From Myxococcota bacterium (GTDB taxonomy: Bacteria > Myxococcota_A > UBA796 > CAJQPC01): 47,339 nt of DNA. Both the position numbers and the translations under genes were made by a program. The DNA is taken from assembly GCA_036337845.1 (NCBI GenBank), contig JAYZDK010000165.1:1-47339 (forward strand). Direction: 5' to 3'. The notes under the pieces are model-generated. The model saw nothing but the letters and a program-made list of their open reading frames with translations, was not told the origin of the DNA and did not search any database. This document shows positions 1-47,339 of this stretch, in pieces. Positions within the stretch are counted from its first letter, which is position 1. Every line of letters begins with the position of its first letter.

Positions 1-89
1 AGTACTCATCCCCTCGGGGATGAAAGCAGAACCGATTAGCTCAAAGCTCTGAAGGGACGTCGCACCTGGTCAAACGAATGCCACCTTTT

Positions 90-129
90 GAAACCCCCCG
101 GACATTGTCTGGGGGGTTTCTGCATTTTT
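90..129 (+). terminator. Rho-independent terminator-like hairpin with T-tract
   Basis: Perfect 10-bp inverted repeat GAAACCCCCC (90-99) / GGGGGGTTTC (111-120) with an 11-nt loop, followed by TGCATTTTT (121-129). All three + frames reach a stop before nt 53, so it fits a + strand gene ending at the window edge. It also lies about 130 nt past the stop of the convergent E1 gene. Confidence 0.6.
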
Positions 130-250
130 GACGTTGAAACCCATCAATCAGGGGAACCAACGGTCGGGGACCTGGACTCCACTTGCATTCCATGGCCCGG
201 TCATTGAGCTCGCCTGAGGTCCCAAGACCCAAACGGCCTGACGAGCGAGT

Positions 251-2434
251 TCAGCTCACAAAAAATCGCGGCGGCACAAAGGACCAGCCGCTCACACCGC
301 CAGACACCTCCGCCTCAACCAACTCCTTCGCGGTTTCGACAATACTGTCCGACTGAAGAACCGTGAAGGCTTCCAGTTCAAGGTTCTGCGCGACGCCAGG
401 CACATTTTTCTGACCAATGGCACGGGTGGGCATACCCGGAAAGCGCTCCACCACATGGCCTTGAATGGTACGCACGAATCCAGAGAAGTTGCGGTCTTCC
501 GCTGCCACCAGCAATCGGCCGGTACGCTCCACACTCTCGTACACCAGCTCCAGGTCGGGCGGAACCAGTGTCCGCAAGTCGATGACCTCGGCACTCACAC
601 CTTCGGCTTCAAGTTGATTCGCGGCCTCGATGCTGGTCCAAACCGCACGCCCCCACGCCACAATGGTCACATCTGTACCCGGCTTTCGAACGACGCCCTT
701 TCCAAAGGGCACTCGGATGTCTCGAGGAAGATCCGGAATCTCTCCTCGCATGATCGACTTCTTGAGAACCGAGATCTCAGTGGCATCGGTTGGCTCTCCA
801 GGGAAAGCGGGGCCGAGGGATTGGCGGTACATCCACTTGGGCTCCAGCATGACCACCGGGCCATCGTATTCAGAAGCCGTCAAAATCAAGCCGTACACAT
901 CCCAGGACGTCGAGGGCATCAACAGCACCAGGCCAGGAATTGGTGAGAAGTAGCCGTCTTCGGACATGGAGTGGTACACCGCTCCACCCCCAAATGGGTC
1001 CGTAGGCATTCGGAGCAGCACTCGCGTGGTAGAGCGACCATTGGAACACCAATAGAGATTGCCCATGTGAACCAGCCAATGGAACGCATTCAGGGAGTAG
1101 TCTCCGAACTGGATCTCTGGCAGTGCATGAATCTCTTTGTGCAGCCCCGCCCCCATGGCAGTACCGACAATCAGCGGCTCGTTCAGAGGAGCATCGATGA
1201 CACGGTCCCCGTGCTTCTTCTTCAAGCCCGCGGTGGCCGTCATGACACCGCCAAGGGTTCCCACATCCTGTCCCGTAATGAAACCCGCTTTCTCGGAAAT
1301 CACGTAGTCCAGCGCAGAACGAATCGCGCCCGCATAGGACACGTTCGTGGTGCCCTCTCCAGTCTCCGGCTCTTCAACACTCGGAAACGGCGGCTGAATA
1401 TGCTCCAGCACAGACTCCACCGGGGGGTCCGGCTCCGCTTTCACGGCTTCCATTTGACCCCGAATCTCTTCATCTTTCTGCCCGGCAATATTGCCAAGGT
1501 CGTGATGGGCGAAGAAGTCACGCCCCTCACCCTCCACGCGGCGAAGCACATCCTCCTCCTTCAGCACCTTCTGGTCCACAAGAAGGGCGCCCATCTTCAC
1601 CAGTGGGTCCTCTTGGGACAAGTCGAAGGTCATATCCGCAGCGGAGGAGTGACCATTGAATCGAGGCAGGCTGTGCACATGGATCAACGCTGGTTTCTGC
1701 TCCCCCTGTACATACTGGGCCGCCTCAAGCGTGACCTGGTAGCTGTCTGAGAAGTCACGTCCATCACAGGTGAAATGTCGAATCCCAAAGCCGTTTGAGT
1801 ACGCTTCAAAGTCCTTGATTCCACGCCCATCTTCCGGAGTCGTCGAAATGGCCACGCCATTGTCGGTGACCATAATGATCAGGGGCAACTGCCAGACACT
1901 CGCAGCGTTCATGGCGTCATGCATGTCCCCTTCGGCCGTCGTACCATCCCCCACAATACCGACGCAGATGCCATCGGTAATGCCCTGCATCTTGAAACCC
2001 AGCGCGTAGCCGGCCGCCTTGCCCAACTGCATGCCCACAGGGCTCTGTACAGGCAGAATGCCCAACTCGGGTATGTCGAGATGGTTCACCATCTGGCGAC
2101 CACGACTCATCTGGTCGGTGTCCTTGGAGAACTGCTGACGCAGCACATCGACAGCGAATCCCGTATACCCGTGCAATGCGGCCCAGGTCGCGACCAGGCT
2201 ACCCGAGCGATAGTGCGGAACGATCCCGAACTTGGAGACATCCTTCACCACCCGAGACAGCGCAAGGGCTGTAGCACTTCCGTGCACCTCTTCCCCAGGC
2301 CCCCAGATCGCGAATTTCACTTCTCCACGACTGGCAAGACGAACAATATGTTCCTCCAGGATGCGCGATCCACACGCTGCCGTGTAGCAGGTTTTGAGCT
2401 CTTCCGGGTTGGGTTGGGGTGCCTTGTCCGCCAT
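251..2434 (-). CDS. Fused E1 alpha/beta component of a TPP-dependent 2-oxoacid dehydrogenase (branched-chain/pyruvate type)
   Basis: The ORF is 251..2572. I place the start at ATG 2434 (MADKAPQPNPEEL) because GGAGG lies 5 nt upstream. The N-terminal half carries the TPP motif GDGTTAEGDMHDAMNAASVWQLPLIIMVTDN. The C-terminal half looks like a transketolase-like E1-beta (pyrimidine-binding plus C-terminal domain). At 727 aa the length fits an alpha+beta fusion. Confidence 0.85.
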   Translation of the reverse strand: MADKAPQPNPEELKTCYTAACGSRILEEHIVRLASRGEVKFAIWGPGEEVHGSATALALSRVVKDVSKFGIVPHYRSGSLVATWAALHGYTGFAVDVLRQQFSKDTDQMSRGRQMVNHLDIPELGILPVQSPVGMQLGKAAGYALGFKMQGITDGICVGIVGDGTTAEGDMHDAMNAASVWQLPLIIMVTDNGVAISTTPEDGRGIKDFEAYSNGFGIRHFTCDGRDFSDSYQVTLEAAQYVQGEQKPALIHVHSLPRFNGHSSAADMTFDLSQEDPLVKMGALLVDQKVLKEEDVLRRVEGEGRDFFAHHDLGNIAGQKDEEIRGQMEAVKAEPDPPVESVLEHIQPPFPSVEEPETGEGTTNVSYAGAIRSALDYVISEKAGFITGQDVGTLGGVMTATAGLKKKHGDRVIDAPLNEPLIVGTAMGAGLHKEIHALPEIQFGDYSLNAFHWLVHMGNLYWCSNGRSTTRVLLRMPTDPFGGGAVYHSMSEDGYFSPIPGLVLLMPSTSWDVYGLILTASEYDGPVVMLEPKWMYRQSLGPAFPGEPTDATEISVLKKSIMRGEIPDLPRDIRVPFGKGVVRKPGTDVTIVAWGRAVWTSIEAANQLEAEGVSAEVIDLRTLVPPDLELVYESVERTGRLLVAAEDRNFSGFVRTIQGHVVERFPGMPTRAIGQKNVPGVAQNLELEAFTVLQSDSIVETAKELVEAEVSGGVSGWSFVPPRFFVS

Positions 2435-2577
2435 TCGGACCTCCAATGACCAGCCTATTAACGGATCCAGACCCACCCCCGGGCGGCTTCCCACCAAGAG
2501 TCTGAGAATTCGGGCAGGATTCAACCAGGAATAAACCCGGTTTTGAGGCTGCAGAACAACGCTGACATGCATAGAAC

Positions 2578-2608
2578 CCCGATTGGGGAATCCAGTGCCC
2601 CAATCGGG
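2578..2608. promoter_or_regulatory. 11-bp perfect inverted repeat in a divergent promoter region
   Basis: CCCGATTGGGG (2578-2588) and CCCCAATCGGG (2598-2608) are exact reverse complements separated by 9 nt. The repeat lies in the 225-bp divergent region between the E1 start (2434) and the 2660 gene start. It could be an operator or a 5' leader hairpin; the function is unknown. Confidence 0.3.
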
Positions 2609-2659
2609 TGTCCCAGCCTTCTCATCCGTAGGTTAGAGTCCTCTTTCCGGAGAACCTAT

Positions 2660-3244
2660 ATGTTTCTTTACCTGCTAGCTTTGCCCGCCATCGCAGCCCC
2701 CCCCGCCGGGGCCAAAGTCACCGCGACCGAGAACGACTGCACGTTCTATGCACTGCCCAAGAACGATGAGGGCGTCAGTGGAGTTCACGTCCACTGTGAA
2801 TGGCCCGAACTCACCGTGGTCAGACTCGAGGAGTTGCTCAAGGTATGGGGTGATCAAGACGAGTACTTTGGGACCGTTGCTGTCTCCGAGGAAATCTCCA
2901 GAGACGGAGAAGTCGCTCGGGTGTATCAAAAGCATGTGGTGGCTGGAATCTCCGACAGAGAAGTGACGCTGGACATGACCCGAGAAGTCATCGACAAGGG
3001 GTACCGCTATGGGTTCACGAAATCCGCAAAGCAGGAACCTCCCCGAGAATCAGGCACGGTAAACACCGAATCTGACGATGGCGCCTGGACAGTCGTGGCC
3101 CTCCCCCGTGGAGGCGTCACCGTATACTACGACCTACTTTACGATCCGGGAGGCTGGGTACCCGGGTTCGTGATTCGTTGGTTCCAAACCAGCGGCATCA
3201 TCACTATTCTCGGTGAGCTCCGCGATCGAGGCAACGCGGGCTAA
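2660..3244 (+). CDS. Secreted protein, tentatively SRPBCC/START-like fold
   Basis: The ORF is 2543..3244. ATG 2660 gives MFLYLLALPAIAAPPAGAKV, which is signal-peptide-like. The length of about 194 aa and the C-terminal GWVPGFVIRWFQTSGIITILGELRDR resemble START/SRPBCC lipid-binding domains. The fold call is by eye only. I am more confident that the CDS exists (about 0.75) than I am of the function. Confidence 0.5.
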   Translation: MFLYLLALPAIAAPPAGAKVTATENDCTFYALPKNDEGVSGVHVHCEWPELTVVRLEELLKVWGDQDEYFGTVAVSEEISRDGEVARVYQKHVVAGISDREVTLDMTREVIDKGYRYGFTKSAKQEPPRESGTVNTESDDGAWTVVALPRGGVTVYYDLLYDPGGWVPGFVIRWFQTSGIITILGELRDRGNAG

Positions 3245-3246
3245 AC

Positions 3247-4860
3247 GTGGCGAACTCCATCGAGAACCGTCCTGTCGTTCTCTGCATCATGGATGGAGTT
3301 GGGCTAGGCCGCGCTGATGATGGCAACGCCGTATGGGCAGCAGAAACCCCCGTTCTCGACGAACTCGTAAACTCGGACACTCACCGAGCACTCATCGCCC
3401 ATGGGCCACCTGTGGGATTGCCAAGCCTTTCGGACATGGGCAACTCCGAGGTCGGGCACAATGCAATCGGTGCTGGCCGCACCTTCTCTCAAGGTGCCGC
3501 GTTGGTAGACAGCGCCCTGAAGTCTGAGTCCGCCTTCCAAGGAGATTCCTGGCCGTGGCTTCTCTCCGGCGGCACCCTACACCTTCTGGGACTGCTCTCG
3601 GACGGCAATGTCCATGCCCATACACAGCACCTCTTCGCGATACTGCAGAGAGCCGCCAAAGATGGCGTAAAGACCATTCGCATTCACCTGCTCACCGATG
3701 GTCGAGATGTTGGAGAACGCACCGCTCTTGAGTTCATCCAGCCATTAGAGGAACTCCTGAAGTCTCTGTCTTCCAGTTCTCGGGACTACGCAATCGCGAG
3801 CGGCGGTGGCCGAATGAACCTCACCATGGACCGGTACGATGCAGACTGGGCCATGGTGGAGAGGGGCTGGAATTGTCATGTCCATGGCCAAGGTCGTCAG
3901 TTCTCGAGCGCCAGCATCGCCATTCAAACGCTCTACGATGAAGACCCCCAACTCACCGACCAATGGCTACCCCCCTTTGTCATCACCAATAAAGAACGTC
4001 AGCCCATTGGACGAATCTCCAACGGAGATGGCGTCCTGTTCTGGAACTTCCGCGGTGACCGCTCCATCGAAATCTCCAAGGCCTTCGAAGGCAGAGATGT
4101 GCCATTCAACCGAGGTAGCACCACCCAAGTGCGTTTCGCAGGCATGATGCAATACGATGGGGATCAGCAAATCCCCAATCGTTTTCTGGTGTCACCTCCC
4201 GCGATTGAAAGCACAGTGGGAGAACACCTGGTGGCTGCCAGGCAGAAAATCTTTGCCATCTCAGAAACCCAGAAATTCGGCCACGTGACCTATTTCTTCA
4301 ACGGAAATCGCTCGGGCTACCTGGACCCCAGCCTGGAAGTATACGAGGAGATCCCCTCGGACCGGGTTCCCTTCAATCAGGCACCCGGGATGCAAGCTCG
4401 TGCCATCACCAAGCGCACCTGCGAGGCCATTACGTCTGGCTCGTTCAATCACATCCGGCTGAACCTTCCCAATGGAGACATGGTCGGTCACACCGGAGAC
4501 TTCGATGCCACAGTGCTCGCAATGGAGGTCGTGGACCGCTGCCTTGGAGACCTGCGAGCCGCCATCGAACAGGTCGGTGGTGTTCTGCTTGTCACAGCAG
4601 ACCATGGCAACGCAGAGCAAATGTACGAATGGGACAAGAAAAACCAAGAGTACAAACGGGGAAAACATGGAGAACGAATCACCAAGACCTCCCACAGCCT
4701 GAACCCGATTCCATTTGCTGTCGTAGACCCCATGAATCGCTGGTGCTTGACCGATGTAGAGGATCCCAACCTGACACACATCGGCTCCACCCTGCTCACC
4801 CTCGCCGGTATCGAGCTGCCCCGCGGATATGTTCCCTCTTTGCTGGAGCCCCTGACGTGA
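3247..4860 (+). CDS. gpmI: 2,3-bisphosphoglycerate-independent phosphoglycerate mutase
   Basis: GTG start at 3247. The motifs VLCIMDGVGLG, DMGNSEVGHNAIGAGR, the TADHGNAE-type C-terminal region and GDMVGHTG are typical of iPGM. Length is 537 aa. Confidence 0.9.
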   Translation: MANSIENRPVVLCIMDGVGLGRADDGNAVWAAETPVLDELVNSDTHRALIAHGPPVGLPSLSDMGNSEVGHNAIGAGRTFSQGAALVDSALKSESAFQGDSWPWLLSGGTLHLLGLLSDGNVHAHTQHLFAILQRAAKDGVKTIRIHLLTDGRDVGERTALEFIQPLEELLKSLSSSSRDYAIASGGGRMNLTMDRYDADWAMVERGWNCHVHGQGRQFSSASIAIQTLYDEDPQLTDQWLPPFVITNKERQPIGRISNGDGVLFWNFRGDRSIEISKAFEGRDVPFNRGSTTQVRFAGMMQYDGDQQIPNRFLVSPPAIESTVGEHLVAARQKIFAISETQKFGHVTYFFNGNRSGYLDPSLEVYEEIPSDRVPFNQAPGMQARAITKRTCEAITSGSFNHIRLNLPNGDMVGHTGDFDATVLAMEVVDRCLGDLRAAIEQVGGVLLVTADHGNAEQMYEWDKKNQEYKRGKHGERITKTSHSLNPIPFAVVDPMNRWCLTDVEDPNLTHIGSTLLTLAGIELPRGYVPSLLEPLT

Positions 4861-5864
4861 CCATCGACCTACGATCAGACACCGTGACCCGCCCCTCCGC
4901 TGGGATGATGCAGGCCATGATGACCGCGGAGGTGGGTGACGACGTGCTTCGAGACGATCCCACCGTTCACGCGCTGGAACTCGAGTCGGCCAAGATGTGC
5001 GGGAAAGAGGCCGCACTGTTCACCCCCTCGGGCACCATGGCCAACCAATTGGCCATTCGCGGATGGACACAGCCTGGCGACGAAGTCTTGATGGAAGCAG
5101 GCTCTCACCCATACAACTATGAATCCGCAGCCCATGCCGCGATTTCAGGGGTTCAAATCCGCCCCATCCCAGCAACGCTCGGCATCCTCGACCCCCAAGA
5201 TGTCGCAGACTGCATTCGGCCTGTAGACGACCACTTTGCACCCGCACGGCTTCTGTGTGTTGAAAATACATCCAATCGTGGTGGGGGCACGGTCTATCCC
5301 TTGGATCGGCTCGATGAGCTCACGAATCTGGCACACACACGAGGACTTAAAGCCCACCTCGATGGTGCTCGGGTCTTCAATGCCGTCGCTGCAAGCGGCC
5401 AGCCCCTGGCGCGTATCGCCCAAGGTTTTGACTCTGTCGCCTTCTGCCTATCCAAAGGACTCGGTGCGCCCGTCGGCTCTATTCTATGCGGACCGGCCGA
5501 CTTCATCGTCAACGCCCGACGGATGCGGAAGATGCTCGGTGGCGGAATGCGCCAAGCCGGTTTCCTGGCCGCCGCTGGGCTCTATGCACTCCGCCACAAT
5601 GTAGACAGGCTCACCGAAGATCACACCCGTGCCAGCGTGCTCTATCAAGGGCTCTTGAACATGGGCATCGAGGCGGTAGAACCTCAAACCAACATGGTCT
5701 ATGCCAGCGTATCCAACGCCAACGATCTGGTACAGCATCTCGGTGAACAAGAGATCCAGATTCTCGCTGTAAACGCCAACACCGTGCGCCTGGTCACACA
5801 TCTGGATGTGGACGACCAAGGGATTGAAACGATGCTCCAAGCCATGCGGGCTTGGACGCGCTGA
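4857..5864 (+). CDS. ltaE: Low-specificity L-threonine aldolase
   Basis: TIDLRSDTVTRPSAGMMQAMMTAEVGDDVLRDDPTVHALE...FTPSGTMANQLAI closely parallels the LtaE N-terminus. The ORF track extends to 4629, inside gpmI. I use GTG 4857, which overlaps the gpmI stop as GTGA, giving 335 aa. Confidence 0.85.
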   Translation: MTIDLRSDTVTRPSAGMMQAMMTAEVGDDVLRDDPTVHALELESAKMCGKEAALFTPSGTMANQLAIRGWTQPGDEVLMEAGSHPYNYESAAHAAISGVQIRPIPATLGILDPQDVADCIRPVDDHFAPARLLCVENTSNRGGGTVYPLDRLDELTNLAHTRGLKAHLDGARVFNAVAASGQPLARIAQGFDSVAFCLSKGLGAPVGSILCGPADFIVNARRMRKMLGGGMRQAGFLAAAGLYALRHNVDRLTEDHTRASVLYQGLLNMGIEAVEPQTNMVYASVSNANDLVQHLGEQEIQILAVNANTVRLVTHLDVDDQGIETMLQAMRAWTR

Positions 5865-7433
5865 TCAGTCGCAGTTCGCCAGGGCGCCGTAGGTAATATC
5901 AATCGTATCGCCGCCCTCCGGGATGCCCCAGTTGAAGACCACAGCGTTGATACCCGCCTCGTAGGTCCAGCGATCGGCCTGTACTGTGTTTCCGTTGACC
6001 ACTACCGAAATCGTAGAAGGCAGCGGCGAGGCAGACAATCCAAAGGTTCCCTGAGAAGTAGAAGCCACCGCCAGGCTCTGCATGTAGCCACTCCAACTGG
6101 TGGAACAAATCGAGAGGAATGCCCCTCCGGTGTAGTTGACCGCTTCGTAGTACCCCGTGCCAGCATCCGCCGAGGAACAACCATTGGGGTAGTCCCCCGC
6201 AATGGCCGAGAGGCGCGTCAAGGAGGGGTTGCCCTTCTTGGCCATGATCTGATTGACCAACGTGCTCCAGTCTTGCGGGCTTTGCTCCGGCTCATCGGAG
6301 ACCATCACTATGTGAAGCAAGGCATTGGGTCGCATGAACCCATCGTTGCATTCTCCCGGGTCGGTCTGTTCCACCGCTGCAGCGGCTGGTGTCAGCAAAG
6401 CCTCGGTGTAGCTGTCGTCGGATGTGAGGTTGTGCCAGGAATAGGGGTTCACAGCGTCATTGAAGCGACTCACATAGTTCGGGCTGGAGGTGGTGAGGAC
6501 ACCAGAGTGATTGCAGCCATTATCTTGTGTCACCACCATCACCCGCCAGTTGGTCGTGAAGCTGTTGAGCTGGGTGATGAACTGAGAAAAGTTGCTGGCA
6601 AGCCGGCTGGCATCATCGCTCATGGAACAGGAACGGTCCACGAGGAAAATGATATCGGAAGGTGGATTCTCCACCAATTCCCAGGAATCTGTCACCTCAC
6701 CCGCGTACTTACCCGAACCCTCCTGATAGGCTTCCCGTTGCATCAGGGGCTCATTGGAGGTCACTGTCAGCACCCCCTCAACGGTATCGTCGGTCGAAGG
6801 CGTAAAGTCCATGCCCACCGTGATGAGCTCGCCTGGTTCCAGTGAGAGTGGGAGCACATCATTCACAGTCATCGCAAAGGCATCGCCTGCGTGTTCGATA
6901 GACTGAATCTCCAGGGTATCGGTACCCACATTGGAAAGCTCCAGGTCCCCCGGGTGCGTACATCCGGCATACGCATCACCGAAATCATAGGGGTCCGGAT
7001 TGATTTGAAGCTCGGGCACAGCCCCGTAGCCCAACAGATCCACAGGCGCCTCGGGCACGGCCTGATCATTTGAGAACACCACAGCACTGGCCAGGTTCTC
7101 CGACGCCGCCATCGGCGAGAAGGCCACCTCGACCTCTTGGGAAGCCCCTGGCGGAAGCATGTAGCCAAACTCCTCCACAAACAAGGTGAACGCCCCAACC
7201 CCGCCATCAATCAAAATGTTTTCCACCTGCAGGTCGCCAGTACCCACACTGTGAATTGTGAAGCTCAAAACTTCCTGCTCACCCTTGGAGAGAAGACCAA
7301 ACTCCAACTCCGGCGGGTCCACCTCAATGGCAGCTCCATTCGCACCGTCACCATCGACCGTCTTGTGGAAGCCCGATTCCATACAACCGGTGGATATAAG
7401 GGCAGCCAAGAAGGAAATTCTGAACCAATTCAT
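5865..7433 (-). CDS. Lipoprotein with two ASH/choice-of-anchor-D-like Ig domains and a vWA (MIDAS) domain
   Basis: Signal peptide with lipobox-like MNWFRISFLAALISTGC. GGAGG lies just upstream of ATG 7433. There are two repeated beta-sandwich segments (LEFGLL..., DPYDFGDAY...). The DxSxS MIDAS motif appears in IIFLVDRSCSMSDD. It is roughly half identical by eye to the next gene. Confidence 0.75.
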   Translation of the reverse strand: MNWFRISFLAALISTGCMESGFHKTVDGDGANGAAIEVDPPELEFGLLSKGEQEVLSFTIHSVGTGDLQVENILIDGGVGAFTLFVEEFGYMLPPGASQEVEVAFSPMAASENLASAVVFSNDQAVPEAPVDLLGYGAVPELQINPDPYDFGDAYAGCTHPGDLELSNVGTDTLEIQSIEHAGDAFAMTVNDVLPLSLEPGELITVGMDFTPSTDDTVEGVLTVTSNEPLMQREAYQEGSGKYAGEVTDSWELVENPPSDIIFLVDRSCSMSDDASRLASNFSQFITQLNSFTTNWRVMVVTQDNGCNHSGVLTTSSPNYVSRFNDAVNPYSWHNLTSDDSYTEALLTPAAAAVEQTDPGECNDGFMRPNALLHIVMVSDEPEQSPQDWSTLVNQIMAKKGNPSLTRLSAIAGDYPNGCSSADAGTGYYEAVNYTGGAFLSICSTSWSGYMQSLAVASTSQGTFGLSASPLPSTISVVVNGNTVQADRWTYEAGINAVVFNWGIPEGGDTIDITYGALANCD

Positions 7434-7580
7434 TAAGGAGCCTCCACGCAGTTTGGAGGTTCCATCTGCAAATCACATGCCAGATCGAAAGGTGAAGAGC
7501 GGAAATCGCTTCAACATTTCACCCAAGCCACTACAGATCGAACTCCTCGGTCCGTACTCCTCTGACTCCGCTGGCAGAAC

Positions 7581-9164
7581 TCAGTCGCAAGCCGCCAAAA
7601 CAGCGTAGTCGATATCCACCATCTCACCGCCTTCGGGGATATCCGAGTCAAACACCACAGAGGCTGTAGAGGCATCATAATGCCAGTTGACCATCTGCTG
7701 AATGGGAGCCGTATTCGGCCCTCCCGCCGGCGTCACCCAAACCTCAATGGTGGATTCCACGGCTGGCGCAGAAAGGGGAAACACATCCTGATTGATGGAC
7801 GCATGAGCCAGAGACGCCATGTAGCCCGTCCATGACGTCGAACAGATAGAAAGGAACTCTCCACCCGTGTAGTTCACCGCCTCGTAATACCCACTACCCG
7901 CCCAGGCCGTTGAGCAGCCGTTGGGGTAATCCCCAGCAATGGCCGAGAGCCGAACCAGCGAGGCATTTCCCTTCTTGGCGATAATCTCATTCACATACGA
8001 ATCCCAGGAGCCCCCGCTCTGCTCGGGCTCATCCGACACCATGATGATGTGCAGCATCGCATTGGGACGAAGGAAGTTCTGATTGCACTCGCCCGGGTCT
8101 GTGTTCTCCGTCATGTTTCGCGCAACCGTCAACAAACTCTCGGTGTACCCACCACCTCCAGACTGCACAGCCTGGCTGAACAAGTGCTGGTATCCACTGG
8201 TGTTGGACGTCAACACTCCAGTGCTGTTGCACCCATCGTCCCCATTGGCCACCATGACGTGCCAGTTCTGCGTGTAGGTATCCAGGCTTCCGATAAAAGA
8301 GCTGAAATTTTGGGCCAGTCTCGCGGCATCGTCGTACATGGAACAGGACTGATCCACCATAAAAACGATGTCTGATGGCGGATCCTCCAGCAATTCCCAG
8401 TGATCTGAGAACTCGGCTGCAAACTTGCCCTCCCCGCCCTGCTCCGCCATTCGCGTACCCATAGGCTCATTGGACACCACAGCCAGCGTGCTGCTGTAGA
8501 CGTCCTCAATCTCAGGGTTGAACTCCATAGAAACCATCACCGACTCAGCCGGGGCCAGCACATGCGGGAAGGTCAGGCTGTGGCTCAACGTAAAGCCATC
8601 CCCCACCTGTCCCACTTCGAAAATCTGGAGAGGAGAGGTTCCGATATTGGTCAACGCCATGTCACCGTTGTGGGGACAACCCACATAGGTCGTACCAAAA
8701 TCATAGGGATCCGGGCTTACCTTCAGCTCCGGTACTGCACCAAAGCCCACCAGGTCTACCAGCGCCTCTGGCACAGCTGGGTCATTGGAGCTGATCACAG
8801 CCTCCGCCGAGTTTTCGTGGGCCGCCATTGGCGTGAATACAACTTCTACCTCAACCGAGTCTCCTGGCTCAATCTCAAACTCAGTTTCCCCAGTGATAGT
8901 AAAAGCGCCCACACCCGCATCAATCCAAATCTGGTCAACTTCCAGAGGTAGATCTCCCACACTCAAAATGGTGAAAGACTCCACCTGAACCTCGTCCTTG
9001 TTGAGCAGTCCATACGTCAACTCAGCCGGTTCCACCTCGATCACCGGGCCCAAGGGACCCAGGTCCTCCTTCATGGCATGAAGAGAGTTCTCGGTACAAC
9101 CCAGGGAGAAGGCGACCAAGAACAACAACGAGCCCGTGAGAGAAATGCCAGTGCGAGGTACCAT
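7581..9164 (-). CDS. Paralogous lipoprotein with ASH-like domains and a vWA domain
   Basis: Same architecture as 5865..7433 (IVFMVDQSCSMYDD; shared blocks SAIAGDYPNGCS, GYYEAVNYTGG, FLSICSTSW). The ORF track starts at 9194. I prefer ATG 9164 (MVPRTGISLTGSLLFLVAFSLGC) because GGAG lies 5 nt upstream, but 9194 remains possible. Confidence 0.75.
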   Translation of the reverse strand: MVPRTGISLTGSLLFLVAFSLGCTENSLHAMKEDLGPLGPVIEVEPAELTYGLLNKDEVQVESFTILSVGDLPLEVDQIWIDAGVGAFTITGETEFEIEPGDSVEVEVVFTPMAAHENSAEAVISSNDPAVPEALVDLVGFGAVPELKVSPDPYDFGTTYVGCPHNGDMALTNIGTSPLQIFEVGQVGDGFTLSHSLTFPHVLAPAESVMVSMEFNPEIEDVYSSTLAVVSNEPMGTRMAEQGGEGKFAAEFSDHWELLEDPPSDIVFMVDQSCSMYDDAARLAQNFSSFIGSLDTYTQNWHVMVANGDDGCNSTGVLTSNTSGYQHLFSQAVQSGGGGYTESLLTVARNMTENTDPGECNQNFLRPNAMLHIIMVSDEPEQSGGSWDSYVNEIIAKKGNASLVRLSAIAGDYPNGCSTAWAGSGYYEAVNYTGGEFLSICSTSWTGYMASLAHASINQDVFPLSAPAVESTIEVWVTPAGGPNTAPIQQMVNWHYDASTASVVFDSDIPEGGEMVDIDYAVLAACD

Positions 9165-9248
9165 AAACACTCCAGACGCCCTACCCAGGCGCATCCAACT
9201 TTACCCTACAGTCTAGCAACTATCAGGCCAAAACGAACAAAATTATAC

Positions 9249-9283
9249 CAAGGGGTACCTCACAGAAAAAGGAAAACCCCTTG
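9249..9283 (-). terminator. Candidate terminator hairpin downstream of mdh
   Basis: On the minus strand, CAAGGGG (9283-9277) pairs with CCCCTTG (9255-9249) across a 21-nt loop, followed by GTATAATTTTGTTCGTTTTGG. The loop is large, so this is weak. The U-rich tail also contains a TATAAT that could instead be a -10 box for the downstream lipoprotein gene. Confidence 0.3.
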
Positions 9284-9353
9284 AGTGCGATCAATTTGTC
9301 CCAGGACAAAATTGTCGAACTGGGACAAGTGTACCCCAGATATTGCCGGGGTC

Positions 9354-10334
9354 TCAGCCCAGAAGGTCAGCTACAGCCGAGCGCTCCGCTACCAGCTCGT
9401 CTGCGCTCGCTGCGATCCTGGCTTGAGCAAACTCATTGTGCTCCACACCCTGTACCACAGACCACGCACCATTCTCGATAGTCACCGGGTAGGAGAAAAT
9501 CAGTCCTTCTTCCACTCCATAGGAGCCATCCGAGCAAACCGCCATCGAGTGCACACCGTCTCCCGTCCCATGCCACCAGGCATGCATGTGGTCGATAGCC
9601 GCCGACGCCGCCGATGCTGCCGACGAAGCGCCACGCGCCTGGATGATTGCGGCACCTCGTTTAGCGACCGTAGGCAGGAAGTCGTCCGAGAACCAGGCAT
9701 CATCCCCAATCGCATCAAGCGCACCCTGGCCGCCGATTCGGGCGTTGAAGTAGTCAGGAAACATCGTGCTGGAGTGATTACCCCAAACCACCATGTTCGA
9801 GATCTGGTCTGCAGTTACTCCCGCTCTACCAGCCATCTGGCTGCGTGCTCGGTTCTCGTCGAGACGAGTCATTGCAGTAAACCGCTCGTTGGGAATATCC
9901 GGCGCCGAGTTCATGGCGATCAGTGCATTGGTGTTGCAGGGGTTGCCCACCACCACCACCTTGACATCATCCGCGGCCACATCGTTGAGCGCCTGGCCCT
10001 GACCCACAAAGATAGGGCCGTTCGCCCGAATCAAATCCCCACGTTCCATTCCCGGCCCTCGAGGCCGAGAGCCCACAAGAAAGGCCTCGTTAGCACCCTC
10101 AAAAGCCTTGCGCGGGTCATCCGAGATTTCAATTCCATGAACGAGTGGAAATGCCGCATCATTGAGCTCCATCACCACACCCTCAAGCGCCTTCATGCCT
10201 GGAGTAATCTCAAGTAGCTGAAGAATGATCGGCTGGTCGGGACCGTAGCAGCTGCCCGAACCCAAACGGAAGAGCAAGGCATAGCCAATGTTGCCGGCGG
10301 CGCCGGTCACAGAAACACGAATTGGAGCAGTCAT
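9354..10334 (-). CDS. mdh: Malate dehydrogenase (LDH-like MDH, about 327-aa type)
   Basis: [27 protein letters not shown]...[10 protein letters not shown] is the canonical N-terminus of this MDH class. GGAGG lies upstream of ATG 10334. Confidence 0.9.
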
Positions 10335-10485
10335 GGAGTCCTCCTGAAAAGTTCCCTCCGGCGTAACGTCAGGGGAGATCCGTGTCGAACAATGGCGCTG
10401 GAGATCGTCGTTCCAATTCGACTAATCCTTGAATCCCACGCTCCGTGATGGTAACCCCGCACTCCCCTTGGGAGGCTGAAGTCTC

Positions 10486-11640
10486 ATGAATGTACATATT
10501 CTCGTTCTAATCACAGGCTTGTTCGTCAGTTCCAGCGCAATGGCAGAGGACTGCAACGCCGGCGAACTTCGAAAAGCAATCACAGCGGCCAGCCCAGCCC
10601 GGGTCGCCATTCCATACTCCGAGCTCGCAGAGTGCAGCCCGAATGATGCCAAACGCCAGAGCAAAAACGTGTTTGGCCGCATGATTGCAGGCCCCGAAGC
10701 CAACCGTGCGCTCCTGGCCGCTATCGAACTCGGACAAGACGAACTCGTCATGGAGTGGGTCGGAGCGCTCAGATCGGACGAACGCTCCTCTGCCGTCAAA
10801 GCCATTGGCCTTGCCTGTCCAGGAAACGACACCACCGCCCGGTTCCTCAGTCAAGCGCATGCCACTCTTGGCGACACATTCTGGGATGACCGCTGGTACC
10901 GCTCCTTGGCCACATGCCGGCACCCGGACATCCAGGACCTGCTTCGGACTGAGATCAACGAGCCCTCTTCCAACCGCGGACGGTTTTTTGGGGTGCTGGA
11001 GGTGTACTCCCGCAACCTGGGCGCCGAGTCCATCGACAAGCTTCTGGAATTGGCGGGCGAGATCCAAGACCCCGAGGAACTCACCTATGTAGTGAACGCC
11101 TTCGCGGACGCCGCTCAGGTTGGGGCTCTGGAAGGCCAGGATCTCACCACCACCAAGGCCGCAGTTGACGCATTGGTCAGCCTCGTCCCAACGCTCGACG
11201 GCATGCCACTGGAGCAATCTCGGACAACACTCGAGAGCCTGGGAGCCCTGGATGAAGCCGCGCGGGTACCCGCCTTGAGATATGCCGACCTGCTCTGGGA
11301 TGATGGTCGACTCCACTACAGCGTGGTGGCCGTCGAAACAGCGCGCTGTAAGAACGGCAAGGTACGGCTTGGAGTTCACACCGGTAGTGCAATCGAGAAG
11401 GGTGTACGATTCCCGAATACGATTGCAGCAGCGGCCCCTGAAGCCATCTCCTTTGCCTGGGTGTTCAATCTCGCGGAGAAATGTAAAGGCAGACAAACAC
11501 TGGAATACTTTGTCAACACAATGCCCAGCGCGACCCCCGAGGAAATCAAAGCCTTCCATGCACAAACACTTGCCGAACTCGAGAATCGAGCCGCTACGAA
11601 GCGCTATGATTTCGCCGAGGAACGTGAGGTTCCGCTATAA
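10486..11640 (+). CDS. Hypothetical secreted protein
   Basis: GGGAGG lies 10 nt upstream of the ATG. The signal peptide is MNVHILVLITGLFVSSSAMA. The composition is balanced and helix-rich, and I recognise no domain. It is preferred over the 352-aa antisense ORF, which is Cys/Gly/Arg-rich. Confidence 0.65.
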   Translation: MNVHILVLITGLFVSSSAMAEDCNAGELRKAITAASPARVAIPYSELAECSPNDAKRQSKNVFGRMIAGPEANRALLAAIELGQDELVMEWVGALRSDERSSAVKAIGLACPGNDTTARFLSQAHATLGDTFWDDRWYRSLATCRHPDIQDLLRTEINEPSSNRGRFFGVLEVYSRNLGAESIDKLLELAGEIQDPEELTYVVNAFADAAQVGALEGQDLTTTKAAVDALVSLVPTLDGMPLEQSRTTLESLGALDEAARVPALRYADLLWDDGRLHYSVVAVETARCKNGKVRLGVHTGSAIEKGVRFPNTIAAAAPEAISFAWVFNLAEKCKGRQTLEYFVNTMPSATPEEIKAFHAQTLAELENRAATKRYDFAEEREVPL

Positions 11641-11664
11641 CGTTCTATAGGAGCGCACATTCCT

Positions 11665-13350
11665 TTGGATGAAGTCTTGCCTGCGGGCCGAATATTGATG
11701 GTGACGGGGACGGAAAGTCTCTTGAACCTGACCCAGCCTCTTTCCGAACGCCACTACACGGTTGAGACAGCCAGTGGTGTACGAGAAGCACTCCATCGCA
11801 TCAGCGAAAAGAGCTTTGAGGTTGTCGTCAGCGATCTGCAGTTTGAGGACGGAGACGGGATCAAGCTCATCGGACATATCAAGGACCTGACCCCCAACAC
11901 CGAAGTCATCGTCCTGACCGAAACCGGCAGCGTACAAACCGCCGTTGAGGCAATTCGCGCTGGTGCCTACGACTTCATCAAGGCTCCCCTGCCTGTGGAT
12001 GCGCTTTGCACTGTCATTCAGCGCGCCCAGGAACATCGCAAACTTCGAGTCTCCAGCGCCTTGTTCCAAACCAGTCAGGCCATCTTCGCTACACAAGAAC
12101 CCGAAGCGTTACCACAAGTGGTCGTAGAAGTAGCCATGAAGGTCATGCGATCCGACGATGCATCGCTCATGCTGCCAGACGAGGGCAACAATCTTCGAAT
12201 CGCCTACTCGCACGCCCTCTCTCCCGATCAATCCGCAACCAGTGGAACCATCGTGCGCGGGGGAGTCGCGAGCAAGATCGTGCAGGATCGTGCACCCGCT
12301 CTTCTATCCGGCCGCCTGAACAACGATCCTCGATTTCCAGATGGCGAGGGCTCAAACCGCGTTCGTTCATCGATTGTTTACCCCCTCTGGTCGGGCAAGA
12401 AACTCGTAGGCGTACTCAACCTCAATCGCGGTGCAGACACACGACCGTTTCATGCAGGAGACTTGGAAACCGCTGGTGTACTAGCCGCTCAAGCCGTGCT
12501 CGCCCTGGAAAACGCTCGCTTGGTTCGAGAGCTTCGTTCTCGAATCACGCTGCTTGAAGAAGCCCAAACCCGACTAATCCACAGCGAAAGGCTCGCGGCA
12601 ATCGGTCAAATGGCAGCGGGTGTCGTACACGAGATCAACAATCCCACGTCGTATCTGCTTGCCAACCTCGTGCACGTCCGAGAGGGACTGGAAACCATCA
12701 CTCCCGTCCTAACCGACACCGCCAACACCACGGTGACCAACGCCATCCAAGACTGGTCGGGAACCAACCCGCGAGCAGCCGTAGAAGATCTCATCAGCGC
12801 CATTGTCGATGCCGAGGACGGAGCCAAAAGGATTCGAGACATCGCCAACGACCTCCGCGTTCTTTCCAGAACCGATCCCGGAGAACACTCCAAGATCGAA
12901 ATCGAAGAGGTGCTGCGCTCCTCCCTGAGGCTGGCACGTCTCTCCATGGGTCATGGGGTGGAGTGGAGAACAGAGTTTGCAGACCAGATGCCGGTTTTAG
13001 GGAACGCTCGCAGACTGTCTCAGGTATTCGTGAATCTCCTGGTGAACGCCGCCCAAGCCGCTCGAATGACAGAGTCTCAGGAGCCTTGGGTGCTGCTCAG
13101 TGCTCGCCAGGAAGGCAACCGTGCCCTGATCGATGTGCACAACCGAGGCCCAGGCATTCCCCCCGATATTCGAGACCGAATCTTCGAGCCCTTCTTCACT
13201 ACCAAATCCGATGAAGAGGGAACAGGGCTGGGGCTGGCAATCAGTCGAGACATCGTGAAACGCCACCAAGGAGACATACGCTGCGCCTCCTGCCCGGTGT
13301 CTGGCACCACGTTCACGGTCGAGCTTCCGCTGGCACCCATGGTCGGGTGA
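11665..13350 (+). CDS. Cytoplasmic hybrid sensor with REC, GAF and HisKA/HATPase domains
   Basis: TTG start at 11665 with GGAG 11 nt upstream; starting at ATG 11698 would truncate beta-1 of the receiver. REC is indicated by VVVSDLQFEDGDG, VIVLTE and DFIKAP. A GAF-like middle segment follows. The H-box is RLAAIGQMAAGVVHEINNP and the G-box is GTGLGLAISRDIV. No TM segment is present. Confidence 0.85.
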   Translation: MDEVLPAGRILMVTGTESLLNLTQPLSERHYTVETASGVREALHRISEKSFEVVVSDLQFEDGDGIKLIGHIKDLTPNTEVIVLTETGSVQTAVEAIRAGAYDFIKAPLPVDALCTVIQRAQEHRKLRVSSALFQTSQAIFATQEPEALPQVVVEVAMKVMRSDDASLMLPDEGNNLRIAYSHALSPDQSATSGTIVRGGVASKIVQDRAPALLSGRLNNDPRFPDGEGSNRVRSSIVYPLWSGKKLVGVLNLNRGADTRPFHAGDLETAGVLAAQAVLALENARLVRELRSRITLLEEAQTRLIHSERLAAIGQMAAGVVHEINNPTSYLLANLVHVREGLETITPVLTDTANTTVTNAIQDWSGTNPRAAVEDLISAIVDAEDGAKRIRDIANDLRVLSRTDPGEHSKIEIEEVLRSSLRLARLSMGHGVEWRTEFADQMPVLGNARRLSQVFVNLLVNAAQAARMTESQEPWVLLSARQEGNRALIDVHNRGPGIPPDIRDRIFEPFFTTKSDEEGTGLGLAISRDIVKRHQGDIRCASCPVSGTTFTVELPLAPMVG

Positions 13351-14423
13351 TGAACCGGGAAGAGCTACAACGGCGAGCAAAGGCCATTGAGAACTCCGGT
13401 CTAAAGCGAGTCCTGGTTCCACTGGACTTCACCGGCCCCACCACTGCACGCATCGACACCCGAGAAGTACAGGTCTTCTCCTCAAACGACTACCTAGGCC
13501 TCGCATGGAACCCAGATGTCCGCAACGCATGGCGTGGCGGAGGCTGCGGCTCTTCCAGGCTCGTGACTGGTTCTCGTTCTGCCCATAAAACTCTGGAGTC
13601 CAATCTCGAAGATCTGTTTGGTCAGCCCGCGCTGGTTTTTTCCTCGGGCTACCAGGCCAATCTTGCCGTTCTCACCACACTGTTTCAGGCCGGCGATACC
13701 GTCTGCTCGGATGAGCTCAATCATGCTTCCTTGATCGACGGACTTCGCCTCTCCAAGTCCACCAAGACGATTCAGCCACATGGATCTGACCCTCCCAAAG
13801 AAAATGACTTCAGAGGATTGGTCACCGAAGGGCTTTTCTCGATGGATGGAGACACGCTGAGCCTTCGAGCGTGGTCTGACGCAGGATGGCTGGTAGTCGA
13901 CGAAGCCCATGCCGTCGGCGCCATCGGGCCTGGTGGAAAAGGTGTGGCGGCCGAGCAAGGCGTCCACCCCCAAGTCCTCATCGGAACCTTTGGCAAAGCG
14001 TATGGCTCCGCCGGTGCCTTTGTCATCGGGCCGGAAGAGCTCAAAGAGCTGATGATCTCAACGGCCCGTTCCTTTGTATACACAACCGCCCTTGCAGAGC
14101 CCGCTGTCCACGCAGCGATTGAGGGACTCAAACAGGCGACAAGCGAACGCCGGGAGCGCCTGGCCGACCGAACACTTCGCTTTCGATGCGGACTTGCAGA
14201 TCTTGGGCTCCCTACCCGCGGGCAACACCACATCGTTCCGGTCCTCACTCGTGAACGCACCATGCAAACGGCTCAAAGGCTGGCCGAACACGGTGTGTTT
14301 GTGCCAGGCATACGTGCCCCCACGGTCCCCAGTGGAGAAGAGCGACTTCGGTTCTCAATGTCTGCAGAACACACCGATGACCAGATTGATCAGGCACTGG
14401 AACTACTGGACCAATGCACCTGA
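13347..14423 (+). CDS. bioF: 8-amino-7-oxononanoate synthase (alpha-oxoamine synthase family)
   Basis: Motifs SNDYLGLAWNPDV, GSSRLVTGSRSAHKTLESNLEDLFG, SSGYQANLAVL, VVDEAHAVGAIGPGGKG and GTFGKAYGSAGAF (PLP lysine). The start is GTG 13347 or ATG 13350, overlapping the kinase stop at 13348-13350. Confidence 0.75.
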   Translation: MMNREELQRRAKAIENSGLKRVLVPLDFTGPTTARIDTREVQVFSSNDYLGLAWNPDVRNAWRGGGCGSSRLVTGSRSAHKTLESNLEDLFGQPALVFSSGYQANLAVLTTLFQAGDTVCSDELNHASLIDGLRLSKSTKTIQPHGSDPPKENDFRGLVTEGLFSMDGDTLSLRAWSDAGWLVVDEAHAVGAIGPGGKGVAAEQGVHPQVLIGTFGKAYGSAGAFVIGPEELKELMISTARSFVYTTALAEPAVHAAIEGLKQATSERRERLADRTLRFRCGLADLGLPTRGQHHIVPVLTRERTMQTAQRLAEHGVFVPGIRAPTVPSGEERLRFSMSAEHTDDQIDQALELLDQCT

Positions 14424-15196
14424 TTCTCTGGTGGGTGTTGGCCTGCACCCCTCGGCCTGATCTGTCTCCAGTTGCCAGCACCCCAGCCACACTCGGATGG
14501 AAGCTGGTTCCCGGCCAAGAGCTCACCTATAAGCTGCATACCCGCCTCACTGGAGCGACCGAACGCATCATTCGGGAAGAACACTGGACGTATCGGGTCG
14601 ACTCCGTGGATAGCGCTGGAATGGCCCGGCTCAGTGGTCGACTCACGGCATTCGGGGTGGCCAGAACTGATTCCACAGGAAGCCCCTCCGCAGTGGATAT
14701 TGAGCCCGCTCAGGAAATCGAAAGAGAGCGACTCGCTCAGCAAGTCGTTGTGCTGTACCTTTCCGCAGAAGGACGCCTGGCAAGAATCGATGGCCTGGAG
14801 CTTCACGACAGCCTACCGCACCGCCTTCTGTCTTTGAAACTTCCAAACCGGGCGATTCTACCCGGGGAAGACTGGGCAGACCCCGCTCTTGCTCGCCCCT
14901 ATGCGAACCTACTACCCGCCGAAACCGTAGTCTCTGTCGAGGGCTACCAGACCTATAAGGGCCTCTATCGGTACCAAGGAGACGTGCAGGCACTCCTGGA
15001 GAGCCGGGGAGAGGTCACAGCAGCCACAGAGCAGGGTCGCTCCAGCATTGCGCTCAAAGGCAGCACATGGTGGGACCCCGATCCGGGCGTCCTGGCGTGG
15101 AGAAGCCTGGAAGGAGAGCTGGTACAAAGTGACCAGGCCCAAGTCGGGCACATCCAGATTCAAATCGAATTGCTGGACGTGGGACTGACCGACTGA
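14414..15196 (+). CDS. Hypothetical lipoprotein
   Basis: ATG 14414 overlaps the bioF end by 10 nt. MHLILWWVLAC reads as a short signal peptide with a lipobox (V-L-A-C). No recognisable domain. Confidence 0.6.
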   Translation: MHLILWWVLACTPRPDLSPVASTPATLGWKLVPGQELTYKLHTRLTGATERIIREEHWTYRVDSVDSAGMARLSGRLTAFGVARTDSTGSPSAVDIEPAQEIERERLAQQVVVLYLSAEGRLARIDGLELHDSLPHRLLSLKLPNRAILPGEDWADPALARPYANLLPAETVVSVEGYQTYKGLYRYQGDVQALLESRGEVTAATEQGRSSIALKGSTWWDPDPGVLAWRSLEGELVQSDQAQVGHIQIQIELLDVGLTD

Positions 15197-15377
15197 ACCT
15201 CGCAGTCGGGACAAAACCACCAGCTATTCCCATAGATAATCCACGGGACATTGGTGAATTCCACCCTGGAAAGTTACCTCGCCTGCTGCGGAATGGAGTT
15301 GAGGCTGCACATTTTGAGTCGTTTTCCCAAACAACTCAACCTCCAAGGAAAACACTCCATTCACGAGGAACGCTGAC

Positions 15378-16328
15378 ATGACGGAACCCACTGGCAATTC
15401 GCCCCCCGTGGACACAGCCCTGACCCGGTCTCAGTTCACGCACTTGCGCCGACTCGAATCCGAAAGCATTCACATCATGCGAGAGGTCGTCGCGGAGTCG
15501 GAAAACCCCGTGATGCTCTATTCCGTCGGAAAAGACAGCGCGGTAATGCTGCATCTGGCCATGAAGGCCTTCCACCCCTCCGTGCCCCCATTTCCAATCC
15601 TTCACGTCGACACAACGTGGAAGTTCAGCGAGATGATCACCTTCCGGGACAACCTGGCAAAGGAGCTGGGACTCGAACTACTGGTGCACGTCAACGAAGA
15701 AGGGCGCTCCCAAGGTATCAACCCCTTCGAGCATGGATCCGCACTCTACACAGACATCATGAAAACAGAAGGCCTGAAGCAAGCTCTCGCCAAGTATGGC
15801 TTTGATGCTGCATTCGGAGGCGCCCGAAGAGATGAGGAGAAATCCCGAGCGAAAGAGCGAATCTTCTCCTTCCGAACGGCCCAACACCGCTGGGACCCCA
15901 AAAACCAACGCCCCGAGTTGTGGAACATCTACAACGCTCGCAAACACCCGGGTGAGTCCATTCGAGTGTTTCCATTGTCGAACTGGACCGAACTCGATGT
16001 CTGGCAGTACATCCATATCGAGAAGATTCCCATCGTTCCGCTGTACCTCTCTGCAGTTCGACCTGTGGTCGAGAGAGATGGCGTGCTCATTCTGGTCGAT
16101 GACGAGAGGCTACCTCTTGAGGCCGGAGAAGAGCCCATGATGAAACATGTACGGTTTCGTACCCTGGGCTGCTACCCCCTGACAGGCGCCGTGGAGTCCA
16201 AGGCAGACACCCTGCCGCTGATCATCCAAGAAATGTTGTTGACCACCACCTCCGAAAGACAAGGCCGCGTCATCGATTTCGACAGTCCCGGCTCCATGGA
16301 GAAGAAAAAGCAGGAGGGCTACTTCTAA
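15378..16328 (+). CDS. cysD: Sulfate adenylyltransferase subunit 2
   Basis: [43 protein letters not shown] is the PAPS-reductase-like SGGKDS-type loop typical of CysD. GAGGAA lies 8 nt upstream. Confidence 0.9.
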
Positions 16329-18232
16329 TGGCCCACAAATCAGATCTGATTGCCGAAGACATCCACGCCTACCTCAAGGCCCAGGAAAACAAGGGCCTGC
16401 TGCGTTTCATCACCTGTGGCTCCGTAGACGACGGAAAATCCACCCTGATCGGACGTCTCCTGTATGAATCCAAGCTGCTTTTTGAAGACCAACTGGCAGT
16501 GCTGGAAATGGATTCGAAGAAATCCGGCACCCAAGGAGAAGAGATCGACCTGGCACTCCTCGTGGATGGCCTCGCAGCCGAACGGGAGCAAGGCATCACG
16601 ATCGATGTTGCGTACCGATTCTTCTCGACAGACCGTCGGAAGTTCATTGTGGCAGACACCCCCGGCCACGAACAGTACACCCGCAATATGGCCACCGGAG
16701 CCTCCACAGCAGACGTAGCCATCGTTCTGATCGATGCCCGAAAGGGAGTCCTGACCCAAACCCGTCGACACAGTTTTATTGTCTCGATGTTGGGCGTAAA
16801 GAAGGTGGTGCTGGCGATCAACAAGATGGACCTGGTGGACTACGCAGAAGACACCTTTGTCCAAATTGAGGCCGACTACCGAGAGTTTGCAGAAAACGCC
16901 CTCGATTTCGAGGATATCACCGCGATTCCAGTGTCTGCCCTCAAAGGGGACAACATCATCGAACCCGGCGAACACACCTCGTGGTACACCGGACCTTGCC
17001 TGCTGGAATACCTGGAAACCACCAAAGTCAAAGAAAAGCAGGATTCCTTGCCTTTCCGGTTTCCCGTTCAGTGGGTGAACCGCACCTCTCATGATTTCCG
17101 AGGATTTGCCGGACAAATCAGCGGCGGCTGCGTGCACCCGGGAGACCGAGTTCGAGCACTACCTTCGGGACGCGAAAGCAGGGTAGCCCGCATCGTGACC
17201 TATGAAGGAGATCTAGACCAGGCGATCAGTGGCCAGTCCGTGACCTTGACCCTGGAAGATGAGATCGACATCTCTCGAGGCGATGTACTCGCCGCAGCGG
17301 ATTCGCCCTGCAGTGTGGCCGATCAGTTCGAGGCCCGCATTCTGTGGATGGCCGATGAGCCCATGCTCCCCGGACGCCCCTACCTGATGAAGATCGGAGC
17401 CCACCAGGTCACGGTTTCCCCCGCGAAACCCAAACACAAGATCAACGTCAACACCTTGGCGTTGGAGCCAGCCAAGACCCTTGGGCTCAACGAGATTGGG
17501 GTCTGCAATATTTCCTTGGATCAAGACATCCCGTTCGACGCCTATGACGAAAACCGTGCCATGGGCGGCTTCATCATGATCGACAAGATGACCAACAACA
17601 CGGTGGGAATGGGGCTGCTCAACTTCGCCCTGAGACGTGCATCGAACATCCACTGGCAATCCATGGATATCGACAAAACTGCGCGTGCGACCCAGAAGAA
17701 CCAGCGGCCCGCAGTCCTTTGGTTTACCGGACTCTCTGGGTCTGGGAAGTCCACCATCGCCAACATCGTCGAGAAAAAGCTCCATGCCCAGGGCAAACAC
17801 ACCGTGACGCTCGACGGCGACAACATCCGCCACGGCCTCAACAGAGACCTGGGCTTCACCTCCGCCGACCGGGTCGAGAACATTCGCCGCGTAGGAGAAG
17901 TTGCCAGACTTATGGTCAACGCCGGGCTGATCACCATCACAGCCTTCATCTCTCCATTCCAATCGGAACGGGAACTGGCTCGCGGACTGGTCGACGAGGG
18001 TGAATTCGTGGAGATTCACGTGAACACTCCCTTGCACCTCGCCGAAGAACGGGACGTAAAGGGCTTGTACAAGAAAGCTCGTGCCGGAGAAATCAAGAAC
18101 TTCACAGGGATCGACAGCCCCTACGAAACACCGGAACACCCGGAAATCCGACTGGACACTGAAACGAACTCTGCTGAGGCCTGCGCCGAAGCCGTCATCG
18201 AATGGCTCGACAAGGCCGGCTACCTCTCGTAG
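16328..18232 (+). CDS. cysNC: Bifunctional sulfate adenylyltransferase subunit 1 / adenylylsulfate kinase
   Basis: The N-terminal GTPase has [23 protein letters not shown] and NKMD. The C-terminal APS kinase has [17 protein letters not shown]. The ATG overlaps the cysD TAA as TAATG. Confidence 0.9.
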
Positions 18233-18234
18233 AC

Positions 18235-19560
18235 ATGGCGGACCGAAACCTGACCCCCGTTGAGCTTGTGACGCTGGACCGAGCTCATGTCTGGCATCCC
18301 TTTACCCAGCACAAGGAATGGAACCAGGTCGAACCCCTTGTGATCGCCTCCGCTCAGGGATGTTCACTGATCGATGTGCGAGGTAATCGCTATCTCGATG
18401 GCGTTTCTTCCCTTTGGGTCGGGGTCCACGGACACGGCCATCCACATGTGGATGCCGCCATTCGCACTCAGCTCTCCAAGGTGGCCCACAGCACTTTCTT
18501 AGGGTTGACTCATGAGCCGGGAATCCACCTCGCAAAAGCCCTGGTAGACCGGGCTCCCGCCCCCTTGAACCGAGTGTTCTATTCAGAGTCCGGCTCCTCC
18601 GCCGTCGAGGTCGCGCTCAAGATGGCCTACCAGGCACAACAGCAGCGCGGAGAGACTCGTAGGACACGCTTTGCTGCGCTCAATGCGGCCTACCATGGCG
18701 ATACCCTGGGCGCAGTCAGCGTGGGAGGGATCGATCTCTTCCACGCGGTGTACAAATCCTTGCTATTCGACGCCGTACGACTGCCTTGCCCATCCTTCCG
18801 AGAAGATGAGGACGCTCTCGCTGAAGCCGCCATTGAAGCCCTTCACGCTCACAAAGACGACCTCGCAGCGATTGTGGTGGAGCCACTGGTCCAAGGCGCT
18901 GCAGGCATGCGCATGCACTCGCCGCGATACCTCGACCCAGTCCTCAAGGCCGCTCAGGATCTCGGAGCCCTCGTTATCATCGACGAAGTGGCCACTGGAT
19001 TCGGAAGAACGGGGACGCTCTTTGCTTCCGAACAACTCTCCACCAAGCCCGATTTTCTCTGTGTTGGAAAAGGCCTCACCAACGGCACCATGGCCCTATC
19101 GGCCACTCTCACCACAGAGCCTGTCTTCGAAGCGTTTCTTGGCGATCCAGATCAGACTTTCTTCCACGGCCACACCTATACCGGAAATCCGCTGGCATGC
19201 GCCGCTGCGCTGGCATGCCTGGAGGTGTTCGACCAAGAAGACACCCTCAGCGGGCTTCCAGCCAAGGCCTCACTCCTGTCCAACCGCCTGGAAGCACTCT
19301 CGGAGCTTCCCTGGGTCCATGAAGTTCGCCAAAAGTCCATGATGGTAGGCATCGAAATCCGACAAGCGGATGGGGAGCCCTTTCGGCCCGGCTTGCGAAC
19401 CGGACAGCGGATCTGTGAAGCCGCTCGCCTCGAAGGAGTGGTCATGCGCCCTCTTGGGGACACCCTCATATTGATGCCCCCGCTGGCCATGCACCCCGAT
19501 GATCTGGAACGCCTGGTGAGGGCCACACGAGCCGCGATCATGGCCACATTGAGAGGGTAG
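18235..19560 (+). CDS. bioA: Adenosylmethionine-8-amino-7-oxononanoate aminotransferase
   Basis: HVWHPFTQH, YLDGVSSLWVGVHGHGHP, YHGDTLGAVSVGG, IIDEVATGFGRTG and the lysine in LCVGKGLT are BioA hallmarks. I use ATG 18235, 2 nt after the cysNC stop; the ORF-track start at 18202 lies inside cysNC. Confidence 0.9.
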   Translation: MADRNLTPVELVTLDRAHVWHPFTQHKEWNQVEPLVIASAQGCSLIDVRGNRYLDGVSSLWVGVHGHGHPHVDAAIRTQLSKVAHSTFLGLTHEPGIHLAKALVDRAPAPLNRVFYSESGSSAVEVALKMAYQAQQQRGETRRTRFAALNAAYHGDTLGAVSVGGIDLFHAVYKSLLFDAVRLPCPSFREDEDALAEAAIEALHAHKDDLAAIVVEPLVQGAAGMRMHSPRYLDPVLKAAQDLGALVIIDEVATGFGRTGTLFASEQLSTKPDFLCVGKGLTNGTMALSATLTTEPVFEAFLGDPDQTFFHGHTYTGNPLACAAALACLEVFDQEDTLSGLPAKASLLSNRLEALSELPWVHEVRQKSMMVGIEIRQADGEPFRPGLRTGQRICEAARLEGVVMRPLGDTLILMPPLAMHPDDLERLVRATRAAIMATLRG

Positions 19561-19626
19561 CCGGCCCCCTAGGCTTGAATTCCCGTCCATCTTGGAGGAC
19601 CATTCTTGCTGGCAGTGGAGCGCAGG

Positions 19627-20880
19627 ATGCGTCCTATAGGGGTACTCACAGGACTGATGATGGTCTGCACGGCAGGTGCAGCGCACGCTCAGGATGTGGA
19701 CAAATTCGATTTTTCGCCCGGCGTTCTCGATGGTGGGGGGGGCGTTCAAATCCCCACCGTGCACAAGAACGAACCCGGCGCCTGGTACGCCGGCGCAGGC
19801 GTCGTGCTCTCAAACGACCCCTTGGTCCTGCGACTCGGCAACGGGGACGAGGAAGCCTTGGTAGGGCAGGTCTTCTCAGCACGACTGCTCACCGGAGTAA
19901 CCGTCCCTGGCAATATTCGAATTGAGCTACAGGCCCCCTACTACCCAAGCATTGAAATTGGAGGGAATCCGGCCTCAGGCCCCGGGGACATACAAGCTTC
20001 CACAACCGTTCCATTACCGATAGACGGTCCTATTTCCCTGGCCCTGCGACCCCAATTTTCTGTTCCTACAGCAGCACCGGACCTTTACATCAGCGATGGC
20101 TTCTCCGGAGGACTACTCGTCCTGGCCTCCGGCGACGCAGACCCATTGATATGGCAAAGCGAAATAGGAACGGTCCTGGGCAGCCCCACCTGTCTGGAAG
20201 GAGATGGCCCCGACTGTAGCGGTGGCGTGTGGCTTGGTCGTGAACTCATCGGCGGATTTGGGCTGGGCTATCCAGTCAGCCCAAGAGCTACCGTGGGCGC
20301 CGAAATGATTACCCATGTGGGCATTGCCGGTGGCGAGGCCTCTTTCACCAAGAACCCCACGGACATGCACCTGTACGCACTCTTTGGAGACGGTTCAGGA
20401 CTCATGGCTTCTGTAGCCGGCGGCACCGGTGTGGTGGCCGGAGTCGGCGCACCAGACTGGAGATTGTCGTTTTCGATCGGGTGGCGCGACCCAGGGACCC
20501 CTCCAGACTCGGATGGGGACGGCGTCCTCAACATCAACGACCAATGTCCAGATGAGCCCGAGGACATCGACAATTTCAAGGATGAAGATGGGTGTCCTGA
20601 CGACGACAACGACAACGACGGAGTCCCGGACCGCAAGGACCGCTGTCCCGACAAGAAGGAAGACCTCGACGGTGCAGATGACTCCGATGGTTGTCCCGAA
20701 TACGACAACGACGGAGACCGGGTACTCGATGTAGACGATGCATGTCCCAACAAGTACGGCGCCCCCCAGGCCAAGGGTTGTCCGGATCGAGACAAGGACG
20801 GGGTACCAGACAGCACCGATCAATGCTTGCGGACCTTTGGTACAAAACAGAACAATGGATGTCCTGAGGACACCGAATAA
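19627..20880 (+). CDS. Exported beta-rich protein with C-terminal thrombospondin type-3 (Ca-binding) repeats and no OmpA_C domain
   Basis: ATG 19627 with GGAG upstream. The signal peptide is MRPIGVLTGLMMVCTAGAAHA. A Gly/Ala-rich alternating region of about 280 aa follows, and then DSDGDGVLNINDQCPDE / DEDGCPDDDNDNDGVPDRKDRCPD repeats. Confidence 0.6.
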   Translation: MRPIGVLTGLMMVCTAGAAHAQDVDKFDFSPGVLDGGGGVQIPTVHKNEPGAWYAGAGVVLSNDPLVLRLGNGDEEALVGQVFSARLLTGVTVPGNIRIELQAPYYPSIEIGGNPASGPGDIQASTTVPLPIDGPISLALRPQFSVPTAAPDLYISDGFSGGLLVLASGDADPLIWQSEIGTVLGSPTCLEGDGPDCSGGVWLGRELIGGFGLGYPVSPRATVGAEMITHVGIAGGEASFTKNPTDMHLYALFGDGSGLMASVAGGTGVVAGVGAPDWRLSFSIGWRDPGTPPDSDGDGVLNINDQCPDEPEDIDNFKDEDGCPDDDNDNDGVPDRKDRCPDKKEDLDGADDSDGCPEYDNDGDRVLDVDDACPNKYGAPQAKGCPDRDKDGVPDSTDQCLRTFGTKQNNGCPEDTE

Positions 20881-23690
20881 TGCTTCTGATATCCCTGCTT
20901 TTCTCTAATGCTTGGGCCAACGGAAACGCGGTCACGTTCGATGGCAACGACAACAACAACCCAGACCAGGTCGTGCTTGGAACCCTGAACCCTGGCAGTG
21001 GCTTTACCGTAGAGACCTGGGTGGAGTTTGACTCGATCAGCGACTGGAACACTGTTGTCGAGGCCGTGAACCCACTGTCCTCCAGAAACGCGTTCTATTT
21101 CGGCTACGTCCAAGGCCAGTGGCAGATCGAGGCCAACGACAACACGGTATGGGAAGGTGATTCCTGCGGCGATGGAGTCGCTCTGTGCACCTCGTACTCC
21201 CTCAGCACAAATACCGCCTACCACCTGGCAATCCGAGTGGATGGCGCGGACATCACTCTGTTCATCAACGGTGTGGAAGAGGCCAGTGACACACTGACCG
21301 CACCTATTTTCGGCAGCATCGCAGTCTGGGGCATGGGAGCCGACTCCGACAATGGGAGCGCCTTCACCTCGGATCGCATGAATGGCACTCAGGACGAACT
21401 CAGGGTCTGGAGCAAGGCCCTCTCCCAAGCCGAAATTCAGTGCACTCAGAACTACGCCTTGAGTGGTTCGGAGCCCGACCTGTACGCCTACTACCCCTTG
21501 GACGAGTCGCCAGGCTCTACCACCACTGTGGACGCCACGGGCAATGGTCACAACGGCACCTTGTACGGAGATGCGGACTTTATCGCCTCTCCCTTTGGCC
21601 TGACCCCATCCAACGGCGGCGACATCGGCTGTCTGGACTTCGATGAGGATGGCTTCACGCCAGATGCTGGGGATTGCGACGATACAGACCCCGATGTCTA
21701 CCCTGGCAGCACCGAGGTCTGCGACGGCATCGACAATGACTGCGACGGCACCACCGACGAGCCCGATGCCACGGATGCTCTCACCTGGTTCGAGGATGCC
21801 GATGCCGATGGGTACGGAAACCCCTCCTCGACGGCTCCCGGCTGCACAGCACCGAGCGGCTACGTCTCCGATGACACCGACTGCGATGACTCCGCCAACA
21901 ATGCAAATCCCGGGGCTACAGAGTTCTGTGATGGGATCGACAACGACTGTGACGGCACTGTCGACGAAGATGACGCAAGTGATGCCCTGGTCTGGAACAT
22001 CGATCACGACGGCGATGGCTATGGCAACTCGGCCTACACAACGACTGCCTGCAACCAACCCAACGGCTACGTCAGTGACGATACCGACTGCGAGGACCTC
22101 GACGCCAGCGCCTTTCCGGGTGCAACAGAGACCTGTGATGGCGTAGACAACGACTGCGATGGCACCATCGACGGCAGCAGTGCGGTGGATGCCACCACCT
22201 ACTACGCAGACAGCGATGGAGATGGGTTTGGTGACAGCGCCACCACAGCCACGGCCTGCGAGGCCTCCTCAGGCTGGGTGGAAAATTCAGAGGACTGCGA
22301 CGACACTCAGGCCACAACCAATCCGGACGCCGATGAGGTCTGCGACGGGGCGGACAACGACTGCGATGGCACCACGGATGAAAACACGGCCATCGACACC
22401 AGCACCTGGTACGCAGATGCGGACGGCGACGGCTACGGAAACGCCAACTACACTACCGAGGCTTGCAACCAGCCGAACGGTTGGGTCGCAGACAGCACAG
22501 ACTGTGACGATGGCAGTGCGGCGGCCTATCCCGGTGGCACGGAAGTTTGCGACACTCGCGACAACGACTGTGACGGAACTGTTGACGAATCCGACGCCAC
22601 AGATGCGAGCACCTGGTATGCGGATGCGGACGGAGACGGATTCGGCAACGCCAGCGACAGCCAGATCGCCTGTGACCCCCCAAGCGCCACGGTAGACGAC
22701 AACACCGACTGCGATGACTCAGATGCCACCATCAATCCCGACGCACTGGAGACCTATTACGACGGGGTCGATTCCAACTGTGACGGCGCCTCGGACTACG
22801 ATGCAGACGAAGACGGCTACGACAGTGTCGACTACAACGGTGATGACTGCGACGACACCGACGAGGACATCAACCCAGACCAGACCGAGATCTACTACGA
22901 CGGCATCGATTCCGATTGTGACGGCCTGTCAGACTACGACGCCGATGGCGACGGCTACGACTCGGCGAGCTTTGGCGGAGACGACTGTGACGACGGCAAT
23001 GCCGATACCTACCCTGGGGCACCCGACACCCCACACGACGGGGTCATCAACGACTGCGATCTGTCCTCCGACCATGACGCCGACGGAGACGGTTACGACT
23101 CCGCCGCATACGGAGGAGACGACTGTGACGATAACAATTCCACCACACATCCCGGTGCAGAAGATCCCTTCTACGACGGCATCGATTCCAACTGTGATGG
23201 CTTAGACGACTTCGACCAGGACGGCGATGGCTACCCCGTCGACATCGACTGCGACGATGAAAATGCGGACATCCACCCAGACGCTGAAGACGTCTACTAC
23301 GACGGTATCGATTCCAACTGTGACGGCTTAGACGACTTCGACCAGGACGGCGATGGCTACCCCATCGACACGGATTGCGATGACGAAGACCCCACCGCAT
23401 TCCCAGGTGCTCCCGGCTGGTCGGAAGATTGCGAAGAGATTGGCGACACGGGCACAGACACCTCAGAACCTGCCGATACCGGGGACACCGGCTCCGTAGA
23501 CACCGGCGCACCACCCATCGACAGCGGCCTGTTCGACACCGGCATAGGCAGCGCTGGCATCAAGGGCGGTGGAGGCTGTTCTTGCAGTCAACAAGAGGGA
23601 CCAGGGGCCGGTCTGTGGTGGCTCATGGCACTCTTGGTGCCGATTTCACGCAGACATAGAAAACAGAGACCGCCGCCATGCCCGAAATAA
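20880..23690 (+). CDS. LamG-like jellyroll + MopE-type metal-binding-motif repeats + D/C-rich short repeats + MYXO-CTERM-like tail
   Basis: The ATG overlaps the upstream TAA as TAATG. The N-terminal LamG_3-like region includes FTVETWVEFDS and DELRVWSKALSQAEI. There are at least 5 canonical repeats of the form CDDxDxxxxPGxxExCDGxDNDCDGTxDE. The tail is GGGGCSCSQQEGPGAGLWWLMALLVPISRRHRK. Confidence 0.7.
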   Translation: MLLISLLFSNAWANGNAVTFDGNDNNNPDQVVLGTLNPGSGFTVETWVEFDSISDWNTVVEAVNPLSSRNAFYFGYVQGQWQIEANDNTVWEGDSCGDGVALCTSYSLSTNTAYHLAIRVDGADITLFINGVEEASDTLTAPIFGSIAVWGMGADSDNGSAFTSDRMNGTQDELRVWSKALSQAEIQCTQNYALSGSEPDLYAYYPLDESPGSTTTVDATGNGHNGTLYGDADFIASPFGLTPSNGGDIGCLDFDEDGFTPDAGDCDDTDPDVYPGSTEVCDGIDNDCDGTTDEPDATDALTWFEDADADGYGNPSSTAPGCTAPSGYVSDDTDCDDSANNANPGATEFCDGIDNDCDGTVDEDDASDALVWNIDHDGDGYGNSAYTTTACNQPNGYVSDDTDCEDLDASAFPGATETCDGVDNDCDGTIDGSSAVDATTYYADSDGDGFGDSATTATACEASSGWVENSEDCDDTQATTNPDADEVCDGADNDCDGTTDENTAIDTSTWYADADGDGYGNANYTTEACNQPNGWVADSTDCDDGSAAAYPGGTEVCDTRDNDCDGTVDESDATDASTWYADADGDGFGNASDSQIACDPPSATVDDNTDCDDSDATINPDALETYYDGVDSNCDGASDYDADEDGYDSVDYNGDDCDDTDEDINPDQTEIYYDGIDSDCDGLSDYDADGDGYDSASFGGDDCDDGNADTYPGAPDTPHDGVINDCDLSSDHDADGDGYDSAAYGGDDCDDNNSTTHPGAEDPFYDGIDSNCDGLDDFDQDGDGYPVDIDCDDENADIHPDAEDVYYDGIDSNCDGLDDFDQDGDGYPIDTDCDDEDPTAFPGAPGWSEDCEEIGDTGTDTSEPADTGDTGSVDTGAPPIDSGLFDTGIGSAGIKGGGGCSCSQQEGPGAGLWWLMALLVPISRRHRKQRPPPCPK
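22730..23420 (+). repeat. In-frame array of roughly 42-46-codon D/C-rich repeats, with the last two units nearly identical at the DNA level
   Basis: The units read (Y)YDG(I/V)DS(N/D)CDGxxDxDxDGDGY...DCDDxxxxxxP. Segments 23171-23243 and 23297-23369, offset by 126 bp, differ at only about 3 positions by eye. Confidence 0.7.
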
Positions 23691-23917
23691 GCATTCGCTA
23701 CTGTGTTCCCTGAGGCTACCTCCCCCGCGCCACCGGTCTGGCGGCGCTATTGAAGTCCGAACTCGGTGTAACGGCAAGCCTCACCGAAGGAGACCGTGGG
23801 GAGTTTAGTGTGTGGGTCGGAGACACCTGCATCGCCGATAAACACTTAAAAAAATGTAACGAGTTTCCCGAAACAGAAGCCCTGATCCAAAAAGCCAAAG
23901 CCCTACTGAACCAATAG
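23678..23917 (+). CDS. SelW/Rdx-family thioredoxin-fold selenoprotein candidate (in-frame TGA = Sec at codon 12)
   Basis: ATG 23678. The translation is MPEISIRYCVP[TGA 23711-23713]GYLPRATGLAALLKSELGVTASLTEGDRGEFSVWVGDTCIADKHLKKCNEFPETEALIQKAKALLNQ, ending at TAG 23915-23917. The TGA falls at the second position of the family CxxC/CxxU motif. The frame stays open for 67 more codons with family-like GxFxVxV...FPE. A hairpin follows the TGA. Confidence 0.7.
23726..23746 (+). promoter_or_regulatory. Bacterial SECIS-like stem-loop downstream of the UGA
   Basis: The 5' arm CGCGCCA (23726-23732) pairs with UGGCG(G)CG (23739-23746), leaving one bulged G. The apical loop is CCGGUC. The loop GG lies 22-23 nt after the UGA. 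The GGUCUG segment resembles my recollection of the E. coli fdhF SECIS apex. Confidence 0.45.
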
Positions 23918-23918
23918 G

Positions 23919-25712
23919 CTATCGCTTCCGTCTCTTCTTTCGGCCTTTCTTTCCGGACTTCTTACCGCTCCCTTCCTGGCCCGACTCGGAAGAGGCCTCG
24001 TTCTTGGCCCGGCGTGCTTCCTTCGCCTCCGCCTCACGCTCTTTCTTCTTCAGACGCTTCTTCTCAGCCTTGGCCTCTCGTTTTTCAATCCGAGCCTTCT
24101 CAGCGACCGCTTCTGCGCTGAGGTGATCCTCTTGATCCTTGGAAACATACTCCCCGTAGGTGCCCGGAAAATCATTGATCCCCTCTTCGGTGATCTCCAA
24201 GACCCTCGTGGCCAACTTGTCTACAAACCAGCGATCATGAGACACAAATATAATGGTGCCATCATAGGCGAGCAGCCCCTCTGCCAGCGCTGCAATCCCC
24301 TCCATATCCAGGTGGTTTGTAGGCTCATCCAACACCAACACCGTATCTTCAAGCACACTAAGCCGTGCAAATAGAAGACGGGCTGCCTCTCCACCCGAGA
24401 GGTTGGTGAGTTTCTTGTCCACGTCATCCCGTGAGAACAATACTTCCGCCAGCCGCCCGTGGATCTCTCCGATTGGAGCGTCCCCCTTGGAATCCCACAG
24501 GAACCCCAGCACGCTCTGTGTTGGGTCCCCCATGGCAGCCTGGTGATCCTGCGGAAAATACCCCGGAGTGGATTCAAACCCCCACTCAAACTCCCCCGCA
24601 TCCGCAGAAACCTCGTTCATCAGGATCTTTAAAAGTGTCGACTTCCCAATACCGTTGGGGCCAATGATTGCAAGCCGATCACCGCGTTCTACCGAAAAAC
24701 CGACTTCTTCCAAGACCGAGTTGTCGCCATAGGATTTCCAAATCCCATCCACTTTCAGCACCTCCCGCCCACTGAGACGTCGACCCTTGAGTTTGAAGTG
24801 AGGGTATCGACGTGAACTCACGGGAAGCGATTCGATCACAATCTTTTCGACCCGCTTGACCCGCGAGTTGGCTTGCCTGGCTTTTGTGGCTTTGGCTTTG
24901 AATCGAGCAATGAAGGCTTTGTGGTCCTCAATCTCCTTTTCTCGCTTGGAAATCTCCGATTCCATCCTCTCGCGAGCCTGGCTTTTTTGTTCCATAAAAG
25001 AATCGTAATTGCCCCGATAAAGGGTCACCCGCTCATAGTCCACATCCACAATATGCGTGCACACCCGGTTGAGGAAGCGATGGTCATGAGACACTACGAC
25101 GGCACAGCCTGAGTAGCCCTGTAGAAAGCCCTCCAGCCATTGAATGGAGAGAATATCCAAGTGGTTTGTGGGCTCATCCAGCAGAAGAATGTCCGGTTCT
25201 GAGGCCAGGGTTTTACCCAGCAGCGCTCGGAGCTTGTAGCCTCCAGACAACACGGAGAGGGGCTCTTGGTGAGAAGCCGTGGGAATGTTCAGTCCCTCTA
25301 GGATCTCGGCGGCTCTCGCCTCAAGACTATAGCCGTCGTACTGCAGGACAATGTCTTCCAATCGCGTGTAGCGATCGTCATCAAATTCCTCGTGAGCACG
25401 CTCAAGCAGCGCCTCCTTTTCCACCATGGCGTTCCACAACACCTCATTGCCCATCATGACCACTTGGAGAATGGAGGTGTTCTCGTAGGCGAAATGGTCT
25501 TGTTCCAGCATGCCTACCCGCGCTCTCTTGACCCTAGCAACAGAGCCGCTCGACGCGCTCTCCTCCTCGCACAAGATACGCAAAAGAGTCGATTTTCCAG
25601 ACCCATTCGCCCCAACAATACCGTAGCGAGAGCCGGCGTTGAGTTGCAGGGATGCATCCTCAAACAAGACCTGCGGCCCATAGGTCTTCGAAAGTTCGGA
25701 GATGGTTAGCAT
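23919..25712 (-). CDS. ABC-F family ATPase (Uup/EttA-like) with a Lys/Arg-rich C-terminal tail
   Basis: It has two ABC cassettes. Walker A motifs are GANGSGKST and GPNGIGKST. Signature motifs are LSGGYKLR and LSGGEAARL. Walker B motifs are LLLDEPTNHLD and LVLDEPTNHLD. There is no TM domain. The tail contains KKSGKKGRKKRRKR. Confidence 0.9.
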   Translation of the reverse strand: MLTISELSKTYGPQVLFEDASLQLNAGSRYGIVGANGSGKSTLLRILCEEESASSGSVARVKRARVGMLEQDHFAYENTSILQVVMMGNEVLWNAMVEKEALLERAHEEFDDDRYTRLEDIVLQYDGYSLEARAAEILEGLNIPTASHQEPLSVLSGGYKLRALLGKTLASEPDILLLDEPTNHLDILSIQWLEGFLQGYSGCAVVVSHDHRFLNRVCTHIVDVDYERVTLYRGNYDSFMEQKSQARERMESEISKREKEIEDHKAFIARFKAKATKARQANSRVKRVEKIVIESLPVSSRRYPHFKLKGRRLSGREVLKVDGIWKSYGDNSVLEEVGFSVERGDRLAIIGPNGIGKSTLLKILMNEVSADAGEFEWGFESTPGYFPQDHQAAMGDPTQSVLGFLWDSKGDAPIGEIHGRLAEVLFSRDDVDKKLTNLSGGEAARLLFARLSVLEDTVLVLDEPTNHLDMEGIAALAEGLLAYDGTIIFVSHDRWFVDKLATRVLEITEEGINDFPGTYGEYVSKDQEDHLSAEAVAEKARIEKREAKAEKKRLKKKEREAEAKEARRAKNEASSESGQEGSGKKSGKKGRKKRRKR

Positions 25713-25722
25713 TGCGAAAACC

Positions 25723-26574
25723 CTACCAGCTGTAGAAGCCCTGGCCGCTCTTCTTGCCGAGGCTTCCTTCCGAGACCATCTGGCGCATCAACTCCGGCGG
25801 CTCACACGCGGGATTCCCAAGCTCAGCCGCAAGGTACTCCCCAATGCTCATCCGAACATCCAGCCCCACCATATCTGTCAGCTTCAACGGGCCTACCGGG
25901 TGCCGGTAGCCCAATACCATCGCCTTATCGATATCCTCGGCGCTGGCCACACCCTGCTCCACCATGCGAATGGCTTCCATACCCAGGCACACCCCCAACC
26001 GAGAAGTTGCAAATCCTGGAAAGTCTTTAACGGTGATGACTTCCTTTCCGATTCTGGCACCAAAATCCTGCGCTGTGACCACCACCTCCGGATGGGTGCC
26101 TTCATGAACCACCAACTCCAAGAGAGCCATGATGTGCACAGGATTGAAGAAGTGCATTCCGATGACGCGCCCTGGATTGGCCAGCACACTAGCAATCCGC
26201 TCAATGGAAAGCGAACTGGTGTTTGTTGCAAATATTGCTTCTTTCGGTGCAAGCTCCGCGAGGGATGAAAACAGGGACTGCTTCAACTCAAGCTTCTCAG
26301 GCACAGCCTCCACCAAGAGGTCTGCACCATCCGCCACAGCGTCCAAACTCGTGGTGCCACTGATGCGGGCAAGACTCTCCTCTGCAAGGGATGCATCGAC
26401 CTTGCCCCGCTCCACGCCCTTCTCCAGGTTGCGCTGAATATGCCCGAGCCCACGCTCGACGGATGAATCATCCAGGTCGAAAAGCACTACATCACAGCCC
26501 GCCATCGCCGCCACCTGGGCAATACCGTGGCCCATCGTGCCTGCACCAATCACACCAACATCATTGATTTCCAT
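25723..26574 (-). CDS. 3-hydroxyacyl/3-hydroxybutyryl-CoA dehydrogenase
   Basis: I use ATG 26574 (MEINDVGVIGAGTMGHGIAQ, the NAD-binding GxGxxG motif) with GAGGAA upstream; the ORF-track extension to 26673 overlaps the thiolase gene. PGFATSRL is the typical HCDH motif. Confidence 0.85.
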   Translation of the reverse strand: MEINDVGVIGAGTMGHGIAQVAAMAGCDVVLFDLDDSSVERGLGHIQRNLEKGVERGKVDASLAEESLARISGTTSLDAVADGADLLVEAVPEKLELKQSLFSSLAELAPKEAIFATNTSSLSIERIASVLANPGRVIGMHFFNPVHIMALLELVVHEGTHPEVVVTAQDFGARIGKEVITVKDFPGFATSRLGVCLGMEAIRMVEQGVASAEDIDKAMVLGYRHPVGPLKLTDMVGLDVRMSIGEYLAAELGNPACEPPELMRQMVSEGSLGKKSGQGFYSW

Positions 26575-26581
26575 AGTTTCC

Positions 26582-27781
26582 TCACACCCGCTCGATAATG
26601 GTAGCCACACCTTGGCCCACACCCACGCACAGCGTGGCCAGGCCATATCGGCCCCCTCTGCCCTCGAGCACATTGAGCAAAGTGGTCAGAATCCGAGCCC
26701 CTGAGCACCCGAGGGGATGCCCCAAAGCAATCGCGCCCCCATGGAGGTTCACTTTGGCCTCATCGAGTCCCAGCTCTCGAATGACTGCAAGAGACTGTGC
26801 AGCAAAGGCCTCATTGAGCTCAATGGCATCGATATCTGCCAAAGTCAGTCCCGCGAGCGCCAACGCCTTCTGAGTCGCAGGCACTGGCCCGATTCCCATA
26901 ATCTCCGGATCCACCCCAGCTGCGGCCCTAGAAAGGATGCGGGCTCGAGGTTTCAAACCCAGTTCAGCCGCTCGATCCGCTGTGGTGACCAGTACAGCCG
27001 CCGAGCCGTCATTGAGCGTGGAAGAGTTACCCGCCGTCACACTCCCGCCCGAACGAAATGCCGCCCGAAGCCTCGCGAGCTTCTCCAAGCTGGAGTTCGC
27101 CCGAGGCCCCTCATCCTGGGCCACCACCTTGGGGTCTCCTTTTCGCTGGGGAATGGAAACCGGAAAGATCTCCGAATCAAACCAACCATTTTCCTGAGCC
27201 CGAAGTGCCTTCTCATGGGAACCCAACGCGAAGGCATCCTGATCTTCTCGGGAGAGCGTGTATTTATCCACCAGGTTTTCCGCGGTACAGCCCATGGCCT
27301 CCAGCGGAAAGAGCGCCTCCATCTTGGGGTTTGGGTAGCGCCATCCCAGGCAGGTATCCCAGCCCGTGATGTTGCCTGCTTTCGGAGCAGTAGGGCCTCT
27401 GGGGATTGAATAGGGTGCACGGGACATGGACTCGACCCCACCGGCGATGTACACGCTGCCATCTCCCACTGAAGCCGCTCGGGACGCCTGGTTCACAGCT
27501 TCCAAGCCAGACGCACACAGGCGATTGACAGTGACCCCTGGAACCGACTGGGGCAGCCCTGCAAGTAGCAAGGACATCCGCGCCACGTTTCGGTTGTCTT
27601 CACCAGCCTGATTGGCACACCCCATAAACACATCGTCCACCAACGCGGGGTCGACCCCTGTCCGCTCCATCAGCGTGGTGATCGCCATGGCGGCCAAATC
27701 ATCGGCTCGCACGCCAGACAGACCCCCCTGAAAACTTCCGATGGGACTTCGAACAGCATCGATGATGACGGTCTCGTGCAT
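26582..27781 (-). CDS. Acetyl-CoA C-acetyltransferase (thiolase II)
   Basis: [28 protein letters not shown] (active-site Cys), [24 protein letters not shown] and CVGVGQG are present. GGAGG lies upstream of ATG 27781. Confidence 0.9.
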
Positions 27782-28043
27782 GGTGCCTCCAGCCTGAGGC
27801 GGCAGCTATAACCGAAACAGCCACCACCTAGCACCGCTGTTGATAGAGCAATCCGATTGGGTGTTCGGCCAACATGGCCAGGCTCATTCAAAAACCCAGG
27901 TGCTTCGGAGCATGGCTGCCCGCGCCCTGTTTGAAGGTTTGGGCTACCGATCGGCGGTGCGGGCACTGGGAGCCTGTCCAGACAAACAGCGTGGGTTTCG
28001 TGCCCCCAAGAAGGGCCAACGATTCATTACCGTACAAACCCGT

Positions 28044-29465
28044 TTAGCTGGACCGCCCCCGAAGATGCGCGGGCGTGAGGTCCTTGAGACCAAATCGATG
28101 CAAGGGACGCGTCAGCCGCCCTGCAGCAGTCCGGGCCGCAAGCTCTGCATCCAGGAAGCGATTCCAGAACCGAGACCAGTGTTCAAACCCAGGCGCCTCA
28201 TAAAACAAAGACTCCAAACCCTCGGGCGTGTCGGGCAACAGGTCGGCCCCGACAGGCAGAACCCCATCCTCTCGAGCAATCTGCTCAAAGTGGGTGTGTT
28301 CCTCCACGCGACACCAGTTCATGACCATTCGTGCCCGCCCGGGCATGCTCGCCTGAATGGCAAAGTAAGCCCCCAGCATCGCCAGTTGTTCTTTATGGCT
28401 CGTGGACGGTGGGGTCAGAAAGAAGGACCAACTCGCCTTGAGACCCTTCACCCGGCGCACGCTCTCCACACTGTTGCGAATCTCGGCAAAGGACATCTCC
28501 TTACGCATGCGCTCTAAACTGGGGTTCAGAAGACCATCCGCCGAAAAGGCCACCCGCTCACAGCCCGCGTCTTGCATCAACCCGAGAAAGTCCGGCTCGA
28601 CCCGACGAAAACCCAACCACGCTGTCCAGCGAATACGCACGTCCCGCCGCAGGAGTTCCTCACAAATGGCGGCCGCGTGATTGCGGTTGAGGTTGAAGCG
28701 ACTGTCGGTGAAGGTGAAATGCTCTACCCCAAATTGGTTCTGGAGATACTCAATCTCATCCACCACCACCGACACCGGCTTTCGACGAAGCTTCACGCCG
28801 TTGAGGTAGGGGTAGGTGCAATAGGCACACTTCCGAGGACAACCCCGCGTAGACTCCACCCCGATATCCACCACCAGCCCCCGGCTGGACTCCTCGGCCC
28901 GATAGTCCTCCCAGGACACAAAGTCCCGACGGGGAAACGATAGGGCTTCAAACTGTGGCAGCTCTGGAGCGCCACTGAACTGCACGACACCCTGTTCATC
29001 TCGCCAGAACACACCCGGAACCTCTTTCGGGCGGTCCAGGTTCTCCAACAGCCCCACAAAAGCCACCTCCGCCTCGGACTTGATTCCGTAGTCGAAGGGA
29101 TAGCGCTCCATGAGCTGCTCCGCGGCCTGCGTAAAGCCCGGGCCCCCCAGTACCGTGGGCACCCCAGGGGCTACACGGGCAATCGTCTCCAGGATGGGGT
29201 GTAGCTGGGTGTGAAAGATAAATGGGGCTTTGCGCGTAGTGGAGTCGATATTGCGCTGAGAAACCCCGATGACCTCAGGCTGATACTCCCCAATGGCTCT
29301 TTCCAATCGCTTCCAGGGATCCCCCCCAACGTTGAGATCCACAATCCAAGGCTCGTGACCCGCATCATGTAGTGCCGTGGCCACACAAGACAATCCAATG
29401 GGAAAAACCAGTGCGTCCGCAACGCCCTTTCTTCCCAGGTAGCTCTGAATCAGCAAGACACGCAT
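28044..29465 (-). CDS. B12-binding-domain radical SAM enzyme, substrate unknown
   Basis: The N-terminus is a Rossmann-like cobalamin-binding domain (MRVLLIQSYL...FPIGLSCVATAL...VIGVS). The radical SAM cluster motif is CPRKCAYC (CxxxCxxC). Length is 473 aa. Confidence 0.8.
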   Translation of the reverse strand: MRVLLIQSYLGRKGVADALVFPIGLSCVATALHDAGHEPWIVDLNVGGDPWKRLERAIGEYQPEVIGVSQRNIDSTTRKAPFIFHTQLHPILETIARVAPGVPTVLGGPGFTQAAEQLMERYPFDYGIKSEAEVAFVGLLENLDRPKEVPGVFWRDEQGVVQFSGAPELPQFEALSFPRRDFVSWEDYRAEESSRGLVVDIGVESTRGCPRKCAYCTYPYLNGVKLRRKPVSVVVDEIEYLQNQFGVEHFTFTDSRFNLNRNHAAAICEELLRRDVRIRWTAWLGFRRVEPDFLGLMQDAGCERVAFSADGLLNPSLERMRKEMSFAEIRNSVESVRRVKGLKASWSFFLTPPSTSHKEQLAMLGAYFAIQASMPGRARMVMNWCRVEEHTHFEQIAREDGVLPVGADLLPDTPEGLESLFYEAPGFEHWSRFWNRFLDAELAARTAAGRLTRPLHRFGLKDLTPAHLRGRSS

Positions 29466-29496
29466 GAGTGCCAGTGTATCCGCTACACCCCTCTAC

Positions 29497-30669
29497 TCAA
29501 TCCAATAGGGTGCGGTACTCGGTCTGGATCGCGCCAAAATGATGTCCCCAGTAGTTGTTGGCATAGGGAACATTGGTGTTGACTGCGAAACGGGTGTTTT
29601 GATCCGCTCCAGGCTGGAACCGCATGCCCACCGTAAAGACGTTGAAGGCAAAAGGTCGCTGATTGGAAGCCACGTCTTCCAGTCCTTTTTTCATGTTTGT
29701 AGAGCTTTCAATGAACGCACCCACACGCTCGTTGATGCGAACAAAGGCATTGAAGCCACCGCTGTAGATGATTCGTCCTCGGAACTCCAGCTCCGCTCCC
29801 GCTTGGACTTGAACATCCAACCCCTCGGCCACATCAAACCGCTGACCAAAGCCCAAAACAGGGCGAACAGCAGCATAGGAGCTCGTACCTTCCGCAGCAC
29901 TCATCAGGTCGTTGAGCATCAAATCCACCATGCCGGTCAGGATTGACTTGGTGCGCGCTGACTTGATGATGGCGTACTTCCCGCCCAAAATGGCAGAGAG
30001 TCCCATGTAGCGGCCCTGCAACGCACCGTGTGCTGAGAGCTCACGAAAGATCTGTTTCTCATAGTCGACATTGAAAGCGATGTGATTGGGCAACCCCATC
30101 TCGAACCCAGCACGAAACCGTGACCTGGGATCGATCGACTCCAAATGCATGGGAACATTGAAATCCAACTCCGCTCGCCCGGCATCCACGAGGTTTCCCC
30201 CAAGCCCCTCAATGCGCTCACCATAGGCCTCGGAAGTCAGAGCTTCCATGCGTTCGTTGATGTGCTGGCGAAATAGCGTGTTTGGATATCTTTCGAGATA
30301 GCGCTCCCAGTTGATGAGCTCTTCCTCGTAGCCCATCTCACGCACTCGGTTGAGCGTCCCCCGGTAGATCTTGGCGTTGTCCACGCCCTCGCCGCCTATC
30401 TGATCGGCCTCGATATCGGAGTCCTCATCGAGGAAGTCGGTCTCATCTTCAAGATCATCATCCAGCGACTCCTCGTCCTCGATATTCTCCGGATCTTCAT
30501 CCATGTCGATTTCGGTATCGCCTTCATCTTCGCGCTCCGTGAACTCTTCGTCTTCTTCCTCTTCAAAATCATCCAGCCAGTCCTCATCGTCCTGGGCGTG
30601 CGCGGTGGACACAAAAACCGGGAAGGCTGACAGCGAACCGAGAAGCAACAGTATCGAGAAGTGACGCAT
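29497..30669 (-). CDS. Secreted protein with an approximately 85-residue polyacidic segment and a beta-rich C-terminal domain
   Basis: ATG 30669 with GGAG upstream. The signal peptide is MRHFSILLLLGSLSAFPVFVSTAHA. It is followed by DDEDWLDDFEEEEDEEFTEREDEGDTEIDMDEDPENIEDEESLDDDLEDETDFLDEDSD. The remainder shows alternating patterns compatible with a beta-barrel. No known domain recognised. Confidence 0.6.
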   Translation of the reverse strand: MRHFSILLLLGSLSAFPVFVSTAHAQDDEDWLDDFEEEEDEEFTEREDEGDTEIDMDEDPENIEDEESLDDDLEDETDFLDEDSDIEADQIGGEGVDNAKIYRGTLNRVREMGYEEELINWERYLERYPNTLFRQHINERMEALTSEAYGERIEGLGGNLVDAGRAELDFNVPMHLESIDPRSRFRAGFEMGLPNHIAFNVDYEKQIFRELSAHGALQGRYMGLSAILGGKYAIIKSARTKSILTGMVDLMLNDLMSAAEGTSSYAAVRPVLGFGQRFDVAEGLDVQVQAGAELEFRGRIIYSGGFNAFVRINERVGAFIESSTNMKKGLEDVASNQRPFAFNVFTVGMRFQPGADQNTRFAVNTNVPYANNYWGHHFGAIQTEYRTLLD

Positions 30670-30731
30670 GGGGTCTCCACGAGTGGCAATGCGGGATAAT
30701 AGCGCCATGTAACCGCCTCGCAAGGAAGGCC

Positions 30732-31343
30732 ATGGCATACCCCGAGCAGCCCGACCGCCTCAGAGAAGCTGCGGAACAGGTAAGAGCACACCTGGTACAG
30801 CTTCGCGGAGGAGCCCCCTTTCTCTCGCCTGTAGACTCCAGACTGCTGCTGGAATGGCTGGAAGCCGGGATTCCAGTGGCTTTGATACTCCGCACGCTGG
30901 AAAAAGTAGCCGCTCAAAGAGCCGCAAAGAGAACCCGGGCTCCACTGACATTGAACGCTTTGAAAAGAACCCTCAAAAAAGAGGTAAAACACGAGGCCAA
31001 GCCCGAAGAGTGCACATCACTGTCCACACTGGTGAGTGCATTGCGCACATCTTCAGATACCCAGGAAAGAGCCATCGCAGAAGAGTTCGCCGGAATGACG
31101 GAGCAAGGAGAGGCGCTCGTGGAGCAGGCCCTCGATGCAGCCCGTCGATTCTTCGATCGAAAACTGGAAGAGGCCGATCGCGAGCAACTCACCGCAGTAG
31201 CCGAGGCTGAGCTCGCCGATCTCAAGGATGTGTTTTCCGCGCAACAATGGGAACGAGCCGTGGAACAAGCCATTCGACAAAATCTACGGGAATCACACCC
31301 ACTACTGTCCGCTTCTTCAATCTGGGATACGGTGTTTCCATGA
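30732..31343 (+). CDS. Hypothetical helical protein (possible DnaD-like replication organiser; tentative)
   Basis: AAGGAAGG lies upstream of ATG 30732. FLSPVDSRLLLEWLEAGIPVALILRTLEKV resembles the DnaD/DnaB_2 C-terminal motif by eye only. Its stop overlaps the next gene's start as ATGA. Confidence 0.5.
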   Translation: MAYPEQPDRLREAAEQVRAHLVQLRGGAPFLSPVDSRLLLEWLEAGIPVALILRTLEKVAAQRAAKRTRAPLTLNALKRTLKKEVKHEAKPEECTSLSTLVSALRTSSDTQERAIAEEFAGMTEQGEALVEQALDAARRFFDRKLEEADREQLTAVAEAELADLKDVFSAQQWERAVEQAIRQNLRESHPLLSASSIWDTVFP

Positions 31344-32179
31344 CCGTTCAGGCCAACGCAATCCGAGCCAACCCCACCTGCGAGAACTGTCGTGGGGAAG
31401 GGCTGTGCATCGAGATCCGCGGGCCTTTGGCCCATGCCACACAATGCGACTGCATTCCGGACTGCACCACCTGTGGAGGACAAGGTCGCCGATTGGTGCG
31501 AGAGGATGACATTCCCCGCATGGTGCCGTGCTCATGCAGACTGTTCACCCACCGCGCAGAGTTGTTCAATCAGGCTCGAATCCCCGCCCGCCACGCAAAT
31601 GCTTCTTTTCAGAGCTTCGAACACAGCTCCAAGGAGGCCACTCGCGCACTCGGCGGCACGATGACCTGGTGCAAGTCATTCGTAGAGGGAGGCGCGAGCA
31701 GCAAAGGCTTGATTCTTCATGGTGGGGTTGGGCGAGGGAAAACACACCTCATGATCGCCGCCATTCGATCGCTGATTCTCGACCACGGCGTTTCGGTGAG
31801 GTTCATCGAGTTCTCCCATCTTCTAGCCGACCTCAAGAAGGGTTTTGACGAGGGGCGAGGAGAGTCAAAGACGCTTGGAGCCCTCGGTCAAATCGATCTC
31901 TTGGCCATCGATGAACTCGGAAAGGGCAAGTCCACAGACTGGGAAAGGGCCGTGGCCGATGAACTCATCTCCAAGCGCTACAACAGTATGAAGCCCCTAC
32001 TTGCCACCACCAACTACCCACCGGCACGCTCCTCCGGTGTTCGAACTTCAAACCTGTCCGACGAAATCTCACTACAAACACTGGAAGACCGCGTAGGCGA
32101 ACGAGTTTTCAGTCGCTTGATGCAGATGTGCGACATCCAGAGAGTCGAGGGCGAAGACTACCGAGCCAAGGGGCAGTAA
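31340..32179 (+). CDS. DnaC/DnaI/IstB-like AAA+ ATPase with an N-terminal Cys-rich zinc-ribbon region
   Basis: Walker A is GGVGRGKTH, Walker B is DLLAIDELG, and sensor-1 is ATTN. The N-terminus is CENCRGEG...CDCIPDCTTCGGQG...CSC. I use ATG 31340, which overlaps the upstream stop. Confidence 0.75.
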   Translation: MTVQANAIRANPTCENCRGEGLCIEIRGPLAHATQCDCIPDCTTCGGQGRRLVREDDIPRMVPCSCRLFTHRAELFNQARIPARHANASFQSFEHSSKEATRALGGTMTWCKSFVEGGASSKGLILHGGVGRGKTHLMIAAIRSLILDHGVSVRFIEFSHLLADLKKGFDEGRGESKTLGALGQIDLLAIDELGKGKSTDWERAVADELISKRYNSMKPLLATTNYPPARSSGVRTSNLSDEISLQTLEDRVGERVFSRLMQMCDIQRVEGEDYRAKGQ

Positions 32180-32196
32180 ACAAAGCCCGTCACCCC

Positions 32197-35187
32197 ATGG
32201 TAGGATTCAGTAGTTTCGGGTGTAGAAGACGTATGCCAATTGCGCTCCTATTCAGCATTTTGAGCGGTTGTGCCTGGATTAGTGCCGACGAACACAAAGC
32301 ACGCCTGGATCCTGACGGCGACGATGTGCTCTGGCCCCATGACTGCGATGACACAGATTCCGAAATCGGTGAGTTGACCTGGTACTTCGATAACGATGGA
32401 GATGGCTACGGCGGCGGAAGCGGTGAAGAACGATGTGAAGGCGAAGAGGGCGAAACCACCCGGGACGGCGACTGCGACGACACCAATCCCGACATTCACC
32501 CCAACGCCATTGAATTCTGTAACGAAATCGACGACAACTGCGATGGCGAGACAGACAACAACCCTGGTGAACAGCGGTGGTATCGAGATGTCGATGCCGA
32601 TGGTTGGGGAACCGCCGACGAATACGTCCTGAGAACCGACTGTGCCGTGCAGCCTGGTGATTACACCCAGCAGTCAGGAGACTGTAACGATTACAACTCC
32701 ACAATCTATCCTGGAGCGGATGAATACTGCGACGATGAAGACACCGACTGCGACGAGGATACTCGAGACCCCCACTCTGTCGATGCATTGCCCTGGCACC
32801 CCGATGTAGATGGAGACGGATTTGGAGACATGTACGCTCCGATATTCGACTGCGATCAGCCCGAAGGGCTGATGGAAGACGCCAGCGACTGCAACGACCA
32901 GGACGCCACCATCAACATCAACGGCCAGGAGGTCTGCGATGAAGACGACCAAGACGAAGACTGCGATGGAGCCATCGACGACGCAGACGATACGGTCGAC
33001 CCGAGCACCTACAAGACCCTCTACGAAGACCTGGATGACGATGGGTTTGGCTCCCTACCGGTATTAGGCTGCGACCCTCAGGATTTCCAGGCCGCCAACG
33101 CTGGAGACTGCGACGACACTCGGGCCGACATCTCGCCCGCAGGCACAGAAATATGCGATCCCAACAACGAGGACGAAGACTGTGATGGGCTCCGAGACGA
33201 CGCGGATGACAGCTTGTCGGCCGCGAGCACCATTGCCCACTACGCCGACAGCGATGGTGATGGCTACGGGGATACCACCGCAGTGTTCCTGTGCGATCCC
33301 ACCACCGAATACCCCACCACAGACAACTCGGATTGCGACGACACTCGGGCCGACATCTCGCCCGCAGGCGTTGAGGTGTGCGACGACCTCGATGAAGACG
33401 AGGACTGCGATGGCGCCGTCGACAGTGCCGATGACAACGTAGCCCCCGATTCCTTTCAGGAGTGGTACCAGGATGGCGATGGAGATGGCTATGGCTCGAC
33501 AAGCGCTCCACAGACCGCCTGCGATCCGCCACCGGGCTACGGGTCTGGAACAGGCGACTGCGACGACACAGACCCAACCATCTCGCCCGATGCCACAGAG
33601 ATCTGGTACGACGGCGTAGACCAGGACTGCAACGGCGTGGACGACTATGACGCAGACGGCGATGGATATCGCAGCGATAGCCACCCAGACTTAGGGGGTT
33701 CGTACGGAACAGACTGTGACGACGCTGTCTTCATGGTCAACCCGGGCCTGGATGAAATCTGCAATGACGGCTGGGACAACGACTGCGACGCCACAACCGA
33801 TCTCCTCTGTGGCCTTCAGTCCGAAATCTCGGTCATAGATGCCGAGGCCTCTTTCATACCCGAAGGTTCATCTGACGAACCCGGCCTGGCAGTGGGAGGT
33901 GGCCAAGACCTCAACCTGGATGGCCTGAGCGACATCATTATCGGCGCACCTGGATTTGATGGAGTCGCACCCAATGCTGGTGCTGCGTATGTGTTTTACG
34001 GACCAATCACAGGCGCCACCGACCTGGCTTCTGCCGATCTGCGCATTCTGGGTGTAGGCACCGATAGCTTTGCTGGCACGGCGGTCACGCTCCTGGATGA
34101 TATGACCGGGGACGGCATTGCAGACATTGGCGTCGGAGCCTACAACCGCCTCGGCGACATGGGTACCGCCTACGTGATCGACGGGACCGCGACGGGACCC
34201 GTCAGCGTACTCGATGCCACCTACTCCACTCAGTTCTTTGGAAGCTCTGCAGGTGACATGCTCGGCTATTCCATGGCCAACGTAGGAGACTTCAACGCGG
34301 ACGGATCTGCCGATTGGCTTGTGGGGGCACCGGCCATTGGAAGCGGGAATCCCGGCGAGGCCTACCTCCTCTATGGGCCCCTTACCAGCGTCTCTTATGA
34401 CCCGAGCACGGCAGACGTGCAGATCAGTGGTGAACAAGCCGATGACCTGGCCGGCTACGATCTGGCCGGCGGTGGCGACCTGGATGGCGATGGAATCTCC
34501 GACATCATTGTCGGCGCACCCTTCTATGACGACCTCAGCGCCGGTGTAGAAGATGTAGGGCGGGCCTATGTCATACCCGGTAGCGGAACGCCCATGCCCC
34601 CCATCAACTTGAGCGACGGGTTCGTACACCAACTCAGTGGGAACTCGGAATACAGCGGAGAAGCGGGCAACTCTGTGGCCGGCGCCGGTGATGTGAACGC
34701 AGATGGCTATGACGACGTAATCGTGGGTGCCCACAAAGAAAACGACCCCGTGCTCGAAGCCGGCTCAAGCTACGTCTTGTTCGGCCCTATCACTACAGAT
34801 CTGTCTCTGGACACAGCCAATGCAAAGCTCACCGGCGGCAGTGTCACAGGACACCTGGGCGTCAGCGTCGATGGCGCTGGGGATGTCAACGCAGACGGCT
34901 TCTCTGATCTCATCGTAGGTGCCAAAGACGAAGACATCGGCGGGCACGACAGTGGTGTGGTGTACGTGGTTTTTGGCCCGGTTTCCGGGACTCAAGCCTG
35001 TGTTCCCAACGAGCCGCTGCAATGCTTGCGTCTGGGTTCGGGAGACCCCCGCATCTACGGGCAACAAAACCACTACCTGGGAACCTCTCTTTCCGGAGTG
35101 GGCGACACCAACGGCAATGGATTTGATGACGTGCTGCTCGGCACCTCGGGGGAAGGGGCGTTTCTGCTCCTGGGAGGCGATATCTGA
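32197..35187 (+). CDS. Large lipoprotein: MopE-type repeats followed by an FG-GAP (integrin-alpha-like) beta-propeller
   Basis: ATG 32197 gives MVGFSSFGCRRRMPIALLFSILSGC, with a basic n-region and the canonical L-S-G-C lipobox; ATG 32233 is an alternative. There are about 8 CDDTxxxIxPxxxExC(D/N)xxDxDCDG repeats. These are followed by repeated GDxNADGxxDxxVGAP FG-GAP motifs. Confidence 0.75.
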   Translation: MVGFSSFGCRRRMPIALLFSILSGCAWISADEHKARLDPDGDDVLWPHDCDDTDSEIGELTWYFDNDGDGYGGGSGEERCEGEEGETTRDGDCDDTNPDIHPNAIEFCNEIDDNCDGETDNNPGEQRWYRDVDADGWGTADEYVLRTDCAVQPGDYTQQSGDCNDYNSTIYPGADEYCDDEDTDCDEDTRDPHSVDALPWHPDVDGDGFGDMYAPIFDCDQPEGLMEDASDCNDQDATININGQEVCDEDDQDEDCDGAIDDADDTVDPSTYKTLYEDLDDDGFGSLPVLGCDPQDFQAANAGDCDDTRADISPAGTEICDPNNEDEDCDGLRDDADDSLSAASTIAHYADSDGDGYGDTTAVFLCDPTTEYPTTDNSDCDDTRADISPAGVEVCDDLDEDEDCDGAVDSADDNVAPDSFQEWYQDGDGDGYGSTSAPQTACDPPPGYGSGTGDCDDTDPTISPDATEIWYDGVDQDCNGVDDYDADGDGYRSDSHPDLGGSYGTDCDDAVFMVNPGLDEICNDGWDNDCDATTDLLCGLQSEISVIDAEASFIPEGSSDEPGLAVGGGQDLNLDGLSDIIIGAPGFDGVAPNAGAAYVFYGPITGATDLASADLRILGVGTDSFAGTAVTLLDDMTGDGIADIGVGAYNRLGDMGTAYVIDGTATGPVSVLDATYSTQFFGSSAGDMLGYSMANVGDFNADGSADWLVGAPAIGSGNPGEAYLLYGPLTSVSYDPSTADVQISGEQADDLAGYDLAGGGDLDGDGISDIIVGAPFYDDLSAGVEDVGRAYVIPGSGTPMPPINLSDGFVHQLSGNSEYSGEAGNSVAGAGDVNADGYDDVIVGAHKENDPVLEAGSSYVLFGPITTDLSLDTANAKLTGGSVTGHLGVSVDGAGDVNADGFSDLIVGAKDEDIGGHDSGVVYVVFGPVSGTQACVPNEPLQCLRLGSGDPRIYGQQNHYLGTSLSGVGDTNGNGFDDVLLGTSGEGAFLLLGGDI

Positions 35188-36092
35188 TGACCTGGCTCGG
35201 CTTACTTCTGATGTTCAACACCGCCTCGGCAGAATGCAGCCTCCGAACCACGACTCGAGATCTCGCCCAGGGCATCTCCGATGTGGAAGCAGCGTTCGTG
35301 TCCATGGACATCAACGCATTCAACGAAGCCGAAACCCGGACACTCGCCAGCATCGACTGTCTTGAAGAAGCGCTCACACCCTACGACGCAGCCGGGTTTC
35401 ACCGCATGTCCGCACTTCGGTCCTTTATTGTGCGAGACGAAGAATCCGCTAAGGCCTCCTACGTCGCAGCGCTGACTTCTCAGCCCAACTACAATTTGCC
35501 CGAGTCGCTGGCGCCCAAAGGAAAGTCGCTGGACAGCCTGTACACCGAGGCCCGTGTATTAGCCGAGGAAAAAGCAGACCGGGTCGCCGTAGAGATTCCG
35601 AATGGAGCCATCATGACTGTGGACGGTCGCAGGGAGCAGATGCGCCCGATTAGCCGCCCCAGCCTCATACAGCTCCTGGATCTGAAAGGGGTCGTCCTCT
35701 GGAGCGGGTACATCGAGAAAGACGGCATGGATCCAGACTTCACCGGTGTGGTGGTGGAGGCACCTGCGGACACCTCACAGGCCAGTCCTGTCATTCAGGA
35801 TTCCAAAGAGCGTAAGGGGTCGATGGACTTTCGGATCTCCGGTACAAATAGTCCTCGAAACGCAGGTTTTTCCGCTGAAGACAAGCCAAAGTTGATCGCG
35901 TCAGCAGCCAGCACTGCCACAGCCATTGTGCTCTATGGACTCGCCGCGAGTGTCGCAGCGAAACACGCAGCCATCACTACGAACTACCAAGAACTCGACT
36001 CATTGCAAAAGCGGAATCACCGCCTAATCATCGCTTCCGGCCTGGCTGGCGGGTTTGGGATCGGGTTGGGAGCCGTCATCTACTTCAACTGA
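35187..36092 (+). CDS. Hypothetical exported/membrane protein with C-terminal TM helices
   Basis: The ATG overlaps the upstream TGA by 1 nt. The signal-like N-terminus is MTWLGLLLMFNTASA. A PEGA-like stretch VAVEIPNGAIMTVDGRR is present. Hydrophobic segments are LIASAASTATAIVLYGLAASVAA and LIIASGLAGGFGIGLGAVIYF. Confidence 0.55.
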   Translation: MTWLGLLLMFNTASAECSLRTTTRDLAQGISDVEAAFVSMDINAFNEAETRTLASIDCLEEALTPYDAAGFHRMSALRSFIVRDEESAKASYVAALTSQPNYNLPESLAPKGKSLDSLYTEARVLAEEKADRVAVEIPNGAIMTVDGRREQMRPISRPSLIQLLDLKGVVLWSGYIEKDGMDPDFTGVVVEAPADTSQASPVIQDSKERKGSMDFRISGTNSPRNAGFSAEDKPKLIASAASTATAIVLYGLAASVAAKHAAITTNYQELDSLQKRNHRLIIASGLAGGFGIGLGAVIYFN

Positions 36093-38891
36093 GGGTTTCG
36101 CCACCTCAGGTGTCCGAGGTGTCACTCTCGGTTTCGGGGATTTCTTGTTCCCCTTACCGGCATCCGAGGAGGCCGGTTTTGAGGGTTTAGAAGCCTTGGT
36201 CGTATCTCTCTTCTTGGATTCGATCCCCAATCGCAAATCCCGAACCTCTTCGGCTTTTCGTCGAGTCTTGGACAAACGGGGGTCCAAGCGAAGTGCGTCT
36301 CGAAAAGCCGCATACGCAGACTCAAGATCTTCTGCTTCCCAAAAGGCATCTCCCTGAGCATCCAAGGTCTTGGCCAGCGGCCTGGCCGTGGACAACAACG
36401 AAGACTCGCGATGGTCCTTGCGCCGAGCGGTAACAAGATGAGCCACCTTTTCTTCCTGAGAAGTGGCCTGCTCCGCAAGCTGCACATAGCATCGGGCCAG
36501 CTGGGTTTGGACCGACGGCAGGCTCTCCTTCATGAAGCCACGCTCTTCACTGGCATGATGGCGTGCCTTCTTCCAAAGCCTCTCTGCGTTGGCGCAGTCT
36601 GCCTCCGCCGCACTCACACGCAACGCTTCCAGCGCGTCCGAAGCTGCTTGTGAGGCCACTTCAGGCGCCACCACACGAAACACCTTTTCGAAGAACACTT
36701 CTCCCCGGCCCATTCGATAGGACTCGGGTTCCGTGGAATCAGCCAGCCTCCCGATAATCTTGCCCTTCTTCACATCCATCAGCAGAAATCCCAGACCATA
36801 CTCCCCAACCGGAAAACTCTCGGGCAGCACAATGTCCCAGCGCCCCCAGACGGCCTCCCCTTTCTTCCATTTCTTCGGAAGGTACCAGTCATAGCCAGGC
36901 GGAAGTGCTGCAGAGTGAAAGTGGCCTTGTCCATCGTCGATGAACGCCAGCAAGCGGAAATCCTTGGTCCGCAGGTCCCCCGAAAGCCAGGTCTCCAAGT
37001 ACAACACCTGGCCTTGGCCGATCTCAGTGGCCGGCACCTCAAAACCTTCCAGCACGATTTCCTTATCGAATTGCACCCGGCGTGCCGGTGTACCTTCAAA
37101 TCCTTCGTGCACGAACAAGCTCTTGCGAACGTGGTTGCCCACATGAAAGCTCTTACGGCCTGTGGGATACCCTGGAATCTCGATGTAGTCGGCCTTCCAG
37201 ATGGGCAGCCGCGGAATCTTGCTCTTGTTTGCCCAGCCTCCGTGCACATGTGCAAAGTCCGGGCGTCTCTCTTCAAACACGTACTCCGCCATAAAGTCCC
37301 GCTGGAAGAGGTGCTGCGCCATGGGTACGTCCACAAGGCCAGCGATATCGACGATATCCCATCCCGAGAACCACATGTGTGCACCCATGTCCACATCCAG
37401 CAGCGTGACCTCATCCAAGTGCATCTTCTTCTCGATGCCCTGCATGTAGGAGACCCGTCGTCGCACATCCGACACCGTGGTTTCCGGCGTAGGCGCCGCA
37501 TGGATGGAATTCCAAAGATTCGGCAGGGCCAACACCACCGCAACACACCAGGCCCCGATCATGCGGGCTCTCCCAGGACGAATAGGCAGCGCTTCCACAA
37601 GCGCCCCGACCCCCACAGCCAACAAGATGAAGTTCGGAACCGCGGTCAGGGAGAACCAACGCCATTGTTTCATCCAGTCCCCGCCGCTGACCAGAATGAA
37701 AAATACGGAACACAGCCCGACCACCAGAACGAGCACGCGAGCGAGCCCACCGCGTGTCCAGCGAGACGCCACGATCAACAAGAGAACGGAAAGCACGAGA
37801 AAGCCCACTCGAACCTTGTCCCAGTCGTGATGAATCGGAGAAAACACCGACTCCAATGCTGGCCACCAGTCCGGCTCTGCCCAGCGCCCCCCCTGAGCCT
37901 TCCACTCTTTGGGCCAGCGCATGCGTCCATTCCAAAAGAACACCACAGCACCCAGAGAAGTCAGTCCAAGCACCAACCATCGCCGCGCGTCTTTGAGGCC
38001 AACCAGTCCGATTGCATAGAGCGGAAGCGCAAAGGCCAGAAAATAGGCCCGTAGGTAGTTTCGGACATAGAGCCAGCCTCGGACATTCCATTTGAATGGC
38101 TTGAAGCGATTCTCTCCATCAAGCTTGGCGTAATAGGTATTGGGCCACTCCCAGCCAAAATACGAAAAACGCCATGCATGGTACAAACAGAAGGGCACCC
38201 AAAACACCGCGAGCCAGGCCAGAATGGGCCGAATCACGGGGCCTTGTCGCAGCGCCATGATCAAGCGAAACCCTCCAGCTATCGCTGCATAAAGAATCCC
38301 CTCGGGTCGGGTCATGGCCAACAACACAAAACAAACGGCCGAGAGCGGACGAGCCGAGCTAGCCCGACCTTCTCGCAGCACACACAACAAGCCAGCAGCC
38401 AGCAGAAAGTTGAATAGGCTGTTTTCCAGCCCGGAGGCATTCCACACGACAAAGGTGGTGGAAGCGGCCAAAAAGAAGGGCGCAAGAAGTGGGACCCCAT
38501 CCTCTTTGCCTGGCCGGCACTCTCGCACCAAAAGGTAGGAGAGAGGCAAAGTAAGTGCACCCAATACAGCCCCGAGAGCCTTCGCGCTGAACCAGACCGG
38601 GATCTTCAGTGCGTAGAAGATCGCGATCAGGAGCGTCCAGGTAGGGTTGGAATAGCCCTCGACGCGCTCCCCTCCTGGATACGCCACAAGGCCTTCACCT
38701 TCCACCAGGTTCCTGGCAAAGGAGTACGAGATCCCAGCATCTTCAATGAAATATGCCGAAAAGACGAGGTAATGCAGTACGTAGCCAATGCTCAGCAGTG
38801 TGAGCACATGCACGTGAATGCGCTCCCGCTCGGAGAGACTCAACCACCGAGCGGCAGTCGACTGGCAAAGGTTACGAAACAAGCTCTTCAT
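36024..38891 (-). CDS. Polytopic GT-C-like membrane glycosyltransferase-family protein with a large soluble C-terminal region and a Lys/Pro-rich tail
   Basis: The N-terminal approximately 470 aa contain about 12 hydrophobic segments. The first loop, FIEDAGISYSFARNLVEGEGLV...GERVEGYSNPTW, resembles the acidic first-loop motif of GT-C/PMT_2-type enzymes. The C-terminal half is soluble with helical repeat-like parts. The family call is by eye. Confidence 0.55.
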   Translation of the reverse strand: MKSLFRNLCQSTAARWLSLSERERIHVHVLTLLSIGYVLHYLVFSAYFIEDAGISYSFARNLVEGEGLVAYPGGERVEGYSNPTWTLLIAIFYALKIPVWFSAKALGAVLGALTLPLSYLLVRECRPGKEDGVPLLAPFFLAASTTFVVWNASGLENSLFNFLLAAGLLCVLREGRASSARPLSAVCFVLLAMTRPEGILYAAIAGGFRLIMALRQGPVIRPILAWLAVFWVPFCLYHAWRFSYFGWEWPNTYYAKLDGENRFKPFKWNVRGWLYVRNYLRAYFLAFALPLYAIGLVGLKDARRWLVLGLTSLGAVVFFWNGRMRWPKEWKAQGGRWAEPDWWPALESVFSPIHHDWDKVRVGFLVLSVLLLIVASRWTRGGLARVLVLVVGLCSVFFILVSGGDWMKQWRWFSLTAVPNFILLAVGVGALVEALPIRPGRARMIGAWCVAVVLALPNLWNSIHAAPTPETTVSDVRRRVSYMQGIEKKMHLDEVTLLDVDMGAHMWFSGWDIVDIAGLVDVPMAQHLFQRDFMAEYVFEERRPDFAHVHGGWANKSKIPRLPIWKADYIEIPGYPTGRKSFHVGNHVRKSLFVHEGFEGTPARRVQFDKEIVLEGFEVPATEIGQGQVLYLETWLSGDLRTKDFRLLAFIDDGQGHFHSAALPPGYDWYLPKKWKKGEAVWGRWDIVLPESFPVGEYGLGFLLMDVKKGKIIGRLADSTEPESYRMGRGEVFFEKVFRVVAPEVASQAASDALEALRVSAAEADCANAERLWKKARHHASEERGFMKESLPSVQTQLARCYVQLAEQATSQEEKVAHLVTARRKDHRESSLLSTARPLAKTLDAQGDAFWEAEDLESAYAAFRDALRLDPRLSKTRRKAEEVRDLRLGIESKKRDTTKASKPSKPASSDAGKGNKKSPKPRVTPRTPEVAKPSVEVDDGSQPDPKPASQAGSDD

Positions 38892-38920
38892 GGCGCATCG
38901 AAACTAACCGGGGCCTGGAG

Positions 38921-39283
38921 CTACCGCTTGCGCCGACGTCCACTGGGCTTTGTTGGCGCCACACGCTCTCGTGACCGGTTTCGGGCACGTCGCATGTGTC
39001 TTCGCCTTCTCAAATCGAAAAGTTCCGTAAGTTCCGCCGTCAATGCATCCAACTGCTCCCCCCGCTCAACCATCAACAGGCCGGCCGCATTTTGAGCGCG
39101 TTGCAGCTCCGGATCTCGGGCAACCACGGTTTCGGGTAACAGTCCCACAACCCGGCCAGCGAGCCTCGGACGCCCCCCAGCCAATGCCACACGTACGGCC
39201 TCTTCCACCCGGTCCAACTCACACTCCATGAGCGTTTCAACCCAGGCATCTTCTTCCACAGGCCTGCGACTGGGAAGGGCCAA
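38921..39283 (-). CDS. Small hypothetical protein with an Arg-rich C-terminal tail
   Basis: 120-codon ORF between pspA and the GT-C-like gene on the same strand. It has a TTG start at 39283 with no clear SD; an internal ATG at 39229 is possible. The tail is RRRRHMRRARNRSRERVAPTKPSGRRRKR. Coding status is uncertain. Confidence 0.4.
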   Translation of the reverse strand: MALPSRRPVEEDAWVETLMECELDRVEEAVRVALAGGRPRLAGRVVGLLPETVVARDPELQRAQNAAGLLMVERGEQLDALTAELTELFDLRRRRHMRRARNRSRERVAPTKPSGRRRKR

Positions 39284-39296
39284 CGGATCGGCACGC

Positions 39297-40007
39297 TCAG
39301 AGATTCTTTGGGCCTTCGGTTTGAGCGGCCTTACGGGCAGCCATCTGCTTCTTCAGTTCGTCTAGCTGGGATTGCGCGTTGGAATCCGCGGCCTTTTCGC
39401 GAATGTTGGCGAGCTTCTCGTCCAAAGAGGCTCCGTCAATCTCATCACCAATCTCCGCCTCAGCCTGGAGCTTTTCGATATTTTCTCTCACATTCTCCAA
39501 CGCCCGGATGTCTGCTTCTGTGGACAATCCATCGAGAGTCTCTTGAATCTGAATTCGAGCTTCCGCGTTGGCCTTTCGAGCCAACATCTGGTCCTTCTCC
39601 CTCTTCAGTGCTTCGATCTCTCCGGCAAACGCAATCAATGAGCGCTTGGAATCTTCAGCTTCCGCCGCATTCTTCTCCAGGGTGACCTGAAGCTCGGCAA
39701 TCTGCACCGTGAGTTCATCCTTCTTCTGGATGAGAACCAAAGCGGCTTCATCTTCACCTTCCTCAACCGCTACTGGAATCTGAGTTTGTATTTCTCCCAA
39801 CTCCTTTTGCTTGTCATCCAGCTCGGTCTGAGTCTTATTGCGCAAATACACAATGCCCGAGACTGCCTTCTTCAACTCGGCATGGCGCGAAATCCGCTCT
39901 TCGATGGCCGCTTCGTACACGGCTTCGGGATTGCTGGTCTCAGCCCCTCCGATCACCCCAGACCAAAATCCCTTCCAGAGGTTTCCCAGTCGCGAAAAGA
40001 ATCCCAT
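39297..40007 (-). CDS. pspA: PspA/IM30 (Vipp1) family membrane-stress protein
   Basis: ATG 40007 (MGFFSRLGNLWKGFWSGVIGG) with GGGAG upstream. The body is a long coiled coil with AIEERISRHAELKKAVSGIVYLRNKTQTELDDKQKEL, typical of the PspA_IM30 family. The ORF-track extension to 40268 is non-coding-like. Confidence 0.85.
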   Translation of the reverse strand: MGFFSRLGNLWKGFWSGVIGGAETSNPEAVYEAAIEERISRHAELKKAVSGIVYLRNKTQTELDDKQKELGEIQTQIPVAVEEGEDEAALVLIQKKDELTVQIAELQVTLEKNAAEAEDSKRSLIAFAGEIEALKREKDQMLARKANAEARIQIQETLDGLSTEADIRALENVRENIEKLQAEAEIGDEIDGASLDEKLANIREKAADSNAQSQLDELKKQMAARKAAQTEGPKNL

Positions 40008-40165
40008 TTCAAGCTCCCTCGTTCGGCGCTTGGAGCGCCTGTGTGACTCAGCCCACTTAGCCGGGCCTGTATTCCTCGTCCTTACGACCTGAAATATCCG
40101 ATCAAATACCGGACGATAGAGATTATACGTGCAGACCCGGTTTTTCTTGAGATATACGCGCCGAC

Positions 40166-41419
40166 ATGCTGGCAGTGTTTCTGCAAACAGTCTGGGCAGC
40201 CCCTCTTCCTGTCCACTTGGAACATGCACTCGACGAGCTTGATGCTCCCGAGCTGACCGCACCTGCACCCCCCAGTGAACGGCCCGATACCGACCCGTCC
40301 TCCTGGATCTATGGATACCTGCCGTACTGGTCCGAAGGCATCGAGGACGTTTCCTGGACGACCATGACCCATGTGGCCTGGTTTGATGTGGTCCTAGAAG
40401 CCGGGGGCGAGCTTGGAATGGTGTCGGCCTGGGAAGACAACGCCAGGCAGGTGGTGGAAAAGGCGGACGCCTACGGAGTGAAGGTCCACCTCACCCTGAG
40501 CTGTTTCGAGCCCCGCATTCAAGAAGAAGTACTCCTGAATCGTGGCCTGAGGAACCGGGTCATTGAGGACCTGGTCGACCTGGTCGAAGAAGGTGGTGCA
40601 CACGGCGTAAACATCGACTTTGAACGACTTCCTGGCTCCCTGCGCAGCGCGTTCGTCGATTTCGTGGAGCGTGTCGCACGCCGGGTAGACGAGGTGGTTG
40701 TGGCCACACCCTCAGTCGACTGGGAGGGAGCCTACGATTTGAGCCGTCTCGCTGCAACCTCGGATGCGCTGTTTCTGATGGGGTACAACTACTACCACTC
40801 CAGTGGCGACCCCGGCCCAACAGCCCCACTGACCGGTGGAAACATTTGGCTACCCTACAGCCTGGCCTGGAGCGTCGAAGACCATATCTCCCAAGGCGTT
40901 GACCCCAAGAAGATCGTGTTGGGGCTTCCGCTATATGGTCACTTGTGGCCCACAGCAGACACCGAGGTGCCTGGCGTTTCTACCGGGATGGCCTCATCGA
41001 TTTCCCTCGCCCATGCCATTCGGCAGGCCGAAGAGGTGGGCCGGAAGTATGACTGGGAAAGCGCCTCTCCCTATGCACTGCCCACTCGAACCTCACAGCT
41101 CTGGTACGACGACCCAGACTCCCTGATGGAGAAAGTGCGATATGCCCGCTCCGAGTCCTTAGCTGGCGTCGGGTTCTGGGCCCTAGGCTACACCCGGCAA
41201 GACTCCCCACTGTGGGTATCCTTGGAGAATGAGTTTTCTCAGCCTGCTGCCGGAGCCGGAGATTACTCTTTTGAATCGGCGAACCTGCTCACAGACGACG
41301 AACACGCTGTGAGCTTGAGGGGCTGCAGCAGCACCCCTCGCCCCACTGGGTTTGCCTGGGCTGTCTTTGCCCTGTTGGCCTGCTGGACCCGAGGCCGGTC
41401 AGGGACAACCGCCACCTGA
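40166..41419 (+). CDS. Glycoside hydrolase family 18-like protein with a MYXO-CTERM-like tail
   Basis: YGYLPYWS, THVAWFDV and GAHGVNIDFE (a DxE catalytic-type motif with the first two Asp replaced by H and N) are present, along with GFWALGY. The C-terminus RGCSSTPRPTGFAWAVFALLACWTRGR has Cys, a hydrophobic segment and basic residues. There is no obvious SD before ATG 40166. Confidence 0.7.
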   Translation: MLAVFLQTVWAAPLPVHLEHALDELDAPELTAPAPPSERPDTDPSSWIYGYLPYWSEGIEDVSWTTMTHVAWFDVVLEAGGELGMVSAWEDNARQVVEKADAYGVKVHLTLSCFEPRIQEEVLLNRGLRNRVIEDLVDLVEEGGAHGVNIDFERLPGSLRSAFVDFVERVARRVDEVVVATPSVDWEGAYDLSRLAATSDALFLMGYNYYHSSGDPGPTAPLTGGNIWLPYSLAWSVEDHISQGVDPKKIVLGLPLYGHLWPTADTEVPGVSTGMASSISLAHAIRQAEEVGRKYDWESASPYALPTRTSQLWYDDPDSLMEKVRYARSESLAGVGFWALGYTRQDSPLWVSLENEFSQPAAGAGDYSFESANLLTDDEHAVSLRGCSSTPRPTGFAWAVFALLACWTRGRSGTTAT

Positions 41420-43171
41420 TTCGCGAAATACCAGCCGCTTGCCTTCTTGGGGCTCAATGCCTCGGCAGGTCCGAGAGACACCGCTGAGAAACGTGACTTT
41501 TGCGGTGTACTCACCCGGAGGTAGCTTCGCTCGGTTGTCGGGAGTCACAAATCGTTTTCCGCCCATTGAGATCGTGGCCCCCGCAGGCGCAGAAACAACT
41601 GAGAAGGAAACAAACTCCGGTGGTGGTGGCGGCGCAGGCTCGAGCACCTCTGGTTCCGGTTCTGGCGCAGGAGCCGCCTTTTTTACAGGAGTCGCTCTCC
41701 GGGGGGGAGCTGCCTTGCGCTTCGGAGGTGGTTGAGCCGCGGTGTTTTTGGATGAAGTCTGAGTCGGCTGAACTCCACCGCCCTTCGGAGCCGTATCAGG
41801 CGTGGGGGTCACAGCCGCCGGCGTCACAGGCGGCTGGGATGCTTCCGGCGCAACTGCTGACTTTGCAGCCTCCGCAGGCTCCGCAGGCTCCGCAGGCTCC
41901 GCAAGATCCGGAGCCACATCCGCAGGAGCCGGCTTCTCTTCTGGCACCGCAACCGGCTCGGCCTCGGCCGGCATTTCCTTCAGCACACTCACTGTCTCCA
42001 CAACCGCCTTGTTTTCGCTCATAGACTTCTTGAGGAACACCATGCCCCCCACCGCCGTGATCATGCCCAGGACAGCAAGACTCATGGCCCAGCGCCCACC
42101 ACCAACGGCCATCAACAAAGAGCTTGTGGAAGCGCGAATAATCGACGAAGAAGATGCGCTCGGCGATCGAAGACTCGCGCTGGATTGAGAAAACGAACCC
42201 GACTCCACCACGATTCCAGGCTCGTCCAAGGGGATCGGTGGGCGACGGTCTCGATCCTCGTAGAGGGGCTCGACAATCGATTCACAGAATCGATCCAATG
42301 TGATGGACACACCGGGCAGGTGACCGAGAAGGTCCAAGCAGCGGGTGCGAAATTCCTGAGAAGAAGGTCGCTTGGTGGGGTCGTACTGCATCGAGTCTAC
42401 AAAGATCGACAACAAGGTTTCGAGTTGCTCGCCTCCTCCCGCGCCATGCGCCTCCCGCAGGGCATCAATCTTGGCGGAGATCTGCTGATGATGCCGATCC
42501 GGGTTGACCGAGAGTCTTCCCATCGGACGACCCGCAACAATCTCGTAGAAGGTCACCCCCAGAGCATAGACATCTACAGCAGGCCCCGAATCCAACCCAT
42601 CAAAGCGCTCTGGAGCCATGTACCTTGGAGACCCCAGCGTCACGTTCATCGTCTCGGCTTCTCGAGCTCCAAACTCCCCTCGGGCCGTACCAAAGTCCAG
42701 AACCTTGACGCCCCCGTTCACCGACAAGATGATGTTGGACGGCTTGATATCCCTGTGAACTACCCGCAGAGGTGCCTCCATACCGGGTGGAACCTTGTTG
42801 TAGGCAGCATCTAGCGCACCGGCAATCCGGGCCACAACCTGCAACGCCGCCCCGACAGGCAGAGCCCCATTTTCTTTGACGATCCGGTCGAGCGTCAGTC
42901 CGCGAACAAACTCCATCACCACGGCCGGACGGCCTTGCAGAGTGCTCAACTGCTCCACTCGCACAATGCTGTCGTGATTCAGGCGAGAAAGAAGCGCTGC
43001 CTCGTCTCGAGAGCGGTGCAAAATATCTTCGTTGTCCGCCCAGGAAGCCTTGAGCACCTTGAGCACCACGGTCCGTTCAATGGCTCCATCCTTGAGACGA
43101 GCCACATAGACTGTACCAAACGAACCCTCACCGAGGGTTTCGACCAGTTCTACATCAGAGGGTAGTGCCAT
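41399..43171 (-). CDS. Hanks-type Ser/Thr protein kinase with a Pro/Ala-rich linker, a TM segment and a C-terminal PEGA-like domain
   Basis: GEGSFGTVYVA, VVLKVLK, HRDIKPSNIIL, DFGTAR and PRYMAPE mark the kinase. The TM segment is WAMSLAVLGMITAVGGMVF. The C-terminus is VVSAPAGATISMGGKRFVTPDNRAKLPPGEYTAKVTF. I use ATG 43171; the ORF-track start at 43192 is a TTG. Confidence 0.9.
   Translation of the reverse strand: MALPSDVELVETLGEGSFGTVYVARLKDGAIERTVVLKVLKASWADNEDILHRSRDEAALLSRLNHDSIVRVEQLSTLQGRPAVVMEFVRGLTLDRIVKENGALPVGAALQVVARIAGALDAAYNKVPPGMEAPLRVVHRDIKPSNIILSVNGGVKVLDFGTARGEFGAREAETMNVTLGSPRYMAPERFDGLDSGPAVDVYALGVTFYEIVAGRPMGRLSVNPDRHHQQISAKIDALREAHGAGGGEQLETLLSIFVDSMQYDPTKRPSSQEFRTRCLDLLGHLPGVSITLDRFCESIVEPLYEDRDRRPPIPLDEPGIVVESGSFSQSSASLRSPSASSSSIIRASTSSLLMAVGGGRWAMSLAVLGMITAVGGMVFLKKSMSENKAVVETVSVLKEMPAEAEPVAVPEEKPAPADVAPDLAEPAEPAEPAEAAKSAVAPEASQPPVTPAAVTPTPDTAPKGGGVQPTQTSSKNTAAQPPPKRKAAPPRRATPVKKAAPAPEPEPEVLEPAPPPPPEFVSFSVVSAPAGATISMGGKRFVTPDNRAKLPPGEYTAKVTFLSGVSRTCRGIEPQEGKRLVFRESGGGCP
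41872..41907. repeat. 9-nt tandem repeat (CCGCAGGCT x3 plus one degenerate copy) inside the kinase linker
   Basis: The units sit at 41872-41880, 41881-41889 and 41890-41898, followed by CCGCAAGAT. The array encodes the (AEP)n stretch LAEPAEPAEPAEA on the minus strand and is in-frame. Confidence 0.8.
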
Positions 43172-43285
43172 TGATTCCCTTGCGAACCCCAAAAATGTAG
43201 CACGCCGCTACGTTCAGCGCGGGCTTGACCTCCAAACCCGGGTGTTCAACCGCCTCCGGATTTCAACGAAACAACGGGCGAGAGC

Positions 43286-46200
43286 TTACAAGCCGTTGGG
43301 GTAGGAAGCATCGCAAGTGCTGGCCGCGGCCCCTGGAGTACCCGAATTTCCGTTTGTAAAATCGTACTGGTCGGTGAATTCGGCCGGATAGCACCAGAGG
43401 GTGCCATCATCATTCTCAGTGGCCGTAAGGTTTGCTGGGTTGAGCGTCAGGCTCGCGCCTTCGACGATCGTGGGCCAACCCGACTGCCCCGGGGTCCAAC
43501 TCACCACATCGATAGAGTCACCGTCCAAGTCGAGGCTCAAGCTAGCGTTCAGGTCGGTGGAGAGACAAAACGAGGCCTCTGAGGTCGCGCCCTGTTGAGA
43601 GGTGCCGTTCACATCCGAGCCATAAACATAGTCACAGAAGGGCCCCAGCACGTCGTCGGAATGACACAGCACGGCATAGCCACTCGCCCCCACAACCAAC
43701 CCATCGACACCCACCACAAACTCAGCTCCGCTATCGCAGCTAGTGCTGAATCTCAGCCCATCCACAAACATATCCACGCTGGTCGGGTTGTAGATCTCAA
43801 ACCATTCCAAATCAGGCTCTGGGCCCGCTGGATCCGCATGAATCTCCGTAATGACGAGGTCACCAGCCAGGCGGAAGGTCTCGTCTACCAGATCGTCACA
43901 GTCATCATCGAGCTCGTTGGCCACCTCAGAGGCTGCGGAGTTGATTGCCGAATCGGTGTCGTCGCAGTCCGTGTCATCCGCGACATAGCCGGTGGGCACA
44001 GAACAATCCTCGGTGGAGGAATCGGGATTACCAAAGGTGTCGGCGTCCGCATCTTCATAGAAAGTGATCGTCACGCCATCGTCGACACCTCCCTGGCAGT
44101 CATCATCGATGTCATTGCATACTTCTGATGCACTGGTATTGACGCTGGCATTCGTGTCGTCACAATCGCCACCGGAGCTCACTGAGCCCGCGCCGTCCCA
44201 ACCGCCCGCATCGAGCACACAGATCGCTTCCAGATCACCGTCTCCATCCACCTCATCCGCAAGCAGCGAGCCGTCACAGTCGTTGTCCTGGCCATCGCAC
44301 AGCTCTACGGCACTCAAGAACACAGTGGCATCGCTGTCGTCGCAGTCATCGTTTGTGGCCGAACGCCCTGGCCCCAAATCACAGAAGATGAGCGAGTTCG
44401 TCTGGCTCTCATCGCCCTGGCCATCCCCATCGCTATCTGGGAACCACCCCGTACCTCCACTAGCACCCTCTGGATCGCTGTCGTCCGCCTGGCCGTCACA
44501 ATCCTCGTCCACGTTGGCAGCGTCACAGGTTTCGGCAGCGCCAGGACTGATTGCAGGGTCTGAATCATCGCAATCCCCACCGTCGGGCACTACGCCGCCA
44601 GGATCGGCGCACGCGGTCACCTCGGAGTCGTCATCTCCATAGGAGTCCCCATCCAGATCGGCATACCAACTATCGGCATCAATCGCACTGCCTTCATCGG
44701 GAGTTCCGTCGCAATCGTCATCCACTCCAGGGGTGCTGCAGAGCTCATTTTCCGCCGGATTGATATCGTCGTTACCGTCGTCGCAATCGTCTGCATTATC
44801 AGCCGTGAAGGTTCCACTGGGATCACAAGCTGAGTTGGGCGACACATTCGGATCACCGAACCCATCGAGATCACCATCGAAGTACCAGTCGGTGGGCCCC
44901 AACGCCCCTTCGGGATCATTGTCGTCGGTCTGGCCATCACAATCCTCGTCTACATCGCCCGCATCACAGACTTCCGCAGCAGCCGGACTGATGCCCGGGT
45001 CTGAATCATCGCAATCTTCATCACCCGAACTGGAGACGTACCCACTCGGCTGAGCACACGCTGCCGTGGTGGCGGTGGAGGTTCCAAAACCATCTCCATC
45101 GGCATCCTGGTAGAAGGTAATCGCATCAGAAGCGAAGTCGTCCACCACCCCACTACAGTCGTTGTCCAGACCATCGCACACCTCTGGTACTCCGGGAAAA
45201 ACGGAATCCAACAGGTCGTCGCAGTCTCCACCATCCGTGATGACCAGGGTGCCATCCCAACCCCCACTGTCGACCACACACTCCACGTAGCCGTCGCCAT
45301 CGTCGTCGTTTTCTTCTGGCGAAACCAGGCCATCGCAATCGTTGTCCCGACCATCGCAGAGCTCGGTGGCATTCGGATGGACCTGACTCGCATCCAACTC
45401 TCCAGGATCATCCAGGCAGTCATCCCCCCCTTGAATGCTCACGCCATCCCAGCCGCCGCCATCCACAGAACACTCCACGTATTGATCGGCGTCGTGGTCG
45501 AGTTCTACATCGGGAATCTGGCCATCGCAGTCGTTGTCGAGCCCATCGCAGAGCTCAGTGGCCTGCGGAAAAACCGTGCCGTCGGTGTCCTGACAATCAT
45601 CTGCTACCGCGACAAACCCGGTCGGGGCATCACAAGCATCTGCTACCTGCGTGACATCACCAAAGCCATCGGAGTCGAGATCTCGATACCAGAGGGTTGT
45701 GTTCTCAGCATCGGCTTCATCGATTTCTCCATCGCAGTCGTCATCGTGTCCATCACAGAACTCCAATGCGTTTGGATGGGCATCCGGGTCCGTGGGGCTG
45801 CAATCCAGGTCGTTGTCCACATAGGTGACCCCCGAGACCACCGGAGCCGAACACGCCAACTGCGTATCTAGTGGGTCCCCAAAACCATCACTGTCAGAGT
45901 CCGCGTACCAGGTGAGCGCGTCTGAGGCATCCGCTCCATCCACGGTTCCATTGCAGTCGTTGTCCAAGCCATCGCAAATCTCAACACCCGCATCGGCTTC
46001 TGGGGTGTCCGGGTCATCTGGATAGGCCGCCGCATGATTGTCATCACAATCTCCCGCCCGCGTGGCATTGAATGGCACAAAGGGCTCGCAGGTACATGCG
46101 GGCGCCAAGGAGTCACTTCCAAAGCCATCGCTATCGACATCCGCGTACCAGGTGCTGCAATCGAAAGCGCCTTCATCGTTGGCGCTGCCATCACAATCGT

Positions 46201-47339
46201 CGTCCACCCCCACCGTCAGGCAAGTCTCCTCCGCAGTGGTCTTGATATCAAAATCGGTGTCGTTGCAGTCCACGCCAACACTGCCATCTCTCTGCAAGCG
46301 CTGGTAGTGCTCTTCACCGTCTGCATCCGCATCAAACTCGAACTCGTCTCCATCACAAGCGGCATCAATGCCGTCGTAGTGCTCATCTGTGAGCACCCCT
46401 GGATTCACATCCCCCGAGCCAAGTTGCACAAGGGAGTTGAGCGCCTCGTAGCCATCCGGTATGCCATCGCAGTCGCTATCTGAGTCCGTCAGTAGTCCGC
46501 AATCGGCATCCACCCAGTTCTGCAACCCATCTGCATCGCAGTCCAACGCTTCAGCGCAGTCGGCATCTTCCGAGTTCGGAACTCCATCCCCGTCACAGTC
46601 GGTGTAGAGGTCGATACTGTCCAAGCAGTCCGGGTCCGTCGCATTGGGCTCACCGTCATCGTCACAGTCCCCGTAGGGATCTGCGGTCGGCAGACAGTCC
46701 TCATCCTCGGGATTGAACACACCGTCTCCGTCGCAGTCCGACAGATCCGAGCAGTCCGAATCAGCATCGTTCTGCACTCCATCCCCATCACAATCCAAGA
46801 AGACGTCCGGATTGGAAGGACAGTCCGCCGTGTCCAACTCATTGGGGACGTTATCCCCATCACAGTCATACTTGGTGACCAGACAGGCCTCGGCCGGCCT
46901 GTCCCAGCAGTCACCCACACGACTCAAATCGTGACTGAAAAACACGTCGGTGTTCTCCCAGTCGCAGCCGAGTCCTGAGTCATCGTTGGGAATGTTCTCA
47001 CAATCCGGGTCGTCTACGTTCTCCACGCCATCGTCATCACAATCCAAGGCGCTGAGGCACTCTGGGTCGTCCGCATTGGGGACACCGTCCTGGTCGCAGT
47101 CGAGGTAGTAGGGCCGAACGTTGAGCCAACCATCCCCATCGAGGTCGGCATCGCTGCCATCACAGTTCTCATCGATGCAGTTGTAGCCAATCTCAACGGC
47201 GTCTTGGAGGGAGTTGGGGTTTGCTGCGGCGTCTTGGTCGTTACAGTCGGCTCCTTTCGGAAATGAATCACCATCCTGGTCGTCATCATTCCCGTCACAG
47301 TTCTCATCGATGCCGTTGTACCAGACCTCCTCCGCCGTC
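43286..47339 (-). CDS. Giant Cys/Asp-rich repeat protein (MopE-type and TSP3-like repeats) with a C-terminal lamin-tail domain; 5'-partial, continuing beyond the window
   Basis: Stop at 43286. I hand-translated the same frame from 47338 to 47048 and found no stop (TAEEVWYNGIDENCDGNDDDQDGDSF...ECLSAL-DCDDDG). The ORF-track 'start' at 47047 is therefore only the first TTG in an open frame. There are many CDGxDNDCDG repeats. The LTD-like segment is LVITEIHADPAGPEPDLEWFEIYNPTSVDMFVDGLRFS. Confidence 0.75.
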   Translation of the reverse strand, partial: TAEEVWYNGIDENCDGNDDDQDGDSFPKGADCNDQDAAANPNSLQDAVEIGYNCIDENCDGSDADLDGDGWLNVRPYYLDCDQDGVPNADDPECLSALDCDDDGVENVDDPDCENIPNDDSGLGCDWENTDVFFSHDLSRVGDCWDRPAEACLVTKYDCDGDNVPNELDTADCPSNPDVFLDCDGDGVQNDADSDCSDLSDCDGDGVFNPEDEDCLPTADPYGDCDDDGEPNATDPDCLDSIDLYTDCDGDGVPNSEDADCAEALDCDADGLQNWVDADCGLLTDSDSDCDGIPDGYEALNSLVQLGSGDVNPGVLTDEHYDGIDAACDGDEFEFDADADGEEHYQRLQRDGSVGVDCNDTDFDIKTTAEETCLTVGVDDDCDGSANDEGAFDCSTWYADVDSDGFGSDSLAPACTCEPFVPFNATRAGDCDDNHAAAYPDDPDTPEADAGVEICDGLDNDCNGTVDGADASDALTWYADSDSDGFGDPLDTQLACSAPVVSGVTYVDNDLDCSPTDPDAHPNALEFCDGHDDDCDGEIDEADAENTTLWYRDLDSDGFGDVTQVADACDAPTGFVAVADDCQDTDGTVFPQATELCDGLDNDCDGQIPDVELDHDADQYVECSVDGGGWDGVSIQGGDDCLDDPGELDASQVHPNATELCDGRDNDCDGLVSPEENDDDGDGYVECVVDSGGWDGTLVITDGGDCDDLLDSVFPGVPEVCDGLDNDCSGVVDDFASDAITFYQDADGDGFGTSTATTAACAQPSGYVSSSGDEDCDDSDPGISPAAAEVCDAGDVDEDCDGQTDDNDPEGALGPTDWYFDGDLDGFGDPNVSPNSACDPSGTFTADNADDCDDGNDDINPAENELCSTPGVDDDCDGTPDEGSAIDADSWYADLDGDSYGDDDSEVTACADPGGVVPDGGDCDDSDPAISPGAAETCDAANVDEDCDGQADDSDPEGASGGTGWFPDSDGDGQGDESQTNSLIFCDLGPGRSATNDDCDDSDATVFLSAVELCDGQDNDCDGSLLADEVDGDGDLEAICVLDAGGWDGAGSVSSGGDCDDTNASVNTSASEVCNDIDDDCQGGVDDGVTITFYEDADADTFGNPDSSTEDCSVPTGYVADDTDCDDTDSAINSAASEVANELDDDCDDLVDETFRLAGDLVITEIHADPAGPEPDLEWFEIYNPTSVDMFVDGLRFSTSCDSGAEFVVGVDGLVVGASGYAVLCHSDDVLGPFCDYVYGSDVNGTSQQGATSEASFCLSTDLNASLSLDLDGDSIDVVSWTPGQSGWPTIVEGASLTLNPANLTATENDDGTLWCYPAEFTDQYDFTNGNSGTPGAAASTCDASYPNGL

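Follow-up and report, generated by a model that had tools for sequence, protein, structure and literature searches.

The window, i.e. the whole stretch of 47,339 nucleotides from a Myxococcota bacterium (contig JAYZDK010000165.1) that was analysed, very probably contains at positions 23678-23917 of the + strand a functional gene whose product is a small cytoplasmic oxidoreductase of the Rdx family, with a predicted thioredoxin fold and, as judged from its sequence, selenocysteine (Sec) as the second active-site residue. The gene is an annotation miss in a well-known selenoprotein family and not a new kind of selenoprotein. The features referred to below are:

23678 to 23917, + strand: coding sequence of the SelW-like/Rdx selenoprotein (translation, Pfam, relatives, dN/dS)
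20880 to 23690, + strand: upstream gene for a 936-aa Cys-rich protein (Laminin_G_3, MopE-type repeats, MYXO-CTERM tail)
23678 to 23690, + strand: 13-nt overlap between the start of the selenoprotein gene and the end of the upstream gene (TAA 23688-23690), seen in the sequence
23702 to 23713, + strand: redox motif C9-V-P-U12 (TGT GTT CCC TGA), aligned with the CxxC of 3DEX and 2OJL
23727 to 23747, + strand: bacterial SECIS-type hairpin GCGCCACC-GGUCU-GGCGGCGC (folding, 44-gene comparison)
23828 to 23857, + strand: clade-specific second Cys pair, C51 (23828-23830) and C60 (23855-23857), in the motif CIADKxLKxC

The frame comprises 79 sense codons, from the ATG at 23678 to the stop TAG at 23915-23917 on the + strand. 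Its translation (MPEISIRYCVPUGYLPRAT...LLNQ, 79 residues) crosses a single in-frame TGA, which is codon 12 (23711-23713). The apparent gap in which most of the gene lies extends over 228 bp (23691-23918), between the 936-aa ORF and a convergent ABC-F ORF (597 aa) whose end is placed at 23919. An earlier, sequence-only reading had proposed that this gap is coding and holds a 79-codon Rdx gene with an in-frame UGA, that the ATG lies 13 nt inside the end of the upstream gene and that the frame stays open past the TGA as far as the TAG. The gap is indeed coding, the quoted frame is exact, the 936-aa ORF ends with a TAA at 23690, and the part downstream of the TGA is also open and conserved in relatives. 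When ORFs running across a TGA were sought among candidates located mostly outside the called genes, five came up, and only 23678-23917 gives a recognisable protein.

The translation, with U replaced by C, matches the Pfam Rdx model PF10262 with 46.8 bits (gathering cutoff 22.6). The match pairs residues 3-72 with profile positions 1-71 of 74 and, with an E-value of 3.4e-12, is beyond chance. PF10262 was formerly listed as PF05169. In the alignment with bacterial Rdx proteins of known structure, the motif CVPU falls on their CxxC: irYCvpCgyLPRA (U replaced by C) is placed against IEYCTQCRWLPRA of 3DEX and IQYCTQCQWLLRA of 2OJL. Both the SelW-like family and the location of the TGA in the column of the second redox Cys or Sec had been predicted from the letters alone, and both are borne out. 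From the homology to the solved Rdx structures, the protein is predicted to adopt a thioredoxin-like beta-alpha-beta-beta-beta-alpha fold. Two NCBIfam models gave scores below their cutoffs, namely the subfamily model TIGR02174 CXXU_selWTH (32.9 vs 34.2, 1.3 bits short) and the equivalog NF041051 SelTWH_Campy (51.3 vs 88). The latter score indicates that the gene is not the Campylobacter-type equivalog. Pipelines that rely on these two cutoffs would probably skip the gene.

The comparison set comprises 44 bacterial genes: four close relatives (L001, L002, L003 and L071), which have 59-72% identity to the window protein and share its frame and TGA, and 40 more distant genes from Acidobacteriota, Myxococcota, Nitrospinota and Oligoflexia. 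The close relatives and the window gene are referred to here as the clade. A search of a representative library gave 19 matches, from which P0005 and P0007 were discarded as repetitive proteins with scores summed over repeats. A pattern scan of a metagenome, allowing TGA, TGC or TGT at the Sec codon, found just one more Sec copy, on the contig of L001, and 24 Cys forms, all from other Rdx subfamilies. This makes the clade a rare one in the collection scanned.

Immediately downstream of the UGA, the mRNA can form a hairpin in which the stem 23727-23734 pairs with 23740-23747, with one A.C mismatch. The hairpin begins 13 nt past the UGA, and its apical loop GGUCU (23735-23739) lies 21 nt past it. 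In isolation, the hairpin has 7 bp, a 5-nt loop beginning with GG and a folding energy of -13.4 kcal/mol. The constraints published for bacterial SECIS elements are a loop of 3-9 nt with a G in the first two loop positions, a stem of at least 4 bp, a spacing of 16-37 nt from the UGA and a minimum free energy of -7.5 kcal/mol or lower (PMC13188914); the hairpin satisfies all of these. Across the 44 genes the core stem is nearly invariant and its register is kept. The four-fold degenerate sites of codons 19-23 have an entropy of 0-0.64 bit, whereas all other such sites, including those in invariant residues, reach 1.2-1.9 bit. Cys-form Rdx genes (TGC) that encode the identical peptide CVPCGYLPRAT lack such a hairpin. 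The stem pair 24-36 is CG in 41 genes, AU in one and UA in one, which amounts to two compensated changes. The stem varies so little that covariation is otherwise thin (three pairs with double changes, shuffle controls only mildly exceeded). Comparison with shuffled sequences gives weak z-scores (z = -0.05 for a 91-nt stretch and -1.5 for a 42-nt stretch). Thermodynamics is thus unconvincing alone, and the case for the hairpin is a comparative one. RNAalifold returned a shifted 4-bp helix without covariation; the register used here is the one common to the single-sequence folds and backed by the compensated pair 24-36. Rfam searches of the whole window, together with a permissive scan of 23600-23950, gave no match to a SECIS family and one meaningless lncRNA match; models of this kind do not suit bacterial SECIS elements, given how short and diverse these are. 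A second, smaller hairpin over the UGA itself (GAGG/CCUC) was rejected as a signal, since its register shifts among relatives and it also forms in the Cys-form L048; it is a by-product of Gly and Pro codons. The hairpin at 23727-23747 is under constraint at the RNA level and appears to be a SECIS-type element to which SelB would bind.

The UGA could in principle be decoded without selenium, either by near-cognate suppression with tRNA-Trp or tRNA-Cys or by a lineage-specific reassignment, to give a CxxW or CxxC protein. The database entries P0004, P0006 and P0019 do carry W at the TGA position, but the simplest account of them is that the genes were called under a TGA=Trp table, and Trp could not stand in for either the attacking or the resolving residue in a CxxC/U centre. 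As for reassignment, TGA is the stop of 16 of the 29 large ORFs in the window, including one for a thiolase whose Pfam match reaches the last residue. Since TGA ends domain-complete ORFs, the window is not globally recoded, which agrees with the original proposal of local Sec recoding within an unchanged genetic code. In addition, leakiness leaves unexplained why a G-loop hairpin is conserved at SECIS distance. Selenium-free read-through thus keeps only a slim chance, and Sec insertion is the preferred reading of the UGA.

A slightly smaller chance may be given to the UGA as a true stop, which would end an 11-codon leader peptide and be followed by a separate protein of 55-65 aa started at an internal TTG or CTG. 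The window does contain a 55-aa ORF from the TTG at 23750, and gene callers list P0001 and P0002 with 65 aa each and P0003 with 58 aa. Database gene calls of the relatives are either 56-65-aa fragments that start past the TGA or have W at the Sec position, a pattern that selenoproteins usually leave when they go unrecognised. However, the internal start is not conserved, lying at codon 15 in L001 and L002, at codon 21 in L071 and at codon 25 in the window. The product would have neither strand 1 nor the redox motif and an incomplete helix 1, whereas the Rdx match begins at residue 3. The codons immediately 5' of the TGA (codons 6-11, IRYCVP) show synonymous differences only (ATT/ATC, CGC/CGA, TAC/TAT, TGT/TGC), and L003 and L071 possess a well-spaced ribosome-binding site of the GGAG type 5 nt before their upstream GTG start. 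All of this favours one selenoprotein translated across the UGA.

Finally, the gene could be a decaying Cys-form (TGC/TGT) Rdx pseudogene that acquired a nonsense TGA, a single transition or transversion away from TGY, and lost its full-length protein. This is the least probable reading, with a next to negligible chance, because the Sec column holds TGA in 44 of 44 bacterial genes (40-72% identical, without frameshifts or extra stops), dN/dS is well below 1 both upstream (0.10-0.24) and downstream (0.12-0.27) of the TGA, indicating purifying selection on both sides, and the nucleotides 3' of the TGA are constrained as a hairpin. The comparison with relatives that had been suggested as a check on such decay, in which close and distant genes alike carry TGA and not Cys with an open, conserved downstream part, came out against it, and the dN/dS values exclude it. 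Cys was found in the column in two archaeal loci; apart from these loci, Cys forms occurred only in other Rdx subfamilies. The Sec machinery was likewise sought, and its absence from the window could be taken in favour of decay: selA, selB, selD and tRNA-Sec were not found within the 47 kb, nor was tRNA-Sec in 43 related loci, each of at most 20 kb, a length at which the result is uninformative.

The 936-aa protein encoded upstream has at least nine MopE-type putative metal-binding repeats and a Laminin_G_3 domain. It matches Pfam PF11617 with 292 bits in nine stretches, as well as PF13385, and the NCBIfam MYXO-CTERM model TIGR03901 with 22.1 bits (cutoff 20). Orthologues of 81-82% identity stand directly upstream of the selenoprotein gene in L001 and L002, and in L003 and L071 the upstream protein likewise ends as a MopE-repeat, MYXO-CTERM protein. 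The 13-nt overlap is kept in all five clade members and suggests translational coupling; the two genes are probably co-transcribed. The second Cys pair is also a mark of the clade. Neither C51 nor C60 varies among the window, L001, L002 and L003, both are found in P0003, the product of L071, and the Acidobacteriota Sec forms have V...G/W at these positions. Given the overlap conserved in five genomes and the Cys pair gained in the clade, the selenoprotein might be a clade-wide dedicated partner of the Cys-rich, putatively copper-binding surface protein sorted by MYXO-CTERM, either keeping the cysteines of its nascent repeats reduced or handling metal loading before export. This partnership is unlikely. 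The five genomes are close relatives (approximately 80% identity in neighbouring proteins), so that inherited synteny explains the linkage equally well. The Sec forms of other phyla have unrelated neighbours, and the search for a functional neighbour conserved across phyla gave no universal partner, only synteny within families (e.g. an M16-type peptidase in the Pyrinomonadaceae loci). If true, the partner role would place bacterial SelW-like proteins in a functional context for the first time.

The expression of the gene may be pictured as follows. The gene would be transcribed together with the upstream MopE-repeat/MYXO-CTERM gene, and translation would start at the ATG 23678, 13 nt ahead of the stop of that gene. 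With the ribosome at the UGA (23711-23713), the hairpin 23727-23747 would stand just outside the mRNA channel, with its GGUCU loop 21 nt downstream. By the established bacterial mechanism, SelB.GTP.Sec-tRNA(Sec) would bind the hairpin and, taking the place of release factor 2, bring Sec into the A site. The product would have its C9-x-x-U12 centre at the junction of strand 1 and helix 1. This centre may cycle between the selenolate/thiol and the selenenylsulfide, reducing or isomerising a thiol/disulfide substrate.

The result corrects an annotation gap by placing a real gene where ORF finders leave an empty stretch; public collections hold its relatives in the same truncated or Trp-bearing forms described above. 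The Myxococcota host is flagged as a likely user of selenocysteine. The group also offers a clean comparative case of a SECIS that constrains the RNA inside a coding sequence: synonymous sites are frozen, and the hairpin is missing in Cys genes for the same peptide. These frozen sites and the contrast with Cys forms could serve as a test of other candidate selenoproteins. Selenoprotein biology is unaltered, as both the family and the mechanism of recoding became established knowledge in 2004-2008.

In E. coli, the SECIS of fdhF is recognised by SelB, as known from work of the Bock laboratory. Like the window hairpin, it lies directly 3' of the UGA within the ORF and has a small loop with GGUC/GU about 20 nt from the UGA (consensus in PMC13188914). 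On the other hand, the stem sequences are unrelated, fdhF has a bulged U where the window hairpin has an A.C mismatch, and SelB binding by the latter is putative. The solved Cys-form bacterial Rdx proteins (3DEX SAV_2001, 2OJL, 2FA8 Atu0228, 2OKA and 2OBK) have the same domain as the window protein and can be aligned with it over residues 2-77, which include the motifs IxYCxxCxxLPRA, GxFxV and FPE. They differ in having CxxC instead of CxxU and some 25 additional residues, and pairwise similarity is weak (E 1e-3 to 4e-2). The eukaryotic SELENOW shares the Rdx fold family and the CxxU motif, with low sequence identity. Its SECIS is in the 3'-UTR and works with SBP2 and eEFSec, whereas the window gene has an in-ORF hairpin of the bacterial type. 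SELENOW is suspected to have a redox role linked to thiols and glutathione (PMC1088965).

The closest known systems are prokaryotic. They share with the window gene a small single domain of approximately 75-80 residues, an N-terminal CxxU with Sec second and an in-ORF SECIS hairpin that directly follows the UGA and has a G in its apical loop. As in its group, Sec forms outnumber Cys forms and gene callers usually miss or truncate the genes. Kryukov, Zhang and Gladyshev reportedly described such prokaryotic SelW-like selenoproteins in genomes as well as in metagenomes from the Sargasso Sea and GOS. Among the known prokaryotic selenoprotein families, the SelW-like one is the most abundant (PMC1088965, PMC2398784); in the GOS marine metagenome, 427 SelW-like CxxU Sec forms stand against 56 Cys forms (PMC2398784), and Sec appears to be the ancestral state of the family (PMC1794560). 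Within this family, the clade is distinguished by the motif CVPUGY, in place of the CV[VS]UN or CKVUAS of most other Sec forms, and by a SECIS with an internal A.C stem mismatch and the loop GGUCU, AGUCU, AGUUU or AGGUU, compared with CGUGU in the others. The extra conserved Cys pair C51/C60 and the 13-nt overlap, likewise conserved, with a gene for a MopE-repeat protein of the MYXO-CTERM type also set the clade apart.

The apparent 228-bp gap between an upstream 936-aa ORF and a convergent 597-aa ORF (end at 23919) holds a coding frame of 79 sense codons, counting an in-frame TGA among them. The mechanical ORF list contains only fragments at this locus, such as a 55-aa ORF from TTG 23750. The upstream ORF ends with TAA at 23690, 13 nt past the ATG of the frame, and the frame, coordinates and overlap given by the sequence-only reading all proved correct. 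Pfam assigns the upstream neighbour to a Laminin_G_3 and MopE-repeat protein and the convergent one to an ABC-F ATPase. The features considered are the following:

23678-23917, + strand: candidate Rdx selenoprotein CDS, composed of ATG, MPEISIRYCVP, TGA (23711-23713), GYLPRATGLAALLKSELGVTASLTEGDRGEFSVWVGDTCIADKHLKKCNEFPETEALIQKAKALLNQ and TAG (23915-23917)
23727-23747, + strand: SECIS-type hairpin, GCGCCACC-GGUCU-GGCGGCGC, starting 13 nt past the UGA
20880-23690, + strand: first Cys-rich MopE-type 'putative metal-binding' repeat protein, with 9 repeat stretches past threshold and a MYXO-CTERM sorting tail
32128-35187: second Cys-rich MopE-type repeat protein, with 2 repeat stretches past threshold
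43286-47047: third Cys-rich MopE-type repeat protein, with 7 repeat stretches past threshold

TGA is a normal stop in the window, since it ends 16 of the 29 large ORFs, including a thiolase whose domain match extends to the last residue. The proposal of local recoding, and not of a changed genetic code, therefore stands. Five candidates emerged from a scan for TGA read-through ORFs located for the most part outside called genes, and recognisable protein sequence was present in the selenoprotein ORF only.

With the UGA position translated as Cys, the product matches the Pfam Rdx family (PF10262; SelW/SelT/SelH-like) with 46.8 bits (E 3.4e-12), above the gathering score of 22.6 bits, residues 3-72 covering profile positions 1-71 of 74. 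Among the NCBIfam models, the same translation narrowly misses the CXXU_selWTH subfamily model (32.9, cutoff 34.2) and falls far under the cutoff of the Campylobacter equivalog. The best matches among solved structures (3DEX, 2OJL, 2FA8, 2OKA and 2OBK) are all Cys-form bacterial Rdx proteins. CVPU aligns onto their CxxC, which places the TGA at the second redox position, as had been suggested along with the family membership.

The protein search retrieved two close relatives only, both called as 65-aa ORFs starting just past the TGA. At the DNA level, both share with the window the upstream ATG, the IRYCVP-TGA-GY reading and the hairpin. A scan that covered a single genome for each species yielded 43 loci, with TGA at the Sec codon in 41/41 bacterial loci and Cys in both archaeal loci. 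The bacterial loci belong to Acidobacteriota (mostly Pyrinomonadaceae, Blastocatellia), Myxococcota, Nitrospinota, Oligoflexia and one Enterobacterales-labelled MAG. Because one of the two patterns used could find Cys forms only, the excess of Sec forms does not stem from search bias. A fifth clade member, L071, which the representative library stores as a 58-aa fragment, also contains the TGA. Many other relatives are stored there as 56-61-aa fragments, and several database entries have W at the Sec column, such as the full-length Rdx homologues P0004 (CVEW), P0006 (CEHW) and P0019 (CVVW), which probably reflect gene calling under a TGA=Trp table. The family is thus systematically mis-annotated in public protein sets.

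Selection acts on both flanks of the TGA. Within the close clade, all differences in codons 6-11 (IRYCVP) are synonymous, and Nei-Gojobori dN/dS, where dS is unsaturated, is 0.10-0.24 upstream (codons 2-11) and 0.12-0.27 downstream (codons 13-78). The clade has no conserved internal start past the TGA, and in L003 and L071 a well-spaced GGAG site precedes the upstream GTG start. Taken as a whole, these findings rule out a leader peptide followed by a short ORF as well as a pseudogene.

In the hairpin at 23727-23747, a stem of 7 base pairs with one A.C mismatch carries a 5-nt loop that begins 21 nt past the UGA; folded in isolation, the hairpin has -13.4 kcal/mol. It fits the consensus bacterial SECIS model quoted in a 2026 review (loop of 3-9 nt with G in its first two positions, spacing of 16-37 nt, MFE <= -7.5; PMC13188914). 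No Rfam model matches it. Against shuffled sequences its folding energy alone lacks significance (z -0.05 over 91 nt, -1.5 over 42 nt), so it is comparison that carries the case for a SECIS. Across 44 aligned Sec-form genes, the five core stem pairs hardly vary; at pair 24-36, 41 genes have CG, one has AU and one has UA, and pair 26-34 includes two U.G wobbles. Every loop has G followed by U or G (GGUCU, AGUCU, AGUUU, AGGUU, CGUGU, CGGGU). More informative is the entropy at four-fold degenerate third codon positions: 0-0.64 bit in codons 19-23, against 1.2-1.9 bit at all other such sites of the gene, even where the residue is an invariant Gly, Arg or Val. The constraint thus acts on the RNA and not on the protein. 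A metagenome scan with CVP-x-GYLPRAT (x codon TGA, TGC or TGT) returned one Sec form, on the contig of clade member L001, and 24 Cys-form genes of other Rdx subfamilies. The hairpin is found in none of the 24 (0/24), so it accompanies the UGA rather than the peptide. A smaller GAGG/CCUC hairpin (23712-23722), which takes in the GA of the UGA, was rejected: compared in the window, L001, L002, L003 and the Cys-form gene L048, its register differs between relatives and it also forms in the Cys-form gene. It looks like a by-product of Gly and Pro codons.

The upstream MYXO-CTERM tail matches TIGR03901 with 22.1 bits (cutoff 20). The 13-nt overlap is kept in 5/5 clade members, and co-transcription and translational coupling of the two genes are reasonable inferences. 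The upstream proteins of L001 and L002 are 81-82% identical to that of the window, and L003 is syntenic downstream (ABC-F 82%, 3-hydroxyacyl-CoA dehydrogenase 81%, thiolase 87%, B12-radical SAM protein 81% identical). A functional partnership with the MYXO-CTERM MopE-repeat protein is nevertheless improbable, because the clade genomes are close relatives and the neighbours of Sec-form genes in other phyla are unrelated. L003 (CAZSZE010000131.1) is a MAG labelled 'uncultured Enterobacterales', with 80-87% protein identity to the window and an encoded MYXO-CTERM tail; given this tail and the synteny, the label is probably wrong. In the Pyrinomonadaceae/Acidobacteriota loci (L004-L018, L041), the Sec-form gene is divergent from an adjoining conserved M16-type peptidase-like ORF of ~1000 aa, a family-specific synteny that the window lacks.

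The three large MopE-repeat proteins combine their repeats with Laminin_G_3, FG-GAP or Lamin-tail domains, and the window also encodes a Ser/Thr kinase and FG-GAP repeats. With the MYXO-CTERM tail, these features suggest a host in the Myxococcota. Directly upstream of the first, the C-terminus of a 424-aa ORF (19606-20880) has weak similarity, far under cutoffs, to TraB (myxobacterial outer-membrane exchange) and MtsC (MYXO-CTERM cohesion). An IstB-like/DnaC-like AAA ATPase ORF (31247-32179), adjoining unassigned ORFs at 30732-31343, may be an IS21-type element remnant or a helicase loader. The longest-ORF calls of a phosphoglycerate mutase (3247-4860) and a beta-eliminating lyase (4629-5864) overlap by ~230 nt; the true lyase start is probably further downstream, since its Pfam match begins at residue 80. 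Sulfate-activation genes, CysD (PAPS_reduct domain) and a fused CysN-CysC (GTPase and APS kinase), lie at 15378-18232 on the strand of the selenoprotein gene, 5-8 kb upstream. Selenate is also activated by ATP sulfurylase. The 47,339-nt window contains no selA, selB, selD or tRNA genes. Sec use has a precedent in the group, since 11 selenoproteins are listed for the myxobacterium Anaeromyxobacter (PMC1794560).

The Rdx match, the TGA kept in relatives, the selection on both sides of it and the SECIS-type hairpin bear out the SelW/Rdx-like interpretation, and 23678-23917 is very probably a functional Sec-encoding Rdx gene. The finding is useful as a correction of the annotation and illustrates in-ORF RNA constraint cleanly, but specialists would not be surprised by it. 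Among Sec-using organisms, Cys homologues of SelW-like selenoproteins are scarce, which suggests that Sec is the ancestral state of the family (PMC1794560). The size and motif of the window gene, and the position and loop of its SECIS, agree with those of prokaryotic SelW-like selenoproteins. Its distinguishing traits are the CVPUGY motif, the GGUC-type loop on a mismatched stem, the extra C51/C60 Cys pair and the MYXO-CTERM gene overlap, all of them variations inside an already known family.
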